Origin: an uncultured Planctomycetaceae bacterium
GTDB lineage: Bacteria > Planctomycetota > Planctomycetia > Isosphaerales > Isosphaeraceae
Assembly (NCBI GenBank): GCA_963833985.1
Contig: CAWIAD010000002.1
Location: 3,360,001 to 3,424,000 of the forward strand
DNA length: 64,000 nucleotides
Reading direction: 5' to 3'
Positions 1 to 64,000 of this stretch are shown here, in pieces (positions within the stretch are counted from its first letter, which is position 1; every line of letters begins with the position of its first letter). The position numbers were made by a program, and so were the translations under genes. The notes beneath the pieces are model-generated. The model was given only the letters and a program-made list of their open reading frames with translations, made no database searches and was not told the DNA's origin.

Positions 1-441
1 CAGGGGCTGAACCAGGACCCGCGCGTGCACCTCAAGACCCTGTTCTCGCAAAAGTATGACGAGATGGTGCTGATTCGGGACATACGTTTTGTTAGTTTTT
101 GTGAGCATCACTTATTGCCAGTCATAGGAAAGGGGCATGTGGCCTACATTCCCAATGGCAAGGTGATCGGGCTCTCGAAGATTCCCCGTGCGCTCGATGT
201 GCTGTCCAGGCGGCCCCAGATGCAGGAACGCCTCACCGAGGAGCTCGCTGACCTGCTGATGAAGGAGCTTGGCGCCAAGGGGGTGGCCGTGGTCATCGAG
301 GCCAGCCATAGTTGCATGACGATCCGGGGGGTCAACAAGCCTGATAGCTCGTTCGTCACCAGCGCGATGCGAGGCGCTTTCAAGGAGAAACTGGCGACGC
401 GCTCCGAGGTGATGTCGCTGATCTTCGGGTCCAAGAGCTGA
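1..441 (+). CDS. folE: GTP cyclohydrolase I (5' end beyond the window)
   Basis: Motifs [28 protein letters not shown] and HSCMTIRGV; the frame is open to base 1. Confidence 0.96.
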
Positions 442-544
442 TCCGTACAGGAACTCGCCCGGGTGCTTGCGGCGAGTTCGCCCTGCCGGCCCCCTCGTGT
501 CCGGCGGGTGTTTCCAGACGCCCCTGAGCGGGCCGGGACAGACC

Positions 545-1327
545 ATGCCGCAGTACCCGCCCATGCTGGCCGACTTCTCCGTACGGCTTGCTTTCGGGCT
601 CGCCACGCTTTTGCTGGCGACCCGCTGGCAGCGCGTTCCCCTGCCTTTTTTTCGGACGCAATGTCAGATCATCCTGGGCCTGGTGGTCCTCGCGTCGCTC
701 GACGCGTCGCGATCCACACAATCCGCAGCACTGGTCTGGACCACCATCCTGGCGGCCTTGCTCGCCTATTTCGCCGCCGTGGCATGGGGGCTGGGGCTGG
801 TGCGGATCGCGCAGCCAACCACGTGTCTGGTCGTCATCGCCACGCTGGTCTGGGTAACCATTGCCTCCTTTTCCAGCTCCGGCTCGCGTCCCGTGGAGGT
901 CTTCAACACGGCAAGCCGGCTCGCCTCCGGCCTGCTGCTGGGCGCATCGTTGACGGCAATGCTGCTGGGGCATCACTACTTGACGGCACCCACCATGTCC
1001 ATCGAGCCGCTCCGGCAGTACGTACGGATCATGGGAGCCGCACTGCTGCTGCGCGGAATGCTGGCGATCGGCGGTCTCTGGCTGGCGCACATCCTGTCCA
1101 CGGGGGGCGAAGCACAGGCGACCGAAAACGGGATCACGCTCCTCTGCGCCGCACGCTGGGCCGTGGGGTATGCGGGGCCCATTCTCGCCACCATCCTCGC
1201 CTGGAAGACGGTTCAGATCCGATCCACACAGTCGGCCACAGGCATCCTCTACGTCGCGACCGCACTGGTCCTCTTTGGCGAGCTCACGTCGCTGATCAGC
1301 ACCCGGGCCGGCGGTCTGTCAGGGTAA
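545..1327 (+). CDS. Multi-pass membrane protein, function unknown
   Basis: About 8 hydrophobic segments; motifs MLLGHHYL and STQSATGILYV; ATG at 545 chosen over the upstream ORF-track start. Confidence 0.75.
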   Translation: MPQYPPMLADFSVRLAFGLATLLLATRWQRVPLPFFRTQCQIILGLVVLASLDASRSTQSAALVWTTILAALLAYFAAVAWGLGLVRIAQPTTCLVVIATLVWVTIASFSSSGSRPVEVFNTASRLASGLLLGASLTAMLLGHHYLTAPTMSIEPLRQYVRIMGAALLLRGMLAIGGLWLAHILSTGGEAQATENGITLLCAARWAVGYAGPILATILAWKTVQIRSTQSATGILYVATALVLFGELTSLISTRAGGLSG

Positions 1328-1592
1328 GCCGCACAGCGCCCTGACCCGCTCCTGCACGGGCCCGCCCGCGCGGGCTCCAAGGCCGGTCCCCTTTCCTGCA
1401 ATCCGGCAAGCAATCCACGCATGGGGACATCTCCACTGCTGTGTGCTCACCCACGCGCATGGATGCGACGATTCCAGGCACGCCTGCATGGACATTTTCA
1501 GGCCGCGCCGCCGCGCCACGACCTATAGAAACGATAGAGCCTGCCGCGCAGGAACGACGATCGGCCAGCGGGCTTGCAGGCACGAATGCAGG

Positions 1593-1611
1593 ATTAGTGC
1601 ATAGCACTAAT
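1593..1611. promoter_or_regulatory. Putative transcription-factor operator
   Basis: Perfect dyad ATTAGTGC-ata-GCACTAAT in an AT-rich patch upstream of the gene at 1989. Confidence 0.4.
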
Positions 1612-1988
1612 GATGGATTCACATAGTTCTAAGAGACTAGTAATGACTTTCCTTTTCAAAGATTCATGGATAGGTTCTTGACAACACTAATGTGCGGGGT
1701 GATATTAACTCGCCGCTTGCAGCTGGCATGAGCGTCGCGCGCGACGCACAGCCCTTGAGACTCTGCGCAGAGCCCGGCCAACCTGACCTGACTTCCGGGG
1801 CAGAAGTGTCCTGAGTTCGAGAGCACGATCTCCCGGAACGACCCTGGTCGACGACGGACAAGAGTGAATCCATGACGGTTCGATTGCCGGGACGCGGTTC
1901 CAGCCCGGTCGCTCCCCGCGCGGTGCGGTAGTGCTACCAGGCACGGCAACTGTGTTTCGCTGGTTCACTTGAACACAGGAGATGAGCC

Positions 1989-3341
1989 ATGCTTCAAAAG
2001 TTGACGCAGCGATTCTTCACACCGGCCGTTCGGCGCAGAAGAACGAGCCGCCGGCTCCAGGTTGAGAGCCTTGAAGGCCGTGCATTGCTTACCGGAACAG
2101 TGACAGGCCTCACTCTCCCTTACGGTGCCACCCTCACGACCGGTTTCGTGTCGGCGAACGGGGACATGTTCTTCGGGGCCCATGACGCGACCCATGGCTA
2201 CCAGCTCTGGGAGAGCAACGGCACCTCGTCCGGTACCCAGATGTTGACGAATATCAACGCTCCTTACGGGATCTGCCCTTCTTACCTCACTGCGGTGGGC
2301 AACACTCTGTACTTCTCCGCCAACGACGGCCACGACGGAATGCAACTCTGGAAGAGCAACGGTACGCCGGGCGGCACCACCATGGTCACCACTGTCAACC
2401 CGGGACTCGGGCTCATGCCCAGCTCGATCACCAACGTGAACGGTACAGCCTACATGATCGGCTACAAGTCCGGCGCGGGGCACCAGATCTTCAAGAGCGA
2501 CGGTACCGCCGGCGGGACGGTCGCGGTGACGAATATCAACCCGACGGGCGGCGGCGCCAACGCCTCGCAACTCACGGCGATGGGCAGCACGCTCTTCTTT
2601 CGCGCCAACGACGGCAGTCATGGATACCAGCTCTGGGATACCACCGGCAGCGGAGCGACCATGCTGACCACATCGAACTACAGTGGGGCGGGTACGCTGC
2701 CCGGGTGTCTCACGGCGGTCAGCGGTACGCTGTTCTTCGATGGCTACGACGGTTCGGGCTACCAGCTCTGGGAGAGCAATGGCACTGCCGGCGGTACGCA
2801 GAAGCTCACCAGTGGCGGCCCTGCGCATGTCGGTTTGATGCCGGCATCACTGACGGCCGTGGGAAACGAGCTATTCTTCTCGGCCAGCGACGGCACGCAT
2901 GGCAGCCAGCTCTGGAAAAGCAATGGCTCGGCCAGCGGCACGGCGATGGTCACGAATGTCAATCCCGGTCCGATGGGGCTCGCACCCAAGTCGCTGACAG
3001 CGATTGGAAGCGAACTCTACTTCGCGGCCTGTGACGGGACCCATGGCAGCCAGCTCTGGAAGAGCGACGGCTCATCGAGCGGCACCGTCATGGTCACCAC
3101 CATCAACGGCAGTTCGGGCTGCTACCTGGGGAACCTGACCAACGTGAACGGCACACTCCACTTCACCGCCTACACCGCTGCCAACGGCTACCAGGTCTGG
3201 CAAAGCAACGGCACGGCGCAGGGGACCGTCATGGACACCACCATGACTCAGGGAAAAACCTCGGCACCCTCGAACCTCACGCCCCTGGCAGGAGCTCTAT
3301 TCTTCACGGAACCAGGCGCGTCACTCTGGGTCCTGTCGTGA
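1989..3341 (+). CDS. Extracellular ELWxxDGT-repeat protein
   Basis: Planctomycete leader RRLQVESLEGRALL followed by about 8 repeats of LxFxAxDGxHGxQLWxSNGT. Confidence 0.9.
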   Translation: MLQKLTQRFFTPAVRRRRTSRRLQVESLEGRALLTGTVTGLTLPYGATLTTGFVSANGDMFFGAHDATHGYQLWESNGTSSGTQMLTNINAPYGICPSYLTAVGNTLYFSANDGHDGMQLWKSNGTPGGTTMVTTVNPGLGLMPSSITNVNGTAYMIGYKSGAGHQIFKSDGTAGGTVAVTNINPTGGGANASQLTAMGSTLFFRANDGSHGYQLWDTTGSGATMLTTSNYSGAGTLPGCLTAVSGTLFFDGYDGSGYQLWESNGTAGGTQKLTSGGPAHVGLMPASLTAVGNELFFSASDGTHGSQLWKSNGSASGTAMVTNVNPGPMGLAPKSLTAIGSELYFAACDGTHGSQLWKSDGSSSGTVMVTTINGSSGCYLGNLTNVNGTLHFTAYTAANGYQVWQSNGTAQGTVMDTTMTQGKTSAPSNLTPLAGALFFTEPGASLWVLS

Positions 3342-3486
3342 CGTGAGCCAGCACAGGGTAACGATGGCACTCCGCAGCTGCGGAGTGCCACGCAATTGCA
3401 CGCGATGAAGCGTGCCGTTTACCGACTGGGCAGACGACGCACCTCGAGCGAAGACAGGCGTTCGCTCGAGGTGTCGTGTCATTGCA

Positions 3487-4260
3487 TCAAGCGTTGGCGA
3501 GGGACGTGCGCCGGCGCAGCCAGGCAATACCCAGAAGCGGAATCGGCAGGCCGATGAGCATGGTGACCATGCTTGCCGGCTCCGGAACGGCAGTGGCCTT
3601 CGACGTGACCGAGAAGCCGTCGACCGGACCTGTGCCCGGCACGAGGCTGAAAGAAATGTAGTTGGTCAGCATGTAAGGCGAGGCGAAGCTGGTGATCATG
3701 GTCGAAGCGCCGTTGCCTTCGAAGTCCGGGCCCGTCTTGGTCGACGCCACTGTGTACAGCGGGGTTGACGGGGACGCGTTGAAGGTACTGTCCGCCATGT
3801 GCGAGTTCCCCGTGCCGGCGTTGTTGAAGTTGCCGGTGGACGAGCTGGCGAGCGTTCCAGAGGATGCACCCGAAGTGGTGAAGCCGCTTTCCGTCTCGGT
3901 GATCGTCAGGCTGGTGCTTCCTGTCATGCCCGAGGGAATGGAGATTCCGCCGGAGAGCGACAGGATGCCCCCAGCTTGCGCACTGCCGTAATTGCTGCTG
4001 CCGCCGAGTGCCGAGAACTGGTAGGCCGACCCGGCGCCCGCGAGGAGGCCGTTCAGTGTGGTCAAGTCCACAGTTCCGTAGTTCGTCGAAGACGCACCAC
4101 TCAGGACCAGCCCATCCACGGGGATGGTCACACCGTTGGCCACAATGGTGATCGAGATGATCTCGGCGGATGCCGATCGGCTGGCGATCGGCAACAAGGC
4201 AAGACCGCATGCGATCCCTGTCAGGATCCCCCAGCGGTGAAACGTGGCGACTTTCCTCAT
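3487..4260 (-). CDS. PEP-CTERM surface protein
   Basis: Signal peptide, Ser/Thr/Gly-rich body, C-terminal VPEPAS + TM helix + LRRR. Confidence 0.9.
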   Translation of the reverse strand: MRKVATFHRWGILTGIACGLALLPIASRSASAEIISITIVANGVTIPVDGLVLSGASSTNYGTVDLTTLNGLLAGAGSAYQFSALGGSSNYGSAQAGGILSLSGGISIPSGMTGSTSLTITETESGFTTSGASSGTLASSSTGNFNNAGTGNSHMADSTFNASPSTPLYTVASTKTGPDFEGNGASTMITSFASPYMLTNYISFSLVPGTGPVDGFSVTSKATAVPEPASMVTMLIGLPIPLLGIAWLRRRTSLANA

Positions 4261-5246
4261 GCGTCAACTCCTGTTGTCAAAATACAGTTCAGTCTCATTC
4301 CGCGAATTGATCGTGTCCATGAAAACAATGGTTCATCCTTGTGTGCATTTTCCGGTCGAGCCTCTGGCAGCTTCGTTCCATGATGCTCCGCTTGATCGGG
4401 GCCTTCCCCGCCATCACTCCTTGTGTTCAATGTTGCGTGTGCGCACTCGACTTGCCTTTCCCGCAAAGGCGTTTACTCGTTCCCCGCCGACGTCCAAGAG
4501 GCTCGACCTGTCGTCTCGGTAACCTTTCTGGACAGCTTCATGCTTTGACGGATCTGGACGCTCGCACGAGTTTGCACCTTGGGGATATCGTGGCGGCATA
4601 GGCCTGTAAACGAGAAAGCGTGAATCTTAATCGCTTTTAATAATGTCTACGAAATAATTCTCATAATTGCTTACCCAAGAAACAGAGCTGTGCTTGCAAA
4701 CCCTGACCGCGTAAAGACCTGAGAAGACATGATGATGAGCGGAGGCGTCCGGGGTCCGGACTCACATGGCGTTTTTTGTCAACAATGTTTTTCAGGATTC
4801 CGGGCACGTAAGCGTGGTTTCGAAGAGCCTGCTGAGCGATTCTCCGAGAAACCGAACGAGTCGAGGTATTGACAAGCCTGTCTCACTTCATGTCCGGCTG
4901 CGAGCGAGCGTGTCCGCGTGCTTTCGGGTGCGGGCGACGTTGGGCATTGGTGCACAAGATTGCTCGCCCAGCCGAGACCGAATGGCGGCTGGGAGGCCAA
5001 CGGGTGACGCGGGCCTCATGGGCCTCATGTCTTACTTCTATTCTTGCTTCCAGAAATCCGCTAGAATCTATGTGCTGGCAGCGAGATACCTTCTGGGTAC
5101 CACGTCATCGCGTGAAGCCCGGGAAGTTCGGCCTGATCTCTCGCATGGAGATCCGTTCCGTTCACCGCGGGATGCACGACCCTCCCGGGGCTGAACTATC
5201 TCCGTATCCCGTTGCCCAGCCAGGATCGCCGCCGGCGTGTAACTTC

Positions 5247-5765
5247 ATGGAGCTGACGTACCTTTGTGCCGAGTGCGGGACCGTGAACCGGGTGGAGTCT
5301 CTGGCAACAGCCGGGCGGGCGGCTTGCCGGGCTTGCCGGGCTGAGCGCCCGCTTCACCACGAACTGATCGAGGGCGGCGCGTTGCGGGCGTGTCCGTGGT
5401 GCGCAACGGAAGATCTCTACATCCAGAAAGACTTTCCCCAGGGGCTCGGCCTGTTCATCGTGATCGTCGGCTTCGTGATCAGTACGGTCTTCTGGTATTT
5501 CGAGAAGCCCCTTTTTACCTACCTGGTGCTTCTTGCCTCCGCGCTGCTGGACATGGTGCTCTATTACCGGGTGCCCGACGTCACCATCTGCTACCGCTGC
5601 TTGAGCCAGGTCCGTGGACCCGGTACGAACCCGGACAGTCGCTTCCGTCCCTTCGATCTGGCCATCGCTGAGCGCTATCGCCAGGAACGCCTGAGGATCG
5701 AGGAAATACGGAAGCGTGGCAACACGGCCCAGGCAACCCCGTCCAACGTGTCCAGCTCTCACTGA
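5247..5765 (+). CDS. Membrane protein with zinc-ribbon CxxC motifs
   Basis: Four CxxC pairs (CAEC, CRAC, CPWC, CYRC) and two TM helices; ATG at 5247. Confidence 0.75.
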   Translation: MELTYLCAECGTVNRVESLATAGRAACRACRAERPLHHELIEGGALRACPWCATEDLYIQKDFPQGLGLFIVIVGFVISTVFWYFEKPLFTYLVLLASALLDMVLYYRVPDVTICYRCLSQVRGPGTNPDSRFRPFDLAIAERYRQERLRIEEIRKRGNTAQATPSNVSSSH

Positions 5766-5861
5766 CTCACTCGGAACACCGGGTGAGATGAGTTCTTTTT
5801 GTCCTGGTCCCGCGGGAGACGGCCCGATCTTCCGCCCTGCCATCGAGGTCCACCGCCTGCC

Positions 5862-8800
5862 GTGGATGAGCGTCGTGCCCGAATCTACGAGGATTTGCGA
5901 GGGGTCGTCACGGGCGAGCTCCATTTCGAGCCGCTCGATCGTGCCCCATACGCACACGACGCCAGCCTGTACGAGATCGATCCGCTGGGCGTGGTCGTTC
6001 CGCGCACCCAGGACGACGTCGTCACGGTTGTCCGCTACGCCAGCGAGCATCAGATTCCGCTGCACGCTCGTGGTGCGGGAAGCGATACCGCCGGCGGCAG
6101 CCTGGGCGATGGGCTGGTCATCGACTTCAGCCGCCATCTCAGGAAGATCGTCGCCATCGCCACAGACCATGTGGTTGTCGAGCCCGGTGTGGTGTTGCAG
6201 ACGCTGAATGCCGAGCTGGCACCTCTGGGCCGGCGATTGGAGCCCGTGCCCGCCAACGCCAAGATCGGTACCGTGGGCGGGATGATCGGCGTCGATTCCG
6301 CGGGCGGCCGCTCGGCGCGGTTCGGTTCCATGAGCGACCAGGTCGAGCAGCTTCGGGTGGTCCTGGCGCAGGGAGAGGTTGCGGATCTCGGCTTCAGGCC
6401 GTGGCCCGACTACGATGCTGAGGCGGTCACCTTTCCGGACCTGATCGTCCGCAAGCTTCAGAATGTCTACCGACAAAGTCAGAAGCGGCTCTCCCGGCTG
6501 ATGCCTGCCGTCCCGCGCAACCGTGCCGGTTATGCATTCGGGCGCGCAGCCGGTGCCGAGGGGGTGAACCTCGCCCGGCTGGTGAGCGGCTCGGAGGGGA
6601 CCCTTGCCCTTGTCTTGCAAGCGGTGCTCAGGACGGTGCCCCTGCCGGCGGCCCAGGCGGTCGTCGTCCTCCCCTTCGCGCGACTGGCTGACGCGGCCGT
6701 GGGGGCCAGCCTCTGCCTGGAGCTCGGGCTGGAGCCCTCGATCTGCGATCTCTACGACTGGAGGCTGCTGAGCCTGGCACGCGACGCCGATGAGTGCTTC
6801 CACGCCTGGATTGACGAGGCGGCCGAGTCGGTTCTGATCGTCGAATTCGAGGGAGACAGCCAGGACGAGGTCACCGGCAAGACGCGCATGCTTGCGGAGC
6901 GGATCGGCCGCGAAGGACTGCTGAGGTCCGACCCGGTGACCGTGCACCGCCGCGCCGAGTGCGAGCAGGTGGTGGCCCTGCGGCGACTGGCCGAACCCCT
7001 GCTGCTGAAGTCGCGAAGCCGATCCAGGCCGCTGGCGATCATGGACGACCTTGCCGTGCCGCCGGACCGGCTCGCCACGGTGCTGCACCAGCTTCAGAAC
7101 GTCCTCAAGCGGCACAACGTGCTCTGGACCTTGAATGCCTACGCCGGGGATGGCCGCATACGTCTGCGACCGTTTCTGGACCTGGCGGACCCGGCCGACC
7201 GTGCGCGGCTGGAACCCCTGACTCGTGAAGTCTACGAACTGGCAATCGACGCTGGTGGGACGGTCTCGGCGGCACAGGGCTGCGGCCTGGCCCGCACCCA
7301 GTTCTTGCCTCGCCAGTACGGCGAGCTGGTCGCGGTGTTCCGGGAGATCAAGGACGCCTTCGACCCCTCGAACCTGCTGAACCCTGGCAAGGTCGTGGGC
7401 GACGATCCTCACCTCATGCTCCGGCATTTGAAGCACTTCCCCGCGTCCCTGCCAGAATCCCAGAACGGGAACGGGACCCTCGCCACCCCCGGCGAACCTT
7501 CGAAGATCCATGGCGAGGACGCGACTCTGCCAGCTTCAGACTCGGCTGAAGGAGGCGGAGCCTGCATCCTTCCGGTCCTGCGCTGGCCCGAGCCTGGAGC
7601 GGAGGCGATGGCCGCGGCTTGCCACGGCTGCGGCGAGTGCCGCAATCTTGATCCCGCGTTGCGCATGTGCCCGAGCTACCGGGCCCATCGCCGCGAGGCG
7701 GCAACTCCCAGGTCCCAGGCCAACCTGATCCGCCAGATCGCGGTCGGGCAGATCGATCCGAAGCTCTGGGGGACCGAGCAATTCAAGGCCCACGCCGGGC
7801 TCTGCATCCATTGCAAGCTTTGTCTCAGCGAGTGCCCGGCGGGAGTGGACGTCTCCAGCTTGATGCTCGAGGCCAAGGCCGCCTTCGTCGAGAACCATGG
7901 CCTGCCGCCCAGCGACTGGGTCTTCTCGCGCCTGGAGATGTGGGCGCGGCTGGCCAGCCGTTTCCCCATTCTTGCCAATTTCCTGATGTCGCGCCGCAGC
8001 GCCCGCTGGTTGATCGAGCGCACCCTGGGAGTCTCCCGGCACAGGGTCCTGCCGCGCGTCCGGCGCACCCCGTTCACGCGCCGGGCCATGCACCTGGGGC
8101 TGGCCCGGCCGCGGCCGCACCAGTCCGGCCCGCGCGTCGTCTACTTCGTGGATGTGTACGCCAATTATTATGATCACGAGCTGGCCGAGTCGGTGGTGGC
8201 CGTGCTGCAACAGGCCGATGTGAACGTCTTCGTGCCCCCTCGCCAGCGGAGCTGCGGCATGGCCTCCTTGATCGTTGGCGACATCGACCATGCGCGTGAT
8301 CTTGCCCTGAACAACCTGCGCGTGCTGGGCAACGCCGTGCGCGACGGCTACACCGTGGTCTGCTCCGAGCCGACCGCGGCGCTGATGCTCCGGCACGAAT
8401 ATGTCAAGCTGACCGACGACCTCGACGCCGAGCTGGTCGCTCAGAACACCATGGACCTGGGCCAGTATCTTGTCGGCCTGGACGTGCGCGGCCAGCTACC
8501 CCGCCCGCACGCACCTCTGAACGCCCGCGCGGGTTACCATCAGCCCTGCCATCTGCTGCGCTGGAGGTCGGCATGCCGGGCTTCGACCTGATCCGGCACA
8601 TACCCGGACTGGATGTCGAGTTCATCAATCGCGGCTGCTCTGGAATGGGAGGCACCTACGGGCTCGGCCGCGAACAGTTCCGCACCTCGCTGCTGCCGGC
8701 CGCGAGCTGCTCCGGAGACTCAAGGACGACGACATCGAGGTGGGCGTCACGGAATGCGGCGCCTGCCGGATGCAGATGGAGCAGGGCTTGACGAAGCGGA

Positions 8801-8898
8801 CGCTGCACCCGATCAAGCTGCTGAGCCTGGGATACGGCCTGAACCCGTCGCTCCGTGAGCGTTTCAAACAGAGCAAGCCGCGGCACGTCATGTCGTGA
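5862..8898 (+). CDS. FAD-linked oxidase fused to Fe-S/CCG domains (GlcD/GlpC-like); two frameshifts near 8557 and 8694
   Basis: FAD-binding region RGAGSDTAGG and GSEGTL, ferredoxin motifs CHGCGEC and CIHCKLC; the repaired C-terminus reads HQPCHLRALEV...GCSGMGGTYG...TECGACRMQME...HVMS*. Confidence 0.9.
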
Positions 8899-9605
8899 GG
8901 GTTGGCCTCGGCCCGCAAGAGCGCTGCCTACGAGGAGTCTGCCCCGGCTGGAAGGCCGCGACAATCGGGGTGTCTGCCCGGGTCTTCCGTCAGACGGCAT
9001 CACTCGTCGAGATGAACCGGAAGTCGCGGGCGCGGATCGCGGGAACGACCGTGGCAAGGCACTCGTCGCCGCGCTCGAGGAGCATTCGGCGATCGTCTCG
9101 CGCTGGAACCCGAAATTGCCCTGCTTGTCGGCGACGGCGCTTCGAGCCGGTGGAGGGGCACTCTGCCAGCGCGAGGGAACGAAATCCAGCGAGAAGGCCT
9201 GATTTCCGAGCTGCTGCTTGTGCTCTTGCGGGAATCCGGTATCTGCGGTAAAAGCCTCAAGCCAGTCATGTCTTCGATCAGCGACGCCAGGGGACAAGGC
9301 AAGATCACGGCCAGGGATGGCCACGGTCCGAGCCCGGTCGATGAATGCCCTCCGGGCCAGATCCTGTCGTTATGGCTGTCCGGGCGGGGTCCGATCATGG
9401 TCCCCTGGTTCCGACTGGAAGTTTCGGCCTGTCCGCAACGCCGTCTCGATCTGTCCGCCACGGCCAGCCGTCCGGCGGAGGACTGCCGCGGGCCTCGCCG
9501 CCGGTGATGCGGCGGTGCCGTGCTCCTCGGGGCGCGGCGAGCTCGGACGTGAGGCGATGTGCGGCGAGGCGTCTCAGGATCGGTTCGCTTCAGGAACGAT
9601 CGCTC

Positions 9606-12404
9606 ATGGGAAGATCCCGTAAACTGCTCTCACTGGCGCACCGCTCGGCCTGGTATCAGGCCGGCGCCGTGGTCTTCTGGCTGGCACTCCTGGCTGCCGA
9701 TCCGGCGGGCCTGTGGATCGCGGCAGCCATGCCTGGCAAAGCGACAAGCTTCCCGAGGGGACGGTCACCGAGCTGCGGATCGAGGGCAACACCACCATCC
9801 CCACGGACAAGGTGCGGGGCAAGCTGCTCAGCCGCGCCGGCCAGCCGCTCGACCAGCAAAAAGTCGAGGCCGATATCAAGAGCCTGTACGCCACCAAGTG
9901 GTTCTCCGAAGTGCAGGCGCGTTACGACGAAGCTCCGCCCCATAGCCACAAGTTCGTCCTGGTTTTCCGGGTACGCGAGATGCCCGTGATCAAGTCCGTC
10001 GAGTTCCGGGGCCGGAAGGGCGTGCCGCTCAAAGAAATCGAGGAGAATACGGACCTCAAGGTCGGCAACCGTGCCGACCCGACCAAGACCCGGCTCGCCC
10101 TGGGCCAGGTTCAGCGGCTTTACCAGGAAAAGGGCTACGAGCTGGCCGAGGTGAAGCTCATCGAGGGCGGGAATGCCGGTGACCTGAGAGTCATCTTCCA
10201 GATCTTCGAGGGCCCCAAGTTCAAGATCGCCAGCGTCGACTTCAAGGGGAACGTGTTCGCCTCCGACTCCCAGCTCTGGACCAAGATCGGCAGCCGCAAG
10301 CCGATCCTCGGCCTCCTGGGGGGCAAGTACCACCGCGAGATGCTCGAGGAAGACAAGGCGCAAGCTGACCGACTACTACCAGTCGCAAGGGTTCTTCGAG
10401 GTGAAGATCACACCCGTGACCCGGGCGGGTGCGAACCTGGGAGACATCAACCTGACCTTCGTGATCTCCGAGGGAACGCGCTACAAGGTGCGCAACCTTG
10501 TCTTCGAGGGAAACCACCAGCTCAAGACGGCCGAGCTGCGCGAGGGCTTGCAGCTGCACTCGGGCAAGCCGTTCCTCGACACGGTGCGCGAGGCCGATCT
10601 GAGATTGATGATGTCGCGTTACAACGCGCTGGGCTGCATCAAGACCGAGATCGCCTACGAGCCGCGCTTCACCAACGAGCTGGGCGTGGTCGACCTGGTG
10701 TACAAGATCGAGGAGCATGACCCGTACCTGCTGGGCGAGCTGAAGATCGTCGGCAACACACGGACCAAGGACAAGGTCATCCGCCGCGAGGCCGTGATGG
10801 CGGGTCTCTTGCCAGGCGAGGTCCTGGACAAGAACCGGATCGAGATTTTCCAGCGGCGGCTCCAGTCGCTGGGCTACTTCCACAACACGCCGGAGATGGG
10901 CAAGCCGCTGGAGATCAAGATCGTCAACGAGCGGCCCAAGGACAAGCCCTACGGGGACCTGATGATGCCGCTGCTGGGCGAGGGGGGATCGCAGGCCAGA
11001 ATGCAGGACCCGGGACCGGAGGTCGATCTGGTTCCGGCACCCGAGCCGCTCCCCGCGCCGAGTAACGTGCCCCGGCTGGAGCCGAACAACGGGCCGGCGG
11101 GCGCTGCCCCCTTCGGCGGAGGCAACCTTTTCAGTCCCGATCCGGATTCCACCCCTCCCATCGTGGTGCCACCGCCCAGGACCCCCGGCCGGCCGCCTGG
11201 CGCGGCGCCACCGCAGGGTCGGCCCTCGGCTGTGCCGCCGGTCGGGTCGGGAGAGCCCTCCGGTACCTTTCCCAGCGTGCCCGGCCTGAACATGACGGAC
11301 GTCGGGCCCGACCGCCAGGATCCGTTTCCCAATCGCGCGTTCGCGGACATCGTCACCGCCGTGGACGAGGCCCCCACCGGCCGGTTCATGGTTGGCGTGG
11401 CCGCCAGCAGCTTTCAGGGGCTCTTCGGCAACTTCACCGTCTACGAGAAGAACTTCGACCTCTTCAACTTTCCCAGGTCGTTCAACGACATCTTCAACGG
11501 GACGGCCTTCCGCGGTGCGGGCCAGGAGTTCCGCATCGACGTCCAGCCGGGCACAAACATCAACCGCTTCCAGGTCAGCCTGCGAGAACCGTACCTCTTC
11601 GACCTGCCCATCGGGGCCGGCGTCGCGGGCTACTGGTTCAACCGTTTTTACCCGGACTGGGACGAGCGCCGGGGTGGCGGCCGGTTCTCGCTTGGCCGGC
11701 AGTTCGGCACGAGCATCTACGCCGATACGGCCGTGCGGGTGGAAGACATCAATTTCTACGGCTTCCGCACGCCGGCCCCCGCGCAGTACCTGGCGGCCGC
11801 GGGCGAGTCGTTCCTGGCTTCGATCCGGCCGAGTCTCCGCTTCGACAACCGCAATAGCCCGTTCCAGGCGACGAAGGGACAGTACGCGGAATTCGCCGTC
11901 GAGCAGGGCTGGGGCACCTTCACCTGGTCCAAGTTCGACGCCGAGGGCCGTGCCTACTTCACCACCGGAACCCGTCCCGACGGGACCGGCAAGCGGTTCG
12001 TCACGCTCCGCGGACACTTCGGCATCGCCACGCAGGGCATTCCGGTCTACGAGCGGTACTTTGCTGGTAACTTCGGTAGCCTGCGCGGGTTCCAGTACCG
12101 CACCGTGAGCCCCCACGCCCTGGGCGTGCCGGTCGGTGGCGTGATGATGGCCCTGGGCTCAGTGGAGTACCAGTTCCCGCTCACCGCCAGCGATGCGTTC
12201 CAGCAGGTGGTCTTCACCGACTTCGGCACCGTGGAGGGCGACTACACCTTCACCAAGATCCGTGCCTCGATCGGTACCGGCCTGCGCATGAAGATTCCCC
12301 AGATGGGCCCGGTTCCACTGGGTTTCGACCTTGCCTTTCCCATCGCCTACGCAGAGGGCGACCGGCTGCGTTACTTCAATTTCAGCATGAGCGCCATGTA
12401 CTGA
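9606..12404 (+). CDS. bamA: Outer membrane protein assembly factor BamA; frameshifts near 9722 and 10358
   Basis: POTRA repeats (IEGNTTI, VGNTRTKDKVIRRE), barrel motif SLRGF and an aromatic C-terminal strand; three ORF pieces join into one gene. Confidence 0.9.
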
Positions 12405-12589
12405 GTGCGGCTGCCGGGTTCTTGTCGCAGCCGCGTGTGAAGTTCCCTCCTGGTTGTCAGAGCCCAGCCGGCTGGCATACTCTACAAGGAACGACCAACG
12501 ACGTCTCTCCGGGCGCCCCGGGCTGGAGCCACGGCCTGGCGCGGATCGGGTTCTCCGCCCTCTTCTCATGCTGGCTGCCGGATTCTTCG

Positions 12590-13137
12590 ATGATTCGCTC
12601 CTTCCTGGTACTGGCTGTCACGGGCGGCTCCCTGCTGTTCGCGGATTTCGTGCTCGGGATGTTTGCCGCGGGCGAGCCGCGCGGACCGCACGCGGTCTGG
12701 CGCCTGTCCACCTGCTCTTTTCCCTGCTGACGGTCGTCTTGCTGCTGGGCATCCACTCGATCGTCTACACCTACTTCATGGCCACGACGAAGTGGGCCAA
12801 GGAGGTCGTGCGCGTCTATCAGCTTCCGGACTGGTTCGTGGCCCAGGCAACGCGGAACAAGCGGCGGGCGTTCCGGTTCATCATGGGAGCGATGACCGCG
12901 ATCGCCGTGACGGCGTGGCTGGGGGCCGCCGCCGACACGCAGGGTGAAGGGTACGCCCCCTGGCACCTGGGTCTTGCCGCCTTCACGATCGCTTTCAATC
13001 TGGGCTCGTTCGTGGTCGAATACGGGGGTATCGTCGCCCATGCACGGCTGCTCCTGGAGTTGAAGTCGCAAGCCGACCAGCTCCGCGAGGCGCGCTACGG
13101 CGCGGCCAGCACGGCCGAGTCTCCCGCGAACCTGTAA
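12590..13137 (+). CDS. Four-TM membrane protein; frameshift near 12704
   Basis: MIRSFLVLAV...HAVWR joins VHLLFSLL...HSIVYTYF in the next frame. Confidence 0.65.
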
Positions 13138-13206
13138 AGAGCGAGGCGGCCCAAACGTGCCCGGCTCCCGCTTGACGCATGACACCCAAGGAGATCCGCA
13201 TCGCTG

Positions 13207-14457
13207 ATGTCGCCGCTAGGGATCGTGGTCCTGATCGTGCTGATCGACCTGCTCGGCTTCACGGTGGTGATGCCGCTTCTGGCCCCCTTCGCCGAGCAGT
13301 ACGGTTTTCGCGAATGGCAAATCGGACTGCTGTTTTCGGCCTACCCGCTCTGCCAGTTGATTGCCGGCCCGATCCTGGGCCGGATGAGCGACCGCTACGG
13401 ACGCCGGCCCATCCTCATCCTCAGCCAGGCCGGTACGGCGGTCTCGTTCCTCATCCTGGGACTCTCGCGGAATTTCACGGTGATGCTGCTGGCGCGGATG
13501 CTCGACGGCGCGTCGGGGGGCAACATCCTCGTCGCCCAGGCGTATGTGGCCGACGTGACGACCCCCGAGAACCGATCACGCGGCATGGGGCTGATCGGCA
13601 TGGCCTTCGGCGTGGGCTTCGTGCTGGGCCCGTTCCTGGGCGGCGAACTGGTGGGGCTTCCCGTGGCGCCCGAATGGCGGCTGCGATTGCCTTTCCTGGT
13701 GGCCGCCGGCTTCTCCACCGTGGCCTGGTTCCTGGTACTGTGCTGCCTGCCCGAATCGAGAGTGTCGACCGATCGCCAGCGCGAAGGCGCGCGCGTCCTC
13801 TCGTGGCGCGGGCTCGCCGATACGATCAGGCTGCCCGGAGTCGGCCAGATGGTACTGCTCGGGTTCCTCACGGTGCTGGCCTTCGCGGCGCTCGAGGGAA
13901 CGCTCTCACTTTACCTGCGCCGGCGCTTCGACTGGAACGCGCGCTCCGCGGCGTTCGTGTTCGCCGGGCTGGGCTTGCTGACGGCCCTGGTGCAGGGGGG
14001 CCTCATCCGCCGGCTGGTGCCCCGGTTCGGCGAGGCCCGGCTCATGAGCGTGGGGATCATCCTGGTGGCACTCGGCTTCGCCGGGCTGGCGGTCGTGTCA
14101 CGAGCCCCGGAGCTGGCCGCGGCGCTTTTTTTCGTGGGCATCGGCCAGGGCCTGATCGGTCCCTGTGTCAGCGGCCTGCTGTCGCGGCTGACCCCCGGCA
14201 GCGAGCAAGGGGTGGTCTTCGGCACGCTCTCGTCCGCCCAGACCCTGGCGCGGATGGTCAGCTACCTGGCCGCGAATATTCTGCTGGGCCGCGTCTCCGC
14301 TGCCGCTCCCTACTGGTTCGGGTTTACCGTCTACCTGACGGCCGGCCTGGCCCTGATCCGCTTCTTCCCCTACCTGAGCCGCCGGCTCAGTGCAGGGGAA
14401 GCGGAGTCGGAAGACACGGATCCCGTGATGCAGTCCGCCAGGGCCGATTCCCCCTGA
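13207..14457 (+). CDS. MFS transporter, TetA/DHA1-like
   Basis: Motif A GRMSDRYGRRP, AQAYVADVT and GFVLGPFLGG; about 12 TM helices. Confidence 0.93.
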   Translation: MSPLGIVVLIVLIDLLGFTVVMPLLAPFAEQYGFREWQIGLLFSAYPLCQLIAGPILGRMSDRYGRRPILILSQAGTAVSFLILGLSRNFTVMLLARMLDGASGGNILVAQAYVADVTTPENRSRGMGLIGMAFGVGFVLGPFLGGELVGLPVAPEWRLRLPFLVAAGFSTVAWFLVLCCLPESRVSTDRQREGARVLSWRGLADTIRLPGVGQMVLLGFLTVLAFAALEGTLSLYLRRRFDWNARSAAFVFAGLGLLTALVQGGLIRRLVPRFGEARLMSVGIILVALGFAGLAVVSRAPELAAALFFVGIGQGLIGPCVSGLLSRLTPGSEQGVVFGTLSSAQTLARMVSYLAANILLGRVSAAAPYWFGFTVYLTAGLALIRFFPYLSRRLSAGEAESEDTDPVMQSARADSP

Positions 14458-16822
14458 TCACGGCGGCAGGTCACGGTCGAGGTCGCCGCCGATCCATGCC
14501 GGGTCGGTGTAGCCGTAGCGCGACATCACGGCGACCACGGCGTCCGGATGCTGGACGAGGATCTCTGCGCCCTCCACCAGCGCTTCGGGCGCGCGGCCAG
14601 CAGCCGGTCCAGCAGTAATCGCCGCGTCGCAACGGCCTTCTGGCTGGGTTGACGCGTGAGCAGGTTAACCAGGCGCTTTCCCGCCTCGTCGGCCGGCGCC
14701 CGCGCGCGGTGGCGACCTGCCGGGCGGCTGCCACCAGGCCCTGCGCGTCGCTGCGAGCCCAGTCGAGCACCGCCTGGTTCAGAGTCAACCGGTTCACCCG
14801 GGGCGGCTCCTTGGGCAGCGGATCGGGGGCATCCAGCAAGAGCTCGAGCGCCAACGCCCGGGAGACGGCCACGGGGTCGGCCACGGACACGACGCGGAGA
14901 CCGTCCAGTTGCCCGGGCCTGCGCTCGTACCAGGGATGCATGGCGAAGAGCAGCCGCGTGAATGCCGAGGACTTGGAATCCTGGGTCTGCATCCAGACGT
15001 AGCCGATCCTGTCGTACTCCCGGTAGTGCTGCTGGACATCCTCGCCGAGCTTGATGTCGCCGCGGAGCTTGCCCAGCGTTTGCAGCTCCTCGAAGGTCAT
15101 GGGATTGGTCATATCGTTGGGGAAATCGACCTCGGCCCCGGTTGGCAGCCGTGCGTTGATCTCATCGAGCGTCTGGCCGTTGAAACCGTCGAACCAGTAG
15201 GTGAGCTCGAAGCCGCGACGCCACGCGCCCCGCGGCCCTCCGATCAGGGTGTTGTAATACGAAAGCTCGAACGGGTGGATCCGCGCCAGCTCCACGGCGG
15301 CAGGGACGATCACGACGAGTCCCAGGCCCCATGCGGCGAGTGCCGCGGGCAGGCCCGTGCGCAGCGCGAGTGCCCGGGCCAGGGCCGCGGTTCCCCACCC
15401 CGCGTAGGCTGCCAGAAAGAAGAAGGTTGGTAGGAAAAGGCGCACGCCATCGTGGGCGGGCGTGGTCGGCAGCATCCGCAGCGCGGGGAGTGCCAGAAAA
15501 TGGACCAGGAAGTAGAGGGGCAGCCGGTCCTGGCGCATCCGCCGAAAGGACCAGACCAGGCCCGCCACCGAGGCCCCCAGAATCGTCACCGGCACCGTGA
15601 TCGCCAGCAAGACCCAGCCGTTGTGCCAGGGGAGCGTGTACTCGTAGATCTGCCCGAAGTAGATGATCTGGATGTCGGGCAGCGCGGCCCGGCGATTACC
15701 CGAGAGTGTGTAGTAATGAGCGAGCCGGATCAAGGTGTCGCGCCACCAGGCCGGGTTCCCCAGCCAGCCGACGAAAGGAGCGAAGGCCAGAATGGCGGTC
15801 CAAGTCTCCAGCGCGGGCCGTTCCACGCCCCAGAGCTTGCTGCCCGGGAAGACCCGCCCGAGCAGCCTGCGGATCAGCCAGACAAGGAGCGGCAGGGCCA
15901 GGATCGCTCCGGGCAGGTCGCTCGTGGGCCGGTTGATGAACAGGTTCGCCTGGGCGGGAGGGGGAAGCTGCCTCTGCATGCCCTGGATCTCCAGGAAGGC
16001 CAGTCCCAGCGGAGCGAGCATGAGCCCGGATGTGACCAGCCCGTCAATCCAATCCGCCCGGCTGCCGGTACGCCAGAGCGAGCGCGGCAGGTGGCCGAGG
16101 ACGAGCCACAGCAGGAGGGGCAGCAGCACGCCGACGGCCGCCAGCTTCTCCACGAAGGCCAGGCCCAGGAGCACCCCGACCGCCACGCGCCACCAGCGGG
16201 CCTTCTCCTCGTACAGGCCCTTCCAGAACGCCAGCGCGGTCGCCGCCCAGAGCAGCAGGCCGGGGGTGTCGGTGTCGACCAGATGGGCCTGACCGTAGAG
16301 CCGCGGCATGAGCAGCAGCGCGCCGGCCATCACCAGCCCGGCGGTTGTCCCATAACGTCTGGCCAGGAAGCCGTAACCGATGGCCACGGTGAGGGCGAAC
16401 TCGATCACCGACGCCATCCGCCGCGCGGGGATGTCCTGCATCCACGAACCGAAAAGGGCGTGTGTGGCCAGGTTCATCTGGCCGGCGAGGGGAGGGTGGA
16501 AGTTGATGCCGAAGCGGCCGTACGGCCAGTAGTACAGCAGCGTCTGGGGATCAAGCAAATCGTGGACCTCGCTCCACGAGCGGGCATGACGAAGCTGCTC
16601 CCACCACTGGGCAGACATCACCTGGCTGTAGCGGTAAGCCGGCTCATCCCAGGTCAGGCCGATATCGCCCGTGGTCGGCACCAGCACCACCAGGGCCCCC
16701 GCGCACACCAGGAGCGGCGACGGTCTCCAGCGTGCCTTGCCGGACTGAAGCCGGCTGGCGGTATCCGTGTCCGTCCGGTCCGCGTGCGTGCGTTCTGCGG
16801 TCAGCGCGGGCGCGGTCATCAT
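14458..16822 (-). CDS. GT-C fold glycosyltransferase (ArnT/GT39-like); two C-terminal frameshifts near 14705 and 14585
   Basis: TWDEPAY, NFHPPL, HDGVRLFLP and PFELSYYN motifs with many TM helices; the repaired end reads ...RYGYTDPAWIGGDLDRDLPP*. Confidence 0.82.
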
Positions 16823-16887
16823 GCGGGGTCCTGACTTGCGATCGAGATCTCACCGAACCACCGCAGATTATCATAGACCAGATCCGA

Positions 16888-17733
16888 TCAGACATGCACG
16901 CCCAGCACGCGGCGGAAAGCCAGTGCCGCAACCATGGAGACCGCAAACCAGTAGATCACCCAGGTATCGGTGCCACAGGTCCAGGCGGACCGTTCTGGGT
17001 AGGCAATGGCGATGGAGCGGACCGGCGAGCCGGTGCCGAAGGGGGCCTCCCCGGGGTTGAGGAGGACCTCCAGCAGGTCGCGGCCCGGGCGGAGGGCGCT
17101 GACGCGCAGAAAGCCGTCACCGACGGCCAGTTCCTTCTCATAGCTCTGGCTGCCCGTGTCGAAGACCAGGCGGTGCACGCCGCTCTCCCTGGCCTGGATC
17201 CTCCAGAGCAGCTCACCCTTGCCGCGCACGTGCACGGGGCCGGCCATCACCGTGGCGGCCGGCGTTGGCCGGAGCGTCACTTCCGGCCAGGCTTTATTGT
17301 CCGCGCAGTCGAGTGCCAGCCGGACGACGGCGTCCTCTCCCACTCGCAAGGGGCGGGCCTGGTACCAGAGCGAGAGCTGCGCCAGCAGCAGTACCACGGG
17401 CAGGGCCATCACCAGCATCGGCACGAGTGCCAGCATGAGGAGCTGCAAACCTCCGCCGAGCATCCGTCCCTGGGCGCGCAGGGTCACGGCGGTGCTGTCC
17501 TTGAACAGCCGCAGGGCCAGCAGGTTGGCGCTGATCTGGTCGCGCACCCGTTGCACCGCGGCCTGGTTCGAGGTGTGCTTGAAGACGACGAGCAGGCCGA
17601 TGCCCGTCACCGCCGAGATGAGCGTGGCGGAGACCCATCCCGGCACGATCGAGATTGGCGCAAGCATGAGCCGGCCCAGCGCGCTGGCCGCCAGGTTCAG
17701 CCAGGCCAGAATACGGAGGAGCGCTGTGGTCAT
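16888..17733 (-). CDS. Membrane protein, possibly DUF106/EMC3-TMCO1-like
   Basis: TM helix, amphipathic segment, PMLVMALPVVLL helix, soluble beta-rich insert, then C-terminal WVIYWFAVS..FRRVLG. The CDS is solid; the family is inferred. Confidence 0.65.
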   Translation of the reverse strand: MTTALLRILAWLNLAASALGRLMLAPISIVPGWVSATLISAVTGIGLLVVFKHTSNQAAVQRVRDQISANLLALRLFKDSTAVTLRAQGRMLGGGLQLLMLALVPMLVMALPVVLLLAQLSLWYQARPLRVGEDAVVRLALDCADNKAWPEVTLRPTPAATVMAGPVHVRGKGELLWRIQARESGVHRLVFDTGSQSYEKELAVGDGFLRVSALRPGRDLLEVLLNPGEAPFGTGSPVRSIAIAYPERSAWTCGTDTWVIYWFAVSMVAALAFRRVLGVHV

Positions 17734-17914
17734 TCAATGTATCCCAGGCCGCGCAACTGGTTGGTGACGTGGGCGTCCTCCTCCTTCACCTTCATCCGCG
17801 CGACCTCCTTCTCCACGCAGGCCGCGATGAACTCCTCCACACAGCTGTAGCCGGCGGCCTCGGCCGTGCGCTGGCGCGCTCGTACAGTCCCGATTCGATC
17901 TTCAGCTTGACCAT
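17730..17914 (-). CDS. Small protein (about 61 aa), ribbon-helix-helix-like with an LRGLGYIE tail; frameshift near 17873
   Basis: Strong RBS AAAGGAGA before ATG 17914; repaired sequence MVKLKIESGLYERAQRTAEAAGYSCVEEFIAACVEKEV...NQLRGLGYIE; ATGA overlap with the next gene. Confidence 0.75.
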
Positions 17915-17962
17915 GCGATTCTCCTTTCCGAGCCACGCTCTGTCAGCTCCGAGCACGTTCTG

Positions 17963-20008
17963 TCAGCCACGGAGCACGTTCTTGCCCACCATCTGCGAGG
18001 GGACATCAAGCCCGAACTCGGAGAGAATCGAGGGCGCGATGTCCACCAGCGACGGTGATCCCCGGGCGATGCGCCGGTTGCAGAAGAGCACGCCCGGCAC
18101 CTCGAGTGCGTCGGCGCAATGGTCGGCGCTCCAGGCCGAGTCATTGTCGAGCAAGACCTCCTCGGTGAGGTCGCCCAGGCAGGTGGCCCATGAGGCACGG
18201 TAGCCGCGGGCGTAGCCGATGATGAGGTCCGGTGCCAGTCCGGTCGCGTTCCCTGAATAGATCTGGTCCGAGCGGTAGACACCGCGGATCACGGGCTGGC
18301 CGTCGCGATCGGTCAGGGCCGTGAGCCGGGCGGTCAACTCGGCAAGCACGGCCTCGCGCTGCTCTCCCGGCTCGACGATCCCGTCGCGCTCGCGGCCTTT
18401 CATGTTGAGGTAGAGCCCGTTGATGCCCAGCCCGTAGGCGATGGTCTGGGACCAGTCGGCGTCGCGGAGGATGGAGGTGCACTCGGGCGGGCCGAGATAG
18501 CCCCAGGCGCGGAGCCAGGAGTTCAGGTTGAACTGGCGGCCGAAGTTGGCGAAGCCGTGATCGCTCATCACCAGGATGGTCGCCGTCTGACCGTAGCGGT
18601 CCAGCAGGTCGCCGATCACCGTGTCGAGCTTCTGGTACAGCCGCTGGACCTGGCCGAACCGCGCCTTCGCCTCCGGGCCGGTCCGGATCGGGTGCCGGGC
18701 GTCGGAATCCCACCAGAAGATGTGCGACTGGAGATCGCTGCTGGAGAAGTAGAAGAACAGGAGCCCGTCCTCGTAGTTGTCGATCGCGTATTCGAACAGC
18801 CGCAGCCGTTCTTCCAGCACCATGTCGGCCTGCCGGGCGTACTCATCGTCGGAGAAGACGCCGTTGGAGCGCGCCTTGTGGTCCTCCTGAAAGCCGGTCG
18901 TGTAAAAAGGCCCCAGCGCCCCGGCCACATCGGAGACGAACGAGGTCGGCTCGGACATCTTCTGGGCTGGTCTGGCCGGGTCCATGTTCACCGGGGTCAC
19001 ATAGAGCTTGAAGACCGGAGCGACCTCTTGAAGGTAGAACCGGACGATCCCGGAGACGTGTTGCCCGGGCAGGAACGAAGGGGTTGAGAGGGCGAAATCC
19101 AGCTTCGTCCACGGGCTCCACTCACCGGCCCCGAGCACGATCGTCCGCCCCTGGAGCTCGATGGCCGCGGCATTCGCCGCGCGGTCGCGATGGACCAAGA
19201 AGTCGACCAGGATCGGCCGCGGCTGTTTTCGCAGGCTGTCGTCCGGACCGACAAGCCGAGCGCTCGACGTGTCATCGTCGAACCGGAGGCGCGATCGCTT
19301 TCCCCCGCCCTCTTCCACGGGCTCGGCCGGCCCGTCCTCGGCGAAGTACTGGTAGGTGCCGTAGGTGCCGAGCATGTCGGGCGTCCCCATCCCGCAGAGG
19401 CAGCGATGATGGCCGTGATGCGAGGGGCTGGCCGGATAGTTCGACGGCAGGTCGTAGAAGGTTGACGGCACGCCGGCCGCGTCGAGATAGTCCCAGAACG
19501 GTGTGCCCTGCCGGCGCAGGACCGTTGCCGGCGGCTTGTGGTTGAAGGGCCAGAAGTCCAGCGGGATGCGGTGCTCGCCCAGCTCCCAGGCGCCCTGGCC
19601 GGGAACCGTTTCGGCCGCGGAATAAAAGGGTGCGCACTGCTCCTCGGGATGGCGGTGGATGAAGTCGAAGATCCCGTGCGAGCCCGGCCCCGCGCCATTG
19701 ATGAAGTTGGCCCAGGCGACCGGGCTCTGCGGCGGAACGCTTGTGCCCAGGCCGCTGAAGCCGCCGCCCGACCGGAGCTTCGCCAGGTTCGGAAGCATGC
19801 CGGCGTCCATCATCCGCCCGCACAGCCGCGGGTCCATGCCGTCGACGCCGACGATGATCACCTTCTTGCCCAGGCTCCGCGAGACATGGCTGCCGCGCCC
19901 CAGCCAGTGGTTGCCCGCGCCCAGAGCGGCCACTCCGGCGGCCGTCGCGGCGGCGCCCTTGAGAATCGTCCGGCGGTTGATGCTCGTGTCCGCTCCGCTG
20001 CCAATCAT
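17963..20008 (-). CDS. Alkaline phosphatase superfamily (type I phosphodiesterase/NPP-like) protein with Tat signal
   Basis: Twin-arginine leader INRRTILKG; GVDGMD, PPQSPVAW, SDLQSH, SDHGF and WSADH. Confidence 0.88.
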   Translation of the reverse strand: MIGSGADTSINRRTILKGAAATAAGVAALGAGNHWLGRGSHVSRSLGKKVIIVGVDGMDPRLCGRMMDAGMLPNLAKLRSGGGFSGLGTSVPPQSPVAWANFINGAGPGSHGIFDFIHRHPEEQCAPFYSAAETVPGQGAWELGEHRIPLDFWPFNHKPPATVLRRQGTPFWDYLDAAGVPSTFYDLPSNYPASPSHHGHHRCLCGMGTPDMLGTYGTYQYFAEDGPAEPVEEGGGKRSRLRFDDDTSSARLVGPDDSLRKQPRPILVDFLVHRDRAANAAAIELQGRTIVLGAGEWSPWTKLDFALSTPSFLPGQHVSGIVRFYLQEVAPVFKLYVTPVNMDPARPAQKMSEPTSFVSDVAGALGPFYTTGFQEDHKARSNGVFSDDEYARQADMVLEERLRLFEYAIDNYEDGLLFFYFSSSDLQSHIFWWDSDARHPIRTGPEAKARFGQVQRLYQKLDTVIGDLLDRYGQTATILVMSDHGFANFGRQFNLNSWLRAWGYLGPPECTSILRDADWSQTIAYGLGINGLYLNMKGRERDGIVEPGEQREAVLAELTARLTALTDRDGQPVIRGVYRSDQIYSGNATGLAPDLIIGYARGYRASWATCLGDLTEEVLLDNDSAWSADHCADALEVPGVLFCNRRIARGSPSLVDIAPSILSEFGLDVPSQMVGKNVLRG

Positions 20009-22308
20009 GAGACCACCTCGGCCAGTTCTTGCGCGGGCTTGCTCGACGGTAATGCAGGCTCATCCCCGATCACCAGCGCCCTGCCGTCCATGTAGTCCGG
20101 AACCGGCACGCCGAAGAGTTTCAGTACCGTGGGTGCGATATCGATCAGGCGCGGGTTCGGGGAGGCGATGGGATGGTTGGAAAAGAGGATCCCGGGCACC
20201 AGCGACGGATCCACGCAATGATCGCCGCTCCACGCCTTCCGGTTCGAATGGAAGACGCTTTCGGTGGTGCGGCCGATGGCCGTCTCCCAGGCCACGCGAT
20301 AACCGCGCTGGTAACCGACGATCAGGTCCGGAGCATTTTCGCTGTAGGGTCCCCGGTAGAACCGGGAAGCGATGTAAACCCGCTTGACCGCACTCTCGCC
20401 GGTTTCCGGGTCGCAGAGGCCGGTCAGCCGCTCGACGATCTCCTCGCGGAGCCGGTCTGCCTCGGCCCCGGGCGACACGATTCCCTGCGCAAACTTGTCC
20501 TTCACGTTCAGGTAGATGCCCGCAAGGCCGATCGCGAAGGCGCGGGTGCGGCTCCAGTCCACGCCCGCCAGATGGTCGGCGTCGCCCTTGCCGGCGAGCA
20601 CGAGATAGCCGTTCTCTTGCAGCCAGCGGTTCAGGTCGACTCCACGCCGGAACGGACCGAAGCCATGGTCCGAAAGCACCAGCAGCAGCTCGTCCTTGCG
20701 CCGGCAACAGGCGGACGTCCTGCCCACCAGGTCGTCCATCCGGCGATAGAGATCCTCGATCACATGCCGGCCTTCCCGGACGGCCGGATCAGGACGCGCC
20801 GGATGCCGCTCGTCGATATCGCGCCAGAACGTGTGCTGAAGGCGGTCGGTGCCGTCGAACACGCACGCGACAAGGCCGCTCGGCACCTTCTCCAGCGCAT
20901 CGAAGAACATGGCCTCGCGCTCGCGGTCCATGTCCAGGCACTGCTGAATGAACTGGTCATCGCTGATCACGTGCTCGTTGAGCGCCCAGGTATCCTCGGC
21001 CAATCCCAGCGTGGCGAACGGACCTTGCTTCCTGGCGAGATAGACCGGGTACACCGCCGGATACCCCACGGGCATCACCGCGTGCTCGGGGTCGATGTTG
21101 ATCGGCGTGACATAGAGCTCGAACTCCGGCTCGGTGCTCAGCAGCAGGAACTTGCAGAGCCCGCGCACCGTTACACCGGGGACCACCCGGAACGACACGC
21201 GGATCCAATCCGTGTAGACATCCCGGGCAAGCTTGAACGTCTGGCCGCAGATCTTCAGTTTCGCCTGGCCCGGGCCCGTGATCGTGACGGCGAACGGAAG
21301 CCTCATCTCACCGTGCCGCGGCCGCAGGGGGTCCTCCGGACCAACGAGCGCCGCGCGGACCACGTTCCCGACCCGCCTGACGCGATGGACGTCGCCGCCG
21401 GTCCGCTCGCCCTCGGCTTGCGCACGGGTCGTGTAGAAAGCGAACATGCCCTGCGTGCCGCGCAGGTCCGGTACGCACATCGCGGAAAGCAGCACGCCCC
21501 TGAGCTTTTCAGGCGGGTAGGTAATCGGCACGCGCAGGATGCAATTGAAGATGCCGTAGCCGCTGAGGATGCTCCAGAAAGGCTGGCTCTTACGCAGCAG
21601 GCGCACCTCGGCCTTCCCGAGCGGAATGCGGAGCGGGCCGATCCGGATCGCGCGGCGCGGCGGATGGACCTCCACCGAGCTCAGCTTGGCGTGGTAGTGC
21701 GTCAGGTCGGGCGTCAGAAAATCAAAGATGTTGTGCTTGCCGGGGTTCACGCCGGTCTGGAACGTTGACCAGGCCACCGGCGAAAGCGGGGGCACAGTCG
21801 TTCCCAGCGGCCGGAAGCTCCCCTGGGAGCGAAGGGCCGCCAGGTGGGGGAGCTTGCCCTCGGCCAGCATGCGTTCGGTCAGCTCGTGATCCATGCCGTC
21901 CAGGCCCAGGATGACGATCCGCCGGAACCGGCTGCGGTTCAGTCGCCGCAAGGAAAGCAGCGATCGCACGAGCAGGCGGACGGGCCAGGTGAGGAAGGTC
22001 AGAAGCGCCGAGAACACCGCGGCGAAGACCGTGAAGAACGACCCCGCCAGCGCGAACCCCGCCCCCGGCCCGATATAGGCGTGCGCCTGGCCGGGCGCCA
22101 GTAGTAAAAGAAGCAGCACCAGCAGCACCAGCCGCCCGCGCTTGCGAGCCATCGATCGCGCGGCAGCGGCCCGTACTTGCGTCCGCTGCGCCCCGCCTGG
22201 AGTTCCGTCCGCCGCCTGCGCCCCGAGCCGTTCCCCCGCCGATTGTGAGGGAGCCGCGGTCAGGCCCGCCCCGCGCGAATGACGGACGCCGGAGAGCCCA
22301 TTCATCAT
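20005..22308 (-). CDS. Alkaline phosphatase superfamily (NPP-like) protein, membrane anchored
   Basis: AHA-YIGPG plus TM helix; GLDGMD, PPLSPVAW, TDRLQH, SDHGF and WSGDH; the start could be near 22152 (MARKRG). Confidence 0.88.
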   Translation of the reverse strand: MMNGLSGVRHSRGAGLTAAPSQSAGERLGAQAADGTPGGAQRTQVRAAAARSMARKRGRLVLLVLLLLLLAPGQAHAYIGPGAGFALAGSFFTVFAAVFSALLTFLTWPVRLLVRSLLSLRRLNRSRFRRIVILGLDGMDHELTERMLAEGKLPHLAALRSQGSFRPLGTTVPPLSPVAWSTFQTGVNPGKHNIFDFLTPDLTHYHAKLSSVEVHPPRRAIRIGPLRIPLGKAEVRLLRKSQPFWSILSGYGIFNCILRVPITYPPEKLRGVLLSAMCVPDLRGTQGMFAFYTTRAQAEGERTGGDVHRVRRVGNVVRAALVGPEDPLRPRHGEMRLPFAVTITGPGQAKLKICGQTFKLARDVYTDWIRVSFRVVPGVTVRGLCKFLLLSTEPEFELYVTPINIDPEHAVMPVGYPAVYPVYLARKQGPFATLGLAEDTWALNEHVISDDQFIQQCLDMDREREAMFFDALEKVPSGLVACVFDGTDRLQHTFWRDIDERHPARPDPAVREGRHVIEDLYRRMDDLVGRTSACCRRKDELLLVLSDHGFGPFRRGVDLNRWLQENGYLVLAGKGDADHLAGVDWSRTRAFAIGLAGIYLNVKDKFAQGIVSPGAEADRLREEIVERLTGLCDPETGESAVKRVYIASRFYRGPYSENAPDLIVGYQRGYRVAWETAIGRTTESVFHSNRKAWSGDHCVDPSLVPGILFSNHPIASPNPRLIDIAPTVLKLFGVPVPDYMDGRALVIGDEPALPSSKPAQELAEVVS

Positions 22309-22318
22309 CGCTGCCCTC

Positions 22319-24474
22319 TCACTTCGGCTCCGGTGCCTTCGGCTCCAGCTCGTCGATGTTCTTACCAGGCGTCAGCTTCTTGCCGGCGAGGCCCGGGTAG
22401 TCCGGATCGTAGCGGTAGGCACGGAACACGCTGCCTCCGCCCGGAGGCCCGCCGAATCCCGGAGGCCCGCCAAATCCCGGAGGCCCGCCAGGACCACCGG
22501 GAGGCCCGCCAGGACCACCGGGAGGCCCGCCAGGACCACCGAATCCGGGAGGTCCCCCGGGACCGCCACCGGGCGGGGGACCACCGTCAGGTCCGGGACC
22601 GGCACCAGGTGGTCCTCCCGGACCGCCCGGCCGACCATGACCGAACCCCGGCGGGCCGCCCCGCGCAAAGTCGTCGCGCATCCGCTTGAGCTGGTCTTTC
22701 TGCCTGGCCGAAAGCAGCGTGTCGAGCTTCACGTCCACCCGCTTCTGCAACTGCACCACCTGGCTTTTCTGATCGGGGGTGAGCTTCAGCAAGATCTGGG
22801 TGGGAAGCGTCATGAGCTGGCCGGGAGGGGTGAACGCCCCGGGCCCGAAGCTGCCGCGAGTCTCGAGCCTTTTATGCTGGTCGGCCGACAGCAAGGCCTG
22901 CAAGCTGTCGCCCACTTCCTTCTGGAACGCGTCCAGGTCCTTGCGCTGCTGGGACGAAAGGTTGAGCATGTCTCTGAGGAAGAAGGGGAGCACGTCGCCA
23001 GGCCGGGGCGGTCCGAACGGTCCTCCCGGTCCCATGCGCTCCTGCACCGGATTGACGTACTTCCAGACGATCTTGCCCGCCGGCGTGACCTCGAAGATCG
23101 TGCCGTTGTTCCCCGAGCAGATGAGCGTATCGCCGTTGGGAAGCCGCTGGGCACCGGAGATCGTGGCCGAGAAGAAGTCGGACCTCTTCGGTGCCGAGTA
23201 GCTCCAGAGCGGCTTGTCGGGTCCGAAGGGTGCACCCTCGGCGCGCGTGTAATGTCCGGAGGAATCTACCGGCAAAGCAATCTCCTCGACCGACGAGTAC
23301 TCGCCGCCGGGACGCCTCATGCCGTTGTTGTAGAGCAGGATGTGGCCCGCACCCGGTCGTCCTTTGGGAATCCAGTGCGTGTTGTGCTGATGGAAGAGCT
23401 GCTGATCCTGCGCGGATCCCGCACGATAGCGCGCGGGTTTCCCCAGCGGTAGAGCAGGTCGCCTCCCTTGCCGGAGCGGCCGCCCTGATGCCCGGCGGCT
23501 TCCGCGGTCGTGGTGCTGTGGTCGATGATCCAGAACTCGCTGAAGCCATGCACGCTCATGACAATCTGGTCCAGTTCCGGGTTGTAGTCCACGCCGTTGA
23601 TGTGGGTCCAGTCCGGCTCGAACCGCTGCGGTCCCCCCTTCCTGCCCGCCGGAGAACCGCCCAGGTAGCCGATCGACTTGAGCTTGTCGATCCCCGCCTT
23701 GGTGGCCAGCAAGGGCGCGATCGCGTTGTCGTCGTAGTTGATGTCCACCCGCTCCGGATGCTCGGCCACCTTCCCGTAGTTTGGTTTGGCCGCATCGTAA
23801 TCCTGGATCAGGTGGTCCCAGAGGTGCCACTCCCAGACAACCTCGCCGGTCGTCTTGCCGGTCGGCTTCACTTCGTAGAGCGCATCGAGCTGGAACGGCC
23901 GGTCGCCGGTCAGCTCGGCCTTGCGGCCGGCCGCGACGGCCTCCTCGGGCGTCTTCCGGTCCCAGACGATGAGCACGACATGGCCGCTGGGCAGCTTCAT
24001 GATGTCGTGATGGGGAAGCTGCTTCTCGTTGGCGAAGCGGTAGTCCCACACCAGGGAACCGTCCCAGGTGAACTCCTGGACCCGGCCACCGGCACCAGGG
24101 CCTCCGCCAAACGGCTGGTCCCGCAGCTCTGCCGGTCGCAGCAGGTGACCATTTTCCAGCAAATAAGCGCTCAGGGCGGGGTGCGCATCGCTATCCCAGG
24201 TCCGTACGGCACGTCCCTGCATGTCGATCAGGTAGGTCTTCAGCGACTTCATCGGTGCCAGCAGAGTATACCCCTGGAACGCTCCGGGATCGTTCGTCAC
24301 CAGGCCCCGCTTGACCTTCGGCTGGTCGCTCGACCCGCCCGGACCGTCCGCCTGCGCGGCACCCGCGCCCTTGATCGACAAGGCGAGGCCAGCGGCGAGA
24401 ATGGCAATGGCCGTGGAAAGCGTTGCCGCGATCTGCATCGCCGGACGCATCCAGCTCGTGGTCCGCACTCTCAT
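22319..24474 (-). CDS. Aryl-sulfate sulfotransferase (ASST family) with helical and Gly-Pro-rich C-terminal extension; frameshift near 23428
   Basis: Signal peptide; GYTLLAP, HHD, DWTHINGVDY, YRWGNP, QHNTHWI, SGAQRLPNGDTLI and VFRAYRY. Confidence 0.87.
22435..22665. repeat. Coding GGPPG(F)/GGP tandem repeats
   Basis: 18-bp and 21-bp units such as ccggaggcccgccgaatc and ccgggaggcccgccaggacca within the sulfotransferase tail. Confidence 0.85.
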
Positions 24475-24542
24475 GGAAACGACCCTCCCCGGACGGCTCC
24501 TGGCATGTTGAAGGGACCTGCTCGGTCACCGAGCGTCCGAGG

Positions 24543-24568
24543 ATTCTAGCAAGGCCCCGCGCGGCCTT
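24543..24568 (-). promoter_or_regulatory. Extended -10 promoter with adjacent palindrome
   Basis: TGcTAGAAT on the minus strand about 70 bp upstream of the sulfotransferase, abutting AAGGCC-N6-GGCCTT. Confidence 0.45.
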
Positions 24569-24841
24569 CCGTAAAAGAATGTCAAGAGCCGCGAGGCACG
24601 ACCGCACACGGAACGCGACGCCAGATCCTGCCGGATGGAACAGAACGATCTGAAGCTTCACTCCGGGACGGCGGTACGGCAAACCTTGCGGGTTTCGTCA
24701 GGCGGGGTGGCCTGTTGTTGCATTCGGTCGGTAGATTATTTACCCTAGTTTGCGGGCACACCTGTGATTTACCAACTTTGATCCGCGGAAGGCTGCACCG
24801 TGTGTTCCTGATCCGCGGTCGAGTCCCTGGAGATTGATGAG

Positions 24842-25174
24842 ATGAAGAGAGCCTTTTTGACATTCGTTCTGGGCGGCTTGATGGGCTCGTTCCTGCTGGC
24901 GGGCGATGCTCAGGCCTGCCACAAGAAGAAGTGCACCTGCGCCCCGACCTGCGTGACGGTCATGCCGGCCCCGGCTCCCGCTCCCGTGTGCGAGCCGACG
25001 TGCGCGCCGAAGAAGAAGTGCGGGATGTTCTCGTGCTTCAAGGGCATGAAACTCTGCCACAAGAAGGCCACGTGCGTGACATCGGCACCCTGCGAGACCG
25101 TCGCCTATTCGGCCCCCATGACCTATGCGGCTCCCGCCGTTTATTCCTCCCCCCAGGCGTCGGCTCAGCACTGA
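24842..25174 (+). CDS. Small secreted Cys/Lys/Pro-rich protein
   Basis: RBS GGAG, signal peptide ending AQA, mature part CHKKKC...CAPKKKC...CHKK. Confidence 0.85.
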   Translation: MKRAFLTFVLGGLMGSFLLAGDAQACHKKKCTCAPTCVTVMPAPAPAPVCEPTCAPKKKCGMFSCFKGMKLCHKKATCVTSAPCETVAYSAPMTYAAPAVYSSPQASAQH

Positions 25175-25296
25175 GCACCGCTTCCTTCCCGATCATTACC
25201 TGATCAAGGCATGCTCCGTGTGTGAGTGCTTGCGGAAGCATGCGCGGCAAACGCTGGCCGGACGCGGGCACACGACTCTCGCGTCCGGTCTTGCTT

Positions 25297-27017
25297 TCAC
25301 CTCGACAGCGCTGGCAGGCCGGATTCCCGCTCCGCCTTTGCGTACTCCGTCATCGCAAAGATCCAGACGAGCGGCACACCGAACTTCGGGACCGCGTAGG
25401 CCGGGCTTGCATGCTCTACCAGCCACCGGTCCATCGCCGACCAGGCGCTGGGCGATTCTGAAGCACGTACCATGCGGGCAGGCCGCGGTCGAGCGGCTCC
25501 AGCCGGTGCGGCAACTCGCCGACTTGCCGCAGGTACAGCCAGGACGTGGGGAAGCTTGCAAAACGGACCGTCTCACCAGGATGCGTCTGCTCCCGCAGCC
25601 ACTGCCGCGCCCGAGCATCCAGCGCGTCCCAGTAATACGTGGGTTCCATGCCCAGGCGCACGGCGCCGGGAAGGCCACAGGCCAGCGGGCTGAAGTACGA
25701 TAGCGGGACGGGCATGAAAAGGCAGACGCTGGCGACGGCCTCGGCCATGGCGGCCGCCACCAGCATCCGGGCACGGCCACCGAGGGCGTCGATGGCCTGC
25801 CTCGCTCCCATCGCAACCAGGAACGAGAGAACTCCGAAGGCCGGCAGGAAGAGGCGCACACCGTCGTGACCGGGTGTGTGCGGCAAGGCCCTGAGCACGA
25901 TCAGCAGCACCCAGTTTGCCACGACCAGCACGCCGATGCGGTCGGTCTGGCGCTGGCGAAGTCCCCGCAACGTACCCAGTATGGCCAGCAGCAGCAGGCC
26001 GACCGGGGTCACCAGGACGGTCCAGACCAGCGTGTTGTACCAGGGGAGCGATTCTCGGGGCGTGAGATAGACCAAGCCCAGGAACTGGACCGGGATGGGG
26101 ATGGTCTGCCCTCGTGAGAGGTTCGAGTCGAAGAAACGGAGCACGCCCGCCAACGGCTCGGTCCACCAGGGGGGATTGCAGATCAGCAGCACGCCGAGAG
26201 CCAGCGGCAGCCCGAGCAACAGGGCGAGCGCTGCGCGGCGGTCGCGCGTCCATGCCGTCCAGAACAAGAAGGGCAGAGGCAGGAACCAGCCGGTGAGCTT
26301 CGTCGCCTGGGCACAACCCAGCACCAGCCCGAAGACGAGTGTGGCTGCCGCATGCGGTCGGCGGTCGCGGCCCGAGCCTGATCTTCCCGCATCCGACCCT
26401 GGCGGCACCGCCTCGGCGAAAGCCATGATCGCCAGGGCCCAGAGCGACGTGAGCACGCCGTCATAGGCAGCGTAATGTCCGTGGCCGAAGAGGTTGGGCT
26501 GAAAGACCCAGGCGGCAGCAGCCGCCAGCCCGGGCACCAGGCCCCAGCGCCGGGTGCAGAACCAGAACAGGAACCCGGCCGTCACGCTGAAGAGCGCGAT
26601 GGGGCCGAGCCGCGCGCGGGGCAGGTCCTGCCAGGAGGGCGTTAGCAGGTCGCCCAGCAGACCCAGCAACGCATAAAAGGGCGGGTGGCCATGGGGCTCG
26701 GCCCGCGCGAACGGCCAGAAGTAGGCGAGCACCTGGGTGTCGAGGAGCAGCTTGCCCCGCGTATTGACGGCTTCCGGAGCAGGGGCGGACGCTCCCGCCT
26801 GCTGGACCAGCTCCAGGGTGGGAGGCGTCCAGTGCCTGGCGAAATCGGCCGGATCTCGCAGGGCGTGGAACCAGGTACGCAGCCTGGCCTCGCGGCCCAG
26901 GGTGTAGCCCTCGTCCCAGACGATCGCCATCCGCGGTTCGGTGGCCAGCATGATGCCGAGGGTGGCAAGGCCCACCCCCAGGCTCGCCATCACCAGACGG
27001 CCATCAGAACGTCTCAT
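25297..27017 (-). CDS. Second GT-C (ArnT/GT39-like) glycosyltransferase; frameshift near 25448
   Basis: VWDEGY, GHPPF, HDGVRLFLP, LSYFS and EPTYYWD; paralogue of 14458-16822; the repaired end reads QNRPGAWS...LSR*. Confidence 0.82.
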
Positions 27018-27068
27018 GAGCGTGCCGGCACCATGCTGCGTGTTGCCTGCCGGGCCGCGGCAGGCGGG

Positions 27069-27584
27069 CTAGTGTTCGATACCGGCCGGGACCAGCTCCG
27101 GCATGACGCCCACACCGGTCGCCGCGGGCTCATGCGAGCGTATCAGCGCCACTTCCTGGCAGCTCGGGAAGAGCGGGCAGCGCACGCACTCGTTCCAGAT
27201 CTTGTGAGGTAGCTCGGCCTTGTCAATCTGGCGGTAACCGCAGTGCTCGAAGAAGCCGACGGCGTAGGTGAGGGCGAACACGGAGGCGATCTCCAGTTCG
27301 CGGGCCGCCTCCCAGCAGGCGTCGACCAGCCGGCGGCCCAGGCTCTGACCCTGGACTTCCTCGGCCACGGCCAGGCACTTCAGCTCGGCAAGATCCTCCC
27401 AGAACACGTGCAAGGCAACACACCCGACGACCCGGTTCGCGTCGTCCACGGCCACGAGGAACTCGCGGATCGACTCGTAAAGCTCTCCCATCGACCTCCG
27501 GATCATCAGCTTCCGGTCGGCGAAGGTCCTGATTAGCTCATAAATTGCGGGTACATCACCAACACGAGCGGGACGGATGTTCAA
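27069..27584 (-). CDS. argA: Short GNAT amino-acid N-acetyltransferase (ArgA-like)
   Basis: LAELKCLAV, VFALTY, LPHKIWNECVRCP; TTG start after GGAGGT. Confidence 0.8.
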   Translation of the reverse strand: MNIRPARVGDVPAIYELIRTFADRKLMIRRSMGELYESIREFLVAVDDANRVVGCVALHVFWEDLAELKCLAVAEEVQGQSLGRRLVDACWEAARELEIASVFALTYAVGFFEHCGYRQIDKAELPHKIWNECVRCPLFPSCQEVALIRSHEPAATGVGVMPELVPAGIEH

Positions 27585-27684
27585 CCGAGGAACCTCCCGG
27601 GCCGGCCTTCAGGCCGAAAAATGACGAGAAGCGTTCACCGCGGACTCCACAGCCTGCGATAAACGCTCCGGTCGGAACATCCCA

Positions 27685-27712
27685 ATTCTAGGAAATCCAG
27701 TCGCGGAATCAA
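27685..27712 (-). promoter_or_regulatory. Sigma70-type promoter of the GNAT gene
   Basis: TTGATT-N16-TAGAAT on the minus strand. Confidence 0.5.
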
Positions 27713-27799
27713 GGAAAGCTCGAGTCGGCGTGGACCGCGGCCGCGCTGGCCGCAACAGAGCCTGGCGGACGGCGATGAGAGGGGCGGGGCCATAGGGCC

Positions 27800-28489
27800 C
27801 TAGCGCACCAGAGGTGCTGCCTTGGCAGCAGCAGTCGCCGCGGCAACCGCTGGCAGGGCGGCCCGGCCGGCGGGCTCCGGCGCCGCTCGCTCACTCTCCG
27901 CGCAGGCGCGGAGGGGCAGTACGTGATTCTGATAGTATTCCACCATCCGGCGATAGTCGGGCCCGTGGGTGACCTTCACCAGTCCGACGGTCCTGGCGAC
28001 CTCGTCGGTGGCCTGGTCGAGCGTCCATCCGCAGAACCGGGTGCGATAGGCAATCTGCACCATCGAGGCCCGGTTCAGCCCGTGGTGGCAATGGAAGAAG
28101 ATCGGGTAGTTCCCGGGGTCGGCAAGCACGCCGGCGGCCTCGTCCAGCAGCTCGCCGAGCGTGCGGGGATTGGCCATGTTCCGCTCGTCGATGATCGGAA
28201 TATGAATCCAGCGCAGCCCGAGCTCGGCGGCCAGCTCGCGCTCGCTCACCGACAGCGGGTGATCGTCGGGATGGGCCAGCGCCAGAACCGTGCGAATCTT
28301 GCACTGGCTGACGATCCGACGCATCGGCCAGTTCTTCTGCCAGGCTCCGCGATAGATCTTGCCGGGTTCGACGACCGCGAATTCGCGTGCAAGGACATAG
28401 TCATGGCCATGCCTCCACGTCTGCTCGCCCGCCAGGGCGAGCAATCCAGCAGCCAGTCCACGACGAACCCAGGTCCTGCGGGTAGTCAT
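27800..28489 (-). CDS. Protein tyrosine/dual-specificity phosphatase-like protein
   Basis: P-loop HCHHGLNRAS (CX5R) and VVEPGKIYRG. Confidence 0.85.
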   Translation of the reverse strand: MTTRRTWVRRGLAAGLLALAGEQTWRHGHDYVLAREFAVVEPGKIYRGAWQKNWPMRRIVSQCKIRTVLALAHPDDHPLSVSERELAAELGLRWIHIPIIDERNMANPRTLGELLDEAAGVLADPGNYPIFFHCHHGLNRASMVQIAYRTRFCGWTLDQATDEVARTVGLVKVTHGPDYRRMVEYYQNHVLPLRACAESERAAPEPAGRAALPAVAAATAAAKAAPLVR

Positions 28490-28837
28490 CCGGCCGGTCT
28501 CCTCAGAGCTCAGTGCCAGCGGCGACGTCGACTTCGGCCTGCTTCCCGAGGAGGTCGCTGGGAGCTTCCGGCGAAGGCGGCGGATCGTAACATGTCTTCC
28601 TGGCGCGAACAAGCCAGACCGTAGGCCCGTTGCCCGGCCTTGATCGAGCTTGTTTCTCATCGTCGCCGGTCCCCGGAGCTCTCCAGAAAATCCGAAAAAA
28701 CCGGGGCACTGTCAATTCGCGGTCGCGAAAACCGAGCAAGCTGGTATGGTTTGCTCTCGCGATCGACACCGGACGTGCCGGTCGCTGGCCGCTGATTCCT
28801 GGTCGAGTGCGGCTGGCAAGACGGGAAAGGACCGGGC

Positions 28838-30302
28838 ATGATGATAGGGCTTCAGACCAAGATCTTGCGCCTCGATCGTGCAGCGAAGACTCCGGAGTTT
28901 TCCTTGCAGCCCCGAGCCGAACGACCCAGCGGACCGATCTCGCGGGTGGTGGGCCTCTACCAGTCGCTGCTCCGGAAGACCCTGGAGCATTTCTTCCCCA
29001 ACGCCATCCTGGAGGTCGAGGGCGACCGGAGCGTGATCGACTGGGATGGCTCGCCCGAGGAGGAACATTTTCGCTTCAGGGACGACCTCGACGGGATCGG
29101 GCTCCAGATCGACTGGCTGGGCACGCGCTTCAACTTCCGGCCCGAGAGCCCGGCACCCTTGCTGCCGCTGGAACGGCGGCTGGTCGAGGTCGTCGTCCAG
29201 GCCCTCGACCACCGCTTCCGCGGACTCTTCGACCTGAGCCTGGATGATCGCCTTGTGCGGTTCGAGTACCTCAATGAAGATCTCATCGTCTCCGACTTCC
29301 TCCAGCCGCCCAGTCCCTCCCGGGTACCCGCGGCGCTCGAGCGCACTGCGCGTGGCTGCCCTGTCGACCTATGAGAACCGGCGGCTCTCCACCGGTGCGC
29401 TCTTGCTGGGAACCGATCAGGATCCGGCCGACCCCCATCGAAAAAACACCCAGGGCGCACCCCGGTTCAACGCCCGGCTGACGGCCATCAAGGGCTTCCA
29501 TCGCCTCTGCGACGGCGTTCAAACCCAGTTCATCGTCGACGTTCAGGGCAATTTGCTGCGCATGGCCGACATCGAGCAATGGGCGCGCCTGGTGCAGGGC
29601 TCCGAGCCGCCCGAGCATCCCTGTCCGCGTCAGTACGAGAGCCATGCCAAGGCCACGCGCACGGGTGGCCACGTCTGCCTCATGCTCACCCCGAGCCAGG
29701 AGATCAAGGTCTTCGCCGGCGGAACCATGGTCTTCAGCCTGAGCGATGCACGCTGGCGGCTGCTCGATATCCCCAGCAAGTTCGCGGCCTGGCGCCAGGC
29801 CGTCGGCACTTCCACGCCCCCCGACCTCGCTCTCTGGCTGTTCCAGGCCGCCCTGAACCTGAGCGAGGCCCGTACCGGAGCCCTCTTCGTGGTGGTTCGC
29901 GACCAGGAACGCGCGGTCCGCGACCTGATTCCCCCGGCCGATCGGATGACCGAGGAGGAAGTCGCCGACGATCCGCAGGACCCGGAAAACCTCTCCCCGC
30001 GGATGGCCAAGCGCGCGCTGCACCACGCCGTCCGAGGCGCCACCCTCTGCGACTTCGAGCCCGCGGTGCTCGAGGCCATCGCCAGCCTCGATGGCGCCGT
30101 GGTGGTTGGTTCGGATGGCCGCCTGCTCACCTTCGGTGCGATCCTCAAGATCGCCCCGGACACGCTTCAGCTCGTGCGCTCGGTGCAGGGAGCGCGCACG
30201 CTCGCCGCCCTGGCGGCCTCACAGTTCGGCCCGGTCCTGAAGGTCAGCCAGGACGGCTACCTGACGATGTTCCTCAAGGGGCGCCGGGTCTGGGAGCTGT
30301 GA
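28838..30302 (+). CDS. DisA_N/DAC (diadenylate cyclase) fold protein with N-terminal extension; frameshift near 29342
   Basis: GALFVV, ASLDGAVVV, FGAIL, GARTLAA and KVSQDG. Confidence 0.75.
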
Positions 30303-30370
30303 ACGCGGGGAACGCAATCCCGGGCTGATCCGGGAATGCGCCCCCTGCCGGGTTTGTCGTCTGCCTCAGC

Positions 30371-31423
30371 TCAGATGGTTTCCATGATCTTCGCCAGGGC
30401 TTCCGGACCGGGCCGCAAGGCCGGGCCGTCGAGCAGGGCCAGGGGCGTCTGCACGACATTCAGGTTCGTGATGAAGTCCGGATGCTTGGTGTCCAGGTAG
30501 AGCATGCCGGTGAGCAGCTCTTCCTTGTGCCGCGCCTGCTCCAGCAACTGGAGGGCGGAGCCGCGGTCGGTGACGTTATGCTCGTCGTGATGGAGGGCCC
30601 GGAGCGTGATCCACGAGCCGTCGTGAAGCTGCACGCGGGTTGCCTGGCCGGCCTTCTGCTCCACCTCGATCTCCGGCAGCCGCGGGACGAAACCCACCTC
30701 CTGGAGCTGCTCCTCATGCTCCTTGGCGTAGTCCCAGCTCTTGGTCGAGCCGTCGAAGTCATTGAACGTCACGCACGGACTGACGATGTCGAGGAACGCC
30801 GTTCCCTTGTGCTTGAGCGCGGCCTTGAGCAGGGGCACGAGCTGCTTCTTGTCGCCGGCGAACGACCGCGCCACGAACGTCGCGCCGGCCACCAGGGCTT
30901 CCATGCACAGATCGAACGGGGCCACGTTGTTCGGCTCGCCGCTGGACCGTCGGAGCGGGCTGTTCAGGTCGGCCGTGGCCGAGAACTGGCCCTTGGTCAA
31001 GCCGTAGCAGCCGTTGTCCTCGACGATGTACACCATGGGCACGTTCCGGCGGCAGGCGTGCTTGAACTGTCCCATGCCGATGTTCGCGGTGTCGCCGTCG
31101 CCGCTGATGCCGATGCAGACGAGCTTGTGGTTCGCGAGCAAGGCGCCCGTGGCGACCGACGGCATGCGCCCGTGCAGGGCGTTGAAGCCGTGGCTCGACT
31201 GCAAGAAGTACGCCGGGGTCTTGCTCGAGCAGCCGATGCCGCTGAGCTTGACGGTGAAGTAGGGGTTCACCCCAATCGACTTGCAGGCCTCGATCAGGTA
31301 GCTGGTGATGCTGTTGTGGCCGCAGCCCTTGCAGAGCGTGGACGGCAGCCCCTGGAAGGCGAGGGTCGGCAGGGAAAGGGTATGCCCGTTGGACTGGACC
31401 GTGATGGTCGCTTCGCTGGCCAT
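30371..31423 (-). CDS. korB: 2-oxoacid:ferredoxin oxidoreductase beta subunit
   Basis: LCKGCGH, SGIGCSS, GDGD TPP-binding motif and SPCVTFN. Confidence 0.93.
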   Translation of the reverse strand: MASEATITVQSNGHTLSLPTLAFQGLPSTLCKGCGHNSITSYLIEACKSIGVNPYFTVKLSGIGCSSKTPAYFLQSSHGFNALHGRMPSVATGALLANHKLVCIGISGDGDTANIGMGQFKHACRRNVPMVYIVEDNGCYGLTKGQFSATADLNSPLRRSSGEPNNVAPFDLCMEALVAGATFVARSFAGDKKQLVPLLKAALKHKGTAFLDIVSPCVTFNDFDGSTKSWDYAKEHEEQLQEVGFVPRLPEIEVEQKAGQATRVQLHDGSWITLRALHHDEHNVTDRGSALQLLEQARHKEELLTGMLYLDTKHPDFITNLNVVQTPLALLDGPALRPGPEALAKIMETI

Positions 31424-31498
31424 GGATTCATTGCCTCGATAAGAACATGTATTGAAAGAGTTCCGATATTTGCCCGCTGCAACGGTGACCGCCCCGGC

Positions 31499-33454
31499 TC
31501 ACTCGGGGGAGACGTCCTCGTCGTGCGGGACCCTGGGGTTGTCATGTTCCACGTTGCCGGTGGGCCAGCCCGGTCCCGACGGGTGCTTTTCCCAGCTCAG
31601 GATAGGACGGACAATGTTCTGGGCGGCGATCGGCATGCCGTTGTAGTGAGTGATGGGAACCAGTCGATCCGCCAGGGCGCCGCGAAGCTGCGAGCGCAAG
31701 AGTGTGGTCACCTGGGCATCGCGGTTCTGTTCGATCACGTACACGCGCTGATGCCGTTCGATGAACCGGACGACGTCATCCGACACCGGCAGAGCGCGGA
31801 TCCGGCAGTACTCCGTGTTGATGCCTTCCTGGCTCAGAAGGTCGCGCGCCTCGGCCATGGCGAAGTCGGTGCCGCCATAGGCGATGAGGCCGACAGGGGC
31901 CCCGAACTGACCCTCGATGATCGGAGCCGGAACGGTCTTCCGCGCCGTCTCCAGCTTGAGTGCCAGCCGGTCCAGGTTCTTCTTCCAGTCCTGCGGCCGT
32001 TCGCTGTAGCCGGATTTCTCGTTGTGGCCGGTACCGCGCGTGAAGTAAGCGGCCAGCGGGTTCTCGGTGCCGGGGATGGTGCGATAGCAGATGCCGTCGC
32101 CGTCGACGTCCCTGTAGCGCTCGAACTGGCCAAGCCGTTCCAGGTCAGCCGCGTTCAGCACCTTGCCGCGCTGGATCGGCTTCTCGGGATAGACAAAAGG
32201 CTTGCTCAGCCAGAGGTTCATGCCCAGGTCCAGGTCCGTGGCCATGAAGACCGGCGTCTGGAACTGCTGCGCCAGGTCGAGCGCCTCGATGGTCATCGAG
32301 TAGCACTCCTCCACCGAGCCGGGTATGAGCACGATATGCCGGCAGTCGCCGTGTCCCAGAAGGTGCAGCTTGAGGATGTCGCCCTGGCTGGTCCGCGTGG
32401 GCAGACCCGTGCTTGGCCCCATGCGCTGGACGTCGATGATCACGACGGGGATCTCGGCGAAGTACGCCAGGCCGACGAACTCGCTCATGAGCGAGATGCC
32501 GGGGCCCGAGGTTGCCGTCAGCGCCCGCGCTCCGCCCCAGCCGGCGCCGATGGCCATGCCGACGGCGGCCAGCTCGTCCTCAGCCTGCACGATCGCGTAG
32601 GTGTGCTTGCCGTCGGCCAGCGTGCGGTGCTTCTTCAGGAACTCCTCGGCGTACTCGGCCAGGCTGCTGGAAGGCGTGATCGGGTACCAGGTGAGCACGC
32701 TCGCACCGCCGAAGAGCACCCCCAGGGCGGCAGCCTTGTTCCCCTCGATGAGGATCCGGTCCTGCGCTGACTCCATCGGCTCCACGCGGAACGGCAGATC
32801 GGCAGGGAGGTTCTCCCGGGCCCACTCATAACCGCGTGTCGCCGCGCTGATGTTGATCTCCGCGGCTTTGGCCTTGCGGCCGGGAAACTCGCGGCGAATG
32901 CCTTTCTCCACGGCCTCCATCCGGATGTCGCAGACCGAGGCCAGGACACCCACGTAGACCATGTTGATGACCTTGCGCAGCTTGTCGCGATAGCCCTTGT
33001 CGGTCTTGTCGGGAGGGTACGCCTGCTCGACGAGCTTCTGGAACGGCACCGGCAAGAACAGGACGTCGTCGCGCAGCCCGCGCAACTGGACGTCGAAATC
33101 GTCCCGGTAAATGCAGACTGTCCCGGGGACAAGCTGCATCAGGTCGTCCTTGGCGGTCGCCTCGTTCATGCAGACCAGGATCTGCGGATCAACGCGATGA
33201 GAGACGTATCCCCTGGCGCTGGCACGGATGTGAAACCACGTCGGCAGGCCTTCGATGTTCGACGGAAAGATGTTCTTTCCACTGCAAGGCAGACCCATGG
33301 AGTACAGGGCGCGGAGCAGGACCAGGTTGGCGGACTGGCTTCCCGAGCCGTTGACCGTTCCAACCCGGATCGCCAGGTCGTTGATTTGCGGGACGGCTGG
33401 AAATCGCGCGGCCAGGTCAGGAGAGATCTCGACCGGGGAGAGGGTGGCGGACAT
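31499..33454 (-). CDS. korA: 2-oxoacid:ferredoxin oxidoreductase alpha subunit
   Basis: YPITPSS, QAEDELAA, TATSGPG and GPSTGLPT. Confidence 0.93.
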   Translation of the reverse strand: MSATLSPVEISPDLAARFPAVPQINDLAIRVGTVNGSGSQSANLVLLRALYSMGLPCSGKNIFPSNIEGLPTWFHIRASARGYVSHRVDPQILVCMNEATAKDDLMQLVPGTVCIYRDDFDVQLRGLRDDVLFLPVPFQKLVEQAYPPDKTDKGYRDKLRKVINMVYVGVLASVCDIRMEAVEKGIRREFPGRKAKAAEINISAATRGYEWARENLPADLPFRVEPMESAQDRILIEGNKAAALGVLFGGASVLTWYPITPSSSLAEYAEEFLKKHRTLADGKHTYAIVQAEDELAAVGMAIGAGWGGARALTATSGPGISLMSEFVGLAYFAEIPVVIIDVQRMGPSTGLPTRTSQGDILKLHLLGHGDCRHIVLIPGSVEECYSMTIEALDLAQQFQTPVFMATDLDLGMNLWLSKPFVYPEKPIQRGKVLNAADLERLGQFERYRDVDGDGICYRTIPGTENPLAAYFTRGTGHNEKSGYSERPQDWKKNLDRLALKLETARKTVPAPIIEGQFGAPVGLIAYGGTDFAMAEARDLLSQEGINTEYCRIRALPVSDDVVRFIERHQRVYVIEQNRDAQVTTLLRSQLRGALADRLVPITHYNGMPIAAQNIVRPILSWEKHPSGPGWPTGNVEHDNPRVPHDEDVSPE

Positions 33455-33807
33455 AAGCACCTCAAAAGGTGGGTGCCACGGCCATGACCCCGCCCCTCGT
33501 TACTTTCAACGAATCAACAGATAAAGGCGGGTCATACAGTGAGAGGTCGCCGAACCGTGGCGTACTTTCCCAGCATCAAGTCCAACATATCGGCCATGCA
33601 ATGGCAAGAGCGTCGTGCCCTCGGTCAGCGGCCCTCGCGCGCGCCGGGTGCTCCACATTAAAGTCCTTCAATGACATGGGCTTACGAATGGCGGTCCAGG
33701 ATCTTATCAGCGCGGAGCGACGCCGGTGCAGCGGTCCCTCGGCATCACCGAACACGCGGTCGATCGGCTGTGATTGGGATCGTCCCCGAAGGTCGTGCGG
33801 AACCGCT

Positions 33808-33881
33808 CGTAGGGTGGGTCAGCGCAGCGCAACCCACCGGCTGGCAGAGCTTTGCGTGCGGTTGGATGCACCCGCCAGACG
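33808..33881. repeat. GTAG-type REP doublet (REPIN-like), second arm degenerate
   Basis: cGTAGGGTGGGTcagcgcagcgcaACCCACC followed by ggttggatgcacccgccagacg, a decayed reverse copy. Confidence 0.6.
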
Positions 33882-33929
33882 ACCTCTTGAGACACTCTCC
33901 TTCCTTCGCATGGTGTTCGTGCCATGGGG

Positions 33930-34027
33930 CCGCGAGGGTGCAACGCGCGAGACAGGTTCGTGATCCAGTCGTGGTGGAAAGCATGGAACAACTTCGCATC
34001 AACACGGGTCCAGTCGTGAACGGGCAT
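33930..34027 (-). pseudogene. N-terminal remnant of a DUF4058-like protein
   Basis: MPVHDWTRVDAKLFHAFHHDWITNLSRAL, after which the resemblance is lost. Confidence 0.6.
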
Positions 34028-34244
34028 GATGCTGCCCTCCGCGGACGAACAGGCGATTGATACCAACGATTGTACGCCCGCGAGCGTCCCGGAATCGACA
34101 GCTCGGCGGCAAGACAGACATCGGCAACGTTGTCCGATGGCCTCCTGGCAGCCCCACGCGATTGCGCCCCTGTCCTTGAGGAAATGCCCAAGGTTACAAT
34201 GACGATGAGGGGGGACAGGCCGCCCGAGGCGAAGCGGATTGCAG

Positions 34245-34454
34245 GCAGCCGTCCTGGATGACCAGCCGGCGCGGCAATGCGCCCAGGTTCTGAACCTTCA
34301 AACCCAGGGCACGCTCGGCCTGATTCTCGTGGCCAGGCAGCAAGGTTTGATCGAGGCCGTACGCCGGGTACTCGAACAACTGAGGCAGGCGGGGATGTAC
34401 CTGTCCGATCGGCTCGAGAAGCAGATCCTCCGCGCCGCGGGAGAGTCTTCATGA
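34245..34454 (+). pseudogene. C-terminal remnant of a DUF3368 PIN-type protein
   Basis: VLDDQPARQCA...GTLGLILVARQQGLI...GMYLS; the N-terminal part is missing. Confidence 0.7.
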
Positions 34455-34462
34455 TGCCCTAC

Positions 34463-36590
34463 CCTAACTTCCGCACCCTGGGCCGGGGAACCACTTGAAA
34501 ATCAGGGTCCCGTCGATTTTTCAGTCACTATTGGGCCGGCTTTGCTCCCAGGTTTTTACTGGACGTATGATCTGTATCGGAACTCCGAGCGCCTCGTACA
34601 GAACCTTGTGGTCGGGCTCGGGCGTGGCGCTCCGACGTATCCGCAGCATTCCATTCTGGTCGGTGGGCAGAACGATTGTCGTAATCTCGTGTTTGGCAAG
34701 CAGGTCCCGAACCGTTGCCCACGACGTGTGTATGTCTTGACGCAGCAATGTCGTCTCGATGGCAACCAATAAGTGGTATGCCAGAACGCACAGAAAAATA
34801 TGCGATTCCACCCTGTGCTCCAGGTGATGGAAGATGGGACGCTCGCACAACGGGCTTTTCATGCACCGGAAGGCATTCTCGGCTCGAGTGAGAGAGCCGT
34901 AGATCCGCCACCCCTCGTCGCCAGTAAGCTCCAGACGGTCGCTACGCAGCAAATAGCTGCCATCAAGGCTCGCTGCAACCTTCTGCTTCTCTTCATCGGG
35001 TTGGTTCTTGAGTTGTCGGGTTTTGACGTCGAAGGTCAGTGAGTAATAGCGAGCCACCCGAGGGTAGCGTTCCTTGAGCCGGCCAACCGCCTCGCCGATC
35101 TTGATCTCCTTCTTGAGCCGTCCCTTCTCGATTCGTCCTTGAAGTCGCGCCACATCCTTCAGGTAACGCCCCTCTTGCTTGGTGCGGATAGCGCGGTCCT
35201 TCTCCACCCGCTCTTGGCTTATGCACAATATCAGAAGCTCATTATTCGATGGGTGAGCCTTGACCCGCACGGACGATTTCTTCTGACCAGGATTGCGGGG
35301 TGAAGGTTGGCGGATGACTTCTGTGAATCCCTCAGCCGTCTCGAATTCGGCGAGGAGGCGATCGCGTTCCTTCTGTCCAGCGGCTACGACGTAATGCAAG
35401 TTGCGTCGACGGAGCTCCGCGATGTTCTCCGCGAAGGCCATCCCGCGGTCGACGACAATCGTGGAGCCTTCAGGAAGCCCCACGCGCTGCTTGAGCAAGT
35501 CGAGCATCGTGCTGAGCGTTTGCCTATCCTGAGCGTTGCCCTCGAAGATTTCGTGAGCGCGGGGGAACCCCTCACGACCGATGACGAGCCCCACCACAAG
35601 TTGCTTACAGTCGGGCCGGTGATCGCGGGAGTAGCCGCGTTTGGCTTTGGGGATGAGATCCGCTTTCCCCTCGAAATAGGTGCTCGTCAGGTCATAGAGC
35701 AGGACCGTATTTCCCAGGTTGAAGAGGCTTTGCTCGCGCTGGGCCAGGGCCGATTCAATGGTGGCGCGGTGGTGGTGCAGGCGATCCAGGTTGCGGTACA
35801 GGGGATCGTCGGGGAGGCGCGAGAAGTCGACGCCCAGGATGTCGGCCAAAGCCGTGGATCGAATCCAGTCGGGCATGGAGTATTCGGCCGCGGGATGAAT
35901 GAGCCGATTGAGCGTCATCGCGCAGGTCAATGATATCAGCCACGGGGTGAAGCCCAGTGATTTCAAGATGTCGTCCAGGCCCAATCGCTTCCAGAATTCG
36001 CGACCGACATGGACGTGACCGGCGGGCCGGGGCGATTCGGAGGTGACGCGATCGACGTGCACCGAAATCAGATCGTCCGCCGAGGAGGTCGAGGACGCAG
36101 TCACGCCGCCTTCGCCGGGGGGAGTGGCTTGCAGGGGAAGCGCTGCTTGAGTCGCTCGAGTTCCGGATCCTCATCGACCATCCCCGGGAGGGACAATTGA
36201 CCGGTGAGTGCGTCCTGGAGCTTGCGGGCCAAGGCAAGCCACTCTTGGGGCGGCGCGGGCGAGAGATCACCGAGTGAACAGATTACCTTTTGCCGCGGTC
36301 CCTTGTCGGTGAGGACGGACTCGACCAACAAGAAATTCACGTATGTTTTATCTTTGTATCGTCGGACCGTCTTGCGGATGTACATGGTCACTATAGATGA
36401 CATGGCGCCCTTAGAAAATCAAGGCGGGAGCCACTAGAATTAGTCACTATTTTGGGATGAAGTGGGAAATGAGCCTGGTTTCGGTTGTCAACCTTATCCA
36501 GACTGCCTAGTCTGAGCATGGAGACGTCAGGATGGGAGGATTATGTGAATTAGCGAGCCTGTCTTCTAATTCCTTCCTGCGAAAGTCGGG
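34463..36590 (-). mobile_element. IS1634-family insertion sequence
   Basis: Terminal IRs CCTAACTTCCGCA / CCCGACTTTCGCA (10 of 13 match), flanking CTAC(C) duplication, lower GC than the flanks. Confidence 0.85.
34521..36385 (-). CDS. IS1634-family DDE transposase; frameshift at a C6 run near 36120
   Basis: N-terminus MYIRK...LLVES...GPRQK; YDLTSTYFEG, GYSRDHRPD, VVDRGM, AENAFR and RPIFH. Confidence 0.9.
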
Positions 36591-37665
36591 CTACCTGAAG
36601 CAGCGGGCCGGGGTCATCATTCAGAGCGGAGTCGAGGAGAACGGGACTGCATCACGCATTGTGTCATCAGAGCGTAGGAACGGCCCCTCGCCCGGCCGCA
36701 CCCCGGCTGGAAGAGGGGCACACGAACATCATTCGTCAGGACCGCGAAGGTTCGCCTCCGAACCACCCGCGCCGGCCTTGCGGCTTCGTCAGACTGAAGG
36801 CTTGCAGGATCACACCGTCGAGAGGACCAAGCTGTACGACCGGGCCGCCGCTACCAAGCTTCGTCACGGGTAGCATGCCGGAGAGATCGAGACCTGCCGG
36901 GACCGTTCGCCCGGAGATACCCGGAGCGTATCCCTTCATGGCGGGCTTGCTCACCGGCGTCCATCCGCTCAACACGCTATCAATCGCCATGAGGCCCTGG
37001 CTCGTTGTGTCCGGAGCCGGCGACTCCGACAAGACAGGCGATGCTACGTTGCCGGCGCCGTAGTCTTCGGCGCATGGTGGTTCTCCTGGGCTGAAGGAAC
37101 AATCGTGGGATGAGACAAGGCGATCATCGACCCGAGCGCGCAGTCCGAGCGCCCGGACCTGTCGAGGTCAGTTCCTTAAGAACGCAAACCGCGTCAGAAC
37201 TAGCCGGTGACGTTGTAACGTCGAGTCATCGTGTCCGATCCCGGCGAGCGAGCTTGTCCAGCCTCAATCCGTTCCAGAGGTCGGGGTTGGGCCGATGAAT
37301 ACCGAAAGATACTCACGTTTGGGTGCTGCATTTGAGCTTTGAATCCGTCGCGCTCGCGGGCGACGTACGTCGCAGGAGTCCGCGGAGAGAAAGGTCCACA
37401 CAGTGCTTGCCCCGCGCGGTGTGGACCAAACCGAACTTGAACAGAAGGACGCGAAGGAAACGAAGAACGAGAGCGCAGCGCAGAGCGGCGCGTGGAGCAA
37501 CCGCTCGCGAGCCCAGGTTGGGTCCTTTGCTGCGGCGCGCGCAAACCAACAAGCGGTGACCGTTTCGAGCGTCTTGTGCATCGTGTGCATCTCCCTGCCT
37601 GGTTCGGCCTGGGGTAGAATCAGATTAATCACCGAGTGTTGGGATCACTGCCAGGAGCCAGAGTG

Positions 37666-37878
37666 ATGACCTTGACCGTCGAAGCCATCTACGAGAACGG
37701 CGTGCTGAAGCCGGTCCAGCCGCTGCCGCTGAAGGAGCAGGAAGTGGTCCGCATCACCATTGAGTCGCAGCTCAGTTGGGTCGAGCGGACGGCTGGAATG
37801 ATGAAATGGACCGGCGACCCCGAGGTTCTGCGGAGGATCGCCGAGGACGATGAGTACGGCATTCTGGAGTCGCGATGA
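37666..37878 (+). CDS. Antitoxin, AF2212/DUF104-like
   Basis: EAIYENGVLKP motif; ATGA overlap with the PIN gene. Confidence 0.85.
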   Translation: MTLTVEAIYENGVLKPVQPLPLKEQEVVRITIESQLSWVERTAGMMKWTGDPEVLRRIAEDDEYGILESR

Positions 37879-38375
37879 CCTTCGACCAGATCCCGGCTGC
37901 TGCGGCCGTGTTCCTTGATGCAAATACGCTCGTTTACCACTTCACCAACCATCCCACGTTCGGTCGGCCCTGCACCCAGCTCCTGAAGCGGATCGAGCAC
38001 CAGCAGCACGTTGGCTCCGTCTCGACGCACGTCCTGAGTGAGATGGCCCATCGCCTGATGACACTGGAAGCGCTCGATCGGTTTGGCTGGCAGCCGGCCG
38101 GGATCGCGACTCGACTGCGCAAACATCACATCGAGATCCCCAGGTTGACCCTTCACGTTCAGGCCGTCGCTCAGATCCCGCTCCTGGGTATTCAGACCGT
38201 TGCCATCACCCCGCCCCTGGTCGAAGCTGCGACTCTCGTGAGCCGTCAGCATGAGCTCCTCATGGGTGATGCGCTCGTCGTCGCGGTGATGCAATCCCAA
38301 GGTCTCAGTCACCTCGCCAGTAACGATGCCGACTTCGACCGGGTACCCGGGTTGACGCGGTATGAGCCGATTTAA
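37875..38375 (+). CDS. PIN-domain toxin (VapC-like)
   Basis: VFLDAN, VLSE, GDAL and ASNDADFDRV. Confidence 0.88.
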   Translation: MTFDQIPAAAAVFLDANTLVYHFTNHPTFGRPCTQLLKRIEHQQHVGSVSTHVLSEMAHRLMTLEALDRFGWQPAGIATRLRKHHIEIPRLTLHVQAVAQIPLLGIQTVAITPPLVEAATLVSRQHELLMGDALVVAVMQSQGLSHLASNDADFDRVPGLTRYEPI

Positions 38376-38679
38376 GAATATTTTCATCGGTAGCCTCCGG
38401 CGAAGTGTGTTCCCACGGCGCTGGTGCCGCAACCGCCGCCGGCGCGCAAACCGAGCGCCCGGACCGATCAGGGTCCTTTACTTGAGAAGGCAGCCCACGC
38501 CACTCTCAGCCGGCAGTCAGACAGCCTTGGATCATGGTGCCGGTTCAGGTTCTTAGAGGGGAAAGGCTCCTTGGCGAGGCGCGGGTTCGCGGCTTCGGTC
38601 GTGGGTCGGTATGTCTTGCTTCAGCCGCAAATGGAGAGACATCACACCCGAGTTATACGACAACTCGGCAGGAGTCTCA

Positions 38680-38780
38680 CCATGCGAAAGCCCCGCAATG
38701 AGCTGCTCACGGGCCGGCCTGTCGCCACCGCTGGCCCGCTCCATGATCTGCTCCCAGTCCGGACCGGTTGAAGACACCAT
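38680..38780 (-). pseudogene. Possible N-terminal remnant of an ECF sigma factor
   Basis: EQIMERASGGDRPAREQL resembles the first helix of ECF sigma factors; nothing recognisable follows. Confidence 0.3.
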
Positions 38781-39154
38781 GCTTGCTCCCGACTAGAGCT
38801 GTTGTGCGCAGAACCGTCGGAAAAGTTACAGCAAAATAAGAAACGTGCGAAATGAACGGAATCAGATGGGATTCTCGATGAGGTGAAACCTATGGTTTGA
38901 GTCAGATTCTGGGTGATGGGAGCGGTTGATTCAAGCTCTCGGAGCCGGGAAGAAGAGAATCCGGGTGATCAGCGGAATAGGCCGACTCTTCGAGAGCCAA
39001 TTTGCGGCAAACAGAATGACGAGGCGACCTTGTGTTGCACAGCACCACGGGTTCGAAAAGAGGAGCGGGCCGGAACAGGAGATGTTTCGACCCGCTTGCG
39101 AGTGTCGAGAGGTTTTTCAAAGCCATGGCGGAGAGGTCATCCCCGCCCGGGTGG

Positions 39155-39856
39155 TCACGGGTTGGGCGCCGGCGCGGGAGGTGCGACTGCGCCGGATGAG
39201 GACGCGGATCCGGGCAAGGTCGGGTTCGTCATCCCCTCGGCGCGGTTCATCACGTTGCCGACGCCAGTGTTCAGGTTGCCGGACTGAGTGCCGGGAATTC
39301 CCGGAGCATTGTTCACGGCACCCGGTTGACCGTTTCCCTGGTTCATCACGGCACCCGGTTGACCGTTTCCCTGGTTCATGATGTTGCCTGGCACCGTCCG
39401 GCCGTAAGTTGAGGAGTAGGTCGATGTCCCGGGCGTGCCCATGATACCCGTGTTGCCGGTTGTGCCCGCGTTCATCATTCCGGGCGTGCCGTAATAGACG
39501 GGAGTCCCGCCTTGCGAGTAAGGCTGGTACGTGGTTGCCGGCGAGGCGTACCCATAATTTCCCTGGCTGTATCCGGCCATCTGTCCGTAGCCCGCGCCGC
39601 CGTAGGACATCGGAGCGTAGGCCATCCGGTTCCCGCCGCGGAAGAATCCCCTCTGGACAAGCCCGCCACCGTAACCGGCTCCGCCATAGGAGCCGCCGCC
39701 GCCATAACATCCGCCGCCGTAGCACCCGCCCCCGCCATAGCACCCGCCGCTGTAGCAGGCGCTGTAGCAAGCATGGCGGTGCCCGCCGCCGTGTCGGCAA
39801 CCGTGACAACCCATCGTACTCAAGGAGATTGTCAGTGCCAGGACCACAGTCTGCAT
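39155..39856 (-). CDS. Secreted Gly/Tyr/Cys-rich low-complexity protein
   Basis: RBS GGAGG, short hydrophobic leader, GGCYGG repeats, Tyr-rich middle and Asn/Gly/Pro tail. Confidence 0.8.
   Translation of the reverse strand: MQTVVLALTISLSTMGCHGCRHGGGHRHACYSACYSGGCYGGGGCYGGGCYGGGGSYGGAGYGGGLVQRGFFRGGNRMAYAPMSYGGAGYGQMAGYSQGNYGYASPATTYQPYSQGGTPVYYGTPGMMNAGTTGNTGIMGTPGTSTYSSTYGRTVPGNIMNQGNGQPGAVMNQGNGQPGAVNNAPGIPGTQSGNLNTGVGNVMNRAEGMTNPTLPGSASSSGAVAPPAPAPNP
39314..39379. repeat. Perfect 33-bp tandem repeat (MNQGNGQPGAV x2)
   Basis: Two identical adjacent units read directly from the sequence. Confidence 0.9.
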
Positions 39857-40005
39857 TGGTGTGTGCCTCCGTGATGGTGCGAAAAACTGAGAAACGACCC
39901 GCCACGCAGGCGTGCAAAAAGAGTGCCGGCAAGACCGGTCAGGCGGACTCTGCCGGTTCCGCCGGTGAAACAGAGCGGTAGGGATCACCGGAGGCAGCCG
40001 AGCGC

Positions 40006-40686
40006 TCAACGGTGGGGCGGGTCGGTGGGGTCGAGATGACTCCGGGCTCCGTCGCGATATCCCTGCTCGTAGAACCGCTCGCGCAGCTCGCGTTCGTAGA
40101 CCTCCATCCGATCCTCATGATCTTCGGGGGTCTGGGCACCGGTCCAGCGAATGAGCTGTGCGAGACGGGCGAGCTGGTCCGCCAGGAACCGGCCGGTCGC
40201 CGTGCCCCAGGCGCGATACCCCATCGCTTCGTGCTCGACGATCTCCAGGAAGGTCGTGGGCTGGCCGTTGACGGGGACGACGTCGGCGGCTCGATGCGGA
40301 GGACGGGGCAGCGGACCCTCGTCCGTCGGGAGCGGCCCGGATGCCACTTCGCCGACCGCCTGGTCGATCAGTCCGCAGGCCACCAAAGCCTGGACGTGCT
40401 TGCAGCCGTGCGGGTCAATTCCCTCGCGCTTGAACGTGAAATCGGGACAATCGCAGACCGGGCCGTGAACGGTCTCGGCGACATCGTATTCGGTGCCGTC
40501 GAATTTCCTGAGCCGGAAGGCCTTGCTGGCGATCCCTGGGTCGGCGGCCATGCGGTGGATATGATATGCGGTGCCGTTGATAAAAAGGCTCAGCCGGGCC
40601 GACGGCTGGGCCGGAGCGGCAGGCCGTCCGGCTGCCGAACCGGCCTGCTCGTGGAGGCGCGGGTAGTGGGCGTGTAGGCTTGTCAT
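40006..40686 (-). CDS. SWIM zinc-finger protein
   Basis: CDCPDF...CKHVQAL. Confidence 0.75.
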   Translation of the reverse strand: MTSLHAHYPRLHEQAGSAAGRPAAPAQPSARLSLFINGTAYHIHRMAADPGIASKAFRLRKFDGTEYDVAETVHGPVCDCPDFTFKREGIDPHGCKHVQALVACGLIDQAVGEVASGPLPTDEGPLPRPPHRAADVVPVNGQPTTFLEIVEHEAMGYRAWGTATGRFLADQLARLAQLIRWTGAQTPEDHEDRMEVYERELRERFYEQGYRDGARSHLDPTDPPHR

Positions 40687-40854
40687 GAGTTCTCTCGGCA
40701 ACTCTGGAAGGCGCGGCGAGGTGCAACTTGCCAGCGGCCACGGAATTCTGCTCCTCTATGGAATTGTACGCGCCCAATGTAACGATGTACACCGTGTCTT
40801 GGTGGCCAGTCAGATTCCTGCGGATGCGTCGTCTCCCGGCGCGGGGGTGCATGA

Positions 40855-41811
40855 ATGGAGCTTGGGCTGTTCCATCGGGCGATCTATCTGACCGGTCCGA
40901 CGGCCTCGGGGAAGACGGCGGTCGGCGTGGAGCTCGCCCGGCGGCTGAACGCGGAGATCGTGGCCGTCGACTCGATGACCCTCTACCGCGGCATGGACAT
41001 CGGCACGGCCAAGCCAGGGATCGAGCAGCGCGGCGGGGTGGCCCACCACCTCATCGACATGCTCGATCCTTGGGAATCCGCCAGCGTGGCCGATTTTCGG
41101 CGGTGGGCGATGGAGGCGGCCGAGTCCATTGAACGGCGAGGCAAGCGGTTTCTTTTCGTCGGCGGCACGCCGCTGTACCTGAAGGCCCTGCTACGCGGGC
41201 TCTTTGAAGGCCCCGGGGCGGACCTCGCGGTCCGGGGCCGGCTGGAGGAGGAGGCGCGGCAGCACGGAGCGGAGGCGCTGCACCATCGGCTGGCAGCGCT
41301 GGACCCGAGCGCCGCGGCGCGGCTCCATCCCCACGACCAGCGCCGGGTGATCCGGGCCCTGGAGCTGATCGAGCTCACCGGCGCAACTCTGGGCCAGCTT
41401 CAGCAGCAGCATGATCGCACCGCACCGGTCGAGACCGTGGTCTTCGCGCTCGATTTGCCGCGCGCCGAGCTGCACGCGCGGATCAACGCGCGCGTTCGGG
41501 CGATGTTCGGCGCGGGGCTGGTCGAGGAGGTGCGTGCCTTGTGGTCGGCACCCCGTCCCCCGAGCGCCGTGGCGGCGCAGGCCGTGGGCTATCGCGAGGT
41601 GCACGAGATGCTGGAGGGCCAGTTCTCACAGGCTGCCACCATGGAGCGGATCGCCACGCGGACCCGGCAGTTTGCCAAGCGGCAGTGCACCTGGTTCCGC
41701 GGACTGGCCGAGGTGCGCTCGTGGCCCGTGCTGCCAGCCGACGACGTGGGCAGCCTTGCCGGCCGGCTGGCCGATGCCGTCGCGAGCGCCGAGGCCATGC
41801 GGCGGAGCTGA
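40855..41811 (+). CDS. miaA: tRNA dimethylallyltransferase
   Basis: GPTASGKT, DSMTLYRGMDIGTAKP, VGGTPLY and TRQFAKRQ. Confidence 0.96.
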   Translation: MELGLFHRAIYLTGPTASGKTAVGVELARRLNAEIVAVDSMTLYRGMDIGTAKPGIEQRGGVAHHLIDMLDPWESASVADFRRWAMEAAESIERRGKRFLFVGGTPLYLKALLRGLFEGPGADLAVRGRLEEEARQHGAEALHHRLAALDPSAAARLHPHDQRRVIRALELIELTGATLGQLQQQHDRTAPVETVVFALDLPRAELHARINARVRAMFGAGLVEEVRALWSAPRPPSAVAAQAVGYREVHEMLEGQFSQAATMERIATRTRQFAKRQCTWFRGLAEVRSWPVLPADDVGSLAGRLADAVASAEAMRRS

Positions 41812-42047
41812 GGAACAGGTGGCATGGGAACGGCGAATCCGCCAAGTTGCCCTTCCCGGGCCGGACGTGTTTTGCTATCAAGCGGATCGTCCGAGTGGCC
41901 GAGCTCCGGCCTGCGCCGCAGGTGCGCTCGCCTGGCCGGGCTGCGCTGGATTGACCCTCTCTGTTTGTCTGGAACGGGTCCTGACCGGTGTACTGTCTGA
42001 TCGGCGCGGCGTCGAGCGGGGCCGTTCCCAAGGAGGGGACCGTTTCC

Positions 42048-43996
42048 ATGGGCCGGCGACTTCTCATCATGATCGGTTGTGTGCTGGTCCTGACCGGGCC
42101 CCTGGCGCTCGGGCAGGAACCAAAGGCCGCGGACAGGTCGGCCGACTTCAGCGCGATGCCGATCACACCCTTGCCTCCGATCTCTCCCAGCGATGATGCC
42201 GCGCAGGATCCGAACGGAGCTGCGCCGGCATCGGCACCCGGCACCCTGCGCAGGTCTGCCGGCGGCGCCATGGAGGAGCCGGGTGATTTGCCGATCGTCA
42301 TCGGAGCAAAGCCGAGGACCGCGGCTGCGTCCCCGGCGGCGGGCGACAAAGGCACGCGCCGGCTGGTTCCCGCGCCGCGCGACGATGCGGTGCAGCGGGT
42401 TGCCGAACCGGCGGCCGCGGACGGTGCCAAGAGCGTTGCAAGCCCGCTTGCGCGGGCGGCCGCGCCGGCCGGGCAGGGGGGCGCGGCACCGCCTGAGGAA
42501 GAATCGGGCGAGGGTTCCAGCTTCGTCCTTCCACCCGACCGTCTCACGCTGGGCAAGCAGGAGGTGGTGCTGAGCGTCGACGTGCAGGCGCCGGCGAACA
42601 TGATTTTCAACCGCGACTCGATCGTCAAGATCGTCGTCAAGAACAGCGGCTCGACCGACGCGCAGGGCGTGATGGTGCGCGACCGGCTGCCGGCCGGATT
42701 GGCGTATGTCAGCAGCCAGCCGGCGGCCCAGCAGGTGGGTGAATCGCTGCTGAGCTGGCGTATCAGTGCCTTGCCCGCGGGTTCCGACCGGACCATCCTG
42801 CTCAAGGTCCGGCCGACGAAGACCGATGGCGCCTTCGACCACGCCGCGACGGTGACGTTCCAGGCCGGCAGCAAGGCCACCAGCCGGGTCCTGCGGCCGC
42901 GGCTCAAGCTCGAGGTGGTGCAGGCCCCCATCGAGGGCAAGGTGCTCAAGAACAAGACGGCCGAGTTCCGGATCGCGATCACGAACTCCGGCAACGGCCC
43001 GGCGCGGAACGTGATCGTCAAGGCCAAGCTGAGCGCGGGGCTGAGGCACGACACGGGCGAGCGCAACGAGGACAACAGCTTCGAGCTGCCGATCCAGGAG
43101 CTGCGCGCCGGCCAGCGTGAAGATCTGGACCCGCTCACCGTCGAGGCGATCCAGGGCGGCGACCAGACGTGCACGGTCACGGCCACCAGCGAGGATGTGG
43201 ACGTGGACAAGGAAGCGGCCGAGGTTGTTCGCAACGTCACGGTTGTCGAGCCCAAGCTGACCATGACCCTGACCGGCCCTGACAAGCGTTTCACCGATAC
43301 GATCGCCAACTATGCGATCGCGCTGGAGAACCCCGGCACAGCGCCGGCACGGAACGTCAAGGTGCTGGCGACCCTGGGCGTGAGCGGCCGGCTCATGGCC
43401 ATTCCGCAGGGAGCAAAGTACGACACGGCCTCGCGCCGGTTGCAATGGACCATTCCGCAGATCGATCCGGGTGAGAAGCCGCGCCCTTGATCTTCGAGGT
43501 GCGCATGGGCGGCATCAGCGCCTACGAGGTGCACGTGGAGTCGCGCTGCGACAACGTGGCAGCGCTCAAGGATCGCAAGATCACCGACGTGCAGGGCATG
43601 CCCGACGTCGACCTGGTGGTGCGCGAGCGGCGCAGGGTTGTCGATGTCGAAGGCACCACGACGTTCCAGATCCGCCTGCGCAACTACGGCACCAAGGAAG
43701 CCACGCGGCTGCTGGTCTCGGCCAAGCTGTCCGACAACTTCGAGGTGAAAGACACGGCGGGCGGCCCGGAGGGTCAGTCGTTCCAGAAGGGTGACCGGCT
43801 GCTCTTCCCGCTCATCGAGCGGCTCGGGCCGGGCAAGGAGATGGTCCTGGGCATCAAGGTCAAGGTGACCAAGTCGCAACCCAAGATCGGCACCTGCCGC
43901 GTCTTCTTGCAGCACGACGACCTCACCGAGCCGCTCGAAGACATGGCCGCGGTGAAGGTCACCGAATCGGCCCGCGGCGCCACCACCGGCCCGTGA
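42048..43996 (+). CDS. Exported DUF11-repeat (Ig-like) protein; frameshift near 43485
   Basis: Signal peptide, disordered linker and four repeats of IxxxNxGxxxAxxV. Confidence 0.82.
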
Positions 43997-44176
43997 GCCG
44001 GGGCGGGGCAACAGGCCCCTGGATTGTGGGCCGATCCACGTTGCCCGGGCGCCGCGCGACCAGCCGAGGTTGGTTCGCCGCCGGTTTCACCTTAGAATCA
44101 ACGTGTCGGCCGTGCGCCCGGAAGCCAGCGCCAGGGTCGCCTTTGCCTGGCTGTGCTTCCGGCGATCGCTTCGCTC

Positions 44177-46702
44177 ATGATGCAGGGACACTCGATGCAG
44201 CAACCGAGATTCGCCAGGTTCGCCTTCGACTGCCGGTTGAACGTTGCGGTCTGCGTCCTGCTCGCTCTGGCCGGCACAATGGGCCGGGGCAGCGATGCGG
44301 GCGCCCAGGAGCCTGCCGGCAAGGACGCTCGGCCCACCAACAGGCTGAGCAAGGAAACCAGCCCCTACCTGCTCTTGCACGCGCACAACCCGGTGGACTG
44401 GTATCCCTGGGGACCGGAGGCGTTCGCCAGGGCGAAGGCGGAAAACAAGCCGGTCTTCCTGTCCATTGGCTACAGCTCCTGCTACTGGTGCCACGTGATG
44501 GAGCGCGAGAGCTTCTCTGACGCGGAGATTGCCCGGTTCCTGAACGAGCACTTCGTGTGCATCAAGGTGGACCGCGAGGAGCGCCCGGACGTTGACCAGA
44601 TCTACATGGCCGCGCTCCAGGCGTTCAGCACCGGCGGCTGGCCGATGTCGATGTTCCTCCTGCCTGACGGCCGCCCGTTCTACGGCGAGACCTATCTGCC
44701 GCCTCGCGACCACCAGGGATTCGCCGGCTTGCTGAGCGTGCTCAAAGGAATCGTCAAGTCCTGGCGCGAGGAACGTGCGGAGATTGACCGGTCGGCGGCC
44801 GGGCTGACCGAGATCGTCCGCCGCAAGCTGGCGAGCCCGGCCAATCGCAAGAAGCCGGAGCTCTCGCCCGCCCTGGCCGCCTCCGGGCGCGAAGCCCTGG
44901 CCGAGCAGTTCGATCCCGAGTTCGGAGGTTTCGGCTTCAGCGCGGCGAACCCGCGCCGGCCCAAGTTCCCCGAGCCCGCCAACCTCGTCTTCCTGCTCGA
45001 CCAGGAGCGCCGGGATGCAGCCAGAAGCGGCGCAAGCAAACCGTCCACCAGCAGGCCCGCGCGAAACGACCCTCTGTTCATGGCACTCTTCACCCTCGAC
45101 CGCATGGCGCGGGGAGGGATTCGAGATCAGCTCGCCGGCGGCTATCACCGCTACGCCACCAGCCGCTACTGGATCGTGCCGCACTTCGAGAAGATGCTGT
45201 ATGACAACGCCCAGCTCGCCTCGGTTCACCTGATGGCGTTTGAGCGCACTGGCGATCTCCGCTGGCGACGGGAGGCCGAGGCCACCTTCGCCTTTGTGGC
45301 CCGGACGATGACCGCGCCGCAGGGGGGCTTCTACTCCTCGCTCGACGCCGAGTCGGCCGATGGCGAGGGGGCCTATTACGTCTGGACGCGCGAGGAGGTC
45401 AAGGACGCGCTCGGCAGCGGACCCGAGGCCGAGGCTTTCTTGCAGGTTTACGGGCTGAAAAGGGAGCCGAATTTCGAGCATGGCCGCTACGTTCTGCTCC
45501 AGCCCAGACCACTCGCGGAACAGGCCGGCAAGCTGCAAACCACGCCGGCCAGGCTCGAAGAACAACTCGCCCCGCTCCGCGCCCGCCTGCTCGCGGCGCG
45601 CGCCAGCCGCCAGGCCCCGCGCTGCGACGACAAGATCATCACCGCCTGGAACGGACTGATGATCGCCGCCTATGCCGACGGCTATCGCGTTCTCAAGAAC
45701 GAACAATATCGCCGCGCCGCCGAGAACTGCGCCGGGTTCCTGCTGGAGAAGCTGCGCGAGCCCGGCGGACGGCTGCTCAGGACCTACCGCGCAGGCAGCG
45801 CCAGATTGCCCGCTTACCTGGAGGATTATGCGTTCCTGGTCCACGGGCTGCTGCGGCTGCACGCGGCCACGGGGCAGTCGCGCTGGCTCGACGAGGCGCG
45901 GACCCTGGCCGATCGCATGGTCGCCGACTTCTTCGATACCAGGCAAGGCGGTTTCTTCTTCACGGCCGGCGATCATGAGAGCCTGCTCGCCCGTCCCAAG
46001 GACCTGTACGACGGCGCACTGCCCAGCGGCAACAGCGCAGCGGTGCTCGACCTCGTGGCCCTGGCCCGCGCCACGCGTGAGCCGCGCTACCTGGAGCCGG
46101 CCCGGCGCACGCTCGAGGCCCTCGGCTCGGCCATGCAACAGAACCCCGCCGCCATGCCGCTCCTGCTGGTCGGCTTGCAAGACTACCTCGACGCGCGGGG
46201 CAGCGCGGTTGTGCCCAGGCCGGACGGAGGCGGGTCGGAGCCCGCGGCGCGGGCGGGCCCTTCCCATGTCAAGGCCACCGCGCGGTGGCTTGACACCCGT
46301 TCGCCGTCCACCAGCGGCTTGCTGCGCGCGGTCGTCTCCCTGGAGATCGAGCCGGGCTGGCACATCTACGCCAACCCGGCCGGCGACCCGCTCATGAAGC
46401 CGACGTCGCTGACGCTCAACGAGGGAACGTCCGCGGCGAAGCTCACTGTCGAGTATCCCCCAGGGAAAACCGGTCCAGGCGGTACACCGGACGCGCGGCC
46501 GCCGCTGGTCTACGAGGGGAAAGTCGAACTGCCGATCCGCCTCTCTTTGACCTCCGAAGGCTTGTCGTCCAACCTGACGCTGCGGTTGAAGCTCGGTTTT
46601 CAGGCTTGCGACGACGGCGTCTGCCTTCCCCCGGCAAGCCTGATGGTCCCCCTGGAAGTGTCTTCTCTGCCGCAAGCCCGTCCCGCGGAGAGCCGGCCAT
46701 GA
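44177..46702 (+). CDS. DUF255/YyaL thioredoxin-domain protein with C-terminal DsbD-N-like domain
   Basis: [40 protein letters not shown] and [12 protein letters not shown]. Confidence 0.9.
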
Positions 46703-47310
46703 GCACCGTGACAAGAATCCGCATCGGCCCCGCCGACCAGGGACGCGCCATGAGCCTGGCGGAGTTCGAGCACGCCGAGACCGAGGGAGGCCGGCTCTTC
46801 GAGCTGGGCAGGGGAATTGTCGCCATGGTCGATGTACCGAAACCGGGCCATTTCAAGCTTGTCGACGCGATCCGCGAGCAATTCTCGGAACTTCGCAAGC
46901 AGCGGCCCCAGCTCATTTATGGTGTCGCAGGGGGTGCGGAGTGCAAGCTGCTGATCTCGGACCTGGAATCGGAACGGCATCCCGACCTGGCCGTCTACAA
47001 GACGCCGCCTCCGGAGGCAGAGAGCGACGATGAAATCTGGTCGCAGTGGGTTCCCGAGATCGTCATCGAGGTGGTCTCGGCCAGCTCTCGCCAGCGCGAT
47101 TACCACGAGAAGCCGGAGGACTACCTGCGCCTCGGCGTGATCGAATACTGGATCGTCGATGCCGACGAGGGGTTCATGAAGGTCCTGCGGCGCTCGCGGG
47201 GCCGGTGGGCCGAGCAGGCCGTGCGCCCTCCCGCTCTTTACCGGACGCGGCTGCTGCCCGGATTCGAGTTCTCCATCGAGGCCGTCTTCCATGCCGCACG
47301 CGGTTCCTGA
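46699..47310 (+). CDS. Uma2 (DUF820) family endonuclease, copy 1
   Basis: [32 protein letters not shown] overlap with the upstream gene. Confidence 0.9.
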
Positions 47311-47423
47311 AAGGTGAAGCTCGATTTCCAGGCTTGCGGCGAACGCGTCTGCCTTCCGGCAAGCTTGATGGTTCCCCTGGAAGTGTCTTCTCTGCCCCAA
47401 GCCCGTCCCGCGGAGAGCCGGCC

Positions 47424-48035
47424 ATGAGCACCGTGACGAGAATCCGCATCGGCCCCTCTGACCAGGGACGCGCCATGAGCCTGGCGGAGTTCGAGCACGC
47501 CGAGACCGAGGGAGGCCGGCTCTTCGAGCTGGGCAGGGGAATTGTCGCCATGGTCGATGTGCCGAAACCTTATCACCTGGCCATGATTCACGCGATACGC
47601 CGCCAGCTTCACGAGTACGACGCAGCCAAACCCGGTCGCATTCACACCATCGCTGCCGGCGGCGAGTGCAAGCTGCTGATCTCTGACCTGGAATCGGAAC
47701 GGCATCCCGACCTGGCCGTCTACAAGACGCCGCCTCCGGAGGCAGAGAGCGACGATGAAATCTGGTCGCAGTGGGTTCCCGAGATCGTCATCGAGGTGGT
47801 CTCGGCCAGCTCTCGCCAGCGCGATTACCACGAGAAGCCGGAGGACTACCTGCGCCTCGGCGTGATCGAATACTGGATCGTCGATGCCGACGAGGGGTTC
47901 ATGAAGGTCCTGCGGCGCTCGCGGGGCCGGTGGGCCGAGCAGGCCGTGCGCCCTCCCGCTTTATACCGGACGCGGCTGCTGCCCGGATTCGAGTTCTCCA
48001 TCGAGGCCGTCTTCCATGCCGCACGCGGTTCCTGA
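47424..48035 (+). CDS. Uma2 (DUF820) family endonuclease, copy 2
   Basis: Same motifs and length as copy 1. Confidence 0.9.
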   Translation: MSTVTRIRIGPSDQGRAMSLAEFEHAETEGGRLFELGRGIVAMVDVPKPYHLAMIHAIRRQLHEYDAAKPGRIHTIAAGGECKLLISDLESERHPDLAVYKTPPPEAESDDEIWSQWVPEIVIEVVSASSRQRDYHEKPEDYLRLGVIEYWIVDADEGFMKVLRRSRGRWAEQAVRPPALYRTRLLPGFEFSIEAVFHAARGS

Positions 48036-49811
48036 AAGCGGCGCAGTTCCGCAAAGCGGTGTGGTTCCGGAAAGCGGCTCGGTACCAGAAAGCGGCAAGT
48101 CCGGAAGCCCGGCACTCTCACGATCCAGGCTCGCCGCCGTCTGGCTGCGCAGGCTTGCACTCGCCGTTCCCATCGCCTTGCTCATCCTGACCATGATCGT
48201 GTTGCCGGGATGGATTCCCTTGCTCCCGCGGACGCTCTTGCGAGCCGCGACAGAACTATTTCTGCGTGGCGTGCTGCTCTCGTATGCCGCACTTCTGGTC
48301 GCGGGGATTGCCGGCCTGCCGGTCGCCGCCTGGCTCTGGGCCAGGTCGCTGCGGCGTGCGCGGCGACGCGCCTGGATCGACCGCCTGTTCCTGACCTGTC
48401 TCTCGTGCCTGCTCGCACTGGTGGTTCTGGAGGTGGGATCGTTCGCCTGGCGGAGCTGGATGCACCGGCTTCCGGCCATGCCGTACCGCTTTGCCGAGCA
48501 GCCCCGGGAAGTACCAGGATCGTCGTGCTCGGAGGCTCCAGCGCCCTGGGCGAGCCTTTCAGGCCCTGGATCTCGGTCGGCCAGATCGTGGCCTGGCGAT
48601 TGCAGGAGGCCCTGCCCGCGCGATCCGTCGAGCTCGATATCCTGGCGTTCCTGGGCGACTCGCTGGAACAGCAACACAGGAAGTTGAGCAGCATCACCCG
48701 GCGGCCCGACGTGGTGATCATCTACTCGGGCCATAACGAGTTCACGGCCCGGTTCGAGGAAGACCGGGGCGACGCCGTCGCGGAGGAGCCAGGGCTCTGG
48801 TGGCTCCAGGCGTTCTACCGCCAGAGCCTGCATTCGTCCTTCTGCCGGCTGGTCTACGAGCTGGTGAGCAAGAACCGGCTGGACAGTCCGCCGCCCTTGA
48901 AAGGCCGCCATCAGCTCATCGATCCGCCGCTTTGCAGCCCGAGTGAAAGGGCCGAGGTGCTGGCCAACTTCCGGCTTCGCCTGGAAGCGCTGGCCTCCTA
49001 CTGCGAGCAGATCAGCGCCCTGCCCATCCTTATCATCCCGCCGGCGAACGAGGCGGATTACGAGCCCAGCCGTTCGGTCTTGCCGGCGTGGACCTCCGCG
49101 GAGCAGCGGACGCGCCTGGCGAACGAATTCGGCGCGGTGCGCAGCGTCGAGCCGGCAGATCCGGCCCGCGCCGAGTCGCTCTATCGGGCGATCCTTGATC
49201 GTCATCCGGGCTTTGCCGAGGCCCATTACCGGCTCGGTCGGCTCTTGACGCGGTCGGGCCGGAGCGGCGAGGCGCGCAGTCATTTCAACCTGGCACTCGA
49301 GCATGACGGCTTGCCGAACCGCTGCAAGGCCGAGTTCCGCCAGGTCTACACCGATGTCGCGGCACGCCATCCGCGCTGCATCCTGATTGATGGGCGGCAG
49401 GAGCTGATGGCCGCAAGCCCGACGGGGCTGCTCGACGACAACCTACTGGAGGATACGCACCATCCGAATCTGAAGGGCCAGATGGTGATCGCGGGGGCCG
49501 TGCTGCGGGAGCTCGACGCCCGGCAGGCGTTTGGCACCAAGAAGCTTGCTCATCCCCTGGGCCCGCGGGAATGCCGCGACCATTTTCAACTTGACGGTGC
49601 GCGGCTGGCCGCGGCCTGCGAGCGCACGAGCGTGCATTATCGCCGCGTGGCGGGCTATCGTTATGATCCCGCGGAACGGCTGGAAAAGTCGCGTGTCTTC
49701 GGCGAGGCCGCTCGTCAGCTCCGCGCCGGGGCGGAACCCGAGCAGGTCGGCCTGCCCGGCTTCGACTTTCGCCAGATCGCGTCTGCAACGGCCCCCGCAT
49801 CGGGCCATTGA
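48016..49811 (+). CDS. Membrane-anchored SGNH/GDSL-like protein with TPR; frameshift near 48505
   Basis: Three TM helices, IVVLGGSS, IYSGHNE, TPR AEAHYRLG and DTHHP. Confidence 0.78.
48025..48096 (+). repeat. 18-bp degenerate tandem repeat x4 (xVPESG)
   Basis: gcggttcctgaaagcggc and three variants, in frame at the N-terminus of the SGNH gene. Confidence 0.85.
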
Positions 49812-49865
49812 ATGATGATGCAGACGTGGGCGAACGGGTTCGAGACCGTGGTTGCAACAGGCAGC

Positions 49866-50438
49866 TCACTCGTCGATCTGCTCGACCTGCCAGTCCTGGA
49901 GGTCCACGGTCGCGCCGCGGCCGAGGAAGTGGACGACTGCCACGAGCTGGTCCTTCTTACCGCGCCTGATGACGGTTCCCTCGATGCCGGTCAGGGGCCC
50001 CGTGGTGACCCGAACCCGAGCGCCAACGGGTACGGCCGGCTCGGGCAGCACGGCAAGGCCGGAGCCGAGCATCGTGTGAATCTGCCGCAGGTCTCGCTCC
50101 AGTGCAGCCTGGTCCTGAACCTCCAGGACGTTCACCAGGCGGTTGCCCTGCAAGGCGGTCAGGCGGGCGTTGCGGTCGCCGAGCAGGAACAGATAACCTG
50201 GAAAGAGTGGGATTACTGAACGGATCTTCCGTCCCTGGGGCGTGCGATCTTCCTTGACGACCTGGGGCAGGAAAAAGCTGATGGCCTGCTTGCGGAGCTC
50301 ACGCCCGGTGGCTTTCTCCTGGCGCGGGCGAGCATGCAAGCACCACCAGACGGCCTCCGGGCTGTTCCGGGGAACGCCTGCCGGTTGGTCCCACAGGTCG
50401 GGCGGAAAGAAGTCGGGTTCGGCGGGCAGGATCGGCAT
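49866..50438 (-). CDS. NusG paralogue (RfaH/UpxY-like antiterminator)
   Basis: WWCLHARPRQEK, PLFPGYLF and KOW motif VRVTTGPLTGIEG. Confidence 0.87.
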   Translation of the reverse strand: MPILPAEPDFFPPDLWDQPAGVPRNSPEAVWWCLHARPRQEKATGRELRKQAISFFLPQVVKEDRTPQGRKIRSVIPLFPGYLFLLGDRNARLTALQGNRLVNVLEVQDQAALERDLRQIHTMLGSGLAVLPEPAVPVGARVRVTTGPLTGIEGTVIRRGKKDQLVAVVHFLGRGATVDLQDWQVEQIDE

Positions 50439-50623
50439 GAGTCGCTCGATCAGGGGTGACGCCAGCATCCCGGCGAGCACGGCCTCAGCGAAGACAGGCG
50501 CCGCCCGGCATCAAGACAGCGCAACGTACGAGGTGAGCATACTTCAGTTTCGTGTGTTCGTCGAGAAGTCAGTACGCCAGCGCTCTCCTGGAAACAAGGT
50601 TTGAACCACAGTTGAATGCGATC

Positions 50624-51502
50624 ATGCAGGGTCTTTTGAATCTGAACAAGCCATCGGGGATGACGTCGCGTGCCGCGCTCGATCAGGCGGTGCGCTGGTT
50701 TCCTCGGAAACTGAAGGCGGGACACACCGGCACGCTCGATCCGTTGGCCTCGGGCGTGCTGGTGCTGGCGCTCGGGTCCGCCACGAGGCTCGTCGACCTG
50801 GTGCAGCGCATGCCCAAGCTGTACCGCACACGCATTCTCCTGGGCGCGAGGAGTGACACTCTCGACGCCGACGGGCGTGTGGAGAACGTCTCCATTCCCG
50901 TCATTCCAGACGTGGAGAGTATTCGCCAGGTTCTCGCCGGCCAGGTCGGCGAGATTCTTCAGCGCCCGCCCGCGTTCTCGGCGGTGAAGGTGAATGGCCG
51001 GCGCGCTTACGACCTGGCCCGAGCGGGTCAGGCGGTGGAGATTTCTCCCAGGCCCGTACGCATCGACCGTATTGAGGTGCTGAGCTATACCTGGCCGCTG
51101 CTGGAGCTCGAGGTGGAGTGCGGTGGCGGGACGTATATCCGTTCCATTGCGCGCGACCTGGGCGACGCGCTGGGATGCGGAGGGCTGGTGCAGACGCTGG
51201 TGCGTACCCGGATTGGCCCGTTCACGCTCGGCGACGCGCTCGATCTCGCAGAGGTCAACCATGATACGCTGATTGCCCGTCTCCTCCCCGCCCGGTCTGC
51301 AACGGCGAACCTGCCGAGCATTTCCCTCGACGAGGACCAGACCCGCTCCGTCAGCCAGGGACGAGCGCTCGACGCGGCGAGCCTGTTCCCAGGTTCGGTC
51401 CCGCAAGGAGAGATTGCTCTGCTGGACGCACAGGGACGGCTGCTGGGCCTTGGCGAGTGCGACGGCGTGCGGTGGATTCATCCCCGCAAGGTGCTGGTGT
51501 GA
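50624..51502 (+). CDS. truB: tRNA pseudouridine-55 synthase
   Basis: NKPSGMTS, GHTGTLDPLASGVL and GTYIRS. Confidence 0.96.
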   Translation: MQGLLNLNKPSGMTSRAALDQAVRWFPRKLKAGHTGTLDPLASGVLVLALGSATRLVDLVQRMPKLYRTRILLGARSDTLDADGRVENVSIPVIPDVESIRQVLAGQVGEILQRPPAFSAVKVNGRRAYDLARAGQAVEISPRPVRIDRIEVLSYTWPLLELEVECGGGTYIRSIARDLGDALGCGGLVQTLVRTRIGPFTLGDALDLAEVNHDTLIARLLPARSATANLPSISLDEDQTRSVSQGRALDAASLFPGSVPQGEIALLDAQGRLLGLGECDGVRWIHPRKVLV

Positions 51503-51654
51503 AACCCGGAACAGTCCCAGCCCGAGCCGGGCCGCGAACCTGCTCGGCAAGCGTGTGTCCATTGCGGTGCGGGCCACGGAGCGCGGTTCCGGCCCGGCAG
51601 GGTTCCGGTCCGGTCCTGCCTTCTGCCCTCCTGTCCCGAGTCTTTGTTTCTTCG

Positions 51655-51683
51655 TTGACCTGAACATCGGGGCGTCATAGAAT
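51655..51683 (+). promoter_or_regulatory. Sigma70 promoter of hflX
   Basis: TTGACC-N17-TAGAAT. Confidence 0.65.
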
Positions 51684-51749
51684 TTGGGCGAGCCGGGTGA
51701 GCGTTGCCTTCCCGTCAACCCTCAGATGGAAACGAGGTCCAATCTTATC

Positions 51750-53051
51750 TTGATCGATACAAAACGAAGCGAGCGTTTGGAACGCCCTGAACGCACCATC
51801 CTCGTGGGTGTGATTCTGCCGGATCACGACACCACCCAGGACGACCCGCTCGACGAGATCCGCGGGCTGGCCAAGACCGCCGGCCTTCATGTCATTGGCA
51901 CCATGCTCCAGAAGCGGCAGCAAATCGACATCGCGACGTATATCGGCTCCGGCAAGGTGCAGGAGCTCAAGGAGCTGGTGCAGGCGCACGAGGCCGACGT
52001 GGTTGTCTTCGACAACGACCTGGGCCCTGCACAGATGCGCAACCTGGAGCGGGCCATCGAGGTCAAGGTCGTGGACCGCACCGAGGTCATCCTGGACATC
52101 TTTGCCACCCACGCGCGGACGCACGAGGCGCATCTTCAGGTGGAGCTGGCCCAGCTTGAATACGCCATGCCCCGCCTCAAGCGGATGTGGACGCACCTGT
52201 CACGGTACAAGGGCGGAATTGGCGTCCGCGGGCCTGGCGAGAAGCAGCTCGAGGAAGACCGCCGGCTGGTCGCCCACCGGATCCAGGAGCTGAAGACGAA
52301 GCTGGCGCGGATCCAGGCGCGGAAGGAGCGCGAGGTCGCCGGACGGGCCGACATCCCGACCGTCTCCCTGGTCGGCTACACCAACGCCGGCAAGAGCACG
52401 CTCATGAATGCGCTCACCGGCGCCGGGGTGCTGGTCGAGGACAAGCTCTTCGCCACGCTCGACACCCGCACGCGGAAGTGGCGGTTCCAGGGAGGCGGCC
52501 AGGCCCTGCTCTCGGACACCGTCGGCTTCATTCGCAACCTGCCGCACGCTCTGGTGGCGTCGTTCAAGGCGACACTCGAGGAGGCCAGGCAGGCCGACCT
52601 TTTGCTGCACGTCGTGGACGCTTCCAGCCCCGAGGCCGAAGCCCAGGTGAAGGCCGTTGTGGATGTGCTGGCCGAGCTCGGACTGGAGGATCACCCCACG
52701 CTCCTGGTGCTGAACAAGGCTGACCGCATCAAGGATCACTCGTTCCTTCATGTGCTGCGAGCGCACCACCGTGACTCGGTGACCATCAGTGCGGCCCGGG
52801 GTGAGGGTCTCGATGACCTGGAGCGGGCCGTACGCGAGGCGCTGCTCGAGCATGCGCTCGACGCCGAGGTGGAGACCGGTGTGGCCAACGGCCGCGTGCT
52901 GGCCTACCTGGCCCAGCACGCGCAGATCTGGGATCGCACGTACGACCAGGATCGCGTGCTGTTGCAGTGCCGCATCCCGCGCCGCTGTCTCGATTTCCTC
53001 CAGGAAAACGGTGTCGCCGTGCGGGCCAACGGGCAAAGGATGTATGCCTGA
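51750..53051 (+). CDS. hflX: GTPase HflX
   Basis: GYTNAGKS, LFATLD, DTVGFI and NKAD; start at TTG 51750 or ATG 51726. Confidence 0.96.
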   Translation: MIDTKRSERLERPERTILVGVILPDHDTTQDDPLDEIRGLAKTAGLHVIGTMLQKRQQIDIATYIGSGKVQELKELVQAHEADVVVFDNDLGPAQMRNLERAIEVKVVDRTEVILDIFATHARTHEAHLQVELAQLEYAMPRLKRMWTHLSRYKGGIGVRGPGEKQLEEDRRLVAHRIQELKTKLARIQARKEREVAGRADIPTVSLVGYTNAGKSTLMNALTGAGVLVEDKLFATLDTRTRKWRFQGGGQALLSDTVGFIRNLPHALVASFKATLEEARQADLLLHVVDASSPEAEAQVKAVVDVLAELGLEDHPTLLVLNKADRIKDHSFLHVLRAHHRDSVTISAARGEGLDDLERAVREALLEHALDAEVETGVANGRVLAYLAQHAQIWDRTYDQDRVLLQCRIPRRCLDFLQENGVAVRANGQRMYA

Positions 53052-53081
53052 GCTGAGAGCCGTTGCCGCTGGCAACTCTCC

Positions 53082-53864
53082 ATGAGCCTGAACTCGAAGA
53101 TCGAATGGACCGACGCGACCTGGAACCCGATCCGGGGCTGCACCAAGATCAGCCCGGGATGCGCGCACTGCTACGCCGAGACGTTCGCCGAACGCTTCCG
53201 CGGCGTGCCCGGTCATCCCTATGAACAGGGGTTCGATCTCAGGCTCATGCCCGGAAAAGTGCAAGAGCCCCTGCGCTGGCCGAAGCCGCGGATGGTCTTC
53301 GTCAACTCGATGAGCGATCTGTTCCATGAAGAGGTGCAGGACGATTACATCGAACAGGTTTGCCGCGTCATGCGGCAGGCGAACTGGCACACCTTTCAGG
53401 TGCTCACCAAGCGCTCCGAGCGAATGCGCGACCTGCTCCGATCGCGGCTCTCCTTTGCCGCCGATCAGCCGCACATCTGGTTCGGGGTGAGTGTTGAGAA
53501 CCGCAAGCACGGCCTGCCGCGGATCGAGCACCTGAGGACCGCACCGGCGGGGCTGCGGATGCTGTCGGTCGAGCCCTTGCTCGAAGACCTGGGAGAAGTG
53601 GATCTGACAGGCATCGGCTGGGTGATCCTGGGCGGAGAGAGCGGTCCCGGCGCCCGGCCGATGGAGGCTGGCTGGGTACGATCGATCCGCGACCAGTGCG
53701 CCGCGGCGGGCGTGCCTTTCTTCTTCAAGCAATGGGGCGGCGTGCGCAAGAAAGCGTCCGGCCGAGAGCTCGACGGCCGGACGCACGATGAGGTTCCAGT
53801 GCGGATCAACCAGGTGGCGGTCAGAGACTTGCCAGGCGCCGGGCGATCGCCCAGGGCTCACTGA
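53082..53864 (+). CDS. Gp37/Gp68 (DUF5131) family protein
   Basis: IEWTDATWNP, GCTKISPGCAHCYA, NSMSDLFH, GGESG and FFFKQWGG. Confidence 0.9.
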   Translation: MSLNSKIEWTDATWNPIRGCTKISPGCAHCYAETFAERFRGVPGHPYEQGFDLRLMPGKVQEPLRWPKPRMVFVNSMSDLFHEEVQDDYIEQVCRVMRQANWHTFQVLTKRSERMRDLLRSRLSFAADQPHIWFGVSVENRKHGLPRIEHLRTAPAGLRMLSVEPLLEDLGEVDLTGIGWVILGGESGPGARPMEAGWVRSIRDQCAAAGVPFFFKQWGGVRKKASGRELDGRTHDEVPVRINQVAVRDLPGAGRSPRAH

Positions 53865-55609
53865 GCCGCGGGCGGTGCCGGAGCCGGAGCCGGCGTGGGC
53901 GCGGGTTTCAGCGGCTCCACGCTCTGCCAGAACTGCTTGTCCATGCGCAGTACCGGACGCTGAAAGAGCGCGGGGACGTCATCTGCGAAGACGCGCGCGG
54001 TGAGTCGTGACGAAGGCTGGAGAGTCGCGAACGATCGCTTCGTACGCAGGTCCCAGAGCGAGACGGTCCGGTCGTCGGCGATGAGCGCAACCGTGGTGCC
54101 GTCAGCCTCAATCGCCGCACCGATCCAGCGTCGGCCACCGGAAACCTCGGGGTGAAGATGATCCACGGCGGCCAACGACTTGGCGTCCCGGAGCGTGACC
54201 TCGGTCCCTTCCGTGTTCAGGGTGACGAACCGGTAGGAGGGAGGCTGATCCTGTCGAAAGGAGAGCGGTCGGAGCACCTCGCCGGGAAGATCCTTGATGA
54301 GCGCACCGGTCACGCCGTTCCAGAAACGGACCGATCTTTCCGCCGAGGTGACCAGCATCTCGTTATCCGCGAAACCGATCTCCCGTATCGGAGTCGTGTC
54401 GCGCAGGGGCGGACAGACCGGATCCTTCGCTTTCAAACTCCAGAGCTTTGCGGTGCCATCCTGGTAGAGGATGGCCTCGCGAGTGACCGATGTCCCTGCT
54501 TCCCGTTTGTCGCGGTCAGAAAGACAATTGCCGATGATGGCGATGAGATAATTCTCGTACCGCCTGGCGTCATGGGCGAACTCAGGATTGAAGTTCGGAT
54601 TTTTGTCCACGCCCGGAGTCGGCGTTTCATCCGTCCCGGCGGACTTCGCAACCTTTTTTGAGTCTGGAACGCTCTCCTGAAACGGCCTCGCTCCTGGCAT
54701 TCCCGACCCGGCCAAGGCCTTGAAAGACAGGACCGAGACGAGACAGACTGCGGCTGTGGCAAGCCCCGTGCTTGCAACCGATTTCCACCTGTTCATGAGC
54801 ATGCTCCTGGTAAGCTCGCGGCTGAGCCTGCCGGCACCGGCGGCAACGATGCTGCCAGAAGCTTGTGCCGAGAGCTCGAACCCAGCGCGGGCCGTGGATT
54901 CCACCAGAGAGATGGGAACGCAGGTGGAGGATGCGTCGATTGCCAGGGCCGAGGTGAAGGTTGCCGCGGCCGGAGCGATGCCTCGCCGTATGAGACGGCT
55001 CCGCAGTTTCTCCCTGCCCCGGGCAAGCCGGCTGCCGAGCGTGCCGATCGGGCAGCCAAGCTGCCGCGCCGTCTGCTCGCACGATTGCCCTTCCAGGTCG
55101 CACAGCACGATCGCCGCGCGGTAGTGATCCGGCAGCCGATCGAGCTCTTCATGGATGATGGCCAGCAGATCCGGATGCTCCACCGTGCCGCGTGGCTCGG
55201 CCGCCCTGGCTGCAAACTCGTGCAGCACTGCCCGGCGGCGATTGTGCTGGCTCCGTAGGCGGTTCGACGCCCGACAGGCAACGCGGTGTAGCCAGGGGCC
55301 AAGCGATTCGCCCACCCAGAGCGTCTGGCACTTTCGTGCCAGCATCAGGAAGGCGATCTGAAAAGCATCCTGAGCGTCGTGATCGTTTCCCAGCAACCGC
55401 CGGCAGGTCCGGTAGACCATCGGCCCGTGCCGTTCCACGATCGTCCCGAAAGCCGCTTCCGCGTGCACACGCGGGGCGGCCTGGAACCGCTCGATCAACT
55501 GTCGGTCGCTCAGGCCGACCTGGCTGCCAGCCTCGAACAGCACGCGAAGCTCGTGTCCGCTGTTGAACGCCGGTCTTCTGGCCACGGCAATCTCCTCATC
55601 CCGTTCCAT
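53858..55609 (-). CDS. ECF sigma-70 factor with TM helix and C-terminal WD40-like domain
   Basis: ERHGPMV, DAQDAFQ, LCDLEG, SRLARGREKLR, then a TM helix and WD-like repeats. Confidence 0.88.
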   Translation of the reverse strand: MERDEEIAVARRPAFNSGHELRVLFEAGSQVGLSDRQLIERFQAAPRVHAEAAFGTIVERHGPMVYRTCRRLLGNDHDAQDAFQIAFLMLARKCQTLWVGESLGPWLHRVACRASNRLRSQHNRRRAVLHEFAARAAEPRGTVEHPDLLAIIHEELDRLPDHYRAAIVLCDLEGQSCEQTARQLGCPIGTLGSRLARGREKLRSRLIRRGIAPAAATFTSALAIDASSTCVPISLVESTARAGFELSAQASGSIVAAGAGRLSRELTRSMLMNRWKSVASTGLATAAVCLVSVLSFKALAGSGMPGARPFQESVPDSKKVAKSAGTDETPTPGVDKNPNFNPEFAHDARRYENYLIAIIGNCLSDRDKREAGTSVTREAILYQDGTAKLWSLKAKDPVCPPLRDTTPIREIGFADNEMLVTSAERSVRFWNGVTGALIKDLPGEVLRPLSFRQDQPPSYRFVTLNTEGTEVTLRDAKSLAAVDHLHPEVSGGRRWIGAAIEADGTTVALIADDRTVSLWDLRTKRSFATLQPSSRLTARVFADDVPALFQRPVLRMDKQFWQSVEPLKPAPTPAPAPAPPAAQ

Positions 55610-55736
55610 GTTCCCATCGCCACAACCAGAAAGGCGCGGGAGCCGCGGTTTTTTCCATTTTTCTCTCGCTGGCAGCGACGATGGCCATGAAAAGCACGCG
55701 TGCGAATCGGATCTCTGCACGCAAAGCCAATAGCAG

Positions 55737-57424
55737 TCAGGCCTTGACGTCATCCGCCAGGGTGGCCGGCTGCTTCCGGGCCGGTGCTGAGGACGCAATA
55801 TCCGGTCGCCTCATCGCGATGTGATGGCTCATCGAGAGATCCGGGGCCGGATGATCCAGGCGCGAATGGACCCGCGCGACTCCGTGCGCACCGTGGCGGC
55901 CGCGATCATCAGCCGCGCCGTGATGAGCATGTTCTGCATGGTCCAGCCGGAGGGATCGTCGAACACATGCGGCAGGACGTAACGGCACCAGTGGTCCACC
56001 TGAGCGGCCGCCTCCTCCAGCCCCTGCGCATTGCGGGTGATCCCCATGCGCCGCCACATCAGGGCGCGGAGCGAGGTGAGCATGTCGTCCAGGTCGATGC
56101 GCGAGCGGCCTTCCTTGATCGGGGCGGGCGTCCCGGACGTGGAGACCGGCGGCACCTCGAGCTGCCAGGGCCCGGCCTGATCCAGCTCGGCAGCGATGTC
56201 GTGCGCAACGCGGGTACCGTAAACCAGCCCCTCCAGCAGGCTGTTCGACGCCAGCCGGTTCGCCCCGTGAAGCCCGGAGCTCGACACCTCGCCAGCCGCC
56301 CAGAGCCCCGGCAGCGTGGTCCGGCCATTGGCATCGACCGTCATGCCGCCGATCATGTAGTGAGCTCCGGGACAGACCGGGATGGAATCACGCGTGATGT
56401 CCAGATCGAAGCTCTGACAGAGCCGGACGATACCGGGGAAGCGACTGCGAATGTGGTCCGGGTCGAGATGGGAGAGATCGAGGTAAACGTTGGGATGGTG
56501 CGTCCTGGCCATCTGCCGTGCGATCGCCAGCGAGACGTCGTCGCGCGGAGCCAGCTCTGCCAGGGGATGGCATTCAGGCATGAACCGGTGGCCGTCCTTG
56601 TCGCGGAGATAGGCCCCCTCGCCGCGCAGGGCTTCAGTCAGCAGGTGCCGCGCCGAGCCCGCCATGTAGAGCACGGTGGGGTGGAACTGCATGAACTCCA
56701 TGTCGCGCAGCTCCACACCGGCGCGGTAGGCCATGGCATGGCCGTCGCCGGTGGCGATCGGCGGGTTGGTGGTCTCCCGGTAAAGCTGACCCGCGCCTCC
56801 GGTGGCCAGCACCACGGCCCGCGCCCAGACCAGCGCGAAGCCGCGCCGCTTGTCCCAGACCAGCACTCCGCGGCAGCGCCCCTGGTGAGTCAAGAGATCG
56901 ATGGTCGAGCAGTTCTGCCAGATGCGAATCGACCGCCGCGCCCGGGCCTGCTGGATCATGGCCCGCATGATCTCGCGGCCGGTCTCGTCGCCCAGCGCGT
57001 GCGCGATCCGAGCGTGCGAGTGACCTCCCTCCAGCCCGAGCGAGACCTTGCCATTGACCTGGTCGAACCTGGTGCCCCACTCGATGAGCTCGTGGATTCG
57101 TTCGGGCGCTTCCCGCACCACCATCTCGACAACCGCGGGATCACAGAGCCCCTTGCCGGCGGCGAGGGTATCGGCGATGTGGTGGTCGAACCGGTCCTCC
57201 GGGGCCAGGACCCCGGCAATGCCGCCCTGGGCGTAATGGCTGTTGCTCTCGCGGACCTCATCCTTGGTGATGACAAGCGCGCGGTACGCTTCCGGAACCC
57301 CGAGCGCCGCACGCAGGCCCGCAATGCCGCCGCCGACGACCAGGACGTCGGTGAAGTGGTGGGGCAGCTCGCGTGGATCGAAACCCACCAGGTAGCGGCG
57401 CGGCAGTGCGAGAGGAGCTAGCAT
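55737..57424 (-). CDS. nadB: L-aspartate oxidase; frameshift near 55872
   Basis: GGGIAG, YAQGGIA, EGGHS, QFHPT, TEALRGEG, HGANRLASNSLLE and the repaired ESRGVHSR. Confidence 0.94.
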
Positions 57425-57466
57425 GGGCATTCCGGCGAGGCAAGAGAAGGCGGCGATGTCGCCGGC

Positions 57467-60400
57467 TCATTTTCCTCCACCCGGCGCCGCGCTGGGGCGG
57501 GCCGGAGCAGTGCGGTTCGACGAGCCCGTACGGGACCGTGCCAGCGCGCTGCGGAAGCTCTCGAACTTCGACCGCAGCTCCGGAGGAGGCTTGAAGCTGA
57601 TGCCCTCCATGTTGTTCCGCGCGTCGTCGTGGTACGTCTGGCCCCGGTCCTTCTGGTTCTTGGTGGAGAACCGATCCTGGCGGCCGAAGCCGGGCAGATT
57701 GGCCGAGGGCGTGTCGTTGGCTTGCGGATCGCCGGGCTTGACGGTGATCTCGCGCCCGGGGCCCGCGGGCGCGGCCTTGACGCCCTCGTATTTCTTGACG
57801 AACTGCTCCATCTGCTCGCGCGACATCCCGGTCTCCTTCTCCAGGTCGGGCGTCACGGCATCCTTGTCGAGCAGGTCCTTGATGGTCCTGAGAACCATGT
57901 CAGACTGGGGCGTACCTTCCGGGGCAAGATCATCGGGCGGTGCGCCCTCTCGATCGGCAGCGTGGGGCGACGGCTTGCTGTTGTCCTGGGCAGGATCACC
58001 AGTCGAGGCCGGCCCGGACGTGCCACCGCCGCCGATGGGGCTGCCACCCGCGCCGCCTGGCTGCTTGCCCTGACCGGGCTCTCCGGTGGGGGTGCCATCA
58101 CCCGGCTGCGAGCCGCCCGCGGCGCCCGCGGGGCTTCCCGGTGCGCCGGCCTGACCGCCGGCCTGCGACTGCGAGCCGCCACTGCCTCCCTGGGATGGTG
58201 AGCCGCCACCACCACTGCTCTGGCTTCCCTGACTCCCCTTGCCGCCCTGGCTCCCCTTGCCGCCCTGGCTTCCCTTGCCGCCCTGGCTCCCCTTGCCCTC
58301 TCCTCCCTCACTCCCCTCGCTGCCGCTGGAGCCTTCGCCCGGGTTCTTGCCGTGGCTGGCTTCCGTCGATCCTCGTGAGCCGGACTCGCCGGCGCCGGCC
58401 TGGTTGCCACCGGTGCCCTGAGACTGGCTCGAAGCGCCGGACTTCCCGCTCGATCCCGAGCCGGATTGGGAACCGCCCGAACTCTTCGAAGCGGCTCCGC
58501 TCGAATCCTGGGAAGGACTGCTACCTGACCCTTGAGCCGGGCTGCCGCTGGCGGCCTCCGATCCCGATGGAGAGCCGCCGGGGCTCTCCTTGCCGGCCTG
58601 GCCGTCACTCGAGGGCTGCCCCCCCTGGCTCTTGCCAGCGCTGCCGGCGCCTTGCTGGGGCGGCATGCCGCCTTGCTGGCTGGAGCTTTCACCCGGTCTC
58701 GAACCCGCACCGCGGGTTTCGTCACCACGGGAGCCTTGCGGGGCCTGGCTGCCGGCCGGGGCCTGGCTACCGGCCGGGGCCTGGTTCTGCGGGGGGCTCT
58801 GGCTCGACTGCGTTCCGGAGGGCGGCGATCCGGATGTCTCGCGTGCCTGCTGCGGCGGTGCGGTCTCCGGCGGGGCGTTTGAAGGATCGGACATCTCGCG
58901 CTCGGTGGGCTGCTTGGCCGTCTTGCCTGCTTCCTTCGACTTCTCGGCAGGGCTCTTGTATTCATCCTGCCCCTTCTTCGTGGGCTGCCCGGCCGCCGTC
59001 TTGCCTGCTTCCTTCGTCTTCTCCTGCGCGGAGGTTGCATTCTTGGGTGTCGCCGCACCGGGCCGATTCTTCTGGGGCCTGGCCTGACCGGGTGCCTGCT
59101 CCTTTCCAGCACCCGCCTGGGTCCCCGTCTCGGCGTTCTTCGCATCCGGTTTTCCTGTGCCATTTGCAGGCGCGGTCGCTGGCTCGCGGGCCGCCTTCTC
59201 GGAAGGACTTGATCCCGGATTGGACGCGTTCTTCGACCCGGACGCCTCCTGTGCGTTTCGTTCCGACGCGGACTGAGTCTCCCGCCCCTGCATTTCTCGC
59301 CGGCCATCTTCGCGGACTGTTCACCCTTCGGCTCGGTCCCGGCCTGCTTCTTCGGCGTGCCCTCGGCGCCGGCCGGCTGGTCCTGGCTGGATCGCGCGCC
59401 CTTGCCGGCTTCCGGGCTGCGGCGCACTCGCGGATCTTCGGATTGATTGCGCTCATCCGGAGTGATCCGCGGGTCGCTCCCCTGGTTTCGCGGGTCGCCG
59501 GAAGCCGCCCGACCGGGATTCTGGGGCTTCGACGCTCCGCTTTCCGCCGTGGCATTTTGTGGTGAGCGTTGCGAGGCCTCGCCACCGTCGTTCTTCATGC
59601 CGCCGGATGGCGTGCCGGGCCGTCCCTGCTTGGGCTCCCCGCCCGCGGAGGCAGGGTTGCCGGCGGCGTCTCTGGCCGTGGGATTCGCTGGCGGCGTGGC
59701 ACTTTGACCGGGTGTGTTCGGCTGTCCGTCCTGCGATTGCTGGTTGGAATTTGCGCCGCTGCCCTGGTTACCCGTCTTCTCCGTGGGCTGCCCGGCGCCG
59801 GTCTTGCCGGCGGCCTGCGATCCGTTACTCCTGGCGCCAGTCGGCGGCTTGTTGTCAGAGCCGCCTGGCGTGGGCTCCCCGCCGGAGGGGTTCTGCGGGT
59901 TGTTGTTCTGGGGCATCTCCCGGCCGCTCTTCGCTCCCGGCCCCTGGGCGCTCCTGTCGCCGGTCTGGGTCTTGCCGGCTTCCTGTCCCGGGGTCTGTTC
60001 GCCGCCCTTGCCACCGGAGCCCGAGCCCGGCTCGGAGCCGGTGCGTGCCGCCGGCTGCTGTGGCTCGCCGGGACCCTGCGGCTGGGTACCGCTCGCTGTC
60101 TTGCCTGCGCCGCCGGGCTGTTTCTCGGTCCCGGCTCGCTCGGACGGGATGGGAGCCGTACTCCTTTGCGTGTCGCTCTGCGTGCCGCTTCCCGGAGCCC
60201 CCGAGTTCCGCTCTCGCGGGCTGGCGCCGGCGGGATTGGACGACGAGTTTGCTCCGGCCTGCGGCTCGCCCCTGGACTGTGAGCCCGCCCCTTCCTGGCC
60301 TCCCTTGCCCTGGCGGTCCGCCTGCGCAGGGTCGCTGCCGGCCGCCTTCTTGCCTCCCTGGCCATCCGACGAGCCGGTCTTGCCGCCATCCTGGTTCGTC

Positions 60401-63184
60401 CCCTCGGCGGGCGGGTTCTTCGCCGCCTCTCCAGCGGTCGGGCTTTGCGGCTGGCTTGAGTCGGTCCCCTTTCCACTCTCCGAGGACGAGGACGTGGAGC
60501 CATCGCGGGAGCCTGCTGAGCCCGTGCCATCACGCGAGCCAGACCCCGGCTCGCCCTTGGGCCGGGTGCCCGCCGCGTTGTCCTTGCCGGTCCCGGTCGT
60601 CTCCTTCGTGGTGCCGTTGTTCGTCTGGGTCGTCTCCGGGTTTTGCCGATTCTGCGGGTCGGCGGTGTCCGGTGGCGAGGAGGCGTCGGTGCGCTGCGGG
60701 TTCGAGCCCGGCGCCGCGGAGCCGCCTGTGCCGGGGCTGTTTTTGCCCGTCTGCGGCGTGCGCGGAGGGGTTCGGGGCTTGCCTGGACTGCGGGGCGTTT
60801 TCAGGCCTGGTTCCCTGTCCGGTCGCATCGCGCTGGCCTGGAGCAACCGAGTCATTGGCTGCCGGATTGCTCCCCGGCGCAGCCTGGTTCGAGCCGCCTG
60901 GCGTCCCTGAGGTGGGATTCGGACTGCCCTGGTTCAGCCCCGACGTGCCGGTGGCATCGGCGCGCGGCTGGTCGCTGCCCTTCTCGCCGCTCTGCACCGG
61001 GTTGCCTGACGAATCCGTGTTCTGGGTGCCGGAGGGCCGAGGCTGGCTAGCCTCCCTGCTGCCTGCCGGGCCGGCGGGGTTCTGCATGGGGTTCCCCCGG
61101 GAGTTCTGCGACGTCCCGGACGACCCGCTACGGCCCGGGTTGCCCCCTGCATTTTGCGGCCCCGCGCCCGGATTACCTTGCTGCGGCGGATTCCCTGCGC
61201 CGCCGGCCTGCGGCTGTGGCGATGGCGGTGTATTGCCCTTGTTCTGGTTCTGGTTCAGAAGCCCCCGTTTCTGAAGGGCGTCTTTCATCTTGTTGTAGTT
61301 CGGATCAGCGCTGGGGGGCGGGGCACCGGCCGGGTTCTCGCTGCCGGGTTGACCGCCCTCGTTGGGGTTCGCTGTGCCCGGGTCGGCTCCGCCATTGGGC
61401 TGCTGGGAGCCGCGGCCGCCCTGGTCGGGGGTCTGGCGCTGGGTGCCCGCGCCGCCCTGCTGCGCACCCTTGTCGCCTGGCTGGCGTTCGGTGGTGTCGT
61501 TCTGTCCCTGCGCAGCGTCACTCTCGTCCGGCGGGGGGACCTGCTCCTTCGCCTGGTCGGTTTCCGGAGGCGGAGGCTGCTCGAACGGCTGGCGGTCCTT
61601 CGCCTGCTGCTGCTCGATCTGCTTCTTCTCCTCGGGCTTGGCCGGCTCGCCAACCTCGATGGTCTGCGCGGCGGTGGGCACGCTATGGGCGGCCGGCTCG
61701 TGGTTGTCGCGCACCGTCAGCCAGTAGCGGAGGGTCTGGCCGGGCTTGACGTGCAGCTGGGCCAGATCGAGGACCTCGGTGGCGCGGAACTCGGGCGCCG
61801 GGGAGCGGCCTTCGAGCACGTTCTTCGAAACCAGGCTCTCATTCTCCTGGTTCACGTGCAGGGTCGCGTCCTTGACCGCGTGGTCATCCCAGCCGCTCAT
61901 CGTCAGATCGACCTTGACGTTCACCGGGACCTTGATGGCCGGGCGGTCGGGCCGGAGGAACTTGGCCTGGGGAGGACGGTCGGCGATGGCCAGGATGTCG
62001 TAGACCACCGGGTTGGGGTTGAGCTGCCCGCCGGTCGTGCGGAAACTGATGGTGTACGTGCCCGACTTGCTCACCTTGAACTGGCCTGTCAGCTTGTACG
62101 GGTCGTCGGCCGCGACGGTCATGGGCGCCGGGTCGCCCATGGTGAGGTTCAGCGTGCCCCCCCGCGACGGCTCGTTGGTCGTGGCATGGACCGTGACCGT
62201 CGTGTCCTCGATGGCCTCCACGCTGCCGCCGTCAATGTCGCGGCGCGGGGGAACCTGGGTATAGGATGGAAAGTCATAGTCGATCTTGACGGACGTCACC
62301 ATCGGCGCCGGCAGGACGGTGAGCGTGTAGTGGAGCGACTCGGCGTCGCCGCCGGTCACAAAGTAATCCATCGTCTGCTGCACGTTATTGAAGGTTAGCT
62401 GCCACGGGTCGTAGTAGTTCGGCCCAGGCTCGAAGTCCTTGATGGCATAGAATTTACCGCCGTCCACACTGAAGTGCAGCTTGACCGCTTCGGGGCGGAT
62501 GCCGCTCGTGGTGTCCACCGAGAAGACCACCTGCTTGCCCGCGACCACCTCGTCATTGCCGGGCTTGATGTCGGCCAGCCGCGTGTTCGTGGGACGGACC
62601 ACGTCGGCCAGGAAGGCGCGCTTGGTGGAATCGAGAATGCTCTTGGGCTGGATCGCGGCGTAGAGGATGAAGACCACGGCCACGCCGCAGAACGCGTAGA
62701 TGGTCTTCATCAAATACTGCTGGTTCACCGCCTGATCGACCTCGACGTGCGCCAGGTCGCTGACGGCGCGTGCTTCCAGCGTGGCCAGCACGGCCTTGGG
62801 GAGCCGGTCGCGATGACTGCGCAGCGTGAGGTAGTTGACCAGGCTATTCTTGAACGTGGCGTCCACGCCCTCGATGGTCTTGGCGGCGTAGACGGCGTTG
62901 ATCCGCAGCACCAGGGGGAGCACCAGCCGCAGCAGGGTATAGGAGAACGCCGTGGTCAGACCGACGACCAGCACGCCGCGGCGGACAGCCAGAGGCAGGC
63001 CGAAGGCGTGATCGAGGACGATCTCCAGAAGCAGGGTGCCCACGAAGCCGATGAGCAGGATGAACGCGGCCGTGGCGAGATCGGTCATCTTGATCCGCGC
63101 ACGCGTGCGGGCAAGCTGGTGGTCAATGAACTGTTCGTAATCCAGGAGCTTGCCGTAGGGTTGGGTTTGCGTGCCCAGGCTCAT
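57467..63184 (-). CDS. Very large (about 1900 aa) DUF4175-like membrane protein with long disordered linker; frameshifts near 60735 and 59295
   Basis: Three TM helices, Ig-like region (YDFPSYT, DRPP, DDHAV), a Gly/Ser/Gln/Pro tract and a helical C-terminus (PPPELRSKFESF). Confidence 0.78.
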
Positions 63185-63297
63185 GTCCGCGTGCTCCCTG
63201 AAGATGTGTGCCGGGGTGCCGACTGTCTCGCATTATACGTTTTTCCACGCGGAAAAGCACGTCTGTGTAACGAATCTCTTCGGCTTCCGGCTTCCGC

Positions 63298-64000
63298 TCA
63301 GGACCAGACCACGTTGCGGTCGCCCGCGACCACCGTGCCGATGGTCCAGGCGGGGACCTGAGCCTGGTGCCGCAGATGGCGCACGATCGAGTCCGCATAA
63401 TACTCGGCCACGATCATCACCAGGCCGATGCCCATGTTGAAGACGCGGTACATCTCGGCGTCCGGCACCGTGCCCAAAGTCTGGAGCCACGGAAAGACCG
63501 GCGGCACGGTCCAGGACCCGCGCTCCAGGCAGATGGCGCAGCCCTCGGGCAGGACGCGCGGGGGATTGTCGATGAGCCCGCCCCCGGTGATGTGCGCGAT
63601 TGCGTGGACGATCCGCTTCACCCGGTAATTGCGGCGCACCAGCTTCATGGCGCGGGTGTAGATGCGCGTCGGCTCCAGAAACTCGTCGGCGACCGTGCGG
63701 CCGAGCCGCTCGACATGGGTCGAGGCCGTCAGGCCGGCGTGGTCGAAGACGATCTTCCGCGCCAGGCTGTAGCCGTTGGAGTGCAGGCCGGAGCTGCCCA
63801 GCCCGATCACGCGGTCGCCCACGCGGACGTCCCTGCCGTCCAGGATCTGCTTCCGCTCCACCACGCCCAGGCAGAAGCCGGCCAGGTCGTACTCCCCCGG
63901 CTGGTAGAACTCCGGGAGGATGGCGGTCTCGCCGCCGAGGAGGGCGCATTCCGCCTCGATGCACCCGTCGCTGATGCCGCCGACGACCTGCGCGGTCAGC
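63298..64000 (-). CDS. purM: AIR synthetase (5' end beyond the window)
   Basis: GGETA, SSGLHSNGYSL, HITGGG and FNMGIG. Confidence 0.96.
   Translation of the reverse strand, partial: LTAQVVGGISDGCIEAECALLGGETAILPEFYQPGEYDLAGFCLGVVERKQILDGRDVRVGDRVIGLGSSGLHSNGYSLARKIVFDHAGLTASTHVERLGRTVADEFLEPTRIYTRAMKLVRRNYRVKRIVHAIAHITGGGLIDNPPRVLPEGCAICLERGSWTVPPVFPWLQTLGTVPDAEMYRVFNMGIGLVMIVAEYYADSIVRHLRHQAQVPAWTIGTVVAGDRNVVWS

Follow-up and report, generated by a model that had tools for sequence, protein, structure and literature searches.

Six co-oriented genes are found in the window, meaning the whole stretch of 64,000 nucleotides analyzed here. All six lie on the minus strand, and the gaps between them measure, in line with the initial annotation, 10, -4, 47, -4 and 65 bp in order from the ASST gene to the GT-C gene. 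The genes and sites are as follows, with the basis for each in parentheses.

24543..24551, minus strand: extended -10-like site TGCTAGAAT, upstream of the module, weak (sequence)
22319..24474, minus strand: exported ASST-family beta-propeller; LxxIGY loop, helical/Gly-Pro region at the C-terminus (PF05935)
23665..23682, minus strand: LKSIGY motif of the ASST loop, immediately ahead of the catalytic WxHxN (sequence)
20005..22308, minus strand: PDE1, a long AP/NPP-fold enzyme, likely start 22152 (Pfam, comparisons, fusions)
22057..22077, minus strand: YIGPGAG motif of PDE1 (Tyr in 20/20 and 22/22 PDE1 rows)
17963..20008, minus strand: PDE2, a PDE1 paralogue (37% identical) with a twin-arginine signal (Pfam, comparisons)
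17730..17915, minus strand: RHH microprotein of ~61 aa, ending LRGLGYIE, Tyr codon 17739-17741 (sequence, profiles)
16888..17733, minus strand: D106, bacterial member of the DUF106/Oxa1 superfamily; three TM helices, cytosolic coiled coil, Ig-like domain on the outer side (profiles, model)
14458..16822, minus strand: GT-C (PMT_2) gene, resident neighbour at the insertion site, outside the module (locus comparisons)

In the assembly, the ASST gene is frameshifted near 23425, the microprotein gene near 17870, and the GT-C gene is broken twice, near 14800 and 14600. These interruptions are probably long-read indels, since the BamA gene is split in the same manner. ASST homologues are intact. For PDE1, a start at 22152 is more likely than one at 22308, which would make the gap to the ASST gene ~166 bp instead of 10 bp. 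An extended -10 element had been placed ahead of the genes, and TGCTAGAAT is indeed present at 24543-24551; the pattern TGnTAnnnT, however, has 17 occurrences in the window. TATGATAAT, at 16867-16875, occurs only once there. The promoter scan lists neither of the two sites. Promoter and terminator scans of the window are near chance overall, and an NCBIfam search yields a family-level name for none of the module's genes.

The GT-C gene (PMT_2, E 4e-15) is an unrelated neighbour rather than a member of the module. It is present in none of the related loci (0/38 and 0/29, or 0/67), whereas it is present in 22/22 same-family relatives, where it adjoins its own paralogue; ~8 kb has been inserted into this resident GT-C pair (8/8 relatives). 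A repeat search detected only Gly-Pro coding repeats and chance-level pairs, with no terminal repeats seen at either end of the insertion, and the module's GC content (0.66-0.69) is the same as that of its flanks. The initial annotation had instead read all six genes as a glycosylation-plus-modification operon, for which the shared orientation and the 65-bp gap before the GT-C gene might be cited. We give this reading almost no credence, given the absence of GT-C from all the related loci and the splitting of the resident pair. As a conserved unit it is refuted by the locus survey, and only local read-through is possible.

What is conserved is a core of four genes, encoding two alkaline-phosphatase-fold paralogues (PDE1 and PDE2), the RHH microprotein, and the DUF106/Oxa1 protein. 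A neighbourhood survey, as suggested in the annotation, bears out co-occurrence for these genes: the core is intact in 30/38 loci (six others are cut by contig ends and two deviate) and is found in 26/29 loci of a phylum sample, although the genomes are mutually related and the counts thus overstate independence. PDE1 is missing from loci L067 and L076, the microprotein from L055 and L067, and both PDEs from L027. The ASST, found in 17/38 loci, is an accessory client of the module. Together, ASST, PDE1, PDE2, the microprotein and D106 form a conserved inserted five-gene module that is apparently undescribed. No account of it, of its LxxLGY motif or of a protein sulfuryl shuttle was found in the literature searched, which included few subscription papers; this agrees with the earlier statement that no described pathway of such a composition was known. 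Of the conserved envelope module first envisaged, the sulfate-type groups and the Oxa1-superfamily member are retained and the six-gene unit is not.

Both PDEs match PF01663 (E 5e-29 and 4e-28), as expected for the twin phosphodiesterases originally noted. Their AP fold, bimetal ligands (DG, D..H, SDHG, DH) and Ser/Thr nucleophile place them in the AP/NPP superfamily, where the fold and metal ligands are common to the NPP/PafA/PhnA clade; these phospho-hydrolases are the nearest solved relatives, and a phmmer search of PDE2 against the PDB gave zero matches. The PDEs differ from this clade in their Ser nucleophile within SPVAW, which aligns to the TFPNH (Thr nucleophile) of NPP proper, in a large inserted domain, and in their predicted pairing with opposite topology. 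The formylglycine-sulfatase C/SxPxR motif is absent from both. As a rule, enzymes of the bimetallic AP type transfer sulfuryl groups inefficiently, which, like the phospho-hydrolase relatives, counts against the sulfate relay proposed below.

The catalytic domain of PDE1 is predicted to be cytoplasmic because its N-terminal part contains a signal-like segment, the invariant A-YIGPGAG, a single TM helix and a basic run; the mature protein is predicted to begin, on the outer face, with the Tyr of YIGPGAG. PDE2 is predicted to be periplasmic, which would give the paralogues opposite topologies. Its Tat-signal match falls below the curated cut-off, and its homologues in other lineages have Sec or lipoprotein signals.

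D106 matches the profile of MJ0480/Ylp1 (5c8j, E 2.9e-8), in line with the Oxa1-like assignment made earlier. By itself the window protein matches no Pfam family, and its sister paralogues score above the PF01956 cut-off and align over full length (hhalign 96%), which places the family in the DUF106 branch of the Oxa1 superfamily. In its model (pLDDT 89.9), TM segments span residues 33-51, 98-116 and 259-277. The top VIA match is 7tut chain 8, which we take to be TMCO1, with a Z of 11.1 that is below the ~13 asked for helical folds (rmsd 3.5, 127 aligned, residues 30-281). Foldseek returned nothing at E 0.001, its weak rows being Ig-like domains. DUF106 has been described as archaeal and eukaryotic (PMC5868721). 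D106 is homologous by sequence to Ylp1/MJ0480, TMCO1 and EMC3 (DUF106, PF01956), but is bacterial and operon-dedicated, and in it an Ig-like domain separates TM2 from TM3.

The ASST call of the initial annotation is supported by a PF05935 match (E 2e-11). Like E. coli AssT (3elq) and other ASSTs (PMC13426309), the protein is exported and keeps the propeller and the catalytic equivalents of His252, His356, Asn358 and His436. It differs from AssT in having an inserted Tyr loop and a His at the position of Arg374. An Arg near this site occurs in 12/57 looped ASSTs versus 9/18 short-linker forms, looped forms mostly having His or Pro. GY is kept in 57/57 long loops (32-85 aa with low-complexity flanks, beside the active site) and in 0/18 short linkers. 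Strong orthologues of the window ASST occur in exactly 12/61 relatives, those with the core, among numerous and dispersed ASST paralogues. Looped ASSTs are present in 30/31 core genomes versus 5/13 others (genomes with a parsed ASST), and in 22/29 core versus 5/222 other genomes of the phylum sample. Genomes with looped and with loopless ASSTs are not told apart by the mere presence of a long AlkP homologue, as such homologues occur in 5/10 genomes whose sampled ASSTs look loopless.

The ASST loop shares its LxxLGY motif, with a near-invariant Tyr, with the microprotein, AlkP-ST fusions and exported lipoproteins. In the microprotein the tail Tyr is kept in 141/142 aligned representatives. The body of this protein fits a CopG/NikR-like beta-alpha-alpha RHH profile, tandem-repeat member P0121 matching RHH_1 at E 1.2e-6; the family profile matches NikR weakly (E 0.15 or worse). 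Atlas names score 0.94-0.95. An apparent microprotein-PDE2 fusion (P0135) looks like frameshift read-through and was left out of the evidence. The tail also occurs on a sulfatase-like protein. A check of whether LGY-tailed sulfatase-like proteins lack CxPxR captured only one tailed case, with TxPxH.

Sulfate-activation or sulfotransfer genes accompany 53/67 loci, a PAPS sulfotransferase (ST) being the commonest. They adjoin the core in 34/38 loci (ST in 28, CysD/CysN in 2, ASST only in 4) and in 19/29 loci of the phylum sample (APS kinase with or without Sat in 18, ASST in 1); Sat-CysC with CysQ is found in 5 loci. A CysC label in locus L026 was withdrawn because the seed is an HTH protein. 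The ST has an invariant or nearly invariant GLPRSGTS (5'-PSB loop), scores above the PF13469 cut-off, and matches SULT and TPST. It is absent from the window locus; the same genome has an unlinked homologue at a distance of 2.5 Mb, inside a PKS cluster. Among the 120 best long ST homologues, 81 are AlkP fusions, and 78/81 of these, in 32 clusters at 60% identity, have LxxLGY (19/8100 in shuffles), the other three being ST-PDE1 fusions without it (this type includes P0293 and P0372). CysC-ST-LGY fusions also exist (P0283, P0284).

We propose, at a probability of about 0.5, that the module moves activated sulfate from PAPS in the cytoplasm to acceptors beyond the inner membrane via sulfotyrosine on LxxLGY tags. 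The proposal builds on observed family membership, motif conservation, fusions, co-occurrence and gene order, and on a predicted topology and complex; its chemical steps are inferred. The annotation had left open sulfate or phosphate, moved on or off; the PAPS-dependent ST (28/38 loci) and the PAPS-synthesis genes near the module in relatives point to sulfate rather than phosphate, and to transfer outward rather than removal. An inward relay, by which ASST would scavenge sulfuryl groups from aryl sulfates in the environment, for a reversed ST to make PAPS for assimilation, draws on the reversibility of both reactions and on the many scattered ASST paralogues. We consider it very improbable, because the loci carry genes for making PAPS (Sat, CysC, CysDN) and for CysQ, a PAP hydrolase, all of which drive the flow outward, and because the PAPS_reduct-family genes found with the CysD seed are only CysD beside CysN. 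Less improbable, yet still unlikely, is phospho-chemistry. The PDEs would then be NPP-like hydrolases or phospho-transferases (clearing PAP, APS or nucleotides, for example, or transferring phospho-groups at both membrane faces), the sulfur genes would be loosely linked, and the microprotein would be an RHH autoregulator. This suits the full bimetal ligand set and NPP/PafA fold, the RHH matches, the nearby CysQ, and a second RHH-LGY gene that precedes Sat in 11 loci. However, it leaves the ST fusions, the ASST Tyr loop and the co-occurrence of loop and core unexplained, and the nucleophile motif is not that of NPP.

Multimer prediction, suggested by the initial annotation, was run on PDE1, ST and the microprotein from custom alignments with a monomeric RHH, and scored 0.65 versus 0.15 for the best control (calibration: mark reached by 116/157 solved versus 2/215 mismatched pairs). 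The runs share at least 37% of contacts, with partner pLDDT of at least 75. The RHH turn contacts a conserved patch of PDE1 that PDE2 does not keep, and the contact lists contain tail residues 46-61 and ST Arg13, Lys53 and 73-76; tail-to-ST residue pairs are absent from the best pairs listed. The microprotein is thus predicted to dock on cytoplasmic PDE1 with its tail at the ST acceptor site, and we propose that it is both a sulfotyrosine carrier and an ST-PDE1 tether.

Another explanation is that LxxLGY is a docking helix only, recruiting ST, APS kinase and clients, with sulfate on a small aryl or lipid carrier, much as in the relay of Cpz8 and Cpz4, and D106 as a dedicated insertase for the PDE1 N-terminal helix. 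The GY is lost in 7/9 tails appended to APS kinases, so the tail helix can serve without its Tyr; CysD and DUF2061 neighbours end in LGY as well; and the D106 paralogues of a sister system are paired with a protein that begins in a similar way, with a cleaved signal and a conserved TM segment, but lacks the Tyr. We regard this explanation as unlikely, though the most probable of the alternatives: the Tyr is almost always kept on carriers and clients (141/142, 78/78, 57/57), and the model contact list holds both tail and ST acceptor-site residues.

Under the sulfotyrosine relay, the ST, adjacent to the module in most close relatives, would sulfate the Tyr of the microprotein tail. At E 1e-30, the ST family was found in only 8/29 full-length core genomes of the phylum sample (and in 2/3 partial ones), leaving about two thirds without it, so this step needs a substitute elsewhere; a short cytoplasmic AP-fold protein may stand in. 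The RHH turn would then seat the microprotein on PDE1, and the tail would pass the sulfuryl group to the PDE1 Ser nucleophile. D106 would help the group across the membrane; least certain here is the carrier, which might be the outward N-terminal Tyr of the PDE1 YIGPG helix moving in an Oxa1-type groove, or a lipid. Periplasmic PDE2 would load the Tyr of exported LGY-tagged clients, and ASST would draw on the sulfotyrosine of its loop, which is an aryl sulfate, to sulfate an acceptor that is secreted or part of the envelope. The most specific version, in which LxxLGY is a general sulfuryl-carrier tag and the group passes from PAPS to tag Tyr, PDE1 Ser, PDE1 N-terminal Tyr in a repurposed Oxa1 groove, PDE2 Ser and tagged periplasmic clients, is held only tentatively.

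Parallels exist for parts of this scheme. RaxST/RaxX represents PAPS-dependent bacterial tyrosine sulfation, although RaxX is an end product, and in two-step sulfation the sulfotransferase Cpz8 feeds the ASST Cpz4, there through a small-molecule shuttle. PMC13426309 covers Cpz4 and the acceptance of Tyr peptides by ASSTs. Halobacterium Agl30 and Agl31, AP-fold proteins needed for sulfation, offer a sulfotransferase precedent and are alike by description, one being membrane-bound and one soluble, but they belong to an archaeal N-glycan pathway and have sulfatase-like folds; the excerpted account mentions no Oxa1 protein, RHH protein or ASST, and 'PAPS' is absent from its main text (PMC11980604). 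In Dlt (DltB-DltX-DltD) and PatA/PatB, a group is handed across the membrane to a Ser enzyme by an invariant Tyr, which sits on a microprotein or on a short fused motif; DltX and PatA use an acyl-Tyr shuttle, and this motif, like the present tag, can be free or fused depending on the system (PMC12148441). Those systems differ in their acyl group, MBOAT and SGNH folds, and FxYxxF on a membrane peptide (PMC12148441). The module's genes include neither an MBOAT and SGNH pair nor FxYxxF; its LxxLGY sits on a soluble RHH protein, and the tag would occur on both membrane sides. The likeness to the DltX shuttle is an analogy only.

At issue are bacterial sulfation outside the cytoplasm, where PAPS is unavailable, and the natural donors of ASSTs, most of whose physiological roles are called poorly understood (PMC13426309). 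If the most specific version of the relay is real, a class of ASSTs would have its physiological donor named, and many LGY-tailed 'phosphodiesterases' and 'sulfatases' would become sulfotransferases. An Oxa1-fold protein would gain a role in group transfer, and the PEP-driven sister system would do likewise for phosphate. The short portable tag could re-annotate widespread AlkP-TPR-sulfotransferase proteins, and D106 brings the DUF106 branch into bacteria, in pathway-dedicated operons.

The six co-oriented genes proposed in the initial annotation all lie on the minus strand (14458..24568), separated by gaps of 10, -4, 47, -4 and 65 bp, and domain and profile matches agree with their assigned families: the sulfotransferase ASST, the paralogous alkaline-phosphatase-fold (AlkP) proteins PDE1 and PDE2, an RHH microprotein ending in LRGLGYIE, the DUF106/Oxa1-type protein D106, whose closest named relatives are Isosphaeraceae proteins (pointing to a planctomycete of this family as the probable source), and a GT-C protein. 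The window genome (10.2 Mb in two contigs) contains frequent frameshifts, with BamA among the affected genes. Because of this, the breaks in the ASST, microprotein and GT-C genes, whose homologues elsewhere are intact, are most likely sequencing indels, and the split BamA gene and the seemingly broken FAD oxidase and DAC genes likewise point to indel errors in the assembly. Features of the window that bear on these points are:

5799-8591: FAD oxidase gene, which also looks broken
9713-12404: BamA gene, split across two overlapping frames
14458-16822 and 25416-27017: GT-C tandem conserved in the family
24842-25174 (+): 110-aa Cys/Lys/Pro-rich protein with a signal peptide, at the insertion boundary
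28838-30302: DAC gene, which also looks broken

Membership of GT-C in the cluster, also proposed initially, does not hold, as searches with GT-C seeds placed it in 0/38 D106 loci and 0/29 core loci of the phylum sample. The gene is present in 22/22 same-family relatives. In all eight same-genus regions compared, the match to window 24.7-27.6 kb, which contains a second GT-C, abuts the match to 14.4-16.7 kb, with a spacer of about 0.4-0.7 kb versus 8 kb in the window. By this comparison, a resident GT-C pair received the module as an insertion. The tandem has an MFS transporter downstream and genes for a GNAT acetyltransferase and a tyrosine-phosphatase-like protein upstream. The 110-aa protein has no Pfam match, and the region around it is kept in relatives.

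The conserved unit is a four-gene core, PDE1-PDE2-microprotein-D106. Among 38 D106 loci (29 from a D106 search and 9 from relatives), all four genes occur in 30; six loci end at contig edges, the PDEs and microprotein are missing from L027, and the microprotein from L055. By record title, these loci span Planctomycetota, Acidobacteriota, Thermodesulfobacteriota and Poribacteria. An even sample of the phylum (251 genomes) has full-length D106 in 29 genomes and partial matches in 3. A second set drawn from it (27 full-length and 2 partial D106 loci, the window and genome G038 not among them) has the entire core in 26/29, with one locus cut and two without PDE1.

Genes for sulfate metabolism accompany this core. 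A PAPS-dependent sulfotransferase (ST) of about 195 aa adjoins it in 28/38 D106 loci, ASST in 17, Sat-CysC with CysQ in 5 and CysD/CysN in 2; at least one of these is found in 34/38, and the other four loci are incomplete upstream. In the second set, an APS kinase, often with Sat, adjoins 18/29 loci and ST only 2/29, and the ST family occurs anywhere in 8 of the 29 phylum-sample genomes with full-length D106. In many ST-less loci the PAPS genes are accompanied by a gene for a short cytoplasmic AP-fold protein, of a 318-aa type in 10 loci and of a second type in 3; L026 and L029 have one resembling these. We infer that these proteins may stand in for ST, a replacement that the precedent of Agl30/31 would allow; those are AP-fold enzymes used for sulfation (PMC11980604), as in the relay proposed below. 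In ten loci (L074:7280-11456 and related) the 318-aa protein lies between Sat and CysC; a second RHH-LGY protein precedes Sat in 11 loci, and this group of loci also encodes a helical lipoprotein, divergent and LGY-tailed. The window genome has a Sat-CysC gene elsewhere and one ST homologue (C2:5851025-5851885), its only close one, which lies within a PKS cluster that also has two short AlkP paralogues. That cluster (L046, G000:C2:5835000-5855800), in which both AlkPs are LGY-tailed, also encodes methyltransferases, a carrier protein, TPR proteins and HlyD, and is a candidate sulfated-polyketide pathway.

A short Tyr-bearing tag, LxxLGY, recurs among these proteins. The microprotein consists of an RHH domain and a tail, and its profile matches 893 cluster representatives; among the best 150, the tail Tyr is present in 141 of the 142 aligned rows covering it. 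LxxLGY endings are not enriched by count alone, as 8 of 140,299 stop-to-stop ORFs in the window genome have one versus 7 in the control window. Those eight include five short AlkP paralogues and the microprotein; the tail is absent from PDE1 and PDE2. Among the best 120 longer ST homologues (5144 passed), 81 are AlkP fusions, of which 78 carry LxxLGY, nearly always between the AlkP and TPR regions, and the remaining three are ST-PDE1 fusions. The tag is a C-terminal tail in APS kinase-ST fusions (P0283, P0284), and exported lipoproteins bearing this tail lie beside several loci that contain Sat. A purely chemical role for the tag is argued against by loss of GY in 7/9 tails appended to APS kinases and by LGY endings on CysD and DUF2061 neighbours.

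In cluster ASSTs the tag sits in a loop directly before the catalytic WxHxN (13/14). Among 78 ASSTs parsed from fetched loci, a subset of all matches, 57 have a loop of 32-85 aa, with GY kept in every one (56 identified by script and one by reading); 18 have short linkers without GY, and three could not be anchored. Strong ASST orthologues, often in several dispersed copies, occur in exactly the 12/61 relatives with D106. Across the phylum sample, looped ASSTs are found in 22/29 core genomes versus 5/222 others, counting fetched copies. In those five genomes other long AlkPs are present, and the ones whose N-terminus was read are exported; three of the genomes also encode a neighbouring GY-tailed AlkP. 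Such pairs of a GY-tailed AlkP-domain protein and a long exported AlkP, in genomes without D106 (L202:701-3616, L208:5911-7947, L209:5528-7630), are a possible alternative relay; the one at L202 bears LxxLGY at its N-terminus and contains several TM segments. Looped planctomycete ASSTs also keep a C-terminal part (window 22319-22950) with two helical repeats and GGP repeats.

PDE1 opens with a signal-like segment that is not always present, followed by the invariant A-YIGPGAG, one TM helix and a basic stretch; the catalytic domain comes next and is predicted to be cytoplasmic. Two distinct ST-PDE1 fusions (P0293, P0372) have ST two hydrophobic segments upstream of PDE1, which would place the PAPS enzyme and PDE1 on the same side. 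PDE2 carries signals of the Tat, Sec or lipoprotein type. In both paralogues the Ser nucleophile and the metal ligands are retained, and the PDE1 fold resembles NPP/PafA/PhnA. D106 (predicted order TM1, coiled coil, TM2, Ig-like domain, TM3) matches Ylp1 by profile and a multipass-translocon chain by structure. D106 paralogues adjoin a PEP-synthase-like enzyme in 11/11 loci (L091-L101, e.g. L092:9205-17426, L098:4060-12164), and two pass the PF01956 cut-off. These loci usually include a PQQ beta-propeller with a conserved N-terminal TM motif, and L098 an FG-GAP protein; this sister system is possibly a phosphoryl counterpart. Four membrane-anchored sulfatase-like proteins of the window genome (G000 C1:2425029, C1:2823492, C2:5119080, C2:5122130), with TxPxH replacing CxPxR, are candidate transferases; two adjoin a third long AlkP (L048).

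A complex model of PDE1 (residues 52-680 of the first alignment row), ST and the microprotein scored 0.65 versus 0.15 for the best control. Of the reference pairs, 116/157 solved and 2/215 mismatched ones reach the mark, counts that are only rough for the alignments used here. At least 37% of contacts recur between runs, and partner pLDDT is 75 or higher. In the best predicted pairs, the microprotein AGYSS turn meets PDE1 117-123, 172-174, 585-586 and 669-671, a patch in which PDE1, but not PDE2, conserves K123, S173, P586 and Y/H671. The modeled contacts also include tail residues 46-61 and ST residues 12-13, 53-54, 73-76 and 102-126; ST Arg13 belongs to the PAPS loop, and the alignment puts 73-76 close to the catalytic His of SULT. 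The model supports PDE1-ST-microprotein binding, and one reading of its contact lists would put the tail in the ST acceptor site.

We propose that sulfate would be relayed outward through sulfotyrosine, with membrane crossing conceivably on PDE1's N-terminal Tyr. Such a relay fits because Tyr is kept on flexible tethers on both membrane sides, Ser enzymes are paired with opposite predicted topology, genes for PAPS supply and PAP removal share loci, and ASST donors are aryl sulfates. DltX/PatA (PMC12148441) offers a parallel. The main doubts are the patchy occurrence of ST and the phospho-hydrolase ancestry. A Tyr-shuttle relay is about an even prospect, and sulfuryl crossing specifically on the PDE1 N-terminal Tyr is rather doubtful. 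Searches of openly available articles found neither the module nor the LxxLGY motif described. Overall, each part falls in a known family, the system as a whole matches no known kind, and the module probably performs sulfate transfer of some kind (probability roughly 0.8).

Follow-up and report, generated by a model that had tools for sequence, protein, structure and literature searches.

A bacterial protein family, very probably of the three-TM Oxa1 branch, in operons with paired alkaline phosphatase-superfamily enzymes

INTRODUCTION

Oxa1 proteins move short tails that lie beside a transmembrane segment (TM), and a short N-tail before a TM is their typical substrate class (PMC7616256). In the work cited here, the three-TM branch of the Oxa1 superfamily is presented as archaeal and eukaryotic (PMC5868721, PMC8887752, PMC8675477, PMC8662606, PMC5898192, PMC13734099, PMC7616256), and YidC is named as the bacterial form (PMC8675477, PMC7616256, PMC8662606, PMC5868721). 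One of these texts has a similar heterodimer absent in bacteria (PMC8675477).

We describe a bacterial family that we place in the three-TM branch, together with the gene module in which it is found. Our literature search, which covered main texts with few subscription papers among them, returned no description of the family or the module; bacterial members may be among the homologues that PMC8887752 lists. It is already the case that automatic annotation labels some family members DUF106: the JGI name "uncharacterized membrane protein (DUF106 family)" stands on 6 of the 120 homologues listed.

RESULTS

The gene and its locus

The window is the whole stretch of DNA analyzed, 64,000 nucleotides of contig CAWIAD010000002.1 from an uncultured Planctomycetaceae bacterium (positions 3,360,001 to 3,424,000). 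The gene under study, here the target gene, is the last of a core module, listed with its neighbors:

16888..17733, minus strand: Oxa1-like target gene; 281-aa three-TM membrane protein of the Oxa1 superfamily (Ylp1/TMCO1 type) with an inserted Ig-like domain
17730..17914, minus strand: small protein gene, ~61 aa, with an L-x-G-L-G-Y tail; its stop overlaps the target start (ATGA)
17963..20008, minus strand: AP2, AlkP-superfamily enzyme (PF01663); twin-arginine signal, predicted exported
20005..22152, minus strand: AP1, AlkP paralogue (PF01663); signal peptide, YIGPGAG tail, one TM, basic stretch
22319..24474, minus strand: ASST (PF05935), an arylsulfotransferase; its gene is an accessory one in Planctomycetia and occupies two frames here

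We place the start of AP1 at 22152, inside a listed ORF that runs to 22308; its YIGPGAG tail starts at 22077. The motifs that we take to be the Ser nucleophile and the metal ligands are kept in both AP1 and AP2 of this window. Against PDB sequences, AP1 gave no match at E<=0.01.

The small gene is split here by a frameshift after ~14 codons and is intact in relatives. Three genes of the window, bamA (9713-12404, plus strand), ASST (22319-24474, minus strand) and the small gene (17730-17914, minus strand), are each split over two frames, probably through assembly indel errors. GT-C (PMT_2) glycosyltransferase genes flank the operon at 14471-16822 and 25416-27017, both on the minus strand, and the former seems frameshifted near its end. 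We considered this downstream GT-C gene as a module part and rejected it, its homologue occurring in 0 of 140 loci.

The target ORF has a coding pattern of GC by codon position (0.70/0.48/0.88), and a wrong-frame artefact was rejected. The gene is present once in its 10.2-Mb, 96%-complete genome, and the sequence had no plasmid match.

Layout of the protein

Hydropathy reveals three TMs, and the parts of the protein map as follows:

17665..17730, minus strand: N-terminal amphipathic helix, residues 2-23 (helix H2-23 in the model)
17362..17640, minus strand: TM1 (32-54), cytosolic helical hairpin (57-~100) and TM2 (to 124)
16996..17358, minus strand: inserted Ig-like beta-sandwich, residues ~126-246, from DSSP on the model and structure searches
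16918..16965, minus strand: TM3 (H5) with invariant W258 and with S266 (S/T 96%), then K/R274

The initial annotation had picked out a TM ending in VFKHTSNQ, a helical segment after it, a VPMLVMALPVVLL helix, a C-terminal tryptophan-containing helix and an extra soluble stretch between the last two helices. All five features are present. TM1 with its VFKHTSNQ end covers residues ~32-57, the helical segment is a hairpin (57-~100), the VPMLVMALPVVLL helix is TM2 (to residue 124), the C-terminal helix reads W258..YW...S266....RRVLG, and the soluble insert between TM2 and TM3 amounts to ~120-130 residues. Within TM1, hairpin and TM2 the family conserves S40, S55, Q57, P105, P112 and Q119. The helix of residues 2-23, which aligns with the N-terminal region of the archaeal protein MJ0480 (Ylp1), presumably corresponds to EH1 of the Oxa1 fold. 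We infer an N-out/C-in topology from basic residues after TM1 and TM3 and from the extra TM of two kinase fusions (L199 and L200, below). The Ig-like insert is predicted to be extracytoplasmic.

Homology to the three-TM branch

Pfam and NCBIfam scans of the target protein returned no match, including none to PF02096 (YidC) and none to PF01956 (EMC3_TMCO1; gathering cut-off 27.1 bits). PF01956 likewise found nothing in the target's own genome and 0 of 78 close relatives. Family profiles reached further. A narrow profile of those 78 sequences (A1), compared with PDB sequences, put MJ0480/Ylp1 (5C8J) first at E 0.0093. A diverse profile of 118 sequences (A2) gave two matches at E<=10, of which the top one was again MJ0480 (5C8J), at E 6.2e-9; it covers positions 16-122 (TM1-hairpin-TM2) and, separately, the W..S segment of TM3. 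Nine of the 118 A2 members match PF01956 at E<=0.1 (best 1.4e-6). A profile of a sister family, class II (A4), also had 5C8J on top (E 1.2e-9).

A homology search with the target returned 881 homologues among 7999 scored candidates, the nearest named relatives being Isosphaeraceae and Gemmatales MAGs, and a profile search returned 2460 clusters at 50% identity, fragments included. In the Atlas, unnamed clusters appear at 0.95-0.96, most commonly from Aminicenantota and Acidobacteriota (few records), and one cluster at 0.85 has PF01956 on 17% of its members, which we treat as a lead only.

Model, fold and groove

An AlphaFold model of the target (pLDDT 95.9, pTM 0.89) has, in order, the N-terminal helix, TM1, a short hairpin, TM2, the beta-sandwich at ~126-246 and TM3. 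Its helices include H2-23, H57-76 and H81-124, and the hairpin aligns with that of MJ0480. When the model was compared with 48,161 chains, 7TUT chain 8 came first over residues 28-281 (Z 10.8, rmsd 3.0, 126 aligned), a match in the packing of the three-TM core; this Z lies below the tool's caution level of ~13 for helical proteins and is insufficient alone, and, as far as a model can tell, it agrees with the independent sequence result. The ranks just below were mostly short helical matches (Z<=8.3). YidC 3WO7 gave a weak whole-length match (Z 7.4, rmsd 7.6). A class II model also had 7TUT chain 8 on top (Z 11.5, rmsd 3.1, 140 aligned). From its 177 residues, set against the lengths of the other subunits, and the composition of the complex, we take chain 8 to be probably TMCO1. 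The composition used is that of the multipass translocon in PMC9630114, which does not mention 7TUT. Among the best 50 structure matches of either model, 5C8J was absent and no title named an EMC or GET complex.

Foldseek gave no match at E<=0.001 for either model. Its rows were mostly Ig-like or beta-sandwich chains, the best match for the insert was an SbsC S-layer domain (E 1.4e-3), and re-examination added nothing further on the core. Against Ig-like domains the insert scored VIA Z 5.4-6.7.

In the described H5 groove pattern, positions -3, +3, +7 and +11 are polar, -1 is aromatic and a Trp sits at the interface (PMC8675477, section 8). With the register that we mapped from the A2-MJ0480 alignment, the family keeps W258 (100%), an aromatic at 262 (-1; 89%), S/T266 (+3; 96%) and K/R274 (+11; 86%), as well as S40 (79%) and Q119 (89%). 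TM3 has lost polarity at +7, which is A/G in 95%, and at -3, which is mostly aliphatic; class II has mostly lost the +3 Ser too. Read from the alignment, the groove appears partly polar, and less so than in MJ0480. A complex prediction of the target with the AP1 anchor (52 aa) scored 0.00, but its controls did not fold.

We are highly confident that the family is homologous to the three-TM (Ylp1/TMCO1/EMC3-type) branch, and we file the target in the Oxa1 superfamily as neither a PF01956 member nor a YidC. The initial annotation had likened it to DUF106 rather than to canonical YidC, and the A2 match to MJ0480, the absence of PF02096 and the three TMs bear this out. In the comparison with PF01956 that it proposed, the protein itself came out negative; the family profile matched MJ0480. 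The profile and the structure search each found a match to the Oxa1 core, whose absence from both would have spoken against the annotation.

The class I module

Class I was examined in 118 loci: 80 of the 145 named ones, taken from the best down, 31 of 57 other strong phylum matches and seven from a search of the phylum of genome G401. Module counts come only from loci with enough flank; the loci were picked best-first or for long contigs, and related ones are not independent. The small gene adjoins the target upstream in 106/110 loci, two AP genes are present in 79/86 and at least one in 85/86; the operon-dedicated character that the initial annotation proposed is borne out by these counts. 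The tail pattern of the small protein, which follows an acidic linker, was matched in 98/114 loci.

The AP1 layout of signal, tail, TM and basic stretch recurs in 73 distinct sequences found by motif search. From this order the catalytic domain of AP1 is predicted to be cytoplasmic. The Tyr motif of AP1, Y-x-G/D-P-G, is present in 81/86 class I loci; the tail is better conserved than the TM behind it, partly by construction, the 81/86 being the unbiased count. A strict twin-arginine pattern (regex) fits 55/93 AP2 N-termini; by eye, most of the others resemble Sec, lipoprotein or anchor segments or a less strict twin-arginine signal. Variants of the module occur. L184-L187, from the phylum of G401, have AP1 without an adjacent AP2, and the surroundings of L184 and L185 are glycosyltransferase genes rather than sulfate genes; in L162 and L163 the exported AP is the only one. 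No further recurring small membrane-protein family was seen among the neighbors of 81 loci.

In two loci, L202:927-8764 (plus strand) and L203, AP1 and AP2 are separated by an LVIVD-repeat gene, and a UDP-glucose dehydrogenase gene comes after the module. L203 adds a HAD-UbiA gene, and the region in both is a surface-glycan cluster.

Sulfate genes near the module

Sulfation genes join the class I module in two lineages. In locus set A, 58/76 loci have a PAPS-type sulfotransferase gene downstream and 35/47 have ASST. Set C has ATP sulfurylase in 12/19, APS kinase in 15/19 and a sulfotransferase in 0/20, and set D has 3/14 for sulfotransferase, 0/12 for ASST, 2/12 for ATP sulfurylase and 3/12 for APS kinase. 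Sulfotransferase neighbors were assigned to PF00685/PF13469. No sulfotransferase adjoins the module downstream in this window; elsewhere in the same genome are a 42%-identical sulfotransferase homologue, an ATP sulfurylase and an APS kinase. In several distant loci (among them L172, L189-L191, L194 and L195) no homologue of sulfotransferase, ASST, ATP sulfurylase or APS kinase was found, and therefore a group other than sulfate may be transferred in some cases.

The upstream regions of L155, L156, L159, L161, L164, L167, L169 and L170 encode another small protein, whose tail reads L-x-N-L-G-Y-L. There it precedes ATP sulfurylase, sulfatase-like and APS kinase genes, and the APS kinases end in similar tails. 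The target's own genome (G000) has other AlkP-family genes at C2:5842444-5851897 and C2:5117093-5118941, the former region also containing two L-R-x-L-G-Y tails and the sulfotransferase homologue just mentioned.

Class II and dikinase fusions

Class II consists of all 22 weak-match loci fetched, of 33 weak matches, and makes up 140 loci together with class I. The two classes align with an hhalign probability of 99.8, and in a quick, unrooted tree a branch with support 94 sets class II apart. This tree has no archaeal outgroup because a search aimed at archaeal DUF106 returned 11 proteins, none with an archaeal name. PF01956 matches 14 of 19 class II proteins at E<=0.01, four of them above the cut-off.

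AP genes, the small gene and the Tyr motif are absent from all 22 class II loci. Instead, a PPDK_N/PEP-utiliser (dikinase-type) gene stands beside the class II gene in 20/20 loci. A PQQ-type propeller gene is found in 16/16, a weak test given how common such repeats are. The gene order is PQQ-propeller, PPDK/PEP-utiliser and then the Ylp1-like gene (L133-L152), and the propeller starts with a short tail, a TM, a basic loop and usually a second TM. The two classes have a layout in common: the Oxa1 fold goes with a TM that has a short N-tail, with a partner outside and with an enzyme in the cytosol that activates or transfers a group. We looked at the class II propeller as an EMC-like protein and rejected this: EMC1_N matched weakly (E 0.0083) in one of five propellers scanned. 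The layout of EMC1 differs from that of the class II propeller.

In two loci the kinase and the Oxa1-like protein form a single chain, joined by one additional TM (L199:3929-7453 and L200:6106-9159, both plus strand); the fused cytosolic kinase part of L199 is ~860 residues. The extra TM is consistent with an N-out topology and with the protein being needed in stoichiometric amounts. Dikinase domains are linked to an Oxa1 fold once more in the same two genomes, where a YidC-type 60KD_IMP core is fused to PPDK_N, PEP-utiliser and PilZ (L207:4070-8434, minus strand, in G234; L208:116-3508, plus strand, in G344). The L207 fusion also carries rhodanese. Both fusions adjoin a prephenate dehydrogenase gene, and their genomes also have canonical YidC. 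Our literature search found no description of a YidC-core-dikinase fusion.

Distribution and co-occurrence with YidC

Of 401 genomes sampled from the phylum, 91 gave one match each (58 strong and 33 weak). The locus of G401 carries the label Desulfobacteraceae, and in the phylum of that genome 8 of 201 genomes gave a match. Closer to the target, the gene occurs in 3 of 13 other genomes of the genus and 9 of 36 of the family and was not found in several near-complete close relatives. A weak, short match to the TM1-TM2 part (G003:C13:11080-11358, plus strand; E 6e-6, 155-aa open frame) was seen in the close-relative search and is unreported for G003 in the phylum survey.

Canonical YidC (PF02096) scores above cut-off in the target's own genome, elsewhere than at the target locus, and was found in 20/20 carrier genomes chosen for this test. 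G074 has, in addition to the main YidC, a second, short PF02096 protein of at least 338 aa (L209:73-1089, plus strand). The target gene is accessory, additional to YidC. Given its patchy presence, the YidC in 20/20 carriers and a groove that appears to be partly polar, we conclude that the target protein is no housekeeping insertase. The trait of arCOG02673, the housekeeping archaeal YidC, of standing near-universally beside secY and ribosomal genes is not found in the target family.

DISCUSSION

We read the target protein as a likely permanent membrane subunit, the link in an inside-outside group-transfer module, and give this a probability of about 0.5. Homology, model fold, gene order, co-occurrence with YidC and the class II fusion are observed; the functional steps are proposed from sequence, model and analogy. 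An activated group, most likely sulfate from PAPS, would pass from AP1 inside to AP2 outside, with ASST, where present, as a further outside acceptor enzyme. AP1 would be held at its one TM by the Oxa1 core. The cytoplasm-open groove of this core and a thinned bilayer would let the Gly-rich YIGPGAG tail reach the AP1 active site for loading, and the loaded tail, via its conserved Tyr, would then face the periplasm for unloading. The likeliest class I chemistry would be sulfuryl transfer from PAPS to the Tyr of the AP1 tail and on to AP2 or ASST. The Ig-like domain may dock the outside enzyme and the hairpin may bind AP1 or the small protein.

Each element has some precedent. AlkP-fold enzymes can act as sulfotransferases (PMC11980604), Tyr shuttles operate in DltX and PatA (PMC12148441), and some aryl sulfotransferases accept tyrosine peptides, their natural substrates being mostly unidentified (PMC13426309). 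The Tyr carrier is still the least certain step of the relay and takes up somewhat more than half of the figure given above, the rest going to a scaffold role with another carrier. Nor can it be a general step, since AP genes, the small gene and the Tyr motif are all missing from class II. More tentatively still, the Oxa1 fold may have been recruited more than once in bacteria as a group-transfer conduit (the class I AlkP pair, the class II dikinase and the YidC-dikinase cores), with class I flipping a sulfate-loaded Tyr N-tail from PAPS to periplasmic enzymes.

Might the protein instead be an insertase or chaperone dedicated to its operon, as initially annotated, which catalyzes the insertion or assembly of the AP1 anchor (or, in class II, of the propeller's hairpin anchor) and then releases it? 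Both classes encode a partner with a short N-tail and a TM, the residues W258, S266, Q119, S40 and K/R274 are retained, and Ylp1 binds nascent chains (PMC5868721). We consider this the main alternative, but less likely. Every carrier tested already has canonical YidC, the groove appears partly hydrophobic, the AP1 Tyr tail is more conserved than the TM that would be inserted, and the fusions of L199, with its large kinase, and L200 would be odd for a catalytic biogenesis factor. The fusion of class II to a dikinase in two genomes favors a permanent subunit over a catalytic insertase. Of the annotated "insertase or chaperone," membership in the Oxa1 branch stands, on the A2-MJ0480 match, and the role becomes less likely in view of the seemingly only partly polar groove, the presence of YidC and the class II fusions. 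A general back-up insertase from archaea, unrelated to its neighbors, would explain the homology to Ylp1. Against it, the operon context is fixed across deep branches, presence is patchy, and the neighborhood lacks the secY and ribosomal genes that flank the gene in archaea (PMC5898192). We give it very little credence.

Two further readings also involve transfer across the membrane. In the manner of a scramblase, the groove might turn over an intermediate linked to a polyprenyl lipid or a glycerophospholipid, which AP1 or the dikinase would have loaded, and so deliver it to the enzyme outside. Lipid scrambling by Oxa1 proteins is described both in vitro and in simulations (bioRxiv 2023.09.01.555937), some loci lie amid GT2, sugar-transferase, UDP-glucose dehydrogenase and UbiA genes, and no Tyr is needed, so that this would fit class II too. 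It leaves the conserved Tyr tail unexplained, however, glycan genes are no constant part of the module, and the groove appears less polar than that of Ylp1; we hold it to be improbable. Even less probable is that the small soluble protein is the carrier, with the Tyr of its L-x-G-L-G-Y tail loaded inside and the tail threaded through the groove as in a tail-anchored protein. The adjacency of its gene, which here overlaps the target start, and its recurrent tail pattern speak for this. Yet a tail so short and polar seems ill suited to membrane passage, the gene is missing from class II, and similar tails end other proteins in the target's genome and in the loci, which suggests to us a docking motif.

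What would follow? A bacterial family of ~2,460 clusters at 50% identity changes the picture of the three-TM branch as archaeal and eukaryotic, and bears on where that branch arose. If the group-transfer conduit is real, a universal machine would here serve for something other than insertion. With sulfate as its cargo, it would also provide a new export route for activated sulfate, and periplasmic arylsulfotransferases would gain a natural donor of aryl sulfate. Two questions would then become testable: by what path activated sulfate gets to acceptors in the periplasm, and which substrates arylsulfotransferases use in nature, described as unidentified (PMC13426309).

Comparison with known systems

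The target shares with archaeal Ylp1/MJ0480 (DUF106, PF01956, COG1422; 5C8J) the three-TM layout and the conserved Trp, aromatic and Ser of TM3. Unlike Ylp1, it is bacterial, with an Ig-like insert of ~120 aa between TM2 and TM3, a shorter hairpin and a less polar TM3. Its gene sits in an enzyme operon rather than in a secY/ribosomal cluster, with no EMC6-like neighbor seen. YidC (PF02096) has a five-TM core, whereas the target has three TMs and no extra TM hairpin, in a genome with a separate yidC.

The likeness to TMCO1 (of GEL), EMC3 and Get1 lies in 7TUT chain 8, probably TMCO1, being the top match of both the target and the class II models. Those proteins pair with OPTI, EMC6 and Get2 and insert ER proteins, while the sole conserved membrane partner seen among the target's neighbors is the single TM of AP1. 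Agl30 and Agl31 of Halobacterium are described as AlkP-superfamily enzymes that act as sulfotransferases, one membrane-bound and one soluble, and in this they would resemble AP1 and AP2. They differ in being sulfatase-like and in acting on a dolichol-linked glycan, with no Oxa1-fold partner in that description.

In the DltB/DltX/DltD and PatA/PatB systems, MBOAT and SGNH proteins take part, and neither is seen among the neighbors of the target family, which are PF01663, PF05935 and PF00685/PF13469. By analogy, the module would further depart from them in having AlkP-family enzymes on both sides, the Tyr at a mature N-terminus, and sulfate or phosphate rather than an acyl group in transit. The logic that we propose would be the same as theirs: a cytosolic donor, a membrane subunit, a Tyr on a tethered tail and an outside enzyme with a Ser nucleophile.
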